DNA of 62,641 nucleotides, the filler included, from Hausera hauseri (lineage: Eukaryota), in assembly GCA_046269625.1 (NCBI GenBank). It is 11 parts of 11 records of this genome, joined end to end, with 100 filler letters (N's around TTAATTAATTAA, not from the genome) between each part and the next. Parts side by side here need not be neighbours in the genome. Positions count along the whole stretch, not along the records: positions 41,792 to 48,100 come from JBJURY010114654.1; positions 48,201 to 52,534 come from JBJURY010631441.1; 9 more parts are not named here. One strand, given 5' to 3'. Both the position numbers and the translations under genes were made by a program. The stretch's first letter is position 1. Every line of letters begins with the position of its first letter. Positions 1 to 62,641 of the stretch are shown here, in pieces. The notes beneath the pieces were generated by a model. The model made no database searches and was not told where the DNA came from. It saw nothing but the letters and a program-made list of their open reading frames with translations.

Positions 1-2888
1 TCGGCGTTCAATGAGTTAGAAAAGGCAGGAATTATAAGAAGATCAAAGTCAACTTGGATCTCACCTCTACACGCAGTACCCAAGAAGGACGGTACCTACA
101 GGCCCTGTGGCAATTATCGCCTGTTGAACACCATTACGGTAATTGACGCATATCCACTACCGCTCATTAGAGATATCCTACACAAACTCAATGCCAACAC
201 CATATTTTCATCCATCGATCTTCATAAAGCCTACCATCATATTTCTGTCTCACCTGCTGACATACCAAAAACAGCTGTGACAACACCTTTTAGTCATTTT
301 GAGTATGTTTTCATGCCGTTTGGTCTATGTAGTGCCTCTCAAACATTTCAAAGGCATATAGACACAATTCTCGCTGGTTTAAACTTTGCATTTCCTTACA
401 TAGATGACATTCTCATAGCTTCCTCATCCCCTAAACAACATTCTGAGTACTTACACATACTTTTTTAACGTCTCCACCAAAATAATTTAGAAGTAAATTT
501 CGCCAATTGTTTCTTTTTCCAACACAAGATTTATTTCCTTGGTCATGTCATCACCAAATTTGGCCACTCTCCTCAGTAAGACCGCATAACTCAGCTTAAA
601 AACATCCAATTGCCACAAACAACAACTGAAATGCTCTCTTTTCTTGGCACACTACACTTTGTTTACAAATATGTGCCACATTGCTCTGAGTTAACCGCAC
701 CTTTTGCCACTTTATCGTCCGGAAAGAAGAAACAACTAATTCACTGGACTCCCGAACGTGTCAATCAGTTTGACCATTTACGTGAAAGTTTAAAAACTGT
801 GCAAATTCTAGCCTACCCCAAACCTGACGCAGAGCTAATATTAACCGCAGATGCCTCTACCACAGCAGTCGGCGCAATACTGCATCAAATTTCTAATGGC
901 GTCAACTAGCCTTTGGAATTTTATTCTCGGAAACTTACACCACCAGAAAGTCGTTATTCAACTTTCGACAGAAAGCGCTTAGCTATAGTATTAGCTCTAA
1001 AACACTTCTCGCATTTGTTAATTGCCAGGTCTTTCACGATCCAAACTGACCAAAAACCTGTCATTCACATCATGGATATGAAAACTCCTTCATCTCGACA
1101 ACAATGTCACATACTGTACTTGTCGATATTCAATTTTAAAATGGTACATATTTCAGGCACTGACAATTTGGTTGCCGATTTTTAGTCGAGATTAGTTAAT
1201 ATCATTGGAGTCACTCCCATTTTCTCAAAAGCAGTGCTTCAGCAAAATGTACCAGCACAGGAAATTCTTAAGTCTTTTAAATGGCACCAAATCATCGACG
1301 GAATAGCCTATGACACCTCTAAATCCGGTAATCACAAATCAATTTTGTCTCCAACTTTGCAGAAAACTGCATTTCATGAAGTACGTTCTCTCCATCATCC
1401 GGGTGCCAAAGCAACTTTTCGGCTGCTGCAACGTAGCGTTATATGACCTTCGATAAGATCAGACGTACAGGCGTGGGTTAAGGAATGCATGGCATGTCAA
1501 AAATGCAAAACTCACAAGCATCTAAAGCCACCATTATATCACTTCTCCTGTACGTCGCGTTTTGAATCCGTTCATACAGACCTAGTCGACCCTCTTTGCC
1601 CAGACAACGGTCATCAATTCATACTCACCATGATGGACCGTTCTTTTCGATGGCCAGAAGCCGTTCCATTACGTTCCACCAACACAGACACTATCGCTGA
1701 GATCTTCATCAAAACGTGGATCAGCAGATTTGGCTCCCCTCGCTTCATAATCACAGACCGAGGTCCACAATTTAAGTCAAATCTTTTTACGTCCTTGGTC
1801 AATCGTTTGGGAATTAAACACACACACCTCTCCATATCACCCCAAGTGAACGGTTTACTAGAAAGATTCCACCGCACAATGTAAACCTCACTTAAAATCC
1901 TAACTGAATCACACAGCAACTGGACAGCTGTTCTATCTGTTGTCTTGCTTGGCTGGCGAAACACATCCTCCATCACCACGGGTTGTGCACCACGGAAGCA
2001 TTGTTTGGAACACCAATTCGAGCACTTTTTGAGTTAACGGATCTGCACGATACACCAACAGACAAACTGATTCGAAATACCCAAGATCACTTTGTTACAC
2101 TAAAGAAAAAAATAGTAAATTATACCAAATGAAACACATCAAGTGACTTATAAACTTCCAAGTTTGTTTTGCTTCAAAACCCTTCACTTGGTGGTTTTCA
2201 ACTACAATACGTTGGGCCATTCAAACTTTTTTCTTTATCGTCTCACACAGCTACAATTCTCAAAAGCGGCAAAGAACAAACTGTTCACATCACCAATCTA
2301 AAACCTGCCTTTTTCGTAGATGACTCTCCTCATGATACACAAAACAACCCCAATTCCACTGGCACTTTTCTCGATTCTTTTGTTTCTACTCCGTTCCCTG
2401 CTAAATCAACAAATCATCAACCACCACCTGGTCCAATTCCCACTTTTCTTTCTAATGTTTCCACCCCTACTTCCATTTCTCTACCTGTCGCCTGTCACCT
2501 CTCATCTTCTACAACTAACGTTCCATCCACCACTTCACATTCATTACTTTCTGATTCTCTCGTCTCAATTCCTACTGCCCTTCTCTCATCTGCCAACTCT
2601 ACTTAACATTCTCCACTTTCTACTCCTCACTCGTCATTTTCCATTCCGCACTCCTTACCTGCTTCATCCACTTCTTCAATTAATCGTTCGTCACAACTCT
2701 CACTTCCCTCAACCAAAATAATACCAAACAATCAAGCCAGAAATACGACAAAGCTCTCACTCCTACGTACATCTCCGCAAATGAACACACAACAGAAAAA
2801 CAGAACACGCAGAGTTATTTTCAGTAAGTACAGTAGAGAGCAATATATCGACAAAGTACAACGCCTAGTATACACAAAAATCGATTAG
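1..2888 (+). pseudogene. pol: Ty3/Gypsy pol, decayed (RT-RNase H-integrase plus Ser/Thr/Pro-rich tail), family A copy 1
   Basis: RT motifs YPLP, IDLHKAYH, MPFGL, YIDDIL; RNase H TADAS and YSTFDRK; integrase HHPG/CMAC, VHTDLV, ITDRG, LERFHR, YVGPF. Many stops and frameshifts. Confidence 0.95.
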
Positions 2889-2962
2889 AACAAAAAACCT
2901 ATTTCCTTTTGCGATTTTCTGTACATATTTTCGCTCTCTACTTTAGTGCCATTTTATGCCAC

Positions 2963-2990
2963 GGGTGGGGGAGGGGTAATGTGGTGCCGC
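2963..2990 (+). promoter_or_regulatory. Polypurine tract and start of the 3' LTR (TGT at 2980) of Gypsy family A copy 1
   Basis: CCACGGGTGGGGGAGGGGTAA-TGTGG lies just after the pol stop. The related copy has CCACGGGAGAGGGTAT-TGTTG at 56198-56214 on the minus strand. Confidence 0.8.
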
Positions 2991-4324
2991 CGTTGCGGGC
3001 GCCGCCACCACTGACGACAAGCGTTATTTGTAGCCTGATTACGTAATCTAGAAAGTTCTTTTCATTTAGCCGTATCATACTTTTGTATTCTTGCATTAGC
3101 TTAATTTTTTAGTTGCTTATTCATATACGGGTGTAAACTGATGCGCAATATTCGAAATAGGTTCAGCTTCAGTTTTCAAATCAATGAGAAAAAAAATTAA
3201 TTAATCAATTTCACTCAACAAATGAAATATTTTACTTGCTTTAAATTATTTGTCGAATTGCAAAAATTTATGACAAATTTAACCAATGCATTTTCCAATT
3301 GTTCCCGGGTGACGTTATTCCGTAATTTCGCATTTAACAAAAAATAGTTTCAGTAATTTCAGGCTCAGAGTGTAAATAGTAGACAAGTGGGGAAATGCGT
3401 TATAAAACCGATTTACCCGACCTATGATTTTTCTTAAAAAACCTGAATGAAAAATTGTGTTTAAATTCACAATGAATGTCTCTTTTGAGAATTCAAAAAC
3501 GCCATATTTTTTTCTTTACGTTGTTTCCGGCAAATAAATCTTCAGCCACACTTTTGATTTCGTTTTTCCCAGAACCAATTTTTTATACAGTGAAAGTTTT
3601 CTTTGGAATGATACAGATGTTGAGCTTCAAATCCCCCTCGACGATTTATGATGGCAGTATTGGGAAGAATGCGGCCCTTTTCGGGAGTGAGTTAGCTCTT
3701 CCAATAAATCCTGGTACAATAATTTTATTCTCCAAAATTAAACCAGTTAAGGTACCACACAATGCCAACAAAGTAAATAATAATTTGTATCAGAAGAACA
3801 ACAGAAATTTACACCCAGTAGTTGCACATTATTTTAATCAAACTATCAAATGCGTATGAAAATGTTTGCAGTCGCGCAAATTGTTGATAGCATGAAGAAA
3901 GTTATTCCGCATGTTATGATACTAATTTTCCGTACAAATATTTTATTCACATTGAAAAGTGCACTTTACTTTATTTGGTGTAGTTGAGATTAACCGGAAC
4001 TATTTGAAACAATTGTAACAAATACACAATATTTCACACTACTTACAAATTATTCAGTAGTTGTTTAGTCAGAAATGTTTGTGACGAAAGATTAAAAAAT
4101 AAGACTGAATGAAATGACACAAAATATGTTTCGTGACAACTATTTATTTCCAATCCTTTATACTTTGGAAAGAACAGAAGGTATTAAGTACCTGAACAAT
4201 AAAATATACGAAGTACACCCACCGGCGACTGGTGAGGTCATGGAAAACGATCGATGACGTACCAGTTCTGCAACAAACGGAAAACGAAAAGGAAAATATC
4301 AAAAGGCGCAAGACAATTAATCAA

Positions 4325-4424
4325 NNNNNNNNNNNNNNNNNNNNNNNNNNNNNNNNNNNNNNNNNNNNTTAATTAATTAANNNNNNNNNNNNNNNNNNNN
4401 NNNNNNNNNNNNNNNNNNNNNNNN
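4325..4424. other. Artificial contig linker N44-TTAATTAATTAA-N44 (first of 10; others at 10477-10576, 14638-14737, 22766-22865, 28064-28163, 33184-33283, 37543-37642, 41692-41791, 48101-48200, 52535-52634)
   Basis: An identical 100-bp spacer with six-frame stop codons recurs ten times, and the content changes abruptly at each one. Confidence 0.98.
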
Positions 4425-4664
4425 CCGATTGTCTTCCAATATTCCGACTGATTCAATAAAAATAGAATCCAGAAAATCCTGCAATGTATTTTGTCCTGTT
4501 GTAGGTAGTACAAATTTTCGCATCCGACTTTTAAAAGCATCGCCATCAGGATGTTTCTGACTTCTATGTTTAACTGCCCCGATCAAAGCGATACTAGGTC
4601 GCTTTCGGCCTCCTGTTTGTACTACTGCACTAGTTGATAGTTTATTGAAGAATTTCCTAGCCAT
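4425..4664 (-). pseudogene. Possible N-terminal fragment of a Polinton-type pPolB gene, cut by the contig end
   Basis: QTGG...DAFKSRMRKFVL...LQDFLD resembles N-terminal regions of invertebrate Polinton-like polymerases. No catalytic motif is visible. Confidence 0.35.
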
Positions 4665-4805
4665 CTCCAGTGCGTCCTTTTGAATCTGAAAAATTGCCTT
4701 TTTTTTCTTTTGATAGAAAGCAGAGAGGTGGTGTCCATGCTGCTTAAAAAATTTGAATAAGAAACTCCTGAAACAGTTTCACATAAAGGACATATATAAT
4801 AATTA

Positions 4806-5504
4806 TGTTAGTAGTTGAAGGTGGGCCCTATTCAACACCCAACTATAACAATATCGAAACTCAAATTTGAACAATAATTATAAACAGATAAGTTTTAACG
4901 TTCTCGTTAGAATGTTTGTACTAGTTTATGATGCTTGTACTGCGTGCTGTGCCTTGCGTAGTTTAGAAATTCTCGACTTAACTATAACGTTTAATACTAT
5001 TTTAATCCTTAGTGTAGTACAAGTCCCTCGTAAGGAGCGACGAAAAACTATAATTTTGAAAAGAAACTTTAGTAACACAAATAACAATACCGATAATCAA
5101 CAGTGAATAATTTTCACGGTCCAAATTCAAAAAACAATCAAGTCCTTTTCCGTATCAATCGATTCATAAAACGTTTAGAATTCTATGCAGTTATACACTG
5201 TACACTGTTTCATTGCGTTTATATAGTAGATTGCATGCAGGATTAGTAATAGAGATTTCTAATTCTTTCTAATTTTTCTCAGTTTCATATTGATTAATTT
5301 CATTAATTGTAGGCAGAAGTTATTTTCTCGACATTTAGTGTGCGGAATTCTAGCAAGTTTTGTCTTTTTTCTGAATAATCCAAGTAATTAATTGATTTTA
5401 ATTGCAATGGTGTATTGTTTCTCTTTCGGTTTTCGCTTTTAGTTTCACTTTCGTTTTCAATTTACTGTACATATACAATTTGTGATTCTCAGCTCTCTAT
5501 AACA
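4806..5504 (-). repeat. 3' LTR (about 700 bp) of the cargo-carrying Gypsy element
   Basis: On the minus strand it begins TGTTATA right after the PPT and ends CTAACA at 4806 (TGTTA/TAACA terminal inverted repeat). It is non-coding and followed by a TA-rich flank. The end at 4806 is less certain. Confidence 0.65.
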
Positions 5505-5516
5505 TTTTTCCTCCCT
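5505..5516 (-). promoter_or_regulatory. Polypurine tract AGGGAGGAAAAA
   Basis: A 12-nt pure purine run directly abutting TGT on the same strand as the integrase. Confidence 0.8.
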
Positions 5517-5697
5517 GAACGGCACTCTCGAATGTGCCCATGGCGTCAGAAGAGGTGCCACGTAACCGGTTCATTTGTCCACGTAGGTCCACTTCCGAAT
5601 CCGATTCTTTTTCTGGTGATTGCGGGTCAAAGTGGTAGGATGTAGTGGGTTTTTGGGGCAATATCTCCACTACCTTTTTATTTTCTCCATTGGCGTA

Positions 5698-6817
5698 CTA
5701 TCTCAGTCTTGTGGCCTCAACTCTACATACGAGGCAGGTCGTCTTCCAATTTTTCAGGGTTCACGTTTCTAAACAGTACCGGCAGTACTTGTGGGTACAG
5801 TCTTTATTATCCAACACCACGAATCCTTGGTATAGATTGGCATCACAAACAGGGCACTCTTTCTTCTACCCTCTGTCTATGTCTACGAGGTTTTCGTCGA
5901 CTTCTATTCGTTCAAATACTGGTTCCTTTTTATTTTGATATAGGTATCCATATAGTCGTTTTTGTTTTGGGTCTATCGAGCTTTTCTTGGTGTCATCTGA
6001 CACGGTGACTAACGTCCATTCAACGATTTCTTGTTGGTCTAAATCTGGTATATCGGTTTTCTTATATTGCCTTTTTAATTGTATTCGGACTTGGGTATCT
6101 ACCGGAATGGTTAATCTATTGGTACCGTTTTTCGACTGGAATATTGGGGTTAAGTACTTGCCAATAGTTATGTCCTCCCGAGCATATCCATTCCCACTTA
6201 CGATTCTCCTAGGAACAGTAGATACGTAGAATATGGTTTCCTTGATCTTGCCTTTGCTGTAATATTCGGCCATGACGGGCATTCTGGTATATTCCTTTAC
6301 TTGGCCAAATTCTGTGACTGATCGGTTCATCTTCTTCCCAATTCATCCGAAGAACGTTTACTTCTGTCTTACGGAGCTTTGTATCAGCAGTTCTCATCTT
6401 GGTCTCGTCGGAATTTTCGGCTTCCTCCCCTTTGGGGTTCTCCTTAGATCCGTTTGCTTATTCGTTGAGCGTGGGACGGCCAGCACATGGTTTCATTTCT
6501 TCGCCCAGGTTCTTACTGGTTTTACTTCTATTCTTGCTAATGTACTCCAAAAAGGAAGTTTTTGTCTTTTGTCCTCTTGGAACTTCTCTGATATTCGGTT
6601 TCAGACTTTCTGTTGCTCTTTTGGGGACCATTTCCATTTCGTTTCGAGCTTGGCTGGTCGATGGTTTATGTTGGTTGCAGGCCGTTCTAACTGAGCTGTG
6701 GTGAACGGTCACTTGACATCTGTTGTGTCCTTGAGGCTCAACTTGTCTATATATTGGGTATTCGCTAAATCCTTTTCGGAATTTTTGTATTAAAATTCTT
6801 GGATTGTTGTTTGACAT
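5698..6817 (-). pseudogene. Gypsy cargo ORF-C: N-terminal dsRNA-binding-motif-like domain (6602-6805) and C-terminal C3HC4 RING finger (5722-5856); premature stops and one frameshift
   Basis: Frames 6458-6820 and 6209-6397 are in register across one TAA, then shift into 5866-6330. Reading through the TAG at 5866 gives KKECPVCDANLYQGFVVLDNKDCTHKYCRYCLET*TLKNWKTTCLVCR, with all eight RING-HC ligands. The N-terminus NPRILIQ...YPIYRQVEPQGHNRCQVTV...ARNEMEMVPKRATESL (68 aa) fits the dsRBD pattern. Confidence 0.75.
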
Positions 6818-7896
6818 CACATTTTGTGTAGGGTTCCTAGGCTTCCACTCATGTTCCCATCGTAGTGAGGCATAAATATTTTTATAAGCCTCGTTCGTTG
6901 ACTTGCTGACATCAATTTAGGAAATCTGAATCGTTCACCATTTATTGTTTCTAGCATCATTTTGAACTGTGATTTACGTGATGCTGACGGAAGGCGGCAT
7001 CCTCTTTTCCTCATTAAGGTGTTTTCTACTTGGCTTACAACCGCTGGATTTCGACTCAGTTCACGAATTCCGGCTATATACTCTTGTCTAACTCCTAGTC
7101 TTTCTAACATTTCGTGTACTCGAAATCCGGTTACAATGCATCCATATAAGCAATGGCTTATATCTTCCCGGATTTCCAAGAAATCTTTCCCTTTTTCGAA
7201 TTGTACTTTCGTAATTCCGGTGACATCGGGAAAGGTATCTTTCACCCTAGTTCTAGGTGCAATTATTTTTTTTATAAGTTCTTCCTCGTTGGTACTTCGG
7301 ATAGAGACTTTAATTGGTGTATACCATCCGTCATCCTTTTCTCCGTAGTTCACGGCTAATATTCGAGTGTTCCGGCCGTCTGGAACTAGCTTGTAAGATT
7401 CTCCATTCTGTTCTATCTCATTTTCTGAAGGCTTTTGTATGCATAGTAATGGTGGTAGCGGTCTCACTACTTTTGTCCGCCAGGTCATTTCGCACATGAG
7501 TTTGGTTGGAAGTTCTGCGATTCTGAATTCCAAAGCATAGTTCATAAGATTATAGCAACATAATTCATAAGTGCTAAATTTCCCTTGTTGTTTCTTTTGT
7601 GTGCTCCAGGATTGTCCTACGATCCTGTATTGAATTTCTCCATCAGCAACATGTATGTACAATTACTGATGTGTCGGTTTATATGTAATAATATCTTTCA
7701 AGAGGTATGCTCGTGCATGTCTGGGGCGATATAAGCTTCTAGATAGTGGCTTGAGGACTGTTACATGTTGCAGGAAATCGTCGATGTCATGACTGGAGTT
7801 GATTGCTGAATTTTTCGCCTTTTCGGCTATACTTACTCTGCTAAAATAAAAATAAAGGTCAATCCTAAGACAGATCATCGTTTTGAAACAAAACAT
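6817..7896 (-). pseudogene. Gypsy cargo ORF-B, unknown protein (281-aa open segment 6817-7662 plus in-frame upstream segment 7663-7896)
   Basis: Long sense-strand ORF inside the element. It contains YELCCYNLMNYALEF, like the CC motifs of ORF-A, and has a possible frameshifted signal peptide (MFCFKTMIC/LGLTFIFILA). Confidence 0.6.
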
Positions 7897-7935
7897 TTTC
7901 TCTGTCTGATGACAGGATAACCTGATCTGTAATTG

Positions 7936-9249
7936 TCAGGTTATGCTATCATAAAGTCCGTCTCGGTACCCTTTTACCCGTTTATCTCCTTTTCGATTTT
8001 CACCGCGTTTATTACAGTTTTTGGAAACTAGGAAAATCATCCCCGTTAATGTGACAAGAACGAAAATTGACAAACTAAATATAGCTATTATCGGTAAATT
8101 ATTTGGCTCAATAGAACCCTTCGTGGTAAACGCATTTTGAGTACTAAGATCTTTTTACTGCATTACCTCAATTTTGTTGTCGAGTTCGTACTGTGAAAGT
8201 TTTAGGGTTTTTACCTTTCGCGGTGATTCTTATTATATAGTTATACTCCAGTCGTAATGATTTGCATTCGGTTTCCTGACTATTCTTAGGATTATAATTT
8301 GGTGTGCAGGGTGCGACATTCAATTTTGACGTCTTGCTTTAACGTTTCTTCAGCGTAAAATAGAATTTTATTACTGCCAAAATCTTAACTGGTATGCTCC
8401 CTAGTTCTTTTTCAAGGATTTCATCCGAAGTGATGATCGCAGTAGTGAGAGTTGTACTTGGAACAGTGGACGGTTGTATCGTAGTGGTTGGAAACGGAGC
8501 TTCCTTATTCCGATTTTTGGGCGGTATCCTCGTAAGTACTCGGTTCTTTAGGGTAAGTGTTGTACAGATCGAACTGTAACTGGTAGTTGTGTCCTAACTG
8601 TAATCTACAGCACACAGTAAGCCGTCGTCGTGCGATATAACAGTTCTCCGGAATAGGAACCGAGGCGTTCAATGGTATAAATCGGACAGAAATTTGTCTG
8701 TCTCCTGGCACTTCTATTTTGGTCTCAATTTGAATACGTTGGTTTTTTAAGTGTGGAAATTCCAATAATGTTATAATTTAAGAGCCTTTTAAATGGGTCA
8801 GTATTTTGGGTTATCTCATCCGTCTTGGTTCGATTCGTGTCATTTAGTTGATGCATTCTTATTAAGAATTCAGTAATTATATAGGCTTGGGCTCCGGGCT
8901 GATTATAATAGAGCATTTGAAATTTGTATCGGTATGTTCGTCCGAAATCTAAATTACAACATATCCTATGAGCTTTGTACGGAAAATTGCATGTTTTCAT
9001 CGTGGATCTAGTTACGAATATTATTTTAGATTTTACATGACTCTGAATAGGTTCACTTGCTTTAAACCATGCAAATGGTTTGCTCCAATTCATATCGTAT
9101 ATTCTAAGTAACTGTAAGTTTTGGATATCCTTTTGTCTTGCCGCATATTGTAGTTTTTTGGTTTGGGTTATCGACCTTGTCTTTGGTATATACGAAGCGA
9201 TTAACGATAAGGCGGGGACTATTTGTACATACGATATTGGTCTAGTCAC
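7936..9249 (-). pseudogene. Gypsy cargo ORF-A: env-position type I membrane protein (repeated CC-x-L-x-x-G-x-x-Y units, Thr-rich stalk, TM 8026-8091, short cytoplasmic tail)
   Basis: Manual translation across frameshifts gives ICCNLDFGRTYRYKF, VCCRLQLGHNYQLQF, PTTTIQPSTVPSTTLTT, ECKSLRLEYNYIIRIT, then IIAIFSLSIFVLVTLTGMIFLV followed by SKNCNKRGENRKGDKRVKGYRDGLYDSIT*. Confidence 0.65.
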
Positions 9250-10476
9250 TATCGACGACGTTCTTTTCTTTGCTCATATAGTCCAATTTTGCTTTTCCCG
9301 AACGCAGATTATAGCGCTTACTTGGCCTTATTTCCGTTTTGACTACTCTGTGGATTGATATGACTTCTCCTTGCCATTTTTGTTGATATATACTGTGCTT
9401 GGTGTGGTTTTGGTAACTTCATAAGGTTCTCTACCTGTTCTGGTGAGTTTAAGAGATGTGCCCTTCTTTGCTACTGGGTAATGTACATAAACCCAATTTC
9501 CTGGTTCTAGGTTGTGTGGTTTAGCCTTGTCATATTGCCTTTTATATTGTTCTTGGTATCCTCTGGATAATTCCTTGGCTATTTCCCAACACTTGTGTAA
9601 TCTCAATTGTAATACTTCGACAAAATTTTGCTCCAAGTCTTCCGTTTTTGTTGTATATGGAATCAATCCTAAATCTGTAGGTAGTATAGCTTCTCTACCG
9701 TACATCATGAAAAACGGGGTGAAACCTGTTGCAGGATGTGGGGTAGTATTAATGGCAAACTGTGTACCTTCCAAGAAATCGTCCCAATCTTTCTGGTCTT
9801 TCGCGACTACTGTCGATAAGATTCGTATAACTGTCGCGTTCATTTGTTCAACTAGTCCGTTATATTGGGGATGATAAGCTGTTGTGGTTAGTCGCTCAAT
9901 TTCGAAAATTTTAGTAATTTTTTCGAACAGTTCGCTCGTAAAGTTTCTCCCTCGGTCTGTCAAAATTTGTTCAGGCGGTCCATATCTGAAAATAATTTTC
10001 CGGACTACTACTACTGCCAGGGTTTCCGCCTTTTGGTCTACTAATGCTATAAGCTCGACGAAATGAATCAATCGGTCTACACAGGTCAAAATATATTTAT
10101 TGCTTTTGTGAGTCGTAAGTAACGGTCCTACAATATCCATGGACATTGCCTGCATTGGTCTATCAGGCACATTGATGGGTTTAAGTTTGGCCATGTAGTT
10201 TTTCACTTTTCTTTGTTTGGTTGCGCATACTTCACAAGCATTCACCCAATTTCTCACGTCGATGTAAATGCTTGGCCAATAATATTTATATAATATTCTT
10301 TCCAATATCTTCTTCCACGACATGTGTCTGGGTAAGTATGAGTCGCGTTCGGCCATTAGTACTTCCGCACGTAATCCTTTTGGTATGATGACTAACTTTC
10401 GCCCCTTTCGTTCGTAGTATAACACATTTTCGTGATTCAAATCTCCTGCGACGCAGTATTTGTGACCATGTCGTCG
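9242..10476 (-). pseudogene. pol: Ty3/Gypsy integrase (pol 3' end, 5'-truncated by the contig end)
   Basis: Zn-finger remnant (RHMS...CEVC), SMDIVGP, LTDRG, YHPQYNGLVE, GREPY. The tail continues in a shifted frame as VISIHRV...RYNLRSGK...DSD*. Confidence 0.95.
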
Positions 10477-11990
10477 NNNNNNNNNNNNNNNNNNNNNNNN
10501 NNNNNNNNNNNNNNNNNNNNTTAATTAATTAANNNNNNNNNNNNNNNNNNNNNNNNNNNNNNNNNNNNNNNNNNNNCACATCCTTATATAGCCAAACTCG
10601 TGAAGCACGATTTTGATCCGTTACGAGTTTTGATAGAATGGCATACATGAAACACATGTTGTCGTTATTATTGACTGTTTGTTTCTATTAGACGATTATC
10701 TTTTGTCAACAATGATTCAATCAATATTCCTTTTGCATTATTTTTTCATTTTAATTTTTTCAAAACCATTCCGTGAAGATGTAAAATGTATAAATCCTTT
10801 TGCATACACTCGTTAATGAATTTCTCAACGTTTTATTTCAGTGTGAATAATTTGTCAATTTGTTTTGTTGATTCGCCATTTATCCAGTCACTTTCCGTTT
10901 AGAATAACCTTTTTAGACAATCCTTAAATTGTGCGTAGAAATAAATAAAATCCAAAATTTCTGTCATTTCGTAACTGGGCACGTAATAAATGAATCGAAT
11001 AGATAAAATCCTAATAACATTCGAAATATTATCACACAGAGAACCTTTGAAATCGAAAAGCAAATAAATCGTTTATAATGAAGACTGAAATTAAAAATTG
11101 TTATAAAAAATATTTTATTTACATTTTTTAAACAAAACGAAAAAAATACAAAGCCAGTCAATCCGTGAAAAAATCAAATTTAATTAAGTCAACAAAAATA
11201 TGTCGATCATTCTATGAAGGTTGTACGTTTCTGGGGTTTATTCGCCGAATGGAAAGTCTTGAATAATGGAAAATTAAGACTGGAATATATTTGTCGATCT
11301 GCACGAAATCTTAAAAAAAATTCTGTACAGACGACACATTTTTGAACAGCCTCAGTTCGTTAACGTGCAAACTCTTGCTAACATACTGATCAATATTCGT
11401 TCCATACTGCTGAATGATGTTATACGGAATTTCAATTATTTCTGGATTATTATTTCCCAATGGCGAATTTCGCATAGCATTTAGTAATACACATGCTTGT
11501 TCTGGGGTAAATCTACAACTAACTTGACGATTTTGTAAATTTCGTTAAATTTAATGTATTATTATTTCGTGATGTTGTCTTCTGTTCATCTAAAATTGGA
11601 GACCTCGATATCTGATTTGAATAAATTGATGGCTTGTCGGATGAGAATGTTGTCGGAGTTCGGCTCGATATTACCATCAAAAGATCTAATGATGAAAATG
11701 TTCGAATTGGATGTTGAGTTTCAGATTTCATATAGATTTCAGAATCTAACTCGGAATTTTTTTATTAATTAAATTCTCTATATTTGTAACTTCCGATAAT
11801 AAAGGGCCTTCGTTTTCGTCACATTTTGTTTCATGTTTCATTTTTGTTTTTCCCAAACTTTAAATGCCAAAATGCTGTTACTGGAAATGTAAACTTTATC
11901 TGGAGAAGAATTGACCGATGAAAACGTTTCGACTGTATTTTCTGAAAGAAATGTAGGTGTCTTGGCTTCTTATCTCTTTTTGACTGGCTG

Positions 11991-12283
11991 CCATTGTGAT
12001 TTCCGGGGTTTGAATTTATAATTTCTTCATTTATTGTACTGTTATCTATTGATAGCCAGAACTCGACAGAAAATAAAAAGATTGCGACGTTAAATCCAGT
12101 ATCAATAAAGAAAAACTTGAAATAAGTTGAAAATGACGTGAAATATTGAACTTCGAAATTGGTTGAACACCAGAAAATTTTATTTTTTATTTCACCATTT
12201 GTCTTTTTCATATTCAAACAAAAAGTGTTATATAAAAGGTCTTTCGAATGCAAATCACGGATTGGGTGAATGTGGACACCACA
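11991..12283. repeat. Direct repeat copy 1 (about 290 bp)
   Basis: Near-identical to 13024-13365. Confidence 0.9.
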
Positions 12284-12364
12284 TCACCCCGTGGCAAAGT
12301 CAGATTTGCCAGGTGGGACCCAACGTGAGTCTTCTGGTGACCAACACGCCGGGGGACTGCAACC

Positions 12365-12680
12365 CAGAAGGAGACTCGGCAATTGAAATATGTACGGCTT
12401 GAATTGTTCGATTTCATTCTGAAAAATCGTTTTGAATATCGGTGCCAGTGCAGTTTCAAATTCACTGATGTAATTGCGGTTGTTATTGCGCACGATTTTT
12501 ATGCACAGTGCAATGGATTCCATCGGGAAATGATTGAATCGTGGTTTCTTCGGATTTTTAATGGCTAAATCCCATTTTCGGAGTAAGAACGACAGAATTT
12601 TATCCAACGGCAGCTGATTAGTTTACAAAAAAACTCAAATAGCACATAATGGCCTGCATGTACAGACATTCTCTTCTAAT
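12365..12680 (-). pseudogene. CSE1L: Fragment of exportin-2/CSE1 (CAS/CSE1 C-terminal region)
   Basis: EEN..MQAIMCYLSFF...AIKNPKKPRFNHFPMESIALCIKIVRNNNRNYISEFETALAPIFKTIFQNEIEQFKPYIFQLPSLLL aligns by eye with CSE1L ENEYIMKAIMRSFSLL...VSKNPSKPHFNHYMFEAICLSIRI...FEEALFLVFTEILQNDVQEFIPYVFQVMSLLL. Confidence 0.85.
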
Positions 12681-13023
12681 CCTTCAATATCCTAACAATT
12701 ATATTCTGGTGGGTAAGAGGGATGAGACATGCTTGAGCAATCGTTGGTTTTTGTATTTTGTTCAGCTCGACAGGGCTGCACTGACGGTATCTGATGTGTC
12801 GACTGCGTCGTTGATGGAGAAATAAAATAATTCCTGAATTTCGCCGAGGTGTAAATATGGGATGTAAAATTCCACTTGTTGGCCTTCGATTATGAGGCAA
12901 CCAGTCTCTCCTGGGTTAATTGGTTGATGGAGAATGGTTGATCCTGCTAGATCCGTGACCGTTATACAGTATTGGACTTCTGCCCGTTGTACAACAATTG
13001 TGTACAAATGTGGGGTTCTAATA

Positions 13024-13365
13024 CCAATGTGATTTTCTGGGTTTGAGTTTATAATTTCGTCATTTATTATACGGTATCTATTGATAACCAGAACTCGACA
13101 GAAAATAAAATGATTGCGACGTTAAATCCAGTATCAATAAAGAATAACTTGAAATTCGCGTGTTGTATTTAGAATATCAAAATTAGGCACAGTCGGGTTA
13201 CAAAGAAAAAAAATGACGTGAAATATTGAACTTCGAAATTGGTTGAACACCAGAGAATTTTATGTTTTTTATTTCACCATTTGTCTTTTTCATATTCAAA
13301 CAAAATGTTTTATATAAAAGGTCTTTCAAATGCAAATCACGGATTGGGTGAATGTGGACACCACA
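13024..13365. repeat. Direct repeat copy 2 (with about 50 bp of extra internal sequence)
   Basis: Matches 11991-12283 apart from the segment near 13156-13210. Confidence 0.9.
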
Positions 13366-14099
13366 GCCATGGTGTATTTTTATCATTGTTGACTGAGCTT
13401 CCAATGACTGGAGAATCTTTGGTAAGTGTTGAAACGGATCAGACAGGCTTTAATTCTAAAGGCTCTTCGGCAATTAGATCAGGTGCTTGGCCGTTACTAT
13501 CCTTATGTCTACTATTGGAAAATATAGAGGATGGCGAGTCTTTAATTTTGAAAAAATTATTCATTCGATGACCGGAAATTACATCAGGTTTCGAGGAGTT
13601 GGAACAATGTTGTTGTACTGGGGTTTATCACTTGACAAGCTGGGAGGACCATGGCACTGTTGACAGTTTCCTTCAACATGGATACTTGGTGGACAATCAG
13701 TACTATTAGATGTAGTTTGTGCTGGACGTTTTAAACCAGAATTTTGGCGAATAAGGTTACAGCAAATATTTCAAGTAGTGTGATATCTGATGAACCCGAA
13801 TTAAGTTTACCCATTGATTGTTCAGTTGATTTTAAATCCTCGAGTTGGTACTGCTGCAGTTGTTCAATTTCAAATGGTCCTGAAACGTCAACATATTCAT
13901 CTGTAGGATTCTCATGACCATTTATATATGAAGTATCTTGAGCCGTAAATGTTGAGGTCTTATACACGATTCCTGCTCACAAGTATATACCATGATGTTT
14001 GTATTAGTACTGGACATTGGTGTGCCATGATACATCATGCCGACAATTGTATCCAATCTCCAGACTTTGTCAAAACCTTTTCCGCCATCTGTACGCCTC

Positions 14100-14637
14100 A
14101 TTCATCCTCTTGCATATGCCGTTGTGCTGTTGTGTTGGGGATCAGGACTGCAACTCTAAACTTGGCACAGGATCGCTTCAAAGTCGCAATAGATAACTAT
14201 TGCGACCTTGATCTTCTCGAACTCCTTGAATTAAATGTAGTCCTCCTAGGGTAAATCTGGCCTGATACAATAATTGTTGTCGCAGTATAACTTGTGCTCC
14301 TGCAGCTTCCCCACAGCTTAATTTCCACTGAAATGGGACAAGCATCGTTTACATATTTTTATTTGTCCATGATGTTTCGTAATTTGTGATCTGACTATCC
14401 GCTCAAAGTTTTTGATCCAAACATAATACTTCTTTTTTCCATTGTCTAGTAGGAGCAGATCTCTATGATCTTTCAAGTCAGCATCGCATGTCTGAAGGGG
14501 ATAGAATTTATCATCCTCGTCCAATTCCAAGATATTGATGGACATGTTGTTGACTTTTCAAAATTTTTTAACTTCATCTATGGATGGAGGGAACTTGATA
14601 CATTGGAAATCATAGTTGTGCTGCACATCCTTATATA
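14100..14637 (-). pseudogene. Polinton/Maverick-type pPolB fragment (N-terminal domain to exonuclease I motif)
   Basis: SINILE...FYPL...RDLLLL...YYVWIKNFERIVRSQITKH...ICKRCLSHF followed by VIYCDFEAIL...CSPDP. Confidence 0.85.
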
Positions 14638-14737
14638 NNNNNNNNNNNNNNNNNNNNNNNNNNNNNNNNNNNNNNNNNNNNTTAATTAATTAANNNNNNN
14701 NNNNNNNNNNNNNNNNNNNNNNNNNNNNNNNNNNNNN

Positions 14738-14940
14738 TTGACAGTGATTTGGCGTTGAGTAACGATATCCGAGATACATCGTCGATTTTTCTCAAAGGAA
14801 ATATGGCGAAAATTGTCAGTAAACATGGTGGAGAAACAGCAGCAGCAGTTTTGCTACCGGAAGGAGCTAAAGGCTACCTGACACTAAAGCTCAAAGGATT
14901 CAATGGGGAATGGAAAATGGGGAAGTTTATTATGATTTAA
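14738..14940 (+). CDS. 3' part of a conserved unknown ORF convergent on pPolB (copy 1), cut by the contig start
   Basis: LSNDIRDT..LKGNMAKIVS...GAKGYLTLKLKGF..WKMGKF matches the ORF at 32341-32863. Confidence 0.7.
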
Positions 14941-15220
14941 CTGACTTTGTGTGCTTGTAATTTTAGTTTTTCTCCAATCATTAAATAAATGTATTCGTGT
15001 TACATATTTTGTTTTCTCGTGCAAGGTTATTGTTTTCCTTTTACTTCTATCTTAATAATAGTAATAAGTTAAGTAAGCAACCGAAAACAAAACACAAGAC
15101 TAAACAAAATACGTTATTGAAATATAAAAAGCAATATACATCGGATAATTGTCAATGGTTGTCACAGTAACTGAACGGATTTGTCTGAACCGACAGAGCA
15201 CCGATTGTTCGGACGTGCGT

Positions 15221-18200
15221 TTATTTCAGTCGCCAATGTCCATACGCCCAACTCTTATTTCGCCCCACTCACTTTCGCTTATCATCGTTACATGACAAAG
15301 CCACTTTCGCACTAGTCAATTGTACAGTTGGTGCTCAATTGATCAGATCATCGTTTCAGACACCACAGCCACTGATTGTCCTCCTTCTGCTGCTGTTGCT
15401 TCTTCATATATACGGCAATAATGACCGCAATCGATTTCCGTCTGTCTCAGCTGGACTACTTTTGCTCGCATTTTCGCTCCACAGACAATCAGAAGACTGT
15501 GGCGCTTTGGGTATAGGAATATCCATTCCCGATACTGAACCCTGCCTTCACTTTCATCCTTAAAACAGCCGATTTTGTTGGTGGTCGCGCTGCTGTACAA
15601 CGGATAATCCGGTGTATAGTTGGACGTGTGCAGTAATCCATCTGACTGCATTTGCTGCAGTAGCTGTTCGCGATTGACTTTTATCAGCCGCAGGTAAAAA
15701 CTCTGTCACCGGCAATTATACTAATGTCACATCCGTCAAACATTTGCCGGTAACGTGCCAAATCGCGATACTGTAGCTCATACATCCGCAACTTGCTCAG
15801 GTCCAATACCACTTGTCCGATGTAACTTGGCCGGTCCGGAATGACTTCTTCTCTGTTTAACATTATCGCAACCAATCCATCGGAAATGTGCATTAACCGC
15901 CGAATCTGCGCCTTACCCGTGTATGTGACCAACCGCTTTTCGCTATTGCATAGTCGTACATTGAGCCGCTTTTTCAGATTCTCCACTGTTTTTCCGTACA
16001 GTGAATTGTTTTTCAGCTTGTAGTAGTCCTTTTCGATCTTTGTACAAGCTGCGGTTCCTTTCTCCGAATTTCCATCTATATACGCCTTGAATATGGGAGC
16101 CTGAGCAAATCGGATTGCACGATGCAGATGTGTGACGCGAACACCGAGCTGCATGTAGAACTGTGGCAGACGCCAATGGACCACGTAATTCAGCTTCGGT
16201 TCATGCGTAATGAGCAGTTTCTTCACTTTTGAGCCTGGCGAACATGGGTTAAATGGTGCGACCGGTAAATCGTCCAAAACGTCATGCAGCTCATCTGGTA
16301 CCATGAAATCCACCTCCATCAAGTATCCGACTGAGCCTATCATGTCTGCTCGTGGAAGATTAACCATTATGTCGTCCAGATCTTGTCTGTCGACAAACCA
16401 TTCAAATGAACCGTACGGCAAGGGTTGCAAAAGAGCCCAGCCATACAGGTTATTAATATCAATATACAGCAATGATGTGGTATCGGTAGCACTGACTTGA
16501 TGCTTGTTGACAAATGTCATGCCACTCAGAATACTAACATCAAACAGCCGGTACATTTTCGGGTCTTGCAGCAGCTCAATGTCTCGATCCAGTGACATTA
16601 GAGATGACGCCAAACTCATTCCCGGTATGGAATAAAAGTTGAGTGGCTCCAGCCTATCTTCAGCCAACGCTTTCGCTCGAAACGCTTGGAATACATTGGC
16701 AAATAAGTACACGTTCAGTTTAAGATATTGGAGCATGTATTTCAACATGTTTTTAAAGCCGAGTTCTATCCAACACATGTGCTTTCCGGTATTCATTCTC
16801 TGCGATACCTGTCCATCGCGGCTGTAATTCCTCTGATGTCCGGAGTCGCTCAAACGATGTAGCAAAGTCATATGGGAATATGCCTTTGCTGCGTGCAATA
16901 TGTGCGGGGAACTGCGTCAGTGCTATCGGCACATCCGGCAAGACATTTATCGGCTTTGCCAATGATTCATTAAGAAATTGCAATGAGTCAAGGAAACGTA
17001 CCTAGAACCGGTTTATACAAGCATACAGTGACAGATATTTCTCCATCATAGTCGGAATTATGGATGGTTCCCAGTGCGGAAATCCGTCTATTGCCCATTT
17101 CAACATATGCTGACAATCATAACTCCTGAAGTTATGAAATACCATCGGTAAGAATGGCCGCACACGCCATGCCAAATTACATAAATTACATGCTGCTCCG
17201 AGATATCGACCAGTAAAATGATCGTGATCCGGTACGAGCCGTTCCTGTGCATCGAACAGTAATATTTTGTGGCACAGGTAACATTCATCTGTGACTACAA
17301 ACATCAGGCGTTCATCTTCATCTGTCCACATCAAGGGTTTATTGCTATTTCTACTGTACCAAGGTGTGATTTCAGTTTCCACTATGGTTTGAAACTGCTG
17401 CAAGAAATCGCGTACACAATTCAATCCGTGGAAAACATAATATTGAGGTTGACCTGTGACTTTTATTGGGACAACCAACATACCGACGGTGATTGGAACA
17501 TGTTTTTGGTCATATATGTTGTGCCGTGGTAAGATAGCTTCTATATCGACATATACTACATATAGCTGACTGTCTGTTTTTGACCAATCAATGAATCTTA
17601 GCGCCTTTTTGACGGGCATTACATACATTGTGGTTCCTGACAAATTTTGTCTGCACAGATTCATATGTTTCTCCCATGTTGTTTCCGACCTGAATGCACG
17701 AAGACACAGGACACAATTTACACTGTATCCGTTTTTGGACGAAATGGTCATGCTTCATGTTCAGTAGTCTGTCCAAATTTGTCACTGAAACGTAATGGTA
17801 CTTTTCTTTTTGTTCCAGTAGCAACGAATTTACTGAGCGGCCATTTTGGTTCCGACTACGATAGATTATATCCACATGATAATTTTTGTAAATTTCATCC
17901 GTCGGTATTTCTACAATTGTGTTATACCGGAACACGCTGATTGCCAGTATCGGATTATGCTGCTCAAAACCTGAATAAGTTTCAGTTTCATTGGCATCCA
18001 GCTTTCATCGAAATCCAATTGAGAAAAATATTTCTGATACTGTTTTGGACGAAATGCACTGTCTGTCCACTTCGTCATACTTCAATACTGTCATAATACT
18101 GCAAAAAACAGTATTCATCGTTAGTATTTTTTTACATTCAATATCGCCAGAGACTGCTTCAGAGCTGCAGGTGTCGGTATGAATGATCGTCAAGACAAAT

Positions 18201-18705
18201 ATATTGTCATTCGACTTTGTTATGATAAAGCCGAGAGTGACAATCTTTACAATTCGCCATCCACTACCCTTTCCGTGTAGTTGGCAATTTTCTCGAGCTT
18301 TACGCCAATCACAGCGATAAAATCCTCGGTATATGGTACAGATCGATGTGACAGGTACCATTGTTTCCTGTCGCCTTGCACGTTTTCGAATTCTGGAAGT
18401 GCATAATACTGCACTTTGCGGTGGTGGTGTTGGAATTTGTCAATTTCAGATTCCAACCGGTTTCGCAGAATTGATGGAATGTCTCAATTGCGTTGTTGTT
18501 GTCGCTGACATGTTCACTTTTATATCCACGTACGATTTCTTCAGATCATACTTGAAAGTAATGCGTGATTCCTCCCCCTGTTGCTGCTCCTTCTGCCGTT
18601 TTTGATTTCTGTTGTTTTGAAAGTATTCGTCAATGCTTGTTGATGCCTGACGTTTCCTATTTGTTGACGGATTACTGCTGCTGCTGATGCTTTTGCTGCG
18701 TCCAT
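15221..18705 (-). pseudogene. Polinton/Adintovirus-type protein-primed family B DNA polymerase, copy 1 (frameshifted)
   Basis: GSGW, VVYVDIEAIL, DHDHFTGRYLGAACNLCN, FHNFRSYD, KGIFPY, YIDINNLYG (motif A), KLKNNSLYGK (motif B), IAGD (damaged motif C), IGCFKDE, DDKR...AYGHW. Confidence 0.93.
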
Positions 18706-19116
18706 TAATATTTGTTTTTTCGACCGCTTAAACTGGTTTAAGTGGTCATGGTGCTAATTATAAAATTGTTCATAGTTGATTTGATCATCAGCTATAGAAC
18801 AACCGGGACATACAGGCCCGTTTACTGTGCACCGTTGTGGTGTCATTGTATTGCTCCATTGCACTATGGCAACACCAACGTCGTGCACTGTACTTGTACA
18901 GTACCTTGGGTACATGGGACAATGCACTAGAATCACCTTCGACCGTGTAAACGGTCCGAGATGATGCTTGTGCATCTCATAACAATCGGGGTACGGGCAT
19001 TGGGTTAAAATATTACACGTCGAACACAGATATGCGGCCATTCCAACGTTGTAATATTTCGCTACCTGATGGTGGCACTGTTCTGCCTCCTCATGTATGC
19101 GAGAGACGCAATACAT
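18706..19116 (-). CDS. Cys/His-rich small ORF immediately upstream of pPolB (copy 1)
   Basis: MYCVSRIH..C...CSTC...CPYPDC...HKHHLGPF...HCP.Y..C...CPGC is conserved with 28217-28608. One premature TAG lies near the end. Confidence 0.75.
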
Positions 19117-19661
19117 GTGATATTAATTACATTTCTAAATTTAAATAATTAATATTTAGAATAGATTAAAATTATAAATAAAATAAATTAAAATACAAAC
19201 TCGTAAAATTAAACACTAAACATAACCCAATTGCTTTACTCTGTTATAAACGTTTGTTCCACATGCTTCTACTACTACAATTAATACTACCAATCAACTG
19301 AAACAGTACATTAAAAGTGAGATTCAGAAACTGACCGATGACATTTTGACCGGACATGTGTTCGATGTAGTTTTTGTGTGAACTTACAGAAACGAGAATA
19401 ATGAGCAAGTGAGAATATATTAAATTGATAGTCAGTTCTCTTCGTAAAACGTATCGAAGATGAAATGAGACGAAAACGACAATGATGTATTAATTTCATC
19501 ATTGGACTTGTATTTACTGCTTCACTTTGTATTGTAATTAAAAAGTTGATTGACCGTATTTAACCACATTTGTATTTTATATATATATATATATAATTTC
19601 GCTACGTGTTTGTTTTTATCTATTAATGCAATTTATTTTGTGTGTTCAAGCTACATTACAG

Positions 19662-19669
19662 TATAAATA
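19662..19669 (+). promoter_or_regulatory. Putative TATA box
   Basis: TATAAATA about 30 nt upstream of ATG 19699. Confidence 0.45.
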
Positions 19670-19698
19670 CTTGTGCTTCTTTCACATAAGATTATACA

Positions 19699-20046
19699 AT
19701 GTCTCACTTGATACACTCATTCGACGGTCTCAGGAACCACCTGCACAATCTCGATCGGCCTTTGGACAATGCTCGGTATTTGCCTCCTGAAGAGTTACTC
19801 CTACTTGCTGAACAGAATTGGAGGGCACGAGAACCCTACTTACGCCATATGAAGCAGGTTGCTAGTGATACGGAATTTTTATTCCGTAAGATTTTTCGTA
19901 CATGGAAAATGGCTCATTGTTATGCGTTGGACGATAATCCTCGTCAAGTACGATTTATAACCTATTTTGTCACACATGGTGGCGGTGGTAGTCAGGCAGA
20001 TTACATTCCTACGTGGCAGTCAGCAGATGAAATTTGCATAAAGTAA
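19699..20046 (+). CDS. Orphan ORF (115 aa) divergent from the pPolB cassette
   Basis: ATG start, higher GC than the AT-rich flanks, upstream TATA. It may continue via a frameshift to ...DHSPSSELANPCGLCNPI* near 20125. Confidence 0.5.
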   Translation: MSHLIHSFDGLRNHLHNLDRPLDNARYLPPEELLLLAEQNWRAREPYLRHMKQVASDTEFLFRKIFRTWKMAHCYALDDNPRQVRFITYFVTHGGGGSQADYIPTWQSADEICIK

Positions 20047-21599
20047 TATGATTACATCGTATGGTCTCGATCATTCTCCTTCTTCAGAATTGGCTAATCC
20101 CTGTGGTTTGTGTAATCCGATTTAGTAGCAGTAGTAATTGTAATTGTAATTGTACAATACAAAAATAATACTTTGTTTTCTCATTACTCAGAACGATGTA
20201 GGTGAGAAAAGGTGTTGTCCAAAAACTATATCAGAATATGTTTGTTATGGTCAGATAGGTGGGGAAATAGTGTTATCGGAAAACTAGGTCACAAAATTTT
20301 TGAAAAAAAATTGTTTTAACCAAAAAGGTGGGTAATAAAAAAAGAAATTTAATAAAATATTAAAATTAATAATGAAATGGTAATATAAAAATTATTAAAA
20401 AAAACTAACATTCACTGTGTGATCCATCTTCGGTTGTCGCAAATTTTCGAAATGATGATAAACTAAGTGCAATAGTATTTTATGTTTGTGTGTGTATGTG
20501 TAGTGGTCACAATTTATTGACTTACATTGCTGATTTTGAAAACAGTGCTTCCAAAAACAGTCGACTTCAAATGTCTAATACTTAGGGATTGAACTTTAGA
20601 CTAGAGCGAACAAATCATGAGAAATAATATGAAACTGCGAATAGATTGATTTTTATTGCTAACAGACGTTGGTAAATCTCCAAAAAGTAATTTGTAGTAG
20701 TGCATATAATTTGTAAATTTTAATGCTTTGAAAACGTATTATCTGAAAGTAATACCTTCAACAAACTCTACATTGAAAGAAAAAAGCCGACATAACAAAA
20801 TCGTTTTTATTATTAAATGCAATCCTGGAGCGTTACTAAAAGTTGCATATTATCTTACAAATCATGAGAAATAATATGATGTGACTTTTCATCACAATCA
20901 TTCTCATTGTGAGTAGTAGTACTCAATTATGAGCTCGTCGTCGTCGTAAAAAATAAAATTCACACGACGCATTTACAACGATGATGATAATTCTGACTTT
21001 TAACAATGCGTTTTCTCGTTCGTTCGTTCGATTGCATTTTTCAGCCGGATCCATTGATCTGATCGTGAGGCGGCTATAATTAGAAATTTCCCCCAACTTA
21101 TGGGCAATGTACTAGACCAATTTCCATCACCGGCAACTTGAACATTGGGAAATTTTACCCGTTTGAAATTTTCCCATCGATTTTCCCCAAGTTCCCATGG
21201 TCTGACCGACTTTCAACAGTGTCCATTGCAATCGCCAATATTGATTTACCCCTTGTACACATTTTCTCAGTGCTAGAAACATGTTTCGTGTTACAAGTGG
21301 AGCATTTCCTGTTTTGCTTCTTCCTCTTCTAGCGCCTCTCCCTTACATTTTTGTAAGTCGCACCTCTGTTAACTTTTGCTCACCTCGTCACGCGCTATTG
21401 ATATCACCTGGTCCGAACATCTTTGCTCGACCTCCTTTTCTGGGGAGGGGGTCGTGAGAAAATTTTAGTGAAGTGTTTAGAATAGCCAATCAGGTGGGGA
21501 AAAGTGGTCGGCAGACCAATTAGAAAAGAGCGGTGGACAGCTCACTTCCACCTACTAACGTTTATTAACATTTTAATCAATAATATAATATCCATTATA

Positions 21600-22765
21600 T
21601 CTTATTATTTAGATTGGGATACAAGAGGACTATTTTCAATATCCTTCATCTATTAATTGCAAAGTACAGAGTGAATAAGATAACAGTGAACAAAGTGCAT
21701 TTAAGACTGTATATGGTATGAGTTTCAGAAAGGAAGGTACGCGTCGGTTGCTTGTAAAAACTTATGAGACACGTTGGGAAGTGAAGTTGTAAATGTTCGG
21801 ACCTGCCAAAGATGATTTACCAAATTTCGTTCAGGTGATATCAGTCTCAAAGAAGATCGTCGATCTGGACAGCCACCGAAGATCGATATTGACATTTTGC
21901 AGTACATTTGGAGAGTAGCCCACATCTAACCACTAGATAAATTGCAAAGCAACTCGGAATCCACCATTGGACTGCTGAGGAACACATAAAACATCTTGGA
22001 TTTGTCTTGAAGCAGAGTATTTGGGTTCTGCACTATTTGACAGAAAAAAATTTATCGGATCGTGTGAGAATCTGTTTATCTCTGCCTATTAGACACAATG
22101 TGAAGCCGTTTTTGGACAAGCTCATTACGGGAGATGAAAAGTGGACCCTTTAACAGAATGTAAATAGAAAAAAAGTTTACTGCAAACCTGGAACATCCGC
22201 CACAATTATTTCAAAACCAGATCTTCATCAACGGAAAGTGATGCTTTGTTTGTGGTGGGATAGAAGAGGTCCAGTGTACTACGAGCTACTTAAACTGCGG
22301 CAAACCATCAATGCGAACACCTATTGTAACCAGCTTGATAAACTGAATGCAGCTATAAAGGAAAAGCGGCCAGTAGTAACGAACAGAAAAGGAATTTTGT
22401 TCCATAAAGATAATGCAAAACCATATACTGCAATGGTGACGCAACAAAAGTTGAATGAGCTTTGATGGGAAGTTCTTAGTCACCCACCATATTCACCTGA
22501 TATAACTTCATCAGATTACTATCTATTCCGATCACTTCAGAATTATCTGACGAGAAAACCTTTACTTCTTTCGAAGCTGTCTTCACGGCAGTCGCTGAAT
22601 ATTTTGGGTCAAAGGGTGAGAAATTCTATGCTAGGGGGTAGACAAGCTGTCTGACAGATGGCAATGAGTGGTTGCAAATAATGGATAATATATTATTGAT
22701 TAAAATGTAAATAAGCGTTATTAAAACTTATTCAAATATTTTATTTAAAATACGATAGAACTTTC
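21600..22765 (+). mobile_element. Mariner (DD34D) transposon, decayed; 3' TIR cut by the contig end
   Basis: SGQPPKID, WVLHYLT, ITGDEKW, MLCLWWD, FHKDNAKPY, HPPYSPDITSSDYYLF; stop at about 22703. Confidence 0.92.
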
Positions 22766-22865
22766 NNNNNNNNNNNNNNNNNNNNNNNNNNNNNNNNNNN
22801 NNNNNNNNNTTAATTAATTAANNNNNNNNNNNNNNNNNNNNNNNNNNNNNNNNNNNNNNNNNNNN

Positions 22866-23690
22866 GCCAGAAATCAAATCAGTGACGAAAAGTCTTTGAC
22901 TGACTCGTTCAGAAATAGAATTAAGTTCCACGTTATCACTTTGGCCTTTATCTTCGGTCTTTTGGCGAAAGTTACACGGGGGTTTGCATTTGGTAGCTTT
23001 ATCGTTAAATTTTAAATGATACCAGCACGTGTTTGCTGTGGCATCATGTTTATTTCCAGGTCTTTTATTATACCGACATTTAAATTTGTTTGTTTTTCGT
23101 TCAGCGTTTTGTGCTTCTGAAAGTTTGTCGACCTTCTTGGTCAAAATTTGAACTTGTTTCTCCAATTTGTGTACGGGGGAAAGTGTGGCAGTGGATGCTA
23201 CGGCAGCTATATCGTTCTTATCTATAACATCAAAAACGTTATCCGCGATAGTCGCGAGATTAGAAAGGGGTTCAAAACTGGCTGCAACAACAGTCTGGAT
23301 TGATTGAGGTAAACGTCTCATCCATAATGTTTTAAGTATTTGTTCGTCCAGTCTGAAATTTCCCAATTCTTTTAATTCCCGTAGCAAGACAGAGGGTCTT
23401 TTATCCCCTAGCACTAGGTCACTAAAAAGTAGTTTAGTTTTCTGGACCTCTGATAATTCATACAACTCGAGCAATTTTTGTTTCAATGTAGTGTACGGAT
23501 CTTTATCAGGAGGTGTATAAATAATATCCGATACTTGACGTAAGTGTTCACTACTAATGGCAGCAATTAAATAGCTGAATTTAGTCTTTTCAGCTGTAAT
23601 TTCCGCGATTGAAAAGTTAGCTTCGAGTTGTGCGAAAAATAGTTTAACATTGCCCGTAGTGAAAACCGGGACCCTCATACCAACCTCCAT
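22866..23690 (-). CDS. gag: Ty3/Gypsy gag (family B), running in frame into the protease-proximal LFVTDLISG; cut by the contig end
   Basis: VPVF...FFAQLEANF...LGDKRPSVLLREL...LWMRRLP...CWYHLKFNDKATKCKPPCNF; no stop before the pol-matching sequence. Confidence 0.93.
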
Positions 23691-23883
23691 ATTGCCGAAA
23701 CCAATCCCTATGCTAACACACAAAAGGGGAAAACTAAGCAAAAAGGTTCAAAGTAAAGAAATACTTCAACCAACAAAAAACCAGCGTCACGCAGCGACCA
23801 GGAAAAATTGGCAAAATGATCCACTCACCACCAGACGACCATCAGTCTTGTTGTAATTTCAGGAGACATCTGAAGAAGCGTCG

Positions 23884-23901
23884 TTCCACCTCTAGTCACC
23901 A
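23884..23901 (-). promoter_or_regulatory. Primer-binding site (TGGTGACTAGAGG..., tRNA-Trp-like)
   Basis: TGGTGAC begins after a 1-nt spacer following the LTR-terminal CA. The tRNA identity is inferred from the TGGTGAC start only. Confidence 0.7.
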
Positions 23902-23902
23902 A

Positions 23903-24521
23903 TGTGGATGTGAACCCATGTCGTCGTCAATACTGTAATGTATCATTTTTGAAACACACATCAGGTTAACTCCCCAAGACTCTAGATCAGAAGGTTTTAC
24001 TTTGAAACTCACGAAACTTCGTCGTCGTAGTGGGAGTGAAAATATGCACTAAACCATTCTTAACAATTATATAATTTATTAAAAAATAAAAATTACACAA
24101 CAAATTAACAATGGCATCTTGCCTAAAAACAAAAGAAACTAGCTCGAACAGAGCGTAATTAAAGCCAAGACGGCTAACCACACGTGTATAATTGAAGCTG
24201 GTGAAATGCTCAAACACAGAGCCTTTATAGTAGTTCACCTCTAAAAAATTTGCATACGAAAATGTTCGTTACTTGGCAGGATGCAAATCCGCTTCATTAA
24301 ATCAGAACAAGCATGATCGCATTCAACTTTATGCTTGCGCATCCATGCTCTGACGTTTTTACCTGCTTTCACATAAAGGAGAAGATGAAACTGCACTGCC
24401 CTCTACAGTTGACTGTCTTCTTTTGCACTTCAGAGGTTCTGTTCCACTTTGCGTAAGTTCCTTTAGGCTGAAGAGGTTTATGCGCGGCGTGCGCCCTCTT
24501 TTATGTGGCTGAGCCGCCACA
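23903..24521 (-). repeat. Single LTR (619 bp) shared between upstream pol and downstream gag
   Basis: Starts TGTGG after the PPT GGAGGGGGG and ends CCACA before the PBS. Confidence 0.9.
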
Positions 24522-24539
24522 TCACCCCCCTCCAAGTCG

Positions 24540-27500
24540 TCAACCGGCGACGTATCTAGCGGGCGGACGAGTGCGCCTTCCGGAATGTGTGGTGGTTTCC
24601 TCTTGCTTGGCTGAAGACTGCAAAGGCAAAGTCGGCTCTTCATCTAGTAATAGAAAGGCAGGTTTAATACGGTCTATAGAGATCACTCTTTTATCACCCC
24701 TAATGATAACAGTCATTGTCTTTTTTGCACGAGAGGCGACCAGAAACGGTCCATCAAACTGTGCTTGAAGGGGTTTTTTAAGTGCGTCTCGTCTAACGAA
24801 AACATGTGTGCAAGACTGGAGATCTTTAGGTATGTAAATATACGGTGCATTGTGTCTCGTACCGGGAGTAGGTCGAATTTCCTTCATGATGCCATTCAAG
24901 TTTTGCACAAACGTAGGTGAAGCTTGGTTCAGATCGGTTTGTTCACAAAAGTCCGCAGGGAGTGTTATGGTTTCTCCATAGACTAACTCCGCGACTGACG
25001 TTTTCAAGGCTTCTCTGTAAGCACTCCTCAATCCGAGTAACACAATGGGTAAGGCGTCGACCCACGATTTAGTTGTATGGCAGGCTAAAGCTTGTTTCAA
25101 TGGACGGTGAAATCTCTCCGCCATCCCATTACATTTGGGATTATAGGGAGACGTTCTGTGGATCTTGACACCAAAAAGTATCATTAGAGCGCGGAACAAT
25201 GCGGACTCAAATTGCCTTCCCTGGTCGCTGGTAACGCGGGAAGGCACACCAAAACGGGAGATCCAATTTGAAAAGAAAGCCTTTGCAACTGTCTCTGCTA
25301 AAATATTTTCTAACGGCACGGCTTCGGGCCAACGAGTAAACCTATCCACTATCGTCAGGCAATACATGAAACCCTGACTTGCCGGTAGGGGTCCTACTAG
25401 ATCAATGTGAATGTGTTTAAATCGACCGGTTGGCACTTCGAACTCACCGTATGGACTGTGTGTATGTTTATGTACCTTAGTTTTCTGACATTGAAGGCAC
25501 GCACGCGTCCACTTAGTGATGTCCTTTCTTAATTCGGGCCAAACGTACCTTTCGGCTATTAAACGTTTTGTTGTTTTTATGCCCGGATGTGACAATCCAT
25601 GTAGACTTTTAAAAATGTCCCGTCTACATTTTTCTGGAACGAGTGGCCGTATCCTACTGGTCGATGTATCGCACATTAATTTCTTTTTTGAATTAGGGAT
25701 AGAAATTTCCTTAAATACCAAAGAACTAGATTGCCTTTTCATGCTCCCGATTAAGTCAGGATCTCTGGATTGTTCATCCGCCAGTTGTTCCCAATCTATA
25801 GTTTCCACCGAAGTGATTTCACCGAGTCTAGACAGTGTGTCAGCAGTATGATTTTCCTTACCTGGGATATACCTAATATCGGTAGTGAACTGCGAAATAA
25901 ATTCCCATTGTCTTAATCGCCGAGGTGGCGTTTTTGCGTCATGTTTTTGCTCAAACGCAAATGTTAGTGGCTTATGGTCTGTAAAAACCACAAAAGGTCT
26001 CGCCTCTAACATATAGCGAAAATGCACAATGGCAGTGTATATTGCTAAAAGTTCACGATCGTAGGTGGAATATTTCTGCTGCGTACTTGTCAATTTTCGT
26101 GAAAAAAACCCTAGCGGTCTTGCTCCATTCTGTACGAGTTCATGTAAAGCGGCGCCCATAGCGTGATCGCTACAATCTGTATAGAGCGCGAGTTTCGCCT
26201 CTGGTGTAGGAAAATGTAACAAGGTTGAATGTGCTAGAGAGTCTTTACACTCTTTAAAAGCACGTTTATCTTCCTCTGTCCACTCTATTTTCCGCTTGTC
26301 TTTTCGTTTAGCTCCCTTCAAATGCTTATTAAGTGGTGCTTGGATTTCTGCGATTTTTGGTAAAAATATATGATAAAAATTAATCATACCTAAAAATCGT
26401 CGTAAATCGCTGACTGTTACAGGAAGTTCATAATCCAAGATACACTTAACCCTATCTGGTAAGGGGCGATATCCAAATTTGTCGACCAAGTGGCCAAGGA
26501 ATTCTACCTGTTTTACACCAAAGATACTTTTTTCAGCGTTTATCTTGAGGCCATATTTTTGCAACCTAGAAAATAGGGTGTGCAAATGCTCATAATGTTG
26601 CTGTTCGCTCGTACTCGCGACCAAAATGTCATCTATGTACGCGAAACAGAATGTTAAGCCACGTAGGACCTCGTCGATAAAACGTTGAAATGACTGCGCG
26701 GCCCCACAAAGGCCGAAATTCATAACAGGGAATTCAAACAAGCCAAATGGGGTCGTCACATCAGTTTTGGGGATGTCTGGTTCGTGCACAGGTATTTGAA
26801 AATACGCCTTTACCAGATCGATTTTTGAAAAAATCGTAGCATTGTATAGCTGTTGAGTGAAGTCCCTTAGAAAAGGCAAGGGATATTTATCCTGTTTTGT
26901 GATTCTATTTAAAGCTCGATAATCACCTGTCGGTCTGCATTCTCCGGAGCGTTTGGAAACCATATGAAGCGGGCTCGCCCAGTTACTACGGGACGGGCGG
27001 CATATTCCTAATTTAAGCATCTTTTGGAACTCAGCTTTAGCGAGTTTTAATTGATCCGGATGCAATCGTCTGGGTCGGGCTTGAATGGGAGGACCACAAG
27101 TTTTAATAAAATGTTTAGTATCATGTTTCACTTTATTTGTACAAAATGTATCCGTTTTAGTAATAGTTTTAAATTTAGAAAGTAACTGTTCAAATTTTGT
27201 GGGAGCTGTCAAGCTTTTAATTCCAGGTGTAAAACCCTTGACAATGTGACCTGCAGTTGAATTTGCTGTGCTTAATTGTATCAGAGTTTTATCTCTGATA
27301 TTTACGATCAGGCCAAAATTTTGAAGAAAATCTGCACCAATTATTGGTTTACGAACCTCAGCTATAACGAATTCCCATCTGCAAACGCTTCCCAAGCCAA
27401 AGTCCAAAGAAAGAGTTTTACAACCAAAAGTTTTAATGTTGGTACCGTTGGCTGCGGCCAATGTGAATTCGGATTTATTCAAAGAGGTGCATCTACTTGC

Positions 27501-27557
27501 TGGGTAGCAACTCACGTCGCTTCCTGAGTCAATAAGAAAGTGCAAGCCAGAAATCAA
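24540..27557 (-). CDS. pol: Ty3/Gypsy Pol, uninterrupted 1005 aa (protease-RT-RNase H-integrase)
   Basis: FLIDSGS, YPLP, IDLVKAY, YIDDIL, YTDCS, YDRELLA, HGLSHPG/CLQC, HIDLVGP, TSDQG, AERFHR, FDGPF, C-terminal HSGRRTRPPARY. Confidence 0.98.
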   Translation of the reverse strand: MISGLHFLIDSGSDVSCYPASRCTSLNKSEFTLAAANGTNIKTFGCKTLSLDFGLGSVCRWEFVIAEVRKPIIGADFLQNFGLIVNIRDKTLIQLSTANSTAGHIVKGFTPGIKSLTAPTKFEQLLSKFKTITKTDTFCTNKVKHDTKHFIKTCGPPIQARPRRLHPDQLKLAKAEFQKMLKLGICRPSRSNWASPLHMVSKRSGECRPTGDYRALNRITKQDKYPLPFLRDFTQQLYNATIFSKIDLVKAYFQIPVHEPDIPKTDVTTPFGLFEFPVMNFGLCGAAQSFQRFIDEVLRGLTFCFAYIDDILVASTSEQQHYEHLHTLFSRLQKYGLKINAEKSIFGVKQVEFLGHLVDKFGYRPLPDRVKCILDYELPVTVSDLRRFLGMINFYHIFLPKIAEIQAPLNKHLKGAKRKDKRKIEWTEEDKRAFKECKDSLAHSTLLHFPTPEAKLALYTDCSDHAMGAALHELVQNGARPLGFFSRKLTSTQQKYSTYDRELLAIYTAIVHFRYMLEARPFVVFTDHKPLTFAFEQKHDAKTPPRRLRQWEFISQFTTDIRYIPGKENHTADTLSRLGEITSVETIDWEQLADEQSRDPDLIGSMKRQSSSLVFKEISIPNSKKKLMCDTSTSRIRPLVPEKCRRDIFKSLHGLSHPGIKTTKRLIAERYVWPELRKDITKWTRACLQCQKTKVHKHTHSPYGEFEVPTGRFKHIHIDLVGPLPASQGFMYCLTIVDRFTRWPEAVPLENILAETVAKAFFSNWISRFGVPSRVTSDQGRQFESALFRALMILFGVKIHRTSPYNPKCNGMAERFHRPLKQALACHTTKSWVDALPIVLLGLRSAYREALKTSVAELVYGETITLPADFCEQTDLNQASPTFVQNLNGIMKEIRPTPGTRHNAPYIYIPKDLQSCTHVFVRRDALKKPLQAQFDGPFLVASRAKKTMTVIIRGDKRVISIDRIKPAFLLLDEEPTLPLQSSAKQEETTTHSGRRTRPPARYVAG

Positions 27558-28216
27558 ATCAGTGACGAAAAGTCTTTGACTGACTCGTTCAGAAATGGAA
27601 TTAAGTTTGTAAATAATATATGAAATATGCTTTGTATTTGTGTTTACATTCTTATCGATATACAGTGTCGTAGTTTGTTATTTATTTTAAATCGGTATTC
27701 AGAAGTTTATTTATTGTTTTTATTTCAATTAATCACACTGCGAGAAATATTTTATTGTTACCCCACGGGATCCAGAATTTGGGGCACTCGAGTGGGCCGA
27801 ACTAGACGTCCGCGACGCGTGGGTCAGTACCCGGCCACCTTGTTGTGGCATACAGTACGACCGTCGAGACGAATAAAAAGAAAGACGACAGAGGAGAAAG
27901 CGATCGCGCGAAACCCGTCATTCGGGGACTTAGAATCCTGATCCCAGTGGGGGGCGAAGAGCTTTGTTGCAGCTACAAAGTAATTCATTTCGTCTGAGTC
28001 GCTCCTTCACTATTTTTTAGCGATCTTTTCTGAAACAATTCGCGTACGAGTCGCGCCTTGCAGNNNNNNNNNNNNNNNNNNNNNNNNNNNNNNNNNNNNN
28101 NNNNNNNTTAATTAATTAANNNNNNNNNNNNNNNNNNNNNNNNNNNNNNNNNNNNNNNNNNNNAAAGTTAACATTTACTTTAATTTGTTTAAATTTAGAA
28201 ATGTTCACAATATCCC

Positions 28217-28608
28217 ATGTACTGCGTCTCTCGCATACATAAGGTGGATCAGTGCCATCAGGAGATGGCGAAATATTACAAAATTGGCACGGACACATAT
28301 GTGTGTCCAACGTGTGATGTTCCAACCCGCTGTCGGTATTCCGATTTTATTAGGTGCACAAGCATTATCTCGGACCGTTTACTAGGTCTAAGAAGATGAT
28401 AGTTGTGCATTGCCCCACATACCTGCGACACTGTGGTAGTAGTAGTAGAGTGCATGACGTTGATGGTTGCCATAGTGTAGTGAAGAAGTACTATGGCGCC
28501 ATAACGGTGCACGGTTGTTCTATAGTTGGTGAAATCAACAATGAACAATTCTACAACATTCAAAAGGACCACTTGAACCAGTTTCAGAGGTCCAAAAGGA
28601 AATGTTAA
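28217..28608 (+). pseudogene. Cys/His-rich small ORF upstream of pPolB (copy 2, frameshifted)
   Basis: MYCVSRIH...CPTC...HKHYLGPFTRSK...HCPTY...EQFYN, homologous to 18706-19116. Confidence 0.75.
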
Positions 28609-31600
28609 TGGAGGAAGCAAAAATCAGTATTCCCTCAATAAGCAGAAAACGTCAAGCATCAACAATTCTTGACGAATACCTGCAAAGCAGCAATACAGAG
28701 CATCAGCAGCAAGAGCAGCAGCAGGAACAGCCCATTAATGTCAAGTACAACCTAAACAGATCGTATGTGGACATAAAGGTAAACATGTCGGCGAAATCAG
28801 CAACCCAACTGAGGCATGTACCCGCTTACGTGCGCAACCGGTTAGACACCGAAGTGGAGAAATTCAAACACCACAACTGCAAAGTGCAAAATTATGCACT
28901 TCCAGAATTTGAAAACGTTGAAGGTGACAGGAAACAATGGTACCTGTCACATCGAGCAGTTCTATATTCAAAAGATTTCATTGCCGACATAGGCGAAAAG
29001 GTAGACGAAAAAATCGCCAACTATACCGAAAATGGCAGTGGTTGGCCAATGATAAAAATTGTCACTCTCGGTTTTATTATAACAAAGTCGAATGACATAA
29101 TTTACCTGTCCGAACGTTCATTCATACCTACACCTGAAGCTCTAAAGCACTCTTATGCGGTAGTGAATGTAAAAAACATGGACGATGATTACTGTTTTAT
29201 TTACGGCATTCTGGCGGCATTAAAATATGATGAAATGGACAGACATAATGCATATCTTTCAAGTCAGTATCGGCAGTATTTTTCCGAATTGCAATTGGAC
29301 AAAAACTGGATGCTGTCAATCAACGTGTTCTGGCACAAAACAATAGTTGAAATACCGGCAGGCGAAGAAATTTACAATAATTCACATGTGGATATAATCT
29401 ATCGAAGTCGAAACCCGAATGGACGCACAGTAAATTTGTTATTGTTGGAACAGGCAGAAAATTTTCATTACGTGGCCATAACAAATTTGAGCCGACTATT
29501 GAACATGGATCACCATCAGTTTGTCAAAAAAAATACGTTGTAAGTAGTGTCCTACATGTCTGCATGGCTTCAGATCAGAAACCACATGGGAAAAACATGA
29601 GGCAATGTGCAGACAGAATGCATCAGGAACAACAATGTACGTCATGCCAGTCAAAAAGGAGCTGCAATTTAGTGATTGGTCTGAAACGGACACTCTAGCA
29701 TATGTGATATATGCTAATATTGAGGCAATCCTACCACAGCACAACGTATAGCGTTGAAAACATGTTCCAATTGCCGTCGGAATGTTGGTTTTCTTAATAA
29801 AAGATGCAGATCAACTGCAGTATTACATGTTTCACGGCTGGAACTGTGTTAGTGATTTCCTGCATCATTTGGAAACAATAGTTGAATCGGAAATCGCACC
29901 ATGGTATAACAATAGCAGCAAAAAACCCCCGATTTGGACAGATGAACGCCTGACGTTTGCAGTCACAGAGGAATGTTACATATGCCACAAAATATTACCG
30001 TTTGATTCACAGGAACGACTCGTACCGGATCACGACCATTTTACCTGTCGGTACTTGGGAGCAGCATGCAACGCATGCAATTTAGCGAGGCGCGTGCGAC
30101 CATTACTACCGGTGATCTTTCATAATTTCCGAGGTTATGATTGTTACCATGTACTGAAATGGGCCATCAAAGGATTTCGGCACTGGGAACTGTCCACAAT
30201 CCCAACAGCAATGGAGAAGTACCTGTTCTTGTCGGCACACATAAACCGGTTCCAGGTACGCTTCCTTGATTCATTGCAATTTCTCAATGAATCACTGGCG
30301 AAGCTGGTAGATGTGCCGATAACCTCAACGCAGTTCCACACACATTGCACGCAGCAAAGGCATATTTCCATGTGACTTTGCAACATCATATGAGCGACTC
30401 TGGACAGCAGAATAATTACCGCCGCGATGGAAAGGCATCACAGAACTTGAATATCAGAGAGCACAAGAATCTTGCACATAGCTTGGCTGTAGAAACATGT
30501 TGGATTACATGCTACAGTATCTTAAACTGGACGTGTACTTATTGGCTGATGTGTTCCAGGCGTTTCGGGTGAAAGAGTTGGCTGAAGATAGGCTGTAGCC
30601 ACTTAACTTTTATTCCATACCGGGAATGAGTTGGGCTTTAGCTCTAAGATCACTGGATTGAGACACTGAGCTGCTGCAAGGCCCGGAAATGTACCGGCTG
30701 TTTGATGTTGGTATTCGCGGCGGCATAACATTTGTCAACAAGCATCAGGTCCATGCTACCGATATCACATCACTGCTGTATATTGATATTAATAACCTGT
30801 ACAACTGGGCGCTTTCGCAACCCTTGCCGTACGGTTCATTCGAATGGGTTGTCGACAGACAAGATCTGGGCGACATAATGGTTAACCTACTACGAGCAGT
30901 CATGGCAAGCCCAGTCGGATACCTGATGGAGGTCGATCTCGAGATATCAGATGAGCTGCATGACATTTTGGACAATTTACCGGTCGCACCATTTAACCAA
31001 TGACCATCAGGCTCAAAAGGTAAGAAACTGCTCATGACGAATAAACCGAAGCTGAATCGCGTGGTTCATTAGCATCTATTACAGTTCTACATGCAGCTCG
31101 GTGTACGCGTCACACAGCTGCACTGTGAAATCCGATATACTCAGGCTTCCATATTCAAGGCGTACACAGATGGAAATTGTGAAAAACGATCCGCAGCTTG
31201 TATAAAATTCAAAAAGGACTACTACAAGCTGTAAAACAATTCCCTGTACGGAAAAACAGTGGAGAATCTGAAAAATCGGATCAATGTTCGTCTATGCAAT
31301 AGCAAAAAGCAGTTGGTCACGGACACGTACAATGCGCAGTTTCGGCGGTCAATGCACACTGACAATGGATTGGTTGCGGTGCTGCAAAACAGAGAAAAAG
31401 TCGTTCTGGACCGACCAAGTTACGTCTGACAAGTGGTATTGATCCTGAGCAAGCTGAGGATGTATGAGCTGCAGTATCGTGACTTGGCACATTACCGACA
31501 AATGTTTGACGGCTGCAATATTGGCATAATTTCCGGTGATACAGACAGTTTTTCCTGAGTCTGAAAAACGTCATTCGTGAACATCTACTGCAGCAAATGC

Positions 31601-32009
31601 ATTCAGGTGGATTACTGGACACGTCCAACTACCCACCGGATCATCCGTTGTACAGCAACGCTATCACAAACAAAATCGGCTGCTTCAAGGATGAAAGTGA
31701 AGGTCGGGTTCAGCATGGAGAATGGATATTTCTATGGCCAAAATCTAATAGCCTTGTAACTGGCAGAAAATGCGCGCCAAAACAGTTCAATTGGCCCAGA
31801 CGGAAATAAACCACAGTGATTATCGCCGTGTCTATGAAGAAGAAGGAGGACAATCAAAGGCTGTTGCGTCTTAAACGATCATGCAATCAACTGAGCACCA
31901 ACTGTATACGGTGACCAATATAAAATTCGCTTTATCATACAATGATAATAAGCGAAAGTGGGTGGGGTGAAATAAGAGTTGAGCGTACGGACAATCGCGT
32001 TTGAGATAA
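28608..32009 (+). pseudogene. Polinton/Adintovirus-type pPolB, copy 2 (decayed)
   Basis: GSGW, NVKNMDDDYCF, HYVAITNLSRL, DHDHFTCRYLGAAC, GIRGG, YIDINNLY, NNSLYGK, GDTDS, IGCFKDE, DNKR...AYG. Confidence 0.93.
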
Positions 32010-32340
32010 CACACGTTTAGTGTTCACAAACAATTCAGTGCAAACATGCAATTCAGTCTAGCTAGATCATTGACATTTGTGATCTTTATTTTACATTCAT
32101 CTGCTGTACATTTTTTGTTATATATGATCAATAACGTATTTGTACACTAGTTATTGTCTTGTGTTTTATATCAAGGAAATTGGGCTTAATTTGGGTTAGG
32201 GAAAATAAAGTATAAAATCTCATTTGCTCGAAAACTTCAATAATTTTCATTATTAATCTAAACGCAACACCAAAAACTCAAATAAATTTTATTATAAATC
32301 ACAATCTAACAACATCAGAAACTAAAAAGAATATATCAAT

Positions 32341-32863
32341 TCAATTCATTAGGGTAAACTTCCCCAACTTCCACTTTGGTGATTTAATACCGCGCAGTTC
32401 CTTATATCCTTTCAGCTTCATTGTCAGGTATCCTTTTACTCCTTACGTTGATAAAACTGTTGTTTGTCCACTTGCACTCACAATTTTCGCCATGTTGTTT
32501 TTAAGTGTTAAATGTGTCCCGAATGTTATGGGACAACATAAAATCATTGTGAACTTTCTCCATCGCTTCCTCCAATGAATTCAAGTTACTGTCACCGATT
32601 TTCTTTGCTAACGGGCCATAGTTCACCTGCTTCATTTTGATCGATGTTGATAATTTTACTAGAATGGAGGTTCGCAGGAATTGTAGATTTTACCCGTTGT
32701 ACACTTTGGAATGTCTGAGGAAATACGGGCCATACTTGGACTCACTGTTATTTTCTAAATACATATTAAGGACAAAAAGTAAAAATGAAATGGACTTACT
32801 GAAACCTGGCACAAGTGAACTGTCGTTGTTGTTGTAAATGCTGTTGTTTTGTTGTGCAGACAT
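32341..32863 (-). pseudogene. Conserved unknown ORF convergent on pPolB (copy 2, about 170 codons, frameshifted)
   Basis: MSAQQNN...DFMLSHNIRDT...NNMAKIVS...GVKGYLTMKLKGY...WKLGKF, homologous to 14738-14940. Confidence 0.7.
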
Positions 32864-33479
32864 TTTAGAGACAAAGTAAAATGAAAAGACATCCATATTT
32901 ATATCAACTTTTGTTTTCACTGTAAACAAGCGACAATTACTTTTTAAGTATTTTCTCCTATCACAACAAAGATATATATTGTCTCATCACAAAGATACAT
33001 ACACTAGTTTTAAACTATTCAACTTACCAATACGAACCTTGTTTACAGAAAGAAAGAAGAAAGAGTGAAATACATTTATTTGCATAAAATATAGTCAATA
33101 CAAAGTCGTAGACATTTTTTGTAAGCACAATTCGGTCCATGATCACGATATGGACATCGAATATTGTCAGGTACCATCACCAGNNNNNNNNNNNNNNNNN
33201 NNNNNNNNNNNNNNNNNNNNNNNNNNNTTAATTAATTAANNNNNNNNNNNNNNNNNNNNNNNNNNNNNNNNNNNNNNNNNNNNCTGAAACCCAGGCGAAT
33301 CGAGTGGTTGAAAAGAGTGACGTCAAACAACAAAACGGCGAGAGAGGGAAGTTAGAAAATATGAGATAATTTGTTTCAATAATGTCAATTTTACATTAGA
33401 AATATAAATTGATATGGAATCTTCTAGTTCTCTTACACTAATATTTACAGAAACTTTGAAATTAAAACAAAAAAAGTTT

Positions 33480-34565
33480 TTGGCACGAATTTCAAATTTA
33501 TAAATCCACCATCAATCCATGCAGTGCAGGCGCCTTTACATCACTTTCATAACTGTCTGCTATCTACACCATACTAAAGGTGTATGTGTATCTTTTTTCT
33601 ACACCTTGACTCATCCGCAAACCATATCGATTTTTTTCTCTTGTGGAGGAGGTGGCCCAGTATGCTCACTTCCATCTATTCACTACTTTATACAATGTCC
33701 GAAAATAAGTGAGTTTAAGGACTGTGCCAAATCTATAATCCTCCTTTTGTTGTGTATGCTGACTTTTAATCGATTGTGTCCTGATGATAAAGTCAAGCAT
33801 ATTCATTTGCCTGCTGCAGCCTGTCTCTTGTAGTTTCACCAGCAGGTATTGAATATAGGCAATTTGCAGGTGAAAATTCTATAGTTGAGTTTCTGGCCTG
33901 TTTAGAGGCAATTGTAAAAACACTAGTTTTCCCTTGGTATGAAAATGCCAAAAAGCCTTTGATCCCGTTAACAACAGCTGAATGGTTTCAGTTTAAAAAG
34001 GCTACAAAATGCTACTTATGCCATAAACCGGGCACTACATTTGTTCGAGATCGCTGCCACGTTACAGGTAAATACTTAGGTGTAACTTGGCTCGTAAGAT
34101 CAGATACAATTTACTTGTTATTTTCCATAATTTGCGTAGCTACCATCTCCATCATATCTTGAAACACGCACTAAGTAAATTCGCTACTTGGAATTTGAGT
34201 GTTATTGCACAAACAAGAGAAATTTTAACCATGCAAGCAAATATTCAGTGTTCATACAAAAATTCGGTATCTATTCGGATTCTCAACTCGTTGCAGTTTC
34301 TACCGGCTTCACTTAAGACGTTGCCTTGCAACTTAGGCAGTTCCCATTGACTGAGTCGGCTTTTCCTTCTGACATCATTAAGGGAAAAGGAATTTTTCCA
34401 TATACTGCAGCCAAATCATTTCGTAATTTGCAGTCGATTGCTGAATTACCACCAAAATGGGATAGTATCAGCGATAGTGATTATGAGGACGCTCAACTTA
34501 CCTGGTCAAAATATAGACGTGCCAGTCTCAGATTACATGTTGGTATGCATGAAACTCGATGTATT
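33480..34565 (+). pseudogene. Polinton-type pPolB internal fragment, copy 3 (more divergent)
   Basis: VVYADF, CYLCHK...VRDRCHVTGKYLG, IFHNLRSY, ILNSLQFL, KGIFPY. Confidence 0.85.
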
Positions 34566-34826
34566 GGAAACTCGGTGAAGTTGGAAAAGTAGATCAAAAA
34601 AAAGCCAAAGGTAAAAATCTCCAAACAATACAAACAAGATAGACTCCTAAGTATCATTCACTAGCCTGAGCGGCAGTGCTGGTGTCAATTAGACAACAAT
34701 AAAGTTTGCTACTGCAGCAACAGGACAGTCAGAGGGACGAAAATGCCCTCGTATCAAACGCGAATAATTAGCAGCCGAATAAACATTAATAAAAACGCAA
34801 CAAAACCCAATAATTAAGAACCTCTA

Positions 34827-37310
34827 TTATGTAGAAAACATCATCTCCAAATGTCTGATTACGTCATCCAGTTCAACATATGCAACTGATTGTTTCAGTT
34901 TAAAAAGTACGTTTCGAAATAGCATCATTAAATCTTTCTCACAGTTGCACAATTCCAATTTATCAATGAACGCTAAACAAACAACTCGAAATTCGTCATA
35001 TTCCATTAACCAACCGCAGACAAGGTCACAGTCATAATCGATTTTAATAAATAATTCCTTCATTAATTCAACAAATTGCCAACAATCGAAGATACTGTAT
35101 GGATTAGCCAAATATCACATTTTATGAAAAACAACTAAAAAAATACCCGGGAAAATTGTTTTCAATCTGAATTGCAGAAAAGAGAAATTCAATAATCTGT
35201 GAATCATCGTTCATAAATAAATCTATCCAGTTGGGAATTGATTTCTTTAAGAGATTTGATATGTTTATTGCAGGAAAACGAAAATCTTTCTTAGAAACAT
35301 TACTTATTTGAGATAAAGAAAAAGTTACCATCGATTACGCCCATAGTAGAAATCCAATCAAGAATATGCAAAATAAACTTTCCCAATAGCGACAATCTTT
35401 GACGAGAAAACTCAATTTTTGAAATATCAACTGACAATAAGCATTTAAACAAATTGGATGGACGTATGTAATCTGAAGGGGTTTCTATTTGTAACAATTC
35501 GGCTTTATCACACAATAAATTAAAGATAACGTTGGAATTTAACTTCGGAATAAAATTTGATCGCCGGTGAAATCTTTGTCAAGAGTTTAAGTAATATGCC
35601 CAGTAAATAAATTTTAAACTTTTCCAAATTTAAATGACTGTTCAAAGGAACAATTAATAAAATAACAGCTTCTACAACATCGGTATTAAAATTGTCGAAA
35701 ACAGATAAAGGAAGGTCCATAGCGGTGAAACACCACAGTCGATAATTTGCATCAATTTCTGGTAAATCAAACATTTGACAAACATCATTTTGTATTTGTC
35801 TGACTATCGATTTCGATTCGAAGTTGTTGCCGTAGAATTGTAAGTCATAACGTTCTTTATAAAGTGACAATGTTACAGCCGAAAGTGAAATTTTCTGCTT
35901 AAATTCCCTCTGGCATATTTTAAAATATTCCCGGTTCAAATAGCCAAATTTAGTTGTGCAAAAATATTGATAAATTACATATATTAATAAGGTACCTCTT
36001 TGATCATCACAAATTAATCGAAACAATAAATCTTTTTCACTTAAAGAATGCCAATGTATCGCAGAATTAATAACTGACAAAGTTTCATCTAAGTATTCTC
36101 TTCTATCCAATTCTGCCAGATCAAGAACATCCATTACGTCAATTTCGTGACTATTAGGTTTTTCACTTGATGAATCTTTTTCAATTTTCTTCTGTAACGC
36201 TTCTAACGGGGCAGCATAACTGTCAACATGAATACCAAGATCAATCTTAATCAGATCTTTATTTACAATTACTTCATCTAACTGTTCGGACAATGATGAA
36301 TAATTACCAACAACATTGTTTCGGTTTATGCAAGTCGGGAATGCAATTCCTCTTCTTAAATCTTTATCCTTTTTGAAAATTTTTACTTTTTCTTCTTGTA
36401 TTCCCTGATCACCATAATTGCACAATTCTGTTAATTGAACTCCAGCAACACACTTGGAAATCAATTCCTTTAAATTTTTGTGACAAATTTCAGAAGCCAT
36501 TTTATGCTTATTGATGATGGGCTTATCCTCCAAATTGTTAGCTTCACGATAAGCAATGAAAATTTGGATCAATTTATAATAACGATCTCTCACTATGATC
36601 AATTTGAAGTTAAATAACAAGATAATAACGCACATACCTTCACAAACTGGCATAGCACCAGGTAATGTCGACATCTTCCCAGTTGTATCAGGATACGAAT
36701 TCATCTTTATTTGAAAAATGCAGTTAATGATACACTTAAACTCAATGACAATTATCTCTGATATAGGATGGTCAATTTCGTTAGTTAATTCCATCATGAT
36801 ATTCTGTCTTATACTGTTTTCGAAATGCACCCACTTGTTTGAAGGAAAATTTCGTGTAATACGTGTTGACAATTCCAATTTAAATTTTCTTCCATATAAT
36901 TTGATACATATGTCATTACATTTATCTGGCACGAATTTTAACTTCTTTGTATATAATCCCACAATTCCGTTTTTTTCATAAATTCTTTCGCTTTCTGTAC
37001 AAAAAATTGAATTTAATACACGGAAAACGATGTTTTCAACAACGTATTTAAACATTTCGTAAAATATAACAAAATTTGTTCTTGATTTCGGATGACTTAT
37101 GTTGGCTAATTTCGTCATTCCATTTTGACACAACCGAGAATTTTGAAAGCAGTCTTCTGAACCTTCTATCTCGTTTAAACATTTTGTAATAGGCACATTC
37201 TCGGTCCCACCTGAGATGCCAATTGTTTGTCTCAGGAACACACTTTTATATACATTCTCATTAATTTCTTTCTTTTTCATTATTTCTTGAATTTTCGTTC
37301 TCTTTTTCAC
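34827..37310 (-). CDS. Mosaic spliced host gene: Pre-SET-like start, in-frame PA2G4 fragment, Lines-like C-terminus; short GT-AG introns (e.g. 36593-36637, 35095-35146)
   Basis: 596-aa ORF plus downstream ORFs joined in frame by 43-52-nt GT...AG introns. The C-terminal WIDLFMNDDSQIIE...FIKIDYDCDLVCGWL...LMMLFRNV resembles the Lines/LINS1 C-terminal domain (tentative). Confidence 0.55.
36210..36545 (-). other. PA2G4: N-terminal fragment of proliferation-associated protein 2G4 (Ebp1) embedded in the ORF
   Basis: KHKMASEIC...LTELCNYGD...KIFKKDKDLRRGIAFPTCINRNNVVGNYS...KDLIKIDLGIHVDSYAA versus PA2G4 KYKMGGDIA...VLSLCEKGD...[29 protein letters not shown]...GDLVKIDLGVHVDGFIA. Confidence 0.9.
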
Positions 37311-37644
37311 TTTCTTTTACAATCTTTCAAATTTTTGCAGGAACAAAACAAAACAACAATACTCGGAATCTAATTTCTAATTCTATTCAATATACATTCA
37401 AATTTTGTTGACAACGTTTTAAACAAAGCAATTAAGTCCTATACAAAATTCACAGAAAAGAGACTTTACACTATATACATAAGAGGATTCATCTCGTCTT
37501 ATAATTTGTAACTACGATTTATTTCTCCTCGATTTGATAATCNNNNNNNNNNNNNNNNNNNNNNNNNNNNNNNNNNNNNNNNNNNNTTAATTAATTAANN
37601 NNNNNNNNNNNNNNNNNNNNNNNNNNNNNNNNNNNNNNNNNNCA

Positions 37645-40600
37645 ATGGCACAAAAACCAGTAATAGCGCCGAAACTGGATATTTTTACATTCGATTCTTT
37701 GAATCTAGAGGCATATGATGGATACCTGGACGGATTAAACGAATTTTTGAGAATATATAATCTGCACGCAGAAGGTGCAGGACTTCAAACCGAACAAATG
37801 ATAAAACGTTTACCACTTTGTTTAAAGAATTTAGCCGCTGATGCCTATACAGAGCTTACGAACGACGAGAAGAAAACTTGACCGCCACTAGTAGCAGCCT
37901 AAAACCGTAAATTATTGCTAACGGTAACTCCACAAGAGAAACTCATGGCTTTTCAAAATAGAATGCAACAGAAGGGCGACTCAGTCACCCTATTTGTATT
38001 TGCACTAAAGAAAGTGGCAAATAGATATATAAGTACGTTACGAATAGCGAATGTAGCTAAAACTAAAAATGAAGCCGAACGCGAAGCTGCAGAGAAGGCA
38101 ACTCCTCCAGATCTAGATGTTATGATGAGACACAAATTATAAATGCTATATAGTCTAGAGACCTAGTGAAACAGTTAATTTTAGCTCTATCAGAAAACTT
38201 TGACAAAACCTTGCATTTAGCTCAAGACTTAGAAATGGCATTGGATAGATATTCATGACAAAATCATAGAAATGACAGAAACGATAGAAACAATGATAGA
38301 AACGATGGCAATCGAAACTATAACCGTAACCGAGATAGTAGAAAGTTCAATAACAATAATAGAAATTACGATAATAGAAACCATCGACACGATTATTGAA
38401 ATTCTGGAAATAAACTAAACACAGGTAATTCAAATAATAAGCCGAATTATAATTCAGATAGAAACCAAAATAGTTATAGAAGTTCGATTAATGGAAATCA
38501 ATATAACGGCAACCAGAACAATGAGCATAGATGTAATGCAGGCAATAGACAAGGATCAACGAACCAGAGTAATAATAGAAATTTGAGTAGGTCCAAATCA
38601 CCTATAAACAAAGACGGTCGGCAAAGATTTGGTAGAAAGGATAATTTAATTTGCTATACATGTGGCAAGGAAGGACACATCGCAAGGTCATGTCCGAATC
38701 CACGTAGTGTTTCATTCACCGAGCCCAATAAAGCTAGTATGATTAAAACTAACGAGAGCTTGGAAGTGATCTATGGTACCCGAGGTGACATAAGTATGGT
38801 CACTGAAATCGAAAACTTGCAGAGATGTATGATGATTTAAGGCTAAACAAATAATCCACAAGTTTTAGAAACTAGAAATGAATATGAGAATAATTTACAA
38901 CTAATGGAAGTTTACCGTGGACTAATATAGCCGCAAATAAAACACGAATAAGCTATAGCACCGAAACCAACCGATATGACACGGAAAAGAGTGTTCCAGT
39001 AATTAGTAAAGTAACCGAAAATTTCCAACGAAGTATATCTAGATGCAGAAGTAGAATATATAGTCAAAAGATTAAATAAAACCATAGAAGCACAAACAAA
39101 TGAAGCTGAAAGAGAGTTCATGGAAACACTGATAATCAAAATAACGCAAAATAGAGGAAGGAGTCCCTCAATTAAACGAAAATACAAAAATCGTTCGCGA
39201 TCTCCTGTACCGAAATAGAAAATAGCGAAAACAAGAGACGGAAATCGGTGCAGAAAGCGACGTCGAACTTAGTCAAAATAAAACAGAACTTGGTTCAATT
39301 GCACCCGTTGGAGTAAACAATTAGCACAATCAGTAAATGAAATAAACGACATATGTCCGCTGCCTACTAGTGAGGAAGAAACAGAACAAATCGAGAAGTT
39401 CGATCAGAAAAAGTGAAAAGTTAGACGATTATGGAAAAATGCACATAAACTGAAAGAATGAAAATTTTCTGTCACGACTTAGAAATGCTACAGTAGAACC
39501 TAAAAAACATAAGCCGATCACCGAGCAGATAGATGTCTCCGGTGAAGAACAACAGTTTGCTGAAAAATTGTATAAAAGTTTGAAAGTATGCACTGATAGG
39601 ATACTCGATGAACCAATCGACTTAGAATAACCCGAGGAAGTGCCATCAGAAACGTTAGCAATATAGAAACATGAATTAGAATCATGGATAAGATGTGGAG
39701 TTGGATTTTCAAAAATGTGGAGTAAAAATGAGGATAGCATCGATGTGAAAGTGGCTAAAGTTCGTAAAATATTAAGTACGTTAGAAGCAAATCCGAAATT
39801 GAAGCAAGTGAAGCGTAATTTAGAACAATCAATGAAAGAAATTAGGTTTGCAATGGTTAATCGACTTAGAGAGAAACCGGTTAACGAACGGGATGAAATC
39901 GAATTAGAAATATTGGGTATAGACCTCATAGATATTCCTCCTTTAATGGAGATAATAAAAATTGCGTCCACTGAACCTAAACATTATGCAAATATAGAGA
40001 CCCGCATTAAAACTGGGAACAGAAAACGGTCACAAATTTATAGTTTAAGAAACCGAATAAAGTATATGAACAACGAAGAGGCTCAAAATGTAATAAAATC
40101 TTGTATCTCGGAATTTGATGAGTACACGGATGAATTAAGCTATATCAACTGGATCATGAGTTTTATAAAAGGCCCAGAGGACGAATTAAAATATGCTTAT
40201 AAAATGTGAGACAAAGCAATATTAACGAAGCCTGTAATAGCTAAACAACTAATGGAATGGTTCTAATTAATACTGAGACTGAGTCAGATAGTGAAGAATC
40301 GCATAAAAGAATTCCCAGAAAGAGAAACAATAGTGAAGCAACAATTGGGAGAAATTTCAAGGAATTTAGATACCATCAGAGCGGGAGTAGACATACGAAC
40401 GCAATTCAACATACTACGACAAGTAAAAATTATGGGTAAGAACGAAGAGATTATATTATTGAACGAGGTATATAAAATAATTGAAAGGACATATTTCCAA
40501 ATGAAACGAGACATGACTTGTGACCTCTATCCGAAATTAAGAAATGTTCGTTTAGAAGGAATCCAACAATTAGCCTCAAAACCCATAAATAAAATCTCAA

Positions 40601-41691
40601 TACAAAAAGTGAAACTATTATATATCTGCCAGGATTACAAGTTGTCAATAGAGGGAACGCTAAAATTTCTACAGGACCCTCATAAATGGATACCAGGATC
40701 AGATAAGAAATGGCATACCAAATTATTGGAAATAAGGAACGATCACCAACTCACGTTTGAAGAAATCAACTTTGTTAAAAAGTTGATTGAGGAATTCGAC
40801 CCAGACTCAAAAACCCTGAAAAAAACGTATAAAGTAACGATATTATTAATGGAAATGGCCGAGATCAACAACGAAAAGATGGGACAATTGATTAATCAGA
40901 TACCTCATACCGAAAGTATTCAGATCCATACAAAACAGAGAGAAAAGGGCTTGGCAAAATTATCCAAAAAGTTGGAAGTATATAGAAACAAATGTCTTTA
41001 CTGAATCAGAGCTAAATAATAAAGTGGAATTCGCGCAAAGTGGCATAGAAAAATAACTACAAAACTAACTGATTATCAAGAAAAAGGGCTGATCCACCCA
41101 GTCGACCTATGTCAGCTACTACATTTACTATTTCATGCCTGGAGAAATGGAATTGGGTTACGGACCACACAAATGAGCAAACTACAACCTGGATTAAACG
41201 AAATACGAGAAAGAATTCAAAATAAAAATGCGGCACTAATCGACTGCGACCTTCCAGAGATTTGAAACGATCCTATCTGGGATGAATACTTGGAAGCAGT
41301 AAACAATCAAAATTCGAGTACCCCGATACAACTCTATGAGACAGAAGTGTATCCACAGAGTCGTAGAATCAATGTGGAAATGCTTCTGGATCGTGCGATA
41401 ACCGAACGGAATTTAATCGATCTAATTAACGTAAATATTCATGAGAATAGGTTAAGACAACTTATTCCTATACTAACTAAATTATCAAGCGAAAACGCAA
41501 CTTACAGTACTGTGCCGAAACTTTTAATAAAAAAATACGCTAAAATCTTGAAAGCTATACAAGAAGTGACGCTTAAAGTAAAAGTGTCATCTGAATGGAT
41601 GGATAAAAGGGAAGGTAAATGTACAACATCTATTTGTGTTAAAGATGTTATATATGGGTGGTCCTTAACTCAAGCCCCGTATATATATAAC
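37645..41691 (+). pseudogene. gag: Ty3/Gypsy gag with CCHC zinc knuckle and a very long (about 3 kb) post-knuckle extension, decayed
   Basis: KRLPLCLKNLAADAY, RMQQKGDSV, Asn/Arg-rich linker, CYTCGKEGHIARSC (38652-38693), then sense-strand ORF remnants to the contig end. Confidence 0.8.
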
Positions 41692-41791
41692 NNNNNNNNN
41701 NNNNNNNNNNNNNNNNNNNNNNNNNNNNNNNNNNNTTAATTAATTAANNNNNNNNNNNNNNNNNNNNNNNNNNNNNNNNNNNNNNNNNNNN

Positions 41792-42126
41792 ACTGTCTCG
41801 TCTTTTCGTTGCCTCCTTCTTATAAATTCTTCAATTCTCCCCTTTCCAGAGGGATCTATTAAAAACTTCTGAGGCAGCTTTTCTTTAAGTTCTTTCAAGT
41901 CCTTTTTATCTTCTTCAGGCAGTTGGAAATAAACCATGAGAGCCGTCCCTTTTAAATGAAGGGGTAATCTTTCTACTCTCTGTTTGTCATCCCAGTCAAA
42001 ACTTTTGGAATATACCTCATATTCCATCATGAAATCTTGAATGTCTTCTTTACCGGAAAATTTTTTCATGGGTAAGGTGAAATCAGCCTTAGACAGAATC
42101 ACCTGTTCTACTTTGTTACTTGACAT
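41792..42126 (-). CDS. gag: Ty3/Gypsy gag N-terminus, cut by the contig end
   Basis: KFSGKEDIQDFM...WDDKQRVERLPLHLKGTA...RRQRKDET, downstream of a PBS. Confidence 0.88.
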
Positions 42127-42253
42127 GGCTTCTTCTTCACTTAGATTATCTAGATACTCTAATCCAAAATGTTCTTCTTCTGAATGGTAGACGGTTCCTC
42201 TCCTAGTGGTTATTTTGCTTCCTTTAATCTAAAGTCCTAATAAATTTTTTTTC

Positions 42254-42273
42254 GATCCCGGGTCACGGCACCA
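42254..42273 (-). promoter_or_regulatory. Primer-binding site complementary to the tRNA-His 3' end; the 5' LTR ends at 42277
   Basis: TGGTGCCGTGACCCGGGATC matches the 3' end of metazoan tRNA-His (…GTCACGGCACCA) and follows AACA plus a 3-nt spacer. Confidence 0.85.
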
Positions 42274-43429
42274 GTTTGTTCAATCCTCACCAATTTTACT
42301 TGGTAAATGACAATAATTTATTACTTAATTAGTGAAGAGAACAATTAACCTTATCTCAAATCGTTGAGTAGAGGTGGTCGTACGTAATGCTACCTAACTG
42401 TCAGTCAGTAATGTGTATTGTAAGTCTCGGTTTATTTAATTTTACTCACTAAGGTTTAATATCCTATGTCTTTAATTGGGTGATTAAACGGGCGGTCGTT
42501 AGGTAGTGTTAGACCTAGACGACCAAATACCAAGTTAGTTAGGATTTATTTATTTACTTTATTTACTGAAACAAAAGAGCAACGCCAATGAATATTATGA
42601 TAATATTTTATACAACAAAATTCAATAAATCAACCATGAAAACTTTTTAACATACACTCAAAACCACTAAAATAATATACTTACATGATAACATGGTTTC
42701 TTTAAGGCAAGAAATAATCAGCAAAAATTTCTGTTTCTATGTCAAATACAAGTTACTTATATAGCAGTAGGTGAAAAAGTATAAATGTCTATATTAAGAC
42801 AATATGTCCTTTTTAGGACAAAACAACACAACTTTAGGACAAAACAACACAACTAATCATTTCACATAACGAAAAAAAAAAAACAGAAAATCTTTTTCCT
42901 TAACTAGATATTGGTCGCATGCATAAAATCAGCGAGGGAGCAATTGAATAGCGTTTCAGTCAGCGAGGGAGAAATTAAATAATAGTTATTTCAGTCATCA
43001 TCAGTATGTCATTGTGACAGATCATTCAGCTTGATAAACGGAATGATGTCAACATAAGTAATATATTAAGAATTTGTTTCTTTTTATTTTAAAATCATTA
43101 AAGGTTATGATGCATATCTGCTTCATGGTGATCGAAAGGGTTAAAATAATTTGAGATCAGTGTTCATTCATCACATGATAAACAGACAGATGTGCACATC
43201 AAATTCTGAAAACAGATCAACCGCAAGAGTATCGAATAAACGGTAATTCAAAAAAAGATAAAGAATACACGAATCTTAGTCGAGTAAAAAAGCAGCAAAT
43301 ATCACAATGTTCTTTGTCATTTTATAAAAATAGGGCAGACGATAACAACTAAATATACAATCAAAAAACAAATGAGAACTATTATATTACATGAAAATAT
43401 AAACAACCAATGAAATAGTTATTAATCAG

Positions 43430-46400
43430 TTAATTCATTTGATAATCCGATTCCAAAGGCTCTCCTTCCAATTTCGTAAAATTCAAGAAATGTGTCGGAC
43501 GATGCAATTTATGATAATAAGTCAGTGGTAAACCAAGTTTCACATCGTATTTGGAATTTGTGCTCAATCGAACTCCATGGAAGTTGTAGTTCCATGAAGA
43601 CACATTCGGAATAATAAAGAATCCTTGGAATTTATCTGACAGCAACATTTGAACTTTTTCAAAATGACTTGGTTGATATCCCTTAGTACTACTTGATTTA
43701 TCTCGAACCGATCTTCCCCATTCGAAACCACCAGGCGTCAGTTTATAAGCACATAGTGTAACCGATCCCGGAGTGAAAGAACACGTCATTACAATCGTTC
43801 TCTGTCCATCTTTTTCAGCAAATACTTTCGCATGAGTAGAAATGTCCTGAGGTGACAACTGCGGAGATTCATTCGACTGAGTGTGTATCCAACCAAGAGG
43901 TTCCATTTCGTCCAAAATGTCGTGTTGCGGTAAATCGTTCGGGAAATCAACGTCGTGTGGAGTGCCTGCCTGCGGCGGCAGTACAATGCACCGAATTTCT
44001 TTAATTTGAGGCTTATCGGGTGGACTGACGCCGTACAAAAAGCCAGCAACTTGAGTTCTCAAATCACCAATAACAATAAATTTCTTCAGAATGTTCTGTG
44101 GTAAAATGAAAGTATATGCACCATCTTTGGATTCTTCATTGCTAATGTAAATATTATTCGTTCTCAAATTTAAACCAGTTGCTGAGATGGCTCTCACACG
44201 CCACTCCGTCTTGCTGGTGAAATGTTGCGTTTCATAATTGCTTGTAGTCGTTGTTATAATTTCATCTCCATGTTTGTTCGTCGTTCTGGTGGTAACTGCA
44301 GTTAACTGAGATTGTTCTTTATTCTGCTTCTCAATTTCTGCAATTTGCTGTCGCTGTTGAGATGGTGTGGAAATCTCCATTCCCAGAATAATGTCTCGAA
44401 TTTCAGACTGAGTCAATGACGCTACGTTAACATTATTTCGTTTGCCATAATCCATTAAAATCAGATCCTTCAACTGGTTTTCGACATTTGTCCATTGCTG
44501 GGGTGTTAATGTAGGCCAAATATGATGCTGTTCGGTGATAACAGTATTGTCAGGTTTCAGTATAACTTTGGCTCTGTCATTGTTCACATGTAATGCTCTC
44601 AGAATTAATATCAATCTAGAGAAAGCCGTGTATGAACTAACTGATTCTAACCAATCGTCATACAAATTATACAATAACATTTTCGGTTCTGTTGCTCGAA
44701 GAATTTCATCTCCAAACTTCTCTACCTTAAGACATGCTTGGAATGGAAGCTGCAACTCGCTACCCTTGATGATAATATTTGGAAAATCAAGCAAGTGCAC
44801 TTCGAGAGGATCTAACATTCCCTTTCTTGTAACGATAATCTGTTTCGGTTGTTCTTCAACAGGCACCGATCGAATAAGTGCTGCTACTTCTTCTGCTGTT
44901 TTCCACTTGGCTAACTGACCAAGACGTTTCTGGCCTGACCATACTGAGGTGTGAATAATTTTCAAATACAATTGTCCAGTTCGTGGATTGAATATGAAAA
45001 TTGCTCCGTTGATAGGTTTTGTAGTCAGATTGCCTTCGAATGTTTTATGAATGGTAACACGGTACACATTAGTATCGTCAACAAACCATATAATTTGATT
45101 TGAGAACAATTCATTGTAATTCTGAGAACTTAAGTAAGGTTCCGTCGGTTCACTGGAGTATAACTGTAATGCCTTACGAATACGCTCCCTCAAAACATAC
45201 AATGCGGGATTTGATTTCATTATTTTCGTCATTGCCTGTTGCATCAATTTCTTCAAACCAGGCACCCAGTTTCCGTATGCAGAATGGATGTTGTATGCCA
45301 AATCAATTGCCACCATAACTCCTGTCGGTGATGGATAAATGGACATAGCATCATTAACGTAATCGTTAAATTTCGACCTGGCATATCGTTCAACGTCGTG
45401 AGAATCATAATCACCCCATCGCAACTGCACGTCAATCCAGAACTTTGGTGTAGTAGTACCGTCTGTCATGTCATTCGAATCAGCCAATAAACTAGGCTTC
45501 GAAACGTTCCATTTATACGAAGCAAACAGTAAAATATCTGCGCAACTTGAATTCATTTTGTATGATTTCCGAGGATGAATAGTTTCTTTCTGAACAGCGT
45601 CAATTTCCAAAGAATCCAAATGTTGGTCCAAAACTTGACAGAGATCCATTACAACGGCTTCGTGGACCTTTTGCCACAGATGAGCTCGGAATATTTGAAT
45701 AAGTGAAATCTTCAACGTCGGAATTTTTCCATGCATAAATATTCCGGTTAAATCCAATTGAACTTGAAATCCAACGTACACATTGGCTCTGTTAATAGTT
45801 GGTGACCACCATAATGTAAATCTACGATTCGGAATTTGGTTCAGACCACTACGCTGGGCATTAGTCAATTTTTTATACTTCATAGATTCTTCAAAACCGC
45901 TAGCTTTTTCCCAAAACAAACCTTCCCAAGTAGGGAAGTACGTTCCTCTAAACAAAGTATGTTCGAGTATTCCCTCAACTCCTCCAAGAGCTTGAATCAT
46001 ATCCGTTCTGTAATTATTCAAATTCCACAATTTACCATCGTGACGCTGATTTGTCCACCAAAATGGATTTTGTTTTAACACTTGATACGTTTTAAAATGC
46101 GTCCTTACTCGCCAACCTCTATCGTACTGAAGCGTATGTCTATCTTTCTGGAAAAGTGTATTTATTCTTGGAATACCTTTATCCCAGCTGTCTTCCAAAT
46201 CTTCGAGCGTTAATCTACGATGTTGGGCGGTGCTTTCTTCACGTTTCTGAGCAAATTCCGCCCAAACTTTCAATGATTCTTTAAATTCTTGTTGCCATGA
46301 AGTAATATAAGGATAGAGATTTGGTATAGCTTGATCCGTATCATGGGACATTCCAGATCGATAATGAGTAATAATAGCGTCAGTCTGTCTAGACCATCGT

Positions 46401-46960
46401 AAGTCAGATTGTGGAATTAAAACGTGACCCATAGACACCATTCCCAGACCACCTAATTCTTTAGGCGTATAGAAAACAACTGGAGGAAATCTAGCAGGCA
46501 TTTTTGAATTCAGACCGATCTTTATACGCGTTTGTATTTTATTCTCGCACTTGACAAGAAGATCCAACAGTTCCGGTGTGCCTAAAACTGCTTCTCTAAA
46601 ATACGTCATCAAACCAATAAGAGCAGTATTCCATTTGTTAACGATTTTTGTAAATGTTGTCGAACCTGATGCCATGAGAATTTGACGCACCCGATTATGG
46701 AATTTTTGCATATGTTCTTCATCGACACGCAAGTAACACATTGCTGTTGTACCTTTAGTATCTTCGTTTTGTAATTCCCATTTTGCACTGGACGACTGAC
46801 TATCTTCTGATATATTTTGAATAGACGTTGGCACAATTCTACAGTCAAATCCACACATGCTGAACAGCAAATTTGGATTGTCCTTACTAAACACTGACAC
46901 GAAACTGTTTTCCCAAAGAATTGTTGTTAGAGCTCTGGGTATACGATTCTTAATATCCAA
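43430..46960 (-). CDS. PRPF8: Pre-mRNA splicing factor 8, C-terminal half only (thumb/X, linker, endonuclease-like, RNase H-like, Jab1/MPN); intronless and uninterrupted; first ATG at 46858
   Basis: [102 protein letters not shown]; ends at a normal C-terminal position. Confidence 0.97.
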
Positions 46961-47500
46961 AAAACGGCTCGTTCCAAATTCACATCATGTTTCGTCAAAC
47001 GCATCCGGCAATCACGAGGGTAAAACTTTTTATTGTTACATCCAACAATTTTTTCATTATTTGGATATGGATTCTCATTTAAACGACGCTGAATCAATTC
47101 CCAAGCCTCTTCAGTTGTGAATCTGGAAAGCATCCAAATTCTGTCGACATATCGATAATAAAGTTGTATTGGATGCACGATCTGTATTTGAACACCTTCG
47201 AACTGACAAAGCGAATTAGATTCATGAGACGGACCAACCATATCAGTCGTACGTGGTAAATCGAGAACCAGAAGATCGAGAATAAGACCGTAGTATTGAA
47301 TAATAAATGACGAAAATAGGAGACCTCTGATTGTACCAAAGATATTTGAAGGCATCATGCCTTTGTATGAAATAGGAACGTTATATTTTGGAATTCATGT
47401 AGTCAGCGATATTGTAATACATAATCAAATTCAACAAACGATTTAAAAATGTCAAATCGATCTTTTCATACATTTTCTCCAATCTACTTTCCAGTTAAAC
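46961..47500 (-). pseudogene. PRPF8: Decayed upstream PRP8 stub (RT palm region)
   Basis: [23 protein letters not shown]...IRGLLFSSFIIQYYGLILDLL...[17 protein letters not shown] has one stop, two frameshifts and substitutions at conserved residues. Homology ends at a 10-bp tandem duplication at 47501-47520. Confidence 0.9.
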
Positions 47501-48602
47501 ATTTGAGAATATTTGAGAATTAGATAAAATCCGTATAGTGTTGTAAATATATGCAAGGCATTTAACGATGCATTTAAACTAAGTGAATTATAATATTAAG
47601 TATTTCTGATATGCAATGACAAATGTAGGGCAATTTCGTCATTAAAAATCTTGCATCAAAAAATTTCAAATTCGCACTATCTCTTCATTTCTTAGGTAGT
47701 GGGATGATACTGGTTTTATAATATCAATTCTTCGTTGGAATTTTTCTATGAAAGTCCCACCTGAGATGCTATTTGATCGTCTCATTTCCATTTTTAACCT
47801 ATTTTTGACTTCTCTGATTTTCTTCGACATTTCTAATTTTCTTTAACTTTTGACTGCTAATTTTAATTCCAAAAAACGGTTTTGGTAACTAAAAAACTTT
47901 TATTGTTGTGACAATTTATAATCGATATTTTTCCTTTTAATCAACATGTAATATAATAAAAAAGGAGAATAAAATTCAACAGAAATATTTGAAAAACTAA
48001 GAATCTGATATCAATCTGATATCAACTGCGTCCAACCAACAAATCCGATTTGTGGCTAAAACTTAAACAGGTCTGGGACGGTCTTCAGCCTGAAATATTA
48101 NNNNNNNNNNNNNNNNNNNNNNNNNNNNNNNNNNNNNNNNNNNNTTAATTAATTAANNNNNNNNNNNNNNNNNNNNNNNNNNNNNNNNNNNNNNNNNNNN
48201 TAAATTTTTCTTCATTCTTTTTTGTCTCACAAATCTGTTCAATTGTCTAGCCAATATCATTAACATATTTAAATGTCGAATTTCGATAAGGCAAAGAGAT
48301 TTACTTTAAGTTTTGTTTATAACTAGCAAAATGCTTGCTTATCAATTAAGTCTTTACGCCAATGCACGAGAATAGTGTCATTTAACCACGTCATCCCTTA
48401 TCCTTTAGTAACGCAGTGAACTTCCTTATTTTTAATTTTTGTGTCATTTGTGACATCATGATGCTTAAGTACCATTTATCCTTTTAAAATATCCAATATA
48501 TTTTGTATTGATCTGCTTGTTTTCAATAAGAATTAATTTAGTTAATATCGTTTTTCAAAAACTCATGTAACTTAACAGTATTTTCAAGGCCGACGGGTTA
48601 TT

Positions 48603-50410
48603 ATGGATGACCGGTTGAAATCAGGAACCTTCAAACGTAAAGTCCGCGATGCTGGTGATTGTGAAAGTGCAAACAAGATATAGAAGAGAGGAAAATGAGC
48701 AACTGAGGTCATTTATGAACCGAAACAACTTCTGCTCTTCTGATAGGCTTACCAGCTGTGAAGCAGAAAAAATTTGCCAAGAAATAGAAGATACACCTAC
48801 CGTGATATTTTCACTCTCTTCTGTTCATGGTAATAGCAAAAAAGAAAGCGCTAAACAAGCCATGAAGAACAGCAATGGTACACACAAACAAATGTCATTC
48901 CAGCATGAAAAATAACCAAAAAGTTTAAAAAAATATTACACTGACTATTTGAACATGTGATGATTTTGGTTTGGTGATAAGGAAGTCTCAAACCTCCACT
49001 GCGTTTTATGTTATGAAATTTGGGCCCATGAAGCAATGAAACCCGCCAAATTGAAGCGTCATTTTGAATCCAATTTGTGAATAAACCTCTAGTGGTTTTT
49101 GAGAATAAGTACAAACGGCTATAACAAAAGAACGGAATGTTGCACCTTTTTGCTTCTGACGATAAAAACACTAAGGCTTCAGAGGCATCCTACAAAAACC
49201 GAAAAAAAAAACTCACTATTGAAGAGAATTTGATCAAAGTGATAACAAAAATAATGCTTGGTGAAAAGGTGACAAACAAAAAGCCATGGTTGAAAATGTG
49301 AAGTATCAGCTGTTATTAACATGACGTCAAAGTCAATACTTCGTACTTCAACTTGATGAATATATTTACATAGCGAACGAAGCAAACCTTATGGCATGTG
49401 TCAGATACGAATACTTAGGCTCTGTTCATGATGACCTTTTATTCTGTATATCTGTACCGACCAATACAGCTGGTGGGGACATTTTGAGGTACTTAACAAT
49501 TATATATTAAATAACAAAGTTGAATGAGTTCGATGTGTCTGTATTAACATTGATAGTGCTGAATCAATGACGGGAAAAATTAAAAAAGTTGCTCCACTGG
49601 CAGTGGCATTCATCGAGAACAATTCGCAATAAAAGATTCCCGTCGATATTAAAACAGTAAGGGATGAATCAGTAAATATTATAAACTTTATCAAAGGGCA
49701 CCCTTTGAAAGCGCAGATTTTTAAAGCCTTATGCGAAATTATGGGAAGTGAACACACCAAACTACTTTTTCATGCAGAAGTTCGTTGATTATCGCGTGGA
49801 AAAGTGCTCACTCGTTTGTTTAAATTGCGCGAGGGGGTTAAAATTTATTTGCGCAACTGTAACCATCAAACTTTCCATTTGTTGAATTGCATGCAATACT
49901 TTTCATGGCTTGATTAGATGGAGTATCTCGTCGACATTTTTAGCCGTCTAAACGCACTTAACATAGCCCTTCAGGGTAGAGATGTCACAATTTTTAACGT
50001 TCAAGACAAAGTAAAGGCTATGAGCATAAAATTAGAGCTGTGGAGTGATCGCCTCAATCGCCGAAAATTTGACTCATTCCAAACCCTCTCTCGTGACGTT
50101 ACCGAAGGAAATTTATGAGCCGATTGTTATAAGCTTCAAGGTGTACCTACATAGCCTGCATGAGCAATTCAGAATTTATTTCCAGAACTGGAGGAAGAGT
50201 CTGAATGAATCTGAAACTCATTTACAAACATGAAATCTATTAGTTTTATGATATCGCTGTGAAGCATTTCCAACGCTTACCGTTGCGAAATTGGATTTTC
50301 AACACATGTGGGAGTAAAACAAATAAGAGAAGCCTATTGAACGTGGAATCTGACATGAGATTGAAAATCTCCAATATTGATCCAGATATTATCAACTTAA
50401 TATTTCATCA
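48603..50410 (+). mobile_element. hAT transposase (Buster/ZBED5/SCAND3-like), decayed
   Basis: MDDRLKSGTFKRK, EAMKPAKLKRH, VRYEY...DDLLFC, LFHAEVR*LSRGKVLTRLF, YLVDIFSRLNALNIALQG, CEIGFS...DMRLKIS. Confidence 0.9.
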
Positions 50411-51081
50411 AAAACAATTATTGTGGTGGCTCATTACGCCTGGACCATGATTTTTTTTCGATTGACGTTATCGCAAACAATGCATTTTTCACCGTCAGTG
50501 ATAATTTGTTTCAGAAAAAAGGAATGCAAATCGAAAGCGTTGAATGAATTTCTTTCAATTCATGTGGAATCCAAATATCAAGTTTTGTAGCGAATTGGAG
50601 ACGTTTTAAATGTTTCTCAATCGATGTATGTGATACATTCAACCTCTCTGCAATCTCTCGCACAGTTACACGACGATCCGACTCGATTATAACTTTGATT
50701 CGGTCATCATCAAGCTCAACTGGTCGACCTGAACGTTGTTCATCTTTGAGAGAAAAAACAATTTCGGCACTGTCTTTCTTTTAAGGCTTCCTTACCATAC
50801 ACATCACGTAACCTTTTAGCTGCTTACGCTGCGTTCTTTCCTTTATGGAAATAAAAATGTAAAATTTGGCGAAAATGCTCGTTTCTGCACTCCATATTAA
50901 AATTGACGCCAAATTGACAAATTTAAACAAAAATATGCCAAATTTGCTTGTAATGCAGGGTAAGAGTCACAGCTAACAATTGTCAGAAGGAAAACATCAT
51001 AACATTGACAGAAGTCTTTAAAAAAGATAGTCACAGACATCTATGTGTTAAATCGGCAATTACTTAGTTGCCAACCTAATA
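50410..51081 (-). mobile_element. Truncated mariner (5' TIR and N-terminal transposase)
   Basis: TIR-like TATTAGGTTGGCAACTAAGTAATTGCCG; ATG 50895 MECRNEHFRQILHFYF, RSGRPVELDD, WIPHEL, ITDGEK. Confidence 0.88.
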
Positions 51082-51204
51082 GAATATATATAACAAACCA
51101 CTAACAAAACAATCTTATAGAACATCGAAAAAAGTATTAATCGACAATACAGAAACTTTTGATTTTACGTGCACAATCTTTACACGTTAGGTGTCTCTTT
51201 TTTA

Positions 51205-52465
51205 TCAGGTTGTGTGAAAAGTATTGTCGGTTTTTGTGAATGACATTTTAATAGCATGTTATTGGTTACCGACTTGGACTTACCATATTGTTTTTAGTAC
51301 ATATGTGTAGCCCATAACCTATTTTTATTGCACATTTTGTTTCACTGTTCCAACATCATTATGTATTATTATACACATTCAACATTACGATGACTTCTCA
51401 GCAAATTCGAGTGTGCCTCTTGTACGAATTCAAACTTAACCATTCTGCAACCGAGGCAGCCCGCAATATCACGCAGGCGTGGGGTGAGGACTCTGTTACA
51501 GAACGCATGGTGCAGCGTTAGTTTGCATGCTTTTGTTCTGGCGATATAAATCTTGAAGACAAGCCACGTGCAGGACGTCCATCACTTGTTGATAATGAAG
51601 TTCTGAAGGAGAGGAATGAATCTGACTCCTCTCAGAGTACGTGAGCTTTCACTATTCCTCAATGTCCAACCTAAAACCATTGAAAACCACCTTCATGAAA
51701 TTGGTAAAGTGTGGGCCCTTTACAAATTGAGTGAAAAGAACAAAACCCAATGTATCGTTATCTACACTTCTTTGCTATTACACAACAGTAATGACCCTTT
51801 TGGAAAGAATTATCTCCAGTAATGAGAAGTGGATTATTTATGACAATTCTCATTGTTCTGACCAGTGGCTGGATGAGGATGAGCCTCCTGGAAAAGTGGC
51901 CAAACGAGATATTCATTCTAAGAAGACAATGATATCTGTCTGGTGGTCCATGGCTAGTGTTATTCACTATTTGTTCCTCAAACAAGGTACAACCATCATA
52001 TCTGATATCTACTGCAAGCAGCTTGACAAAGTGAATGAGAAACTTCAACACCAGCAGCTTACATTGGTCAATAGAAAAATTCCCCTAATTCTTTACGATA
52101 CTGCGAGGCCACACACGTCCAAAGACTGTGCAAAAGCTGAAAGAACTTGGTTACGACACTGTTCCCCGCCCTCCTTATTCTCCTGACATCGCTCCTACAG
52201 ATTTTCACTTATTCCGATATTTGGCCAACATCCTAAAAGGAAAGTTCTTCAAAGACTAAGTTGAGGTGGAAAATGCTTTTTTCAACTTCGTAAACTCCAA
52301 GAAACCTAGCCTTTACAAATCAGGCATTGAAAAGCTAGTGGAACGTTGGTTAAAGGTTATAGGAGTAAATGGTGACTATTTCAATGAATAAACTTTATTG
52401 TATGGAAAATGTCTTATGTTCAGAGTTTGGGTCCAAAAACCGACATTACTTTTTACACAACCTGA
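51205..52465 (+). mobile_element. Complete mariner element (1261 bp) with TIRs and TA target duplication; transposase 51390-52391 disrupted
   Basis: 32-bp TIRs TCAGGTTGTGT(G/A)AAAAGTA(T/A)TGTCGGTTTTTG flanked by TA; motifs RAGRP, ISSNEKW, MISVWW, YDTARPH, PYSPDIAPTDFHLF. Confidence 0.96.
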
Positions 52466-52634
52466 TAGTATTCTATAATAAAATTTATTCACTATTCATT
52501 CTTTTGAACAGCTATAACAATTGCGATATCTGACNNNNNNNNNNNNNNNNNNNNNNNNNNNNNNNNNNNNNNNNNNNNTTAATTAATTAANNNNNNNNNN
52601 NNNNNNNNNNNNNNNNNNNNNNNNNNNNNNNNNN

Positions 52635-54794
52635 CATTGTAATGGTACAAAAGAAAGATGGATCCATTAGAATGTGTGTGGACTATCGCGTTCTGAATGA
52701 AGTAACAGTTGACAATACTTATCCGTTGCCAAGAATCGATGAGACGTTAGATAAATTAAAGAACAAAATGTTATTTACTACGTTAGATTTATAGAAAGAC
52801 TTCTGGCAAATAGAGGTACAGGAAGAAGACAAACAGAAAACAATTTTTTTAACTGCAGATGGACATTACGAATTTAATCATATGGCATTTGGAATGAAGA
52901 ACGCTCCAGCAACCTTCAAGACAGCTAAGGATATAATTACTATGGATGCCCCACACATAACGTGCTATGTGGATGATGTAATAATAGCCTCAAGCGACTA
53001 TAAACAACATAAAGAACACCTAAAAGACATGTTAGAGGAATTAAAATTAGTTTAAAGAAATGTTGTTTTGCTTAAACTAAAGTCGACTTTTTAGGTCATA
53101 CAGTAAGTAAAGGTGGTATTAGCCCACAAATTGGAAAAATCAATAAAATTCAAGATTTTCAAGTCCCAAAAACAGTTAGAGTAGTTCGAAAATTTCTTGG
53201 TCTTACAGGCTACTATCGGAAATTTGTTAAAGATTATCAACAAATAGCTTCTCATCTACATTCGTTATTACAAGAAAACTCTAAGCTTATATGGACACAA
53301 AAATGTCAAAAGCTTATCAACAACTAAAGGACAATTTATTGGAATCACCGATAATAGCTTATGCAAATATGTCGAAACCATATTTTCTAGCTACGAATGC
53401 AAGTAAAGTTGGAATCGGAGTTGTTCTATCACAAAAAGATGATCAAGGACAGGAACATCCTATATCGTTTGGAGGGAGAAAACTGAAGAAGCATGTGCAA
53501 AACTATTCTACAATCAAAAGAGAACTACTCACGATTGTATATCACTGGAACAGTATGGACAACATTTGTCAGAGACTAAACCGATTATTATTTACACCGA
53601 CCATAAACCACTACAGTGGTTAAAAAATCGTAAAAACCCAAGTAACTATTTGATGAAGTTGGCAATATTTACTTCAGCCCTACGATTTGAAGTTCGAGTA
53701 TAAAACTGGTAAGGCTGACGCAAATGCGGATTATATATCAAGGATACCTGAGGATTTGGATCAAAAAGATGAAGAAATGATGGATAAACCAGGTGTTATA
53801 GCAGCCATCTGGAGTATCACAGAATAAGAAGAATCGTTACAACAAAAATCAACAGAATGATGAACAAATAAAACAAATTAAAGAATATCTCCAAAAGAAA
53901 ACCATACCAAAAGGTATAGATCTCTACACTCATTTGACAGTTTGCCGAAAATTATCAGATAAACGATGGTATATTATATTATGACTATAAAGGAAATTTG
54001 GCCGTTGTTGCCCCTCAAGAAGACATAAAACTACTGTTAACACTGCTCCATGACGGCATGTTGGGAGGTCATCAATCAAAGAAGCGAATCTTAAGCAGAC
54101 TGAAAAGAAAATATTATTGGTATATGTATAGAGATATAGAAGAGTGGTGTAAAAGTTGTCCTGTTTGTGCTACGAGGAAAACAGGAACAAGAATTAAGGT
54201 CGACCTTAAACCACTGGAATGCCCACCGGCTCCAATGTAGTTCTTAGCAATGGACAATTTGGGACTGCTGACTATGAAAATAAATGGAAACAAGTATATG
54301 CTAGTGTTTGTTGACTTATTTTCCAGATGGCCAGTGGTAGTCCCAATACCCGATCAAAAGACACAAACTATTGCTCTAGCATTTGTTGAAGAAATTGTGT
54401 TCAATTACGGAGCACCTACTAAACTATTAACAGACCAAGCTCCAAACTTTACAGAAGTAATGGCGGAAATTTCAAAAATATTTCGAATATTACAGTTAAA
54501 AACTACTCCATGCCACCCGCAAACTAACGGGATTGTAGAAAGATTTAATGGAACCATAACTAACATCTGGCAACCATGATTAATGAACGGCAGGAGGACT
54601 GGGACGAATATATTAGACCTGGTTTATTCGCAATTAGGAATAAAATTCACCCTACGACGAAGGAAACGCCATTTTATCTAATGTACCTCAGAGATACTCA
54701 CATGCCAGTTGATATAGAATTCAAAATGCCAGTATCTCAGCTAAAGGATATAGAGTATAGAAAGTTATTAGAGGAAAAACTTGAACCACTGTAG
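52635..54794 (+). pseudogene. pol: Ty3/Gypsy pol (RT-RNase H-integrase), decayed, A-rich family
   Basis: [70 protein letters not shown]. Confidence 0.93.
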
Positions 54795-56197
54795 TTTTCT
54801 TGTTGTGGAAAAAGTTTATCCCGCATAAATATCATTTGTATCCGGTGTTTTGGTGGCTTCCACCGTTCCCCAATCTGTATTTCCACCACCAAGGTCATGT
54901 TTGGACTAGATTTGTATACTTCCATCATTAAAAAACAAAATCACCAGCAGGTGTAACAAGTATCAACTTTATATTTTTAAATTTTCAAACATCAATATTT
55001 TATTAATCCCAATCCAACCAGCTTTAACATCCATGGTTGAAAGACTGAGAATCGTCCTGTTGATAAAACGATACCACACCGAAAACATTAAAGACAGTCA
55101 GTTGCTGAAAAAGATTTCTATGTTTCAAACCATCGATCTACATTTTCTTTACTAAATCTTTTTAAAACCATCCCAGGGAATAAAATAACACAATGTTCTC
55201 CACAAAGCATACCGGGAAATAGAAGTAAAATAGTAGAAATGCAGACAAGATTTTTGTTGATAAACCGACAATGGTTTGATTTACATCTGATTATACCATT
55301 TGAAAACCAAATCACTATTTGTCCAAATATTACAGAAAAACACAAATAAATACACAGGTCATGGAGTTTATAATCGACTTTATATAAAGACAGAAGTCTC
55401 TAAAAATACTAAATGGTATCAATACTACTGTACTGATATTTATATATAATTCGAGCTACGAGTTGTCATATAAATAAGACAAAATGCTACAGCCATTAAG
55501 AATATCAGAATCACAATATTGTCAGGCTTGTTTAGCCACTCACCCGAATCTGGCGAATGAACACATTTGTCTCCTGTTTAACTTATAGTTCGAAGAAATC
55601 GATCAATTATATCAACAGTAATGATTAGAGATATACAGTTGATTTCGAACTTAGTTTTGTTTCGACTGGTTTGCGTAGAAACTATGGTCTGGCTAACCTT
55701 TGGATATAGTTCTGCCATTTCCAGAAAACGTCTTGCTTTATTGTTCCAAACCGGGGCAAAACGAGCAAAAGTGGGCGAGTCAAATGGAAATTGCACAACG
55801 TTGTACATCAACGACTTTAAACATTACGAGATATTATAAATAAAATATTTTACACCATCTATTTGGATTTTCTATTAAAATTGACTAAAAAGGGTACATT
55901 TACAGAACACAAAAAAATTTGTTAACACGATTCATACGTGCATATTCTTCACTCAGCAATAGTAAAATTACACCAAAAAATAAAATAGGAATACAGATAC
56001 AGCACCAAGACGCACAAAACGAGTGATTGACAATTTATCGGCAAATACGACTCTCAAATTCATAATAATTCAAATGATGTGGAAAGACTTTAATCACTGA
56101 CGGTTGAAATGCACAATTAGCACCGATCTGTAATTGGTGATCTAACGGTAAAACTGTCCAAACCTGGGGATCGGGCCCGACCCTTGGTCTGCGCAAC

Positions 56198-59100
56198 AAT
56201 ACCCTCTCCCGTGGAAAGGTATAAACTATAGAGATAAAATGAAGTGGGAAACAAATGCAAACAGAACAGTGTAGACTACCTATGTGGTCTTCGTATGTAT
56301 AAGACGCTGTATCCCGTCAGCGTTTATCCCCTTACTGTAGGTATTAAATGTGACTGATTTGAAATTTTTCGATGTCTTTGTAACTGCTTGCTGAGATGAT
56401 TGAGGTGAAGCAATGGTGAATTTTGTCGTGTAAGGTGTTGTGTCGTTCAAGGACGAATAATAATTTGGAGAAGGCGATGCAGTAGAAAAGGAAGTAAGGG
56501 GTGTTTGGTTAGTCAAAGGGGAGTTTGGAGCAGGTTCTGGGAAAGGAGTAGAAGTAGGGGTCGGAATGTAAAAAGGTGCAGGGAGTGTAAAGACCAAAAA
56601 AGGGACAGTCGAAGGAGTTAGAAAGGGGGTAGAAGATTCAATTTGGACGGTATCATTTACGAAAAAGGCAGGCTTGACGTTGTTGATATGCACCGCTAGT
56701 TCCTTACCGTCTTTAGGAATAATGGCATTGTGAGTGCAATTGAACGAGTTTGTAGGGCCCCAAATACCGTGGTTGAAAACCGCACAACGCCTGGTTTCTC
56801 AGCCAGACAAACTTTGCAGAATATAAATCCTCGGGTAGGTACGTTTTATTGTTATATAGAATTCTGCAGAATGAATTTTTACTAACTGAGACAAAGTGGT
56901 TCTGTGACGTTCGGATAGCTTCTTCTGTAGATGTATCTTTCAAGGCAGTTAGCTCGAATAATGAACATACAGGTGCTCTAAATAGGGCTTCCGTAGGTGA
57001 ACAACTTGTAGAAGTGGTAGGCGTGTTTCGCCAAACCAGTAGAACTAGCGAAAGAAGAGCAGTCCAACTGCTAATGGATTCAGCGAGGATTCTCAGTGAC
57101 GTTTTCAGTGGTCTGTGGAATCTCTCTAGAAGACTATTCGATTGGGAGTGATGCGGTGTTGTGTGTATATGGCTGATATCTAATCGGTTAACGAGTGATT
57201 TAAACAAGTTGAACTCAAACTGGTACCTTGGTCCGTAATAATGAACCTAGGGAATTCAAATCTGCTGATAGAAGTGAGCATGAAAACATCGGCTATTGTG
57301 ACCGTTTTAGTGCTCCGCACAGAGACAGCTTCTGGCCATTGGGAGGAACGATCCATCATGGTCAAAATGAACTGATGACCGTTGTCAGGAGGGAGCGGGC
57401 CAACAAGATGTATATGTACGGACTCGAAACGCGATGTGCAAGGGAAATGATATAGTGGTGGCTTCAAATGCTTGATGATTTTAAATTTCTGGCAGGCCAC
57501 ACATGCCTGAATCCACACTTGCACATCAGAGTGCATAGACGGCAAGCGAAAAGTGGCTTTAGCACCAGGATGATGTAGTGAATGTACGCTGTTGAATGCC
57601 TATTTTTGCAAGGCAGGAGCTAAGATTATTTTAGGCTGTCTTGGTTTGGACGTGTCGAAAGCCACGCCATCAATGATATTGCAGGAAGTAAAAGATTTAA
57701 GGATGTCTTGGGGTGGTTGATTTTCCTGAAGCTGGTTTTGAGTGAAAATAGGCTTAAAGTTAATTGATATTACTGACCTAGATAAAAAGTCGGTGACTAA
57801 GTTGTTAACGCCATTGATATGTTTTATTTCGAAATTAAATGTCGACAAGTACGAAATCTGCCGTTCCTGTTGAGTAGAAGGGTGTTTTATTCCCATGATG
57901 TTTATTAGGCGCTTATGGTCAGTTTGTATGGTGAAACGCCGAGCAGTGAGCAAATGGAAAAAATGTTTTAAGGCGAAAACTATCGATATTAGTTCTCGAT
58001 TGAACGTGGAGTATTTGGTTTCAGGAGGTGCTAGTTTGCGTGAAAAGAACTCCAGCGGCTGATTTTCGACTTTATGAATCTGATGTAGTACAGCGCCTAC
58101 GGCGGTAGTAGAGGCATCTGTAGTAAGGATAAGCTCAGCTTCTGGTTTAGGGTATGCTATTATTTGAATTGGTTTTAGGCCTTCTCTTAACTTATCGAAC
58201 TTATCTAGCAGTTCCGGTGTCCATAGTATTGGCTGGTGTTTTTTTCCGCTACATAGGTAAGTAAAGGGTGCGGTTAGTTTGGAGCACTATGGAACATACT
58301 TGTGGATGAAGTGCAATGTACCCAGGAAGCTCCTCATTTCAGTGGTTTTACGCGGTAGTTATACTTTTTTGAGGGTTTCGACACGGTAAGGCTGAGGACA
58401 ATGCCTTTCAGGAGAGATGACGTGTCCGAGGAAATTTGTGCATCGCTTGAAGAAATAACATTTTGTAAAGTTCATCTGGATGTTGTACTGGTGTAAACGG
58501 TAAAAATTGAATCGTAGATGTTCCTCATGCTGCTTGGTGGATGAAAAAGCAACTAAAATGTCATCAATGTAAGGATAAGCATAAGGAAGATCAGAAAGAA
58601 TTGCATCTATGTAACGCTGGAAAGTTTGTGCGGTATTCCGTAGGCCAAAAGGCATATATAAATAATCGTATAGGCCCAAAGGTGTCATAACGGCGGTTTT
58701 TTCGATATCTTCGAGTGCCACGGAGATTTGGTGGTAAGCCTTGGCCAAGTCAATAATGGAATAGATTGTGGTGGAATTGAGACAGTGTAATGTCTTTTAT
58801 CAATGGTAAGGCGTACGCGTCCATTATAGTTAGAATTTAGCTGCTCAGTGATCACCACATGGTCGCCACTATCCGTCCTTTTTTGTACCACATCTAAAGA
58901 AGACCATGGTGACTTTGATCGACGTACAATTCCGGAGCGTTCAAGGTTTGCGAATTCGGCTTCAACCGCCTATCTGCGTTATGGCGACAATGGTCGTATC
59001 TTTTGACGAATGGGCCTTTGGTGTTGTGTAATAATGTGGTGCAAAGTGCCATTTTTTGTGTGAAAGACCTACCTTTTATAACTACACGAGTGCATGACGT

Positions 59101-59765
59101 ATTAAGGTGCTGTTACAGATTTTTCGGCAATTGTCATAGATCAGGCGGGAGCCAAATGATGTTGTCATTAATGGTTGAAATTTGAAAGTTACTCGGTGGC
59201 TCAACATCTGGAAGTATTTCAGGTAGACTGTATGTGTTGGAAAATGAATCTGAGGTACTATGGTGCCGAAATCACACTTGTCGATGTTTAATCTTGCTAC
59301 ATTGTCATTATCGTATTTTATTAATTTACGAAATATATCCTGTTTATGTGAAATAACTGGTTTATTAGCTGGTACTTTCAAAATTGACTTCCTTGTGATA
59401 CTCGTCCGTGTGAAGATTGAGACGCTATTTAACTGTTCGGTTTGATTTTTATTGAAGGTAATTTTCAAACAACATTGGTTACAATCCACCAGAATATTGT
59501 AGTGCAACAGAATTTCGGACCCAAGAATGGCTGTCTGGACATTTGCGACTATGAATGTCCAATAAAACTCTGATAAGTTTGGCAAGGTGAAATAAAGTTC
59601 AGAAGTTCCGGAAGCATGCAACGATTGTCCGGAAGCTGTAAAAAGAAATTTGACTTTAGATGTAACATTTTGAACGGGAAAGGTGAGCGGTAGAAGCGAT
59701 ATCGCTGCGCCTGTGTCGATAAGGAAGTTTGTATGTTGAGGCGCCGGTGCGATGGTGTGACACCT
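56198..59765 (-). mobile_element. pol: Ty3/Gypsy family A copy 2 (protease-RT-RNase H-integrase-S/T/P tail, PPT 56201-56214, LTR start 56198), decayed
   Basis: FLIDTGA, MPFGLRN, YIDDIL, TTDAS, CVACQK, MMDRSSQWPEA, LERFHR, YLGPY; colinear with 1-2990. Confidence 0.93.
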
Positions 59766-60019
59766 GTTTAATTCAATGTGTCAACGAAATCGATTATCAT
59801 ATCTATTTGCAGAGTTTTATCCATTTAACAAAACAGAATATTGAAGATATCAGTAATTATACGAAGACCAAAGATATGTCAATAACAACAACAGTAAATA
59901 CCACAGAATACAAGCCTCTAAATCACGACAATCAAGCCCTTGATTTAAGCCATTCCTCGAGTCCAACTGATGCAAACAGTATATACGTGGAACCGATGCG
60001 GAAATTAAAACAAAACCGT

Positions 60020-61030
60020 TCGTAGTTGTTGAAATTCAATCATACAAATGTGCTAAGGTGTACAGTTTGATTCAAGACGAAAAATCGACCAATAGCATCA
60101 CGGTACCTTTAATGAACCCTGTCGATACAAAGAAATTACGACTCTACCCGAAAAATTCTCCTATGGGTGCAAGAGTGGATGACAGAAATTACATTATAGA
60201 GATATATACCAAATAGAAAAATGGTCAACATTCAAGGATTTGGTTTAGTATTCATGGGATTGTCTTTAAGTTCGAATTCAAATCAAGTTATTACTAATGT
60301 CAATGTAATACTTACGAGACTGAAGCAAGTCCTCGGTAAATTGACAGATCGAACATTTTACCTTGATGTATCACAATCGGTAACGTTAAATGATTTCAAA
60401 ACCTTTTATCAACGCAATTATCCCAGATTACAAAATTAAAAATTCTATTTACTTTAATAAAATGCAATGATTTCCGCTAATTTCAAAGGATGTCAGACAC
60501 CATCCAGAAAATGTCCACTGTAAATTTAACAACACCTTTCCTAATATTAAAGATAAATCATACACATGTACGAAAATATACAATCTGATGAAACATAAAA
60601 AATCACGAATATTCTAAACGTATCGGTAATGAATTCGGTCAACTTTAAAAAGCTTAGGTTCGATTCCAAGAAGCCTGCTAATGGTGCCGACCTACCCATT
60701 GGAAATCATGAAATTGAAGTATATTTACCAATCGGTGAAATGATTAGCATTATTGAATTTGGAGTAGCTATTGTTGATCAATTACCGACTTTCAATTCGG
60801 ATAAAGTAAGCAAAAACATTAAAGCAATAATAACGAGGCTCAATGTTGTGGACAATGAACCAAACAGCCTTTGTTTGTGAATTTACGAACGCAGCTAATA
60901 TTTAGGAATCTACGAAATCTACAACCAATACAATATTCATAAGTGAATAAAGCGATTATTCAATTTTCTTTGCTCAAACGAATGAAGATATCCGTTATTT
61001 TCAAAGGTTGCAAAATGCCTGATATTTCCA
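60020..61030 (+). pseudogene. Two tandem diverged copies of an unknown ~170-aa domain, disrupted
   Basis: MNPVDTKKLRL..GA..IEIY..MVNIQGFG..NSNQVITNVNVILTRL..ISANFKGC versus MNSVNFKKLRF..GA..IEVY..MISIIEFG..NSDKVSKNIKAIITRL..ISVIFKGC. Confidence 0.6.
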
Positions 61031-62641
61031 AATTTACTACATTACCACTTATACCTTCTCATAACATTTCCCTTAATTTGTTAGATTTCAATCTCGGTAT
61101 TGCGTTTAATTCACAACCGCCGCTGTCACAATCCGATTTGCTAAACCTGAAGTTTTCTGCATCGTATCTTTCCGGAGCTAAAATAGTGATCGGTGAACAT
61201 TCCTTTCAATTTTACTACCTTCAAACATCATCGTTACTATGACAAGCATGGGACTAGCGTTCCCAAATGAAGTGTCGTCAATGCAATCATCGTCTATTGT
61301 ATCGGATTCATTGACCTTTTCTGCTATATGTTGTGGATTGTGACGTGTTTTTGTTTTAGTTTACAATAGTTTAGTTCTATATACTCTTCTTAGATCATTA
61401 ATGTATAGTTTTAAGTCTTACAAAGATTAATTGCCGAAACATAAAATTCTAAGTTGTATGGACATTTAACGGTCGTTAATTTCTTGAACACAATCAGGGC
61501 CCTTTCATTTTAAGAAAAATCTTTCCAATTTTACTATTTGCTGCAATACACTAAAACATTATTTACCATGTTGCTTCTTGAAATCTTATTAGGAGCTGCA
61601 CTTGTATTAGACTGTAGTTTGAAAATGGAATATTGAAAGATGAAAGCCAAGCTATTGAAAAGAGGTAAGCATGCAAACATTTCAAAGCAACCATTAGCTG
61701 TTTGACTGTAAAAGAGCTGGCAGCTTTCAGATCGGTTTCCAGGAAGAAAATTGATTGTTATAGTTATAGATTTTTGCTGCTAATTAAACTCTCAATTCCA
61801 TCAACTGTGCATAGTAACTGATTTTTAAGGTTTCAATCCATGCTTTAGTAAATGATGAATAATATTAATTTATACGTAATTTTTGTCAGAGATGATTAGT
61901 TGGAACCATAACTACTAATTCATTTTTCAGAGACGCTCTCTGTCGAGGCTGCTGTCTCGTCAGAGGTTTCAACCTTTTTTAATAATCCTGTATTTCAAAT
62001 GTTTCTTTCAGCAGTTTGTGTCAATTATTGACATTAGGAAAAACAGAAATAGTTTATATTATAGAACATTTCAAAGCTGGCTTCACATTATTCTTTCTAA
62101 ACATAAATGCTCCTTATGTGGAACTAAACATGAAACTATGAAGCTCAAAATATTGATGGAACAATGGCGTTCAATATGATTTTTATGGAAGATGGAAAAC
62201 GGCGTCATTTTTATATTCTAAAATTAAAGGAGCCGATTCGGTATATCGATTGTCTATATTCGATCCTGGAGTATGCAAAATCAGACCATCGCCAAGTTAC
62301 AGAAATAGCAACAGCAGCAGAGAAAAAAATATTGGGTACCAGATGACCTTGAGTGGGTTGCCCCCTAAACACGTACTTTACCGCAGGGGATGATGTTGTG
62401 CCCACATTTGCCCAATAGGATACAAAAATCCAGAATATGAATCCTTTCTTGGTGAGAATATTATGCAGCGAATTCACGTCGCGTTGCTTGTACTATTGAT
62501 AAGATATAAGCGAATCTGAAGATAATACCAATACAGAACTGTTGTCAACATTGCTTTTCGCTGCTGATTGTGTATCTTTGCTTTCTTTCCGTGAGGATTC
62601 AATAGATTCTTCAGACGGTGTCCACCGATTAGCATAAACTT

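Follow-up and report, generated by a model that had tools for sequence, protein, structure and literature searches.

The contig at positions 4425-10476 of the window (the whole stretch of DNA analyzed, 62,641 nucleotides, in which short contigs are strung together via N-spacers) is best explained as carrying the 3' half of a multi-copy LTR retroelement of the Ty3/Gypsy type, in a copy that has decayed, with two accessory genes after the integrase. Jointly with the rest of the explanation set out below, we give this reading a probability of about 0.5; the architecture as such, an LTR retroelement whose integrase and 3' LTR enclose two accessory genes, is very probable. On the minus strand, the integrase is followed by ~3.7 kb of cargo, a purine tract, and a 699-bp LTR with TG...CA ends (Table 1). 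This confirms the layout proposed in the initial annotation. Because the contig starts within the integrase, gag, RT, and the 5' LTR are outside view. The host lineage of the transposon is probably animal.

Table 1. Features of the element and its flank, in minus-strand order (positions counted in the window)
Feature	Position	Strand	Basis or remark
Integrase: H2C2 zinc finger, rve core, basic tail; truncated by contig end	9242..10476	-	Pfam, translation
ORF-A: broken gene, predicted single-pass membrane protein, at most ~445 codons	7936..9273	-	Translations, hydropathy
Triple Cys-x(1-2)-Leu-x5-Tyr motif	8225..8961	-	Copies at 8961, 8612, and 8266, each in a different reading frame
ORF-A predicted transmembrane helix	8035..8091	-	Kyte-Doolittle mean of 2.54 across 19 residues
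Pyrimidine tract with terminal AG, putative splice acceptor, lying before ORF-BC	7841..7850	-	Sequence
ORF-BC: single broken gene of ~760 codons, ending inside the LTR	5497..7791	-	Collinear match to P0055
ORF-BC conserved N-terminal domain	7440..7722	-	Aligns to P0055 residues ~121-215; no Pfam match
DEDDh/DnaQ-fold domain, predicted pseudo-exonuclease	6883..7365	-	Without ExoI Asp, ExoI Glu, and ExoII Asp
Conserved domain preceding the RING	5890..6280	-	Within 51% match to P0055 596-869; weak CAT Pfam match (E 0.01)
C3HC4 RING finger; one stop inside in this copy	5725..5856	-	Eight ligand positions in both relatives
Polypurine tract, within last ORF-BC codons	5505..5516	-	Directly before TGTTA at 5504
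3' LTR, 699 bp, TGTTA...TAACA	4806..5504	-	TATA-like box 5225; poly(A)-like signals 5006 and 4995
Flank: other repeated sequence, presumably inserted into	4425..4805	.	Many contigs in both runs; one contig leaves at 4805; no Pfam match

The marks of Metaviridae that are present include an integrase with an H2C2 finger and a DDE core, last in pol, and a TG...CA-ended 3' LTR preceded by a polypurine tract. The integrase matches Integrase_H2C2 (PF17921, E 3e-13) and rve (PF00665, E 2e-12) in Pfam, and a frame shift near 9345-9370 places its tail in the next frame. Its closest relatives share 36% identity, and among the 49 longer relatives, most also have RT and RNase H domains. In a quick tree of 49 homologs, each with more than 250 aligned residues (51 rows in total), the integrase is sister to another integrase of the window (SH-aLRT 93), and no strongly supported clade holds it. 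A metagenome scan with the integrase identified three distant loci (31-37% identity), all of which lack this cargo. The LTR ends with TAACA at 4810-4806, an edge backed by two loose ends at 4805/4806 in sequencing run X2, one contig each. The purine tract is unremarkable alone, being one of eight purine runs of at least 11 nt on the strand and not the longest; its meaning comes from its position. In one X2 contig that extends the LTR end, TGG starts 1-2 bases after the terminal CA, resembling a primer-binding site; the window contains no tRNA gene with which to compare it, and the part of PMC5408687 consulted holds nothing on primer sites.

The cargo had been annotated as three ORFs, yet an intact relative of 870 aa (P0055) covers ORF-B and ORF-C as one frame, which leaves two genes, ORF-A and ORF-BC. 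P0055 aligns collinearly with the element at 7791-6883 (38% identity), 6895-6368 (30%), and 6339-5500 (47%), with a combined E of 3e-149, and its residues 596-869 share 51% identity with the 3' part of ORF-BC. In this copy the gene is interrupted by stops at 7665, 6460, 5868, 5763, and 5700 and by frame changes near 6890 and 6350; ORF-A is likewise damaged, with at least three frame changes and two stops, in agreement with the earlier view that the copy is decayed. Conservation between ORF-BC and P0055 (38-51%) is concentrated in four blocks, whereas the linker is poorly conserved, a pattern implying that the protein has been under selection. P0055 ends with a peptide nearly identical to that encoded here by the purine tract and the LTR start, and its last residues suggest that it belongs to an LTR element as well. 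It was the only intact relative of ORF-BC among 1.84 billion representatives. A homolog search with P0055 (6851 candidates) returned itself alone, and a search with the ORF-B piece returned none of 405 candidates. Viral contigs held no match for ORF-B, the integrase, P0055, or an ORF-A piece, and there was none in prokaryote genomes or phage records. P0055 displays no transmembrane segment after residue 30.

In the sequencing runs, the cargo reads as a large repeat family, with 10,221 contigs in run X1, 752 in X2, and 30 of 30 bins covered in both. By identity, the X1 contigs fall at 99% or more (783), 95-99% (1720), 90-95% (3634), and under 90% (4084). Diverged pieces bridge integrase and ORF-A (8927-9329) and cargo and LTR (5460-5828), and copies with internal deletions, joining 5814-9030, 5570-8015, and 6985-7802, keep the same order; among the pieces listed, none spans the whole element. 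The cargo thus occurs many times, in pieces linked to integrase and to LTR, and copies share the proposed gene order. Since the cargo lies inside an LTR element, its order recurs in diverged copies, and an intact uninterrupted relative exists whose frame ends at the same tract/LTR junction, it does not represent flanking spliced host genes, which agrees with the initial annotation. The annotation's remark that no introns are evident is true of the coding blocks; just before the second gene, however, lies a pyrimidine tract with AG that resembles a splice acceptor. CpG decay, considered as a cause of the private differences of this copy, was rejected because it fits only one of 14 tested sites, drawn from 40 of ~1,395 rows.

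ORF-B, previously regarded as unknown, contains a predicted DEDDh/DnaQ-fold domain in addition to the conserved N-terminal domain. This assignment is drawn from four libraries, in which each match is weak and the matches are concordant. In Atlas, the top match is RNase_T (0.91) with 165 shared features against the tool guide's 170, and all ten best family matches belong to one family or clan. PDB gave DnaQ (E 8e-4), PolC (E 3e-3), ISG20L2, and SDN1; PHROGs matched at E 1e-4, and NCBIfam dnaQ/PolC at E 0.004-0.011. There was no match to Pfam RNase_T for ORF-BC or P0055, and none of significance for the domain in a phmmer search with the element's copy alone. The ExoI motif reads ILAVNYGE here and IIAINTGE in P0055 versus VIDIETDG in DnaQ 8h18, and the ExoII Asp position is Met in both relatives. 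Three catalytic acids (ExoI Asp and Glu, ExoII Asp) are therefore lost in both; the state of ExoIII was judged by eye. On these grounds the domain is likely to be a pseudo-nuclease. AlphaFold models had mean pLDDT values of 35.4 and 29.1, too low to bear on the fold either way.

The C-terminal part carries the RING finger that had been proposed, which Pfam matches weakly in this copy (E 0.0045, short of the cut-off) but above the cut-off in P0055 (E 2.6e-7). Its C3HC4 spacing includes all eight zinc ligands in both relatives, and its closest matches are active E3 ligases. In P0055, no Pfam match to a B-box was detected, and the RING is C-terminal, unlike the RING-B-box-coiled-coil order of PML/TRIM proteins. 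The dsRBD claimed alongside the RING was not recovered by Pfam in that stretch or in whole P0055, nor among nine PDB matches to E 10, and conservation in P0055 is confined to the first half of that stretch; a cold-shock domain, also considered, likewise had no match in Pfam or PDB. The N-terminal and pre-RING blocks were scanned with Pfam as part of whole P0055, and because these two blocks match no assigned domain, the role of ORF-BC could differ from that proposed below.

As predicted in the initial annotation, ORF-A encodes a putative membrane protein. Its translation comprises an ectodomain of ~390 residues, one hydrophobic segment, and a basic tail of ~30 residues with two tyrosines. The ectodomain contains three copies of a Cys-x(1-2)-Leu-x5-Tyr motif, with a Thr/Pro-rich stretch between copies 2 and 3. 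ORF-A accounts for three of the four matches to this pattern in the contig and three of the eight in the whole window, a count that is not independent since the pattern was derived from the same sequences. In pairwise comparisons, the resemblance between repeats gave p=0.001 (1 versus 2), p=0.066 (2 versus 3), and p=0.56 (1 versus 3), which lends partial support to internal repetition. The motif was taken as a lead to fibronectin type III (FN3) repeats; queries with the broken pieces gave no FN3 match in Pfam, PDB, or Atlas. More generally, no family match was obtained in Pfam, PHROGs, NCBIfam, PDB, or Atlas, where the first ORF-A piece had no usable match and low recognition. The product would be a surface adhesion or binding protein of a cell or vesicle rather than a fusogen.

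How might the second gene serve the element? ORF-BC may be made from a spliced subgenomic RNA via the acceptor at 7841, and the resulting ~800-residue protein would bind nucleic acid and ubiquitinate host defence proteins. In this scheme, the dead nuclease domain would attach to element RNA/cDNA, or to the partners that host DEDDh restriction nucleases engage, and the RING would bring in an E2 so that the host factors collected there are removed, much as complex retroviruses do with their accessory proteins. Retrotransposons are restricted by host DEDDh proteins, in part independently of catalysis (PMC10123124), and the pseudo-exonuclease domain of the RING protein PML binds nucleic acid (PMC13659232), as described in those reports. 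A host-countermeasure role, as first suggested, is plausible, and we place an anti-defence E3 role for ORF-BC slightly below even odds. Extended further, the element could, tentatively, stand for a lineage not yet described among complex invertebrate retrovirus-like elements, with a genome laid out much as in lentiviruses: after pol comes a surface protein that is no fusogen, and in a nef-like position, where it overlaps the purine tract and LTR, a ubiquitin ligase built from a captured, disarmed ISG20/REX4-type defence nuclease, which would mirror host restriction factors of the PML type and destroy the defence proteins gathering on element RNA/cDNA.

Other readings of ORF-BC were weighed against this one. 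A regulator resembling Rev or CERV, in which the dead nuclease binds unspliced RNA and promotes its export, stability, or packaging and the RING acts as scaffold or self-regulator, is a weaker candidate that we nonetheless take seriously. With an acceptor-like site before ORF-BC, unspliced RNA would need protection, and P0055 carries a basic KKRRK stretch; the complete C3HC4 RING, closest to active E3 ligases, points instead to ubiquitination, CERV has no RING as described (PMC10309623), and an Rfam search of the contig gave no match to E 1. That the DEDDh domain has retained nuclease activity through catalytic residues in shifted positions, and trims element RNA/cDNA as proposed for bdelloid ORF3s, is very improbable. 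Acidic residues do follow the ExoI position in both relatives, and the ORF3s described in bdelloids keep a variant DEED motif (PMC5408684), but at the aligned positions of ExoI Asp, ExoI Glu, and ExoII Asp neither relative has an acidic residue.

ORF-A invites a different objection: it could be a true env or fusion protein of an unrecognised class, which would make the element an infectious endogenous retrovirus with a single accessory gene besides its one env. Its position right after the integrase, C-terminal transmembrane helix, four N-glycosylation sequons, cysteines, and single RxxR would suit an env, and short env-like ORF3s without homology are described in bdelloids (PMC5408684). We nevertheless consider this unlikely. 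No F-type or gB-type env was matched by Pfam in any of three frames, nor in PDB or Atlas, whereas the control env of L001 scored E 3e-183, so an entry gene in the fusogen sense, as first suggested, finds no support; moreover, ORF-A has at most ~445 codons versus ~700 for that env, its hydrophobicity scan gave no second segment above 1.9, and its repeats and Thr/Pro stalk resemble a receptor or adhesin more. The cargo as a whole might also be host DNA, namely a receptor gene and an exonuclease/RING gene, that was captured passively and spread without serving the element. Every domain recognised is of host type, this copy is damaged along its whole length, and many copies have internal cargo deletions. 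This, too, seems quite improbable: homolog searches with ORF-BC and P0055 revealed no host gene with the ORF-BC domain order, the intact relative retains a reading frame of 870 codons, with 38-51% identity and the same overlap of the LTR start, and base composition is nearly equal in cargo and integrase (A 0.37-0.38).

To our knowledge, few counter-defence genes of animal LTR retrotransposons are known. If the preferred reading of ORF-BC as an anti-defence ligase is true, the substrates of a transposon RING ligase with a nucleic-acid-binding pseudo-nuclease would name host anti-transposon factors in a non-model animal, and ORF-A may extend the short list of surface proteins of such elements (F, gB, FAST-like). 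The ligase and binding questions are testable because an intact natural protein, P0055, exists.

The architecture had been called unrecognised, and the combination of a pseudo-DEDDh domain, a RING, and a membrane gene was indeed not found among papers screened by title, opening of the abstract, or selected passages; the element lists of PMC13524379 could bear on this point. The novelty is nonetheless smaller than claimed because animal LTR retrotransposons are already known to encode DEDD exonuclease ORF3s, giant gypsy polyproteins with a RING, and accessory genes that are spliced (PMC5408684, PMC6431247, PMC10309623). The DnaQ-like domain is itself a well-known accessory domain of LTR elements (PMC6338049). 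The Juno/Vesta elements of bdelloid rotifers, where active DEDD nucleases are known as ORF3, are animal LTR retrotransposons with a DnaQ-superfamily exonuclease gene after pol, in env position, and their ORF3s are typically made from spliced RNA (PMC5408684). As described there, their domain is DEDDy/RNase D-like with intact catalytic residues, and is the sole ORF3 or joined to GDSL; here, the matches are of DEDDh type (DnaQ, PolC, ISG20L2, SDN1), the ExoI and ExoII acids are absent, a RING is fused, and a membrane gene lies upstream. Errantiviruses, with F and gB env, share a gene for a membrane-anchored protein directly after the integrase, and the predicted C-terminal anchor of ORF-A is a trait of their env; ORF-A matches neither env type, is shorter, and is followed by a second large gene (PMC13524379, in whose main text the words "RING", "dsRNA", "fibronectin", and "accessory" are absent). 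The sORF2/FAST-like product of the MDG1 group is also an env-independent membrane protein in a gypsy-type element, but it is short, unlike the ORF-A ectodomain (bioRxiv 10.1101/2025.03.14.642691).

For ORF-BC, the CERV of Cer1 in C. elegans is comparable: this large accessory protein, which is not an env, is encoded between pol and 3' LTR by spliced RNA and combines a pseudo-enzyme domain with a region rich in Cys; by description only, it differs in having a G-protein-like domain and exons shared with gag, and in having no described RING or DEDD fold (PMC10309623). The giant planarian Burro/GYPSM1 gypsy elements carry a motif of RING type together with further host domains related to ubiquitin and apoptosis, all of which lie within one 5,000-residue polyprotein upstream of RT rather than in separate genes after the integrase (PMC6431247). 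Finally, PML-I and Plex9/TREX1 resemble ORF-BC in uniting a RING and a DEDDh pseudo-exonuclease in one protein with catalysis-free nucleic-acid binding (PMC10123124, PMC13659232). These are, however, host genes, and PML has the reverse order, with its RING-B-box-coiled coil at the N-terminus and the exonuclease fold at the C-terminus; the likeness is one of analogy, with no homology shown.

The retroelement takes up nearly all of the contig 4425-10476, one of eleven short contigs in the window. Because the ten spacers between contigs (N50-TTAATTAATTAA-N50, 4325-52634) merely join them, neighbours across spacers carry no meaning. Integrase, cargo, purine tract and LTR follow one another on the minus strand as the initial annotation described, an order borne out by Pfam matches and by the tract and LTR coordinates. 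The best relatives of the integrase are gypsy-type pol proteins (≤36% identity). Since the integrase tree left the element without placement and the contig contains no RT, its family assignment is based on features of the integrase and the LTR. The purine tract is one of eight purine runs of at least 11 nt and is exceeded in length by at least one other; what supports it is where it lies.

Features of the element on contig 4425-10476 (window coordinates)
Feature	Coordinates	Strand	Remarks
Integrase		minus	contig, read on this strand, begins inside it; Pfam Integrase_H2C2 E 3e-13, rve E 2e-12
Acceptor-like tract	7850-7841	minus	before ORF-BC
ORF-BC segments collinear with P0055	7791-6883, 6895-6368, 6339-5500		
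Two conserved ORF-BC blocks	7722-7440, 6280-5890		no assigned family
Purine tract	5516-5505	minus	directly adjoins TGTTA at 5504
LTR	5504-4806	minus	699 bp, TGTTA to TAACA
ORF-BC stop	5499-5497		within LTR

Contigs of two sequencing runs (X1, possibly from the source sample, and X2) were matched to this contig at 80% likeness. Matching contigs (10,221 in X1 and 752 in X2), mostly 80-95% alike, covered 30 of 30 bins. The integrase tail and ORF-A are bridged by a diverged piece (8927-9329, 65 differences), as are RING, tract and LTR (5460-5828, 68 differences), and joints left by deletions (5814-9030 and 5570-8015 among them) connect both cargo genes in unchanged order. The cargo, which might have occurred only once and never with this integrase or LTR, is therefore both repeated and linked to them. 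None of the listed X1/X2 pieces spans the whole element, and a full-length copy was not seen. One X2 contig departs from the flank at 4805, as would an empty site or another insertion. Another extends the LTR end, and in this one contig a TGG beginning 1-2 bases past the terminal CA is placed like a primer-binding site, which we take to resemble an arginine-tRNA site. These contigs confirm the LTR boundary and the repeat family; the element is real, multi-copy and unusual.

The RING region, translated through its stops with X, was scored against 1.84 billion representatives and gave four matches, three RING-only proteins and P0055 (E 7e-72, 51% identity). P0055 (870 residues, encoded on an ENA contig of 16,242 bases) is the sole member of its cluster. 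It aligns collinearly across ORF-B and ORF-C, which are therefore one gene (ORF-BC); the window copy of this gene has five stops and changes frame twice. Extra cargo genes were thus rightly annotated, but they number two, not three. P0055 ends in QGGEML and the purine tract plus LTR start encode QGGKML here; these matching end residues suggest that the P0055 gene also precedes a 3' LTR. A gene overlapping the purine tract and LTR start calls to mind lentiviral nef. The acceptor-like tract suggests a spliced message for ORF-BC. A donor-like GTAAGT (7837-7831, minus strand) lies four bases past the acceptor-like AG at 7841, and P0055 carries a similar peptide at this position.

The annotated RING is present as a C3HC4 type with its full ligand set, and the proposed dsRBD found no support in Pfam (window copy, P0055) or PDB searches. 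For the 281-residue open piece of ORF-BC, Atlas returned RNase_T/DEDDh exonucleases (top score 0.91); the ten best family matches, arenavirus nucleoprotein and DEDDh_C among them, all fell within a single family or clan. Residues 246-345 of P0055 match DnaQ 8h18 (E 8e-4) and PolC 2p1j (E 3e-3) in the PDB, the top four of five matches to a two-sequence profile were DnaQ, ISG20L2, SDN1 and PolC (E 0.015-0.041), and PHROGs and NCBIfam were weakly concordant. Pfam RNase_T did not score in any scan of the contig ORFs or P0055, and a PDB search with the window copy alone gave nothing significant. In the alignments, the ExoI Asp, ExoI Glu and ExoII Asp positions are non-acidic in both relatives, so their absence characterises the family and did not arise by decay of the window copy; ExoIII, judged by eye only, is apparently non-acidic.

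ORF-A (at most ~445 codons, split over four frame pieces) has four sequons, a short basic tail and one predicted transmembrane helix, in agreement with its annotation as a membrane protein. As an entry gene it fared less well: judged from its sequence it is not a known env, because the identical Pfam scan that left it unmatched detected the env of L001, a separate locus with a gypsy element, at E 3e-183. An adhesion or binding protein is more likely than a fusogen. A Cys-Leu-Tyr motif, presumably resembling a fibronectin III strand, is present in three copies. The first repeat aligns with the second at p=0.001 and the second with the third at p=0.066, and the first does not align with the third at all. 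Pfam, PDB and Atlas searches with the broken ORF-A pieces matched nothing, fibronectin III included. Two tyrosines five residues apart end the tail (7936-7975, minus strand), a pair that we take to resemble a sorting or signalling motif.

In L001, the gypsy element (546-8436) has open pol and env frames, and Pfam identifies the latter as a fusion env of Monjiviricetes type (E 3e-183). An ORF of ~250 residues after env, the fourth, has Cys pairs and no Pfam match, and is possibly another accessory gene. The integrase nearest to that of the element (40%, SH-aLRT 93) belongs to a decayed gypsy pol elsewhere in the window, at 52635-56250 (plus strand). In the ~1.5 kb that follow, Pfam matched none of the three plus-strand frames, and this stretch has no likeness to the cargo. 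At 38400-41691 (plus strand), a gag-like zinc knuckle precedes ~2 kb of ORFs without assigned family, possibly all part of one large gypsy polyprotein carrying additional domains. The C-terminal half of Prp8 lies at 43430-47394 (minus strand) in a single open frame of 1,184 codons (top match human Prp8, 2210 bits), with a degenerate-looking piece upstream; this match hints that the host is an animal, provided that the contigs have a single origin. A region containing a long polymerase-B-like ORF is present twice (15506-18467 and 28831-31742, 75-86% likeness between the copies) and is presumably Polinton-like, and we take 22154-22465 and 51731-52186 to be mariner-like transposase fragments.

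Most likely, ORF-BC would be made from a subgenomic RNA of the element, its dead nuclease fold would bind nucleic acid, and its RING would ubiquitinate host factors acting on the element. Analogies, from the accessible text of each source, may be found in host DEDDh proteins, which restrict retrotransposons in part without catalysis (PMC10123124), and in the PML pseudo-exonuclease, which binds G-rich nucleic acid (PMC13659232). The main rival would give ORF-BC a CERV-like role in RNA export or stability (accessible text of PMC10309623).

Among known elements, as far as the accessible parts of these papers go, a DnaQ-like domain is termed a well-known accessory domain (PMC6338049), planarian Burro elements have a RING-type motif within the polyprotein (PMC6431247), and a survey of env-carrying gypsy elements recognised only F and gB types (PMC13524379). 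Searches of openly accessible main texts found no element that combines a pseudo-DEDDh-RING gene with a non-env membrane gene. The DEDD exonucleases encoded by ORF3s of bdelloid LTR elements keep their catalytic residues (accessible text of PMC5408684), whereas the ORF-BC domain is without the ExoI Asp/Glu and ExoII Asp. On the literature covered, the element is a previously unreported variant among accessory-gene-carrying Ty3/Gypsy elements.

Follow-up and report, generated by a model that had tools for sequence, protein, structure and literature searches.

A C3HC4 RING finger and an exonuclease-like ORF3 at the 3' end of a decayed gypsy-type retrotransposon copy

Do animal transposons themselves act against the silencing of their hosts? 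The region 5698..6817 studied here raises this question for one locus. An earlier note, made from the sequence alone, had read this region as a retrotransposon-encoded protein in which a double-stranded RNA-binding domain (dsRBD) is joined to a C3HC4 RING finger, and had proposed that it acts against host defence. What does the region belong to, which of its supposed domains are real, and what might they do?

The element and its relatives

The window, i.e., the whole stretch of 62,641 nucleotides of Hausera hauseri DNA that was analysed (assembly GCA_046269625.1), is made up of 11 contigs with one and the same N-linker spacer between them at ten places (4325–52634), so that contigs lying across a spacer are not genomic neighbours. 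The element under study lies on the minus strand of the 6,052-base contig 4425–10476. The element is a gypsy-type LTR retrotransposon present in many copies, here in a decayed copy whose 3' end is the region 5698..6817; its host is probably an animal. This copy is broken, real but dead. The minus-strand order is integrase, type I membrane protein, ORF3, RING-bearing region, polypurine tract and the likely LTR start at 5504, and the features are as follows:

9346..10476, minus strand: gypsy-type integrase with H2C2 zinc finger and rve core, truncated where the contig begins (Pfam)
7938..9273, minus strand: broken ORF of a type I membrane protein (hydropathy, frame path)
6820..7935, minus strand: ORF3, with an N-terminal domain of no assigned family and a predicted ISG20/REX4/SDN-like DEDDh exonuclease fold (ESM atlas, PDB, homology to the relative loci L001 and L002)
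6815..6859, minus strand: overlap of the ORF3 stop with an ATG (TGATG), plus TGGGA; possible termination–reinitiation signal (sequence)
6602..6817, minus strand: putative dsRBD-like stretch (4.7 bits with a custom profile; frame scores)
6325..6601, minus strand: linker rich in Lys and Glu that contains the 6460 stop, with a frame change near 6323 (frame model)
5869..6324, minus strand: stop-free 152-codon domain in the frame of the RING, no family assigned (frame favoured by about 50 nats)
5725..5856, minus strand: C3HC4 RING finger with an internal stop at 5763 and an upstream stop at 5868 (ligands, Pfam, PDB, shuffles)
5497..5700, minus strand: open C-terminal tail beyond the stop at 5700, reaching the polypurine tract and the LTR start (frame model; L002 alike)
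5505..5516, minus strand: polypurine tract of 12 purines, then TG at 5504 (sequence; same layout in L002 at 5419–5433)
4425..5504, minus strand: inferred 3' LTR, truncated where the contig ends (polypurine tract and TG; covered by other copies; the contig has no second LTR)

The Ty3/gypsy features present are an H2C2 and rve integrase that closes pol (Pfam Integrase_H2C2 3.9e-13, rve 2.3e-12) and a polypurine tract followed by an LTR starting with TG. The C-terminal tail of the integrase continues in another frame near 9390–9320. The proteins nearest to the integrase in a large protein collection are at most 41% identical to it. The contig begins at the integrase; in L001 and L002, RT_RNaseH sits upstream of the integrase (Pfam). 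A Ginger-type DNA transposon was also considered and was rejected because the nearest relatives carry RNase H upstream and show the polypurine-tract layout. Within the inferred LTR, a 118-codon open frame without a Pfam match was seen at 4425–4778 on the minus strand.

The element is a multi-copy family. Contigs of this family numbered 10,221 of 15.5 million in one sequencing run (X1) and 752 of 9.6 million in another (X2); most of them were 80–95% like the copy studied here, and 30/30 bins were covered in both runs. Since the window may itself derive from X1 or X2, these counts show copies and not independent occurrence.

A set of 82 relative loci was fetched by integrase alignment. L001 ranked first among them by integrase identity (39%) and L002 second (37%), and a quick tree of 99 rows placed the window integrase, on a long branch, with L001, L002 and L003 (SH-aLRT 95). 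In both L001 and L002, pol and a type I membrane protein form a single 1100-aa frame, intact at L001:2-3322 and L002:2-3304, which is followed by a further ORF; thus, the order pol–membrane–ORF3 is common to both. An RYxLR motif at the pol–membrane junction is shared by L001, L002 and the window element. This pol–membrane clade seems to be undescribed in the literature searched. The membrane ORF of the window has a hydrophobic start, an ectodomain, a Thr-rich stalk and a transmembrane helix at ~8103–8025, as judged by hydropathy. Pfam assigned no family to this ORF or to the ectodomains of L001 and L002, and found no envelope family in the window, L001 or L002, though the transmembrane helix is present. 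The FN3-like look of the membrane protein was noticed by eye alone and was not retained, as Pfam gave no match.

L002 extends from pol as far as a primer-site-like motif and what looks by eye like the start of gag. Its ORF3 is a single intact 709-aa frame (L002:3308-5434) that finishes on the polypurine tract, like the RING frame of the window, and it comprises the exonuclease-like fold, predicted to be dead, and a 90-aa C-terminal domain without an assigned family. The likely LTR of L002, ~1.8 kb long (5433–7240), contains a tandem array with a unit length of roughly 50 bases.

The RING finger and the stretch upstream of it

All eight RING ligands (8/8) are present in C3HC4 order and spacing, at 5856, 5847, 5799, 5793 (His), 5784, 5775, 5736 and 5727. 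The six frames of the whole window contain no other C3HC4 pattern, and shuffling of the segment produced none (0/500). Pfam RING families matched it with E values of 4e-4 to 6e-3, below their cut-offs, the scores being those of a decayed copy with stops read as X (zf-C3HC4_3, 20.5 bits vs. a cut-off of 27; zf-C3HC4, 16.9 vs. 21). The comparison with zf-C3HC4 suggested in the earlier note therefore gave a significant E value but a score under the cut-off. In the PDB, the best 30 of the 51 matches listed were all RING proteins (RING E3 ligases) with RNF4 at the top. The last Cys of the RING is directly followed by an Arg, which we take to be the linchpin residue. The eight ligands, the shuffles and the Pfam and PDB matches together confirmed that this retrotransposon carries a C3HC4 RING.

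The in-frame stop at 5763 lies four residues past the sixth ligand, and another stop, at 5868, lies just ahead of the domain. The codon letter at 5763 differs from that of the window in 15,754 of 15,897 of the summed depth in X1 (50 contigs) and in all the depth in X2 (8 contigs). As other copies carry another letter there, the internal stop is private to this copy. Two of the listed contigs span the RING. The RING frame has the codon pattern of the element and is joined in frame to an open stretch of 158 codons and to a 66-codon tail; the 152-codon domain (5869..6324) gave only a weak CAT match under the cut-off in Pfam. Beyond the stop at 5700, this frame remains open and favoured as far as 5499, where it meets the polypurine tract, and therefore the gene probably ends at 5499 rather than at 5698.

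The RING pattern was absent from the 82 fetched loci. The region 5698–6817 gave no alignment to L002, including its C-terminal half, so that a by-eye resemblance to this half was not supported. As L001 ends early in ORF3, the absence of the RING in relatives rests on one complete relative, L002. A search for protein homologs of the N-terminal frame starting at 6817 gave 0 of 79 candidates (lengths 159–508) and 0 in 1.84 billion representatives, and neither the homolog searches nor the 82 loci yielded an intact copy of the part that bears the RING.

The letters of the dsRBD layout are where the earlier note had placed them, but Pfam, the PDB, the ESM atlas and AlphaFold lent the domain no support. 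The stretch had no Pfam match up to an E value of 10 (HMMER filters on) and no dsRBD match in the PDB, and there was no usable match in the ESM atlas for the 119-aa N-terminal frame. A single-sequence AlphaFold model had a pTM of 0.20 with a hairpin at 32–49 only, and the fold search with this poor model reached a Z of 2.1 at best. The check on 6602–6805 was thus negative for Pfam dsrm and the PDB, and the model was too poor to judge the fold. The KKxA motif with which the last helix of a dsRBD begins, and which was seen in the profile alignment, is absent in this copy.

A custom dsRBD profile was also used, built from 30 proteobacterial RNase III domains and therefore narrow and bacterial. 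The stretch scored 4.7 bits with this profile, only positions 17–43 being aligned; P-x-Y and then Gly ahead of strand 2 is the sole part that the profile aligned. Scores as high were reached by 2 of 4,966 window tiles (at one place), by 11 of 2,000 shuffles and by 0 of 150 random stretches. Meanwhile, ten held-out true dsRBDs gave medians of 93, 67, 54, 44 and 21 bits at 0, 10, 15, 20 and 30% simulated decay, and no trial break read as X lifted the score of the stretch. The signal is weak: it is above the background and at the top of the decoys, and far under decayed true domains. Moreover, the rank of the stretch is inflated because it was picked by eye, and because of this choice and the bacterial profile the scores decide neither for nor against a diverged eukaryotic dsRBD. 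A dsRBD between the nuclease and the RING is conceivable, if doubtful, and is not needed for the best reading. The top decoy on the profile, at 37945–38140 on the plus strand (8.5 bits), has the last-helix motif in a short frame and is probably a chance match or a decayed gene piece.

The reading frames were followed with a codon-phase model trained on the element, in which the true frame won in 32 of 36 held-out windows. The model keeps to the frame of ORF3 until ~6860, to that of the ATG at 6817 until ~6323 and to that of the RING onward to ~5502, the change into the RING frame lying near 6323 (range 6354–6274). Between the dsRBD-like part and the RING there are stops at 6460 and 5868 and at least one frameshift. 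Of the fusion in one ORF that had been claimed, the RING is real, but since the frame of the N-terminal part is not that of the RING and two stops lie between them, a single dsRBD–RING ORF is something we infer. The terminal helix of the supposed layout is also affected. The ATG frame is ahead by 12 nats over 6817–6706, but over 6705–6602, in spite of being stop-free there, it falls behind the RING frame by 8.4 nats, so that the helix is not securely in frame; with cheaper switches, the model quits the ATG frame over 6705–6452. The last helix, which falls within 6705–6503, may thus be out of frame.

ORF3 and its junction with the following frame

The exonuclease-like fold of ORF3 lies at about 7370–6880, and the only internal stop of this ORF is at 7665. 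The ESM atlas returned RNase_T (0.91, 27/30 matches, recognition 2900). A profile of the window and L002 ORF3 proteins, searched against the PDB up to an E value of 10, matched three sequences in all, namely ISG20L2 (E 1.7e-4), ISG20 (0.023) and the plant small-RNA-degrading nuclease 1, SDN1 (0.024). The window ORF3 is 24% identical to that of L002 over 225 residues (E 2e-4) and matches that of L001 with an E value of 3e-4. Pfam gave no match on ORF3, RNase_T included, the AlphaFold model of ORF3 had a pLDDT of 34, and neither metagenome nor viral contigs yielded a locus for the ORF3 query. Close relatives of the L002 ORF3 are the proteins P0080–P0088; the nine proteins in the ORF3 alignment were all 78–100% identical to that of L002, and none was of the window's family.

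The alignments with SDN1 and ISG20L2, which cover Exo I and Exo II, showed that the acidic positions of both motifs are non-acidic in the window and in L002. These moderate matches point to an ISG20/REX4/SDN-like DEDDh exonuclease fold minus its catalytic acidic residues. Since both elements lack these residues and yet are only 24% identical, their loss looks old and the fold retained. ORF3 may thus be a dead nuclease kept for RNA binding, and it is a better supported RNA-binding candidate than the dsRBD-like stretch as well as the better supported novelty. L002 offers a natural intact model of the ORF3 nuclease domain.

The stop of ORF3 overlaps the next ATG as TGATG (6819–6815), and TGGGA lies 40 bases upstream (6859–6855); this overlap and an upstream TGGGA occur together at 3 of the 306 stop triplets on the minus strand. 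The RNA fold at the junction is not unusual (z −0.34). Termination–reinitiation is described for caliciviruses and influenza B, and for SART1 without the upstream element, in the available part of PMC5972666. Near the junction, 124/201 of the depth has the window's length, which together with TGATG and TGGGA is a point for two genes. The remaining 77/201 (7 contigs, X1) differ in length and are compatible with one continuous gene in those copies, and the single ORF3 frame of L002 is likewise a point for one gene. The change-point, placed with 99% upstream of the ORF3 stop, was dropped as proof of one long gene because the frames differ by only 1.2 nats over 6878–6820 and the in-register match to L002 scores +4 vs. 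−2. The odds between one gene and stop–start coupling of ORF3 with the ORF from 6817 are about even, and both forms may exist in the family.

Possible roles of the accessory unit

A counter-defence role is the most likely reading of the RING-bearing unit. Our tentative proposal, which we hold at somewhat less than an even chance, is that in working copies the accessory unit was an adaptor combining RNA binding with ubiquitin-ligase activity. Like Maelstrom and EXD1, the dead nuclease would still bind RNA 3' ends, and it would shield element RNA or soak up small RNAs. The RING, which the one complete relative (L002) lacks and which would for this reason have been added in this lineage, would bind E2 and ubiquitinate silencing or restriction factors, or host proteins met on RNA. 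Both parts would be made together, either as one protein or through stop–start coupling. The proposal of a dsRBD–RING protein directed against host defence thus keeps its RING and its favoured role, but its dsRBD is unconfirmed and the adjoining dead ISG20-like ORF3 had been missed. The analogies offered for that proposal included E3 recruitment by CrPV-1A and the RING ligases ICP0 and p28. A more elaborate version, in which a dead ISG20/SDN-like grip on RNA 3' ends, a dsRBD and an E3 ligase would join in destroying proteins of the Argonaute or Dicer pathway, seems to us quite unlikely.

The same parts could also serve the particle itself, leaving host defence untouched: the dead nuclease would cap or chaperone element RNA, and ubiquitination by the RING would mark Gag or the membrane protein fused to pol for sorting, budding or turnover. 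Arenavirus RING matrix proteins, for comparison, drive budding. We consider such housekeeping rather unlikely, though it deserves some weight: in this clade pol is coupled to a type I membrane protein, and L002 has the dead nuclease but no RING, so that the core role needs none. On the other hand, Pfam found no envelope family in the membrane ORF. The processing of element-RNA 3' ends was the first idea for the DEDDy ORFs of rotifers, according to the accessible part of PMC5408684.

In a further model, stop–start coupling yields a separate protein that starts at 6817, with a genuine dsRBD in its N-terminal part and the RING in its C-terminal part; like DCV-1A or IIV-6 340R with a ligase added, it would hide element dsRNA from Dicer and ubiquitinate RNAi factors. 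The rarity of the TGATG and TGGGA pair (3/306; the mechanism is treated in the available part of PMC5972666), the rank of the stretch (above 4964/4966 tiles, 1989/2000 shuffles and 150/150 random stretches), the lead of the ATG frame over 6817–6706 (+12 nats) and the share of junction depth with the window's length (124/201) speak for it. However, 4.7 bits are set against medians falling from 93 to 21 for true domains decayed by 0 to 30%; Pfam, PDB and ESM matches as well as KKxA are absent, the RING frame leads over 6705–6602 (+8.4 nats), and no break read as X raises the score. Such a protein is in our estimate unlikely. The chance is smaller still, and in fact slight, that the RING is a captured host fragment, a neutral cargo at the 3' end of the element. 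Its absence from L002, the lack of homologs found and the stops that flank it here (5868 and 5700) would fit a neutral cargo, but its frame also holds an open stretch of 158 codons and an open tail of 66 codons, the latter reaching the polypurine tract as the gene of L002 does, it fits the codon pattern of the element, and other copies lack the internal stop, two listed contigs spanning the RING.

ORF3 also resembles the DEDDh fold of the arenavirus nucleoprotein exonuclease (ESM 0.86, where values <0.9 are leads only). The arenavirus exonuclease is active, acts against dsRNA sensing and is paired with the RING protein Z. In contrast to it, ORF3 is without the catalytic residues. Among host proteins, PML (TRIM19) carries a RING. 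In the accessible part of PMC10123124, PML and Plex9 link a DEDDh exonuclease domain, the ubiquitin–proteasome system and a retroelement target, and PML-like DEDDh nucleases restrict retroelements; unlike the window element, they are host restriction factors with the opposite domain order (PMC10123124).

The rotifer elements Vesta and Juno likewise are gypsy-type and have at the 3' end an accessory ORF whose exonuclease fold is DnaQ-like; roles in RNA 3'-end handling or silencing were proposed for it (PMC5408684, available part). Their ORF3 is RNase D-like DEDDy with intact catalytic residues, and the word RING has 0 occurrences in the main text of that paper (PMC5408684, as available), whereas the ORF3 of the window element is ISG20/REX4/SDN-like, its catalytic residues are apparently gone, a RING follows and a membrane ORF stands between pol and ORF3. 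The inactive DEDD derivatives Maelstrom and EXD1, both piRNA proteins, keep RNA binding according to the accessible part of PMC5408684; they are likened to ORF3 by description, being host piRNA factors of other DEDD subfamilies without a RING. The planarian gypsy element Burro/GYPSM1 carries ubiquitination-related cargo (AIR1 'RING Zn-finger', MATH/TRAF, BIR) that is suspected of meddling with host systems (PMC6431247, in the part available). There, however, the cargo belongs to a 4,900-aa polyprotein or to upstream ORFs of a 30-kb element, and a 3' dead nuclease with a C3HC4 RING was not found in the available text (PMC6431247).

The function first proposed for the region is that of DCV-1A, IIV-6 340R and CrPV-1A, viral RNAi blockers at the dsRNA or Argonaute step (PMC4231766, in part). 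These have canonical dsRBDs or no RING, whereas the region studied here sits in a retrotransposon and its dsRBD is unconfirmed. Viral helicases borne by insect LINEs showed weak silencing suppression in plants (PMC6338049, available part). A 2019 review, as far as available, counts three cases of element-encoded anti-silencing, all in plants and none against piRNA or KRAB-ZFP control (PMC6719617), and a text search of a 2026 review gave no passage on element-encoded suppressors (PMC13269885). A dead ISG20-like domain with a RING in a gypsy element was not described among the papers that the literature searches listed. Should the more elaborate version with a dsRBD hold, an animal retrotransposon would encode a virus-style silencing suppressor, and the gypsy clade to which it belongs, in which a membrane protein is fused to pol, would be an undescribed one. 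In this clade a seemingly dead small-RNA-nuclease-like domain persists across distant elements and one lineage has an E3-type RING, which makes it a concrete candidate for counter-silencing; even without such a function the element extends the known gypsy cargo.

Several other observations were made on the window. A frame without introns at 43433–46984 (minus strand; 1,184 codons) matches PRP8 (best human 2253 bits, nematode 2162, green alga 2071, then fungi), and a more decayed PRP8-like frame lies just upstream, at 46930–47394. If all contigs come from one source, the ranking of these PRP8 matches makes an animal host probable. The stretches 14738–22765 and 28164–33183 are related decayed copies, 75–86% alike, that by eye look Polinton-like with a protein-primed family B DNA polymerase. 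Other gypsy-type gag/pol fragments occupy 1–4324, 22866–28063 and 52635–62641; tblastx matched them to the element contig at the integrase only. A 598-codon open frame of no assigned family was found at 35523–37316 on the minus strand, and the plus-strand segment 51731–52183 appears by eye to be a fragment of a mariner transposase.

What the first reader, a model, noticed from the sequence alone, without database searches (positions are those of the whole stretch)
43430..47520. Half a PRP8: pristine intronless C-terminal 1176 codons behind a pseudogenised stub, possibly a split or truncated spliceosome core gene
Seen: 3.5 kb with no disablement and strong conservation. The adjoining 540 bp of PRP8 homology has a stop, two frameshifts and radical substitutions, then ends, and roughly the N-terminal 40 percent of the protein is absent from the contig. 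The first in-frame ATG (46858) falls near the RT palm-thumb/X boundary by my approximate alignment. Established: PRP8 is normally one essential ~2300-2400-aa polypeptide. Inference: gene fission after duplication (N-half encoded elsewhere), trans-splicing, or a selected truncated paralogue.
Basis: partly seen in the sequence, partly recalled or inferred. Interest (0 to 1): 0.75.

Follow-up and report, generated by a model that had tools for sequence, protein, structure and literature searches.

The report
Flatworm PRP8 exon beside decayed copy
This contig holds the well-kept second half of the core splicing protein PRP8 of a flatworm-like animal, joined to a decayed copy of the stretch that should precede it; most likely a working gene stitched to a dead duplicate, less likely a truly split PRP8.

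Summary
On the minus strand, 43433-46960 is an open 1176-codon frame matching human PRP8 1156-2329. The 550 bases upstream (46957-47506) are PRP8 homology with a TAA, a +1 and a -1 frameshift. Nothing of the N-terminal ~940 residues lies in the piece.

New here: the closest protein, P0152 (90% identical, unnamed Logan contig), is an uninterrupted 1376-residue frame starting about ten codons upstream of where the window's homology ends. At sites invariant in 8 bilaterian PRP8s, the window's stub has 26 private changes against 2 in P0152 (141 sites); the ORF has 17 against 18 (975 sites). So the ORF is under purifying selection and the stub is not, and the switch falls at the -1 frameshift. Constraint reaches upstream of the first ATG, so ATG 46858 is probably not the start. 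A tree places the pair inside flatworms.

Contigs of one public run show several other PRP8-like copies of 46337-47518, but only this copy of two 3' stretches (43185-44563, 45943-46336).

Best reading (0.55): a working PRP8 3' exon joined, in a short contig, to a decayed duplicate of its own 5' end. Rival (0.25): the locus is real and the half-gene is expressed alone, for instance by spliced-leader trans-splicing.

The parts
43433..46960 (-). Open frame of 1176 codons (stop at 43430-43432): PRP8 from the end of the RT-like palm through thumb/X, linker, endonuclease-like, RNase H-like and Jab1/MPN parts. Under purifying selection.
46957..47391 (-). Stub segment B: PRP8 homology (RRM_4 and what follows) in a frame shifted by one relative to the ORF; many radical private changes.
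47390..47506 (-). Stub segment A: first 39 codons of the PRP8 homology, back in the ORF's frame, with an internal TAA.
46955..46959 (-). Site of the -1 frameshift (TGG|AT). This is where decay stops and constraint starts. In run X1, 3 contigs (depth 19.8 of 56.6) carry one more base here, which restores the frame as TGG AAT ATT.
47386..47389 (-). Site of the +1 frameshift: a run of four where three would keep the frame.
47495..47497 (-). In-frame TAA where P0152 and other flatworms have Leu.
46949..46950 (-). Candidate 3' splice or trans-splice acceptor AG after GCCGTTTTTTGGATATTA. The exon would start at 46948 in phase 0. This is inference only.
   Evidence: of 5 AGs within 46900-47010 it is the only one in phase 0
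46856..46858 (-). First in-frame ATG (codon 35). Unlikely to be the start, because the codons before it are constrained.
47501..47520 (.). 10-base unit repeated twice, exactly at the upstream end of the PRP8 homology.

Best explanation
The 3.5-kb frame is the working C-terminal coding exon of the PRP8 gene of a flatworm-like animal. It is the counterpart of the single 1376-codon frame P0152 from a relative, and purifying selection keeps it. The 550-base stub is a decayed duplicate of the first ~185 codons of that exon, and belongs with several other PRP8-like fragment copies in the same genome. In this short contig, which is bounded by repeats, the two lie end to end. I think this is because the assembly path passed from the gene into a duplicate somewhere within the stretch they share, just downstream of the duplicate's last lesion at 46957. 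On this reading the real gene continues upstream into an intact version of the stub, and PRP8 is not halved. Shown: the selection contrast, the existence of other copies, and the flatworm placement. Inferred: the mis-join.
For: (a) Two regimes with a sharp border. Private changes at invariant sites are 26 of 141 in the stub against 17 of 975 in the ORF; P0152 has 2 and 18 (Fisher p=3e-14). A neutral ORF of this length stays stop-free with P=0.026 at 2% divergence, and in 0 of 3000 trials at 5%. (b) The catalytic-core stretch (alignment positions 481-600) is 88-97% identical to quail and 100% to P0152, as expected of a working canonical PRP8. (c) In run X1, exact contigs with 0 differences cover 42951-44783, 44837-45133 and 45790-46474 at depth about 6-8, and no second contig at 85% or more lies on 43185-44563 or 45943-46336. 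So this appears to be the genome's only copy of those stretches. (d) The stretch 46337-47518 has summed depth 34-141 with up to 16 contigs at one site. At stub codons 44, 89, 93 and 140 the other copies carry the canonical residues G, F, A and G, and 3 contigs restore the frame at 46955. A less decayed version of the stub therefore exists in that genome. (e) The upstream flank 47519-47912 has about twice the ORF's depth (13-14.5 against 6-8), which fits two copies of flank plus stub. (f) The piece is a 6.3-kb contig ending in high-copy repeats on both sides (depths 7738 and 401), typical of a fragmented assembly. (g) A split of PRP8 inside its RT-like domain is not known from any organism (recalled; the searches found none).
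Against: No read or contig I could see shows an intact stub physically joined to this ORF. One X1 contig (405 bases, 46887-47291, no gaps, 8 mismatches, depth 6.68) crosses the junction with the frameshift, so a frameshifted junction with window-like sequence on its ORF side does exist in reads. About two thirds of the depth at 46955 lacks the frame-restoring base. The frame-restoring contigs would encode Asn where all 13 aligned PRP8s have Asp. The border of constraint coincides with a phase-0 AG acceptor, which a real re-headed gene predicts and a mis-join does not; by chance the odds are about 0.3, since AAG is 22 of 75 Lys codons. I do not know how the assembly was made.
Confidence: 0.55

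Rival explanations
1. The locus is real, and the C-terminal ~1172 codons are expressed without the stub. A spliced leader is trans-spliced to the AG at 46950/46949. Its terminal AUG then supplies the start codon in frame ([10 protein letters not shown]...). The product holds thumb/X, linker, endonuclease-like, RNase H-like and Jab1/MPN parts. It would work either with a separately encoded N-terminal part (gene fission after duplication) or as a truncated paralogue beside a full PRP8.
For: Constraint starts exactly at the frameshift and covers the 33 codons before the first ATG (0 private changes at 25 invariant sites, P=0.006), so translation must enter upstream of any internal ATG. The only phase-0 AG near the border lies 7 bases downstream of the frameshift, after a T-rich run. 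The tree places the sequence in Platyhelminthes (SH-aLRT 95 and 98). All reported flatworm spliced leaders end in ATG, which can give a start codon, and internal acceptor sites occur (PMC12582326, passages). An X1 contig crosses the frameshifted junction. Only one copy of two 3' stretches (43185-44563, 45943-46336) is seen at 85% or more. P0152 and the window share a long stem (0.27) and changes at 11% of sites invariant in other bilaterians, which could mark a paralogue lineage. P0152 also starts with Met about ten codons upstream of where the window's homology ends.
Against: No RNA run holds the stretch, so there is no evidence of expression, of a leader, or of a separate N-terminal gene. 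The perfect conservation of the catalytic-cavity stretch fits a canonical full protein better than a free half. A viable split inside the RT-like domain has no precedent: I recall that the yeast split-Prp8 study found viable cuts only elsewhere, and I saw that paper only as a reference-list entry. The AG is simply the Lys codon AAG of the conserved DIK motif. Several other copies share the frameshift.
Confidence: 0.25
2. The locus is real and PRP8 is still full length. Functional upstream exons, including a good copy of the stub's 185 codons, lie beyond the piece and are cis-spliced to the AG at 46950/46949. The decayed stub sits inside that intron.
For: The same border and acceptor evidence as above. 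Copies with canonical stub residues exist in the genome.
Against: It needs a donor site right after a second, intact copy of the stub. The sequence upstream of the stub shows no such copy within 590 bases, and the arrangement does not fit simple tandem duplication: there is no GT after the AG, and the upstream flank does not resemble the exon's end.
Confidence: 0.07
3. The whole 4.1 kb is one dead, 5'-truncated retrocopy or duplicate, and the long open frame has survived by chance or youth.
For: It is intronless and sits between an LTR retrotransposon and a Tc1-like fragment. There is an A-rich patch about 340 bases after the stop. Other PRP8 fragments occur in the genome.
Against: One age cannot give both a stub with 18% of invariant sites changed plus 3 lesions and an ORF with 1.7% and none. 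There is no second near-identical parent copy of the 3' stretches 43185-44563 and 45943-46336 in X1. No poly(A) tail and no target-site duplication were found.
Confidence: 0.04

Closest known systems
Canonical PRP8/PRPF8 (human 2335 aa, yeast 2413 aa)
   Same: The same C-terminal architecture in the same order (Pfam). One colinear alignment to human 1156-2329. 78-79% identity to bilaterian PRP8s over the whole homology, and 88-100% in the catalytic-core stretch.
   Different: The piece lacks the N-terminal ~940 residues, and the preceding 185 codons are broken. Together with P0152 it carries changes at 11% of sites invariant in 8 other bilaterians, against 4-7% in a rotifer, a tardigrade, a nematode and Macrostomum. 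The last residues (…ESDYQMN) differ from the …DDPLK and …NPLA ends of P0152 and parasitic flatworms.
P0152, an unnamed 1376-residue frame on a 4490-base Logan contig
   Same: 90% identical to the ORF and its sister in the tree (support 100). It shares 14 of 16 lineage-specific peptide motifs that I tested against 477 fetched proteins; no other protein shares more than 1. It is also uninterrupted, and it starts about ten codons upstream of where the window's homology ends.
   Different: Its first 190 residues are intact and conserved (2 private changes at 141 invariant sites, against 26 in the window). I have no DNA or genomic context for it.
Processed pseudogenes and partial gene duplicates
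   Same: An intronless gene fragment among transposons, with frameshifts and a stop in one part. Other graded-depth fragment copies occur in the same genome.
   Different: 86% of the homology is under selection as strong as in the intact relative. No poly(A) tail or target-site duplication was found.
Flatworm spliced-leader trans-splicing with the leader's 3' AUG as initiator (Cheng et al. 2006, seen only as cited in PMC12582326)
   Same: It would explain a constrained frame that has no ATG of its own, behind a phase-0 AG.
   Different: Nothing here shows a leader, an RNA, or that this animal trans-splices.
Experimentally split yeast Prp8 (Boon et al. 2006; reference entry seen, content recalled)
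   Same: It shows that Prp8 can work as two polypeptides at some cut sites.
   Different: As I recall, the viable cuts lay outside the central RT-like region. A natural split at the palm/thumb border would be new.

Membership tests
PRP8 (complete spliceosomal Prp8/PRPF8 gene) | C-terminal domain set: U5-snRNA binding site 2, U6-snRNA interacting domain, domain IV (RNase H-like), JAB/MPN, PROCT | tested here: met
   all five above Pfam cut-offs (E 1e-9 to 6e-127); colinear with human 1156-2329
PRP8 (complete spliceosomal Prp8/PRPF8 gene) | N-terminal domains (PRO8NT, PROCN) and an intact RRM_4 in the same gene | tested here: not met
   no match to residues 1-947 anywhere in the piece; only a partial RRM_4 (profile 37-90 of 92), in a shifted frame. 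They may lie off the contig.
PRP8 (complete spliceosomal Prp8/PRPF8 gene) | One unbroken reading frame across the RT-like region | tested here: not met
   three HSPs in frames -1, -2, -1, plus a TAA
PRP8 (complete spliceosomal Prp8/PRPF8 gene) | Purifying selection like that of an intact orthologue | tested here: met
   True for 43433-46956 only: 17 against 18 private changes at 975 invariant sites; tree tips 0.077 against 0.082
Processed (LINE-made) retrocopy | Lacks the parent gene's introns | tested here: inconclusive
   No intron in 4.1 kb. But the nearest relative P0152 is uninterrupted over the same span, so the parent gene itself may have one giant last exon. No parent gene structure is available.
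Processed (LINE-made) retrocopy | Poly(A) tail after the 3' UTR, and target-site duplications | tested here: not met
   no A run after the stop on the minus strand, only an A-rich patch near 43071-43100; none of the 20 direct-repeat families shown (31 found) brackets the homology
Spliced-leader trans-spliced flatworm mRNA | AG acceptor after a pyrimidine-rich run, in phase with the frame so that the leader's AUG can start it | tested here: met
   AG at 46950/46949, exon start 46948, phase 0. Weak evidence, because it is the ordinary Lys codon AAG (22 of 75 Lys codons).
Spliced-leader trans-spliced flatworm mRNA | RNA reads carrying the leader joined at the acceptor | not testable with these tools
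   neither of the 2 runs listed is on record as RNA
Contig that mixes paralogous copies | Other copies of the junction stretch in the same genome, similar enough to share assembly words | tested here: met
   summed depth 34-141 on 46337-47518 against 6-8 on the unique parts; up to 16 contigs at one site; one copy 98% identical over 405 bases
Contig that mixes paralogous copies | A molecule that joins an intact stub to this ORF, and none that joins the decayed stub to it | not testable with these tools

The most novel reading that the evidence does not exclude
In this flatworm the core spliceosome protein PRP8 is encoded in two pieces. The C-terminal ~1172 residues, from the thumb/X border onward, are made from this locus alone: a spliced leader trans-spliced at 46948 donates the AUG. 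The N-terminal part, with the RT fingers and palm, comes from another gene. The stub is the decaying overlap left by duplication and complementary loss.
Probability: 0.12. Interest if true: 0.9.

Novelty: new member of a known kind. Interest (0 to 1): 0.42.

Why it matters
PRP8 is a single giant polypeptide in every eukaryote studied, and it forms the cavity that holds the spliceosome's catalytic RNA. A natural split at the palm/thumb border would show that the RT-like core can assemble from two chains. It would also give a direct handle on how Prp8 folds around U5 and U6 RNA. If, as I think more likely, the junction is a mix of a gene and its dead duplicate, the value is practical. This short contig should not be annotated as a truncated or pseudogenised PRP8, and the genome holds a family of PRP8 fragment copies that will confuse gene calling. 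In either case the pair (window, P0152) is an unusually fast-evolving flatworm PRP8 whose C-terminal 1370 codons are uninterrupted (no intron within them).

Tried and rejected
Sequencing or assembly indels as the whole story: both frameshifts sit in short runs, but an X1 contig shares the 46957 one without a gap. Errors also cannot make 26 radical substitutions and a TAA. Rejected.

Translation from ATG 46858: rejected, because the 33 codons before it are constrained.

Programmed frameshift at GTTTTTTGG: the codon phasing does not give a slippery heptamer and the upstream frame is decayed. Rejected by eye.

Recent gene conversion from a second full copy: disfavoured. One exact contig runs from the 3' flank into the ORF at unchanged depth, and no second copy of 43185-44563 is seen.

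Tandem-duplication intron gain: there is no GT after the AG and no exon-like sequence upstream of the stub.

Searches that led nowhere:
- Rfam on the piece found 0 matches.
- Pfam on the gag-like ORF found 0 families.
- The third protein search, with the first 208 ORF residues, found no close paralogue; the best was 79% at full cover.
- The 50%-representative search gave no closer relative than P0152's class.
- Two lineage-specific motif scans of metagenome contigs found 0.
- Paper searches for PRP8 pseudogenes or paralogues, split Prp8, and PRP8 in planarians gave nothing relevant.
- Weak extra homology 47503-47569 with Lingula adds only about 4 bits, so I do not count it.
- Supplementary files were not consulted.

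Limits of the reads evidence: only contigs were laid. Depths are sums over contigs at 85% likeness or more. A filter may drop contigs. Table 3 showed 40 of 325 differences and table 4 showed 12 of 29, so a frame-restoring GAT variant may be among those not shown.
Full report
WHAT IS THERE.
The piece (41792-48100, 36% G+C, no N) carries PRP8 homology on the minus strand only. tblastn with two full-length PRP8s and with P0152 gives just three significant matches:
- 47503-47387, frame -1, 67-77% identity.
- 47388-46936, frame -2, 57-66% identity.
- 46978-43445, frame -1, 80-90% identity.

The last match is the 1176-codon open frame 43433-46960. Pfam finds U5_2-snRNA_bdg, U6-snRNA_bdg, PRP8_domainIV, JAB and PROCT in it. 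It aligns in one stretch to human PRP8 1156-2329 and yeast Prp8 1229-2405.

The stub has three lesions:
- A TAA at 47497-47495, where relatives have Leu.
- One base too many in the run at 47386-47389.
- One base too few between 46957 and 46956.

The two shifts cancel, so segment A and the ORF share a frame. Nothing of the first ~940 residues is in the piece. Only the naming of the palm/thumb border rests on recalled domain limits.

THE CLOSEST RELATIVE.
Of 1029 proteins with E<=1e-50 (120 listed), one stands out. P0152 is 1376 residues, from a 4490-base unnamed Logan contig, and is 90% identical over the full ORF. The next best are 81-82%.

P0152 is itself only 80-81% identical to the best named PRP8s, which are all parasitic flatworms. 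Its frame starts [32 protein letters not shown]. The window's homology starts at the second NV ([17 protein letters not shown]), so the two have the same upstream limit to within ten codons.

Whether MFCFQ is a pyrimidine-rich intron end read through, a true start, or diverged coding sequence I cannot tell without its DNA.

A maximum-likelihood tree of 37 rows (quick search, LG+G4, C-terminal parts only) shows the following:
- The window and P0152 are sisters (support 100).
- The pair is sister to trematodes plus cestodes (95), inside a flatworm clade with Macrostomum (98).
- The stem is long (0.27) and the two tips are equal (0.077 and 0.082).

So the animal is probably a rhabditophoran flatworm. 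Its PRP8 lineage is fast: 10.8% of sites invariant in 8 other bilaterians are changed, against 3.9-7.2% in a rotifer, a tardigrade, a nematode and Macrostomum.

TWO SELECTIVE REGIMES.
I aligned the window's reading (X at each break) with P0152 and 12 named PRP8s, and took the 1116 columns invariant in 8 bilaterians.

| Region | Invariant sites | Private changes, window | Private changes, P0152 |
|---|---|---|---|
| Stub | 141 | 26 | 2 |
| ORF | 975 | 17 | 18 |

Further points:
- Stub against ORF gives Fisher p=3e-14.
- All 26 stub changes lie at alignment positions 1-180. Many are radical (G>D, R>W, W>Y, D>Y, G>E).
- The next private change is a conservative E>D at position 224. The border is therefore the -1 frameshift, at position 186.
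- A neutral copy of the ORF keeps no stop with P=0.18 at 1% divergence and 0.026 at 2%. It did so in 0 of 3000 trials at 5%.
- From 18% changed invariant residues I roughly estimate 9% neutral divergence for the stub. That figure is my own arithmetic.

The two parts therefore have different histories or different constraints. The ORF is not a drifting pseudogene.

Between the frameshift and the first ATG (46858) there are 25 invariant sites with no private change (P=0.006 at the stub's rate). The constrained coding sequence therefore runs right up to the junction, where no ATG exists. An in-frame stop lies ten codons upstream.

WHAT THE READS ADD (contigs only).
Two runs were found. X1 holds 0.79 of the sampled words and X2 holds 0.07. 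Neither is on record as RNA.

- Unique parts. X1 has exact contigs on 42951-43713, 43706-44783, 44837-45133 and 45790-46474, with 0 differences in 2823 bases. Depth is about 6-8 (15.3 on the short 44837-45133 contig). Nothing else at 85% or more lies on 43185-44563 and 45943-46336. At that threshold the genome seems to hold only this copy of those two stretches. The tool warns that a hole proves nothing.
- Multi-copy stretch. Summed depth is 16-36 on 44564-45942, 69-141 on 46337-46927, 34-43 on 46928-47518 and 13-14.5 on the upstream flank. Up to 16 contigs cover one site.
- Other copies are less decayed in the stub. Of the 31 listed differences in the PRP8 region, those in the stub turn the window's odd residues back to the canonical ones (D44G, S89F, T93A, E140G). 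Of the 18 listed in 46499-46926, 11 are synonymous.
- The junction. Three contigs (19.8 of 56.6 depth) have one more base at 46955, restoring the frame as TGG AAT ATT. The rest do not. One 405-base contig (46887-47291, depth 6.68, 8 mismatches, no gap) crosses the frameshifted junction.
- A dead copy. Another copy has radical changes at 44803-44826 and a net 37-base loss at 45032-45072, and is present in both X1 and X2.

The genome thus holds a family of PRP8 fragment copies that overlaps exactly the stub and the first ~480 bases of the ORF.

WEIGHING.
Three readings fit the sharp border.

(1) The contig passes from the working gene into a decayed duplicate inside the stretch they share.
- This needs no new biology.
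- It fits the multi-copy stretch, the doubled depth of the flank, the existence of less decayed stub copies, the repeat-bounded 6.3-kb contig, and the canonical conservation of the catalytic-cavity stretch.
- It carries no positional penalty, since some lesion has to be the last one before the switch.

(2) The locus is real and the ORF is expressed without the stub.
- The only phase-0 AG near the border (46950/46949, after a T-rich run) would let a flatworm spliced leader donate an in-frame start. Such leaders end in AUG, and that AUG can serve as initiator (PMC12582326, passages; it cites Cheng et al. 2006, which I did not see).
- This explains why constraint begins where it does.
- But the AG is just the Lys codon AAG of the conserved DIK motif (AAG is 22 of 75 Lys codons).
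- It also implies either a natural split of PRP8 inside its RT-like domain or a truncated paralogue that keeps a perfect catalytic cavity. Neither is known: searches found nothing, and the yeast split study is recalled only.

(3) A full gene is cis-spliced over the stub. This needs an unseen donor and an unseen second copy of the stub.

A wholly dead retrocopy is excluded by the statistics above.

I put reading (1) at 0.55, (2) at 0.25 (of which a true fission is about 0.12), (3) at 0.07 and the dead copy at 0.04. The remainder is left open.

SURROUNDINGS.
Downstream of the ORF, in the minus sense, lie about 340 unique bases and then repeats.
- At 42255-42277 is a 23-base complement of a tRNA 3' end including CCA, in the position of a primer-binding site (depth up to 42,000 in X1).
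- After it comes a gag-like open frame, 42225-41792, that runs off the piece. Pfam finds nothing in it. The Atlas gives retrotransposon-gag leads at 0.87-0.92.
- At the other edge (48024-48100, plus strand) the frame reads like the C-terminal end of a Tc1/mariner transposase. This is by eye only.

The PRP8 stretch therefore sits between mobile elements.

VERDICT.
The ORF is a selected, very probably working PRP8 exon of a flatworm. 'Half a PRP8' is more likely a product of paralogous copies in a fragmented assembly than a split gene. The split-gene reading is not excluded, though, and it is cheap to test with one long-read or RNA experiment.

Noticed in passing
window 41792-42300 (minus strand): A gag-like open frame (42225 down to the piece's edge), preceded at 42255-42277 by a 23-base complement of a tRNA 3' end with CCA. 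This looks like the 5' region of an LTR retrotransposon. X1 depth is in the thousands, and up to about 42,000 on the 40-base core.
   Followed up: partly
window 48024-48100 (plus strand): The reading frame resembles the C-terminal end of a Tc1/mariner transposase. X1 depth is 401, and the loose-end consensus upstream continues in the same style. Judged by eye only.
   Followed up: no
window 44564-45942 and 46337-47518: Other PRP8-like copies in the same genome, with summed depth rising towards 46337-46730. One decayed copy, with a net 37-base loss at 45032-45072 and six radical changes at 44803-44826, is shared by two differently labelled organisms (X1, X2).
   Followed up: partly
window 47501-47520: A 10-base unit (ATTTGAGAAT) repeated twice, exactly where the PRP8 homology ends. 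Relative to P0152, ten codons between two NV motifs seem to be missing, which may mean a deletion between short direct repeats.
   Followed up: partly
window 43433-43460 (end of the ORF): The last residues (…ESDYQMN) have lost the …D-PL- ending kept by P0152 and parasitic flatworms. In human and yeast this C-terminal tail regulates Brr2 (reference title seen; the rest recalled).
   Followed up: no
window 42812-42853 and 42929-42981: A perfect 21-base tandem duplication, and a pair of 22-base direct repeats (TCAGCGAGGGAG…) 31 bases apart, in the moderately repeated zone between the LTR-like part and the ORF's 3' flank.
   Followed up: no
P0152 and window ORF: Both carry changes at about 11% of sites that are invariant in 8 other bilaterian PRP8s, more than Macrostomum, a nematode, a tardigrade or a rotifer. 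This is an unusually fast PRP8 lineage with C-terminal 1370 codons that are uninterrupted (no intron within them).
   Followed up: partly
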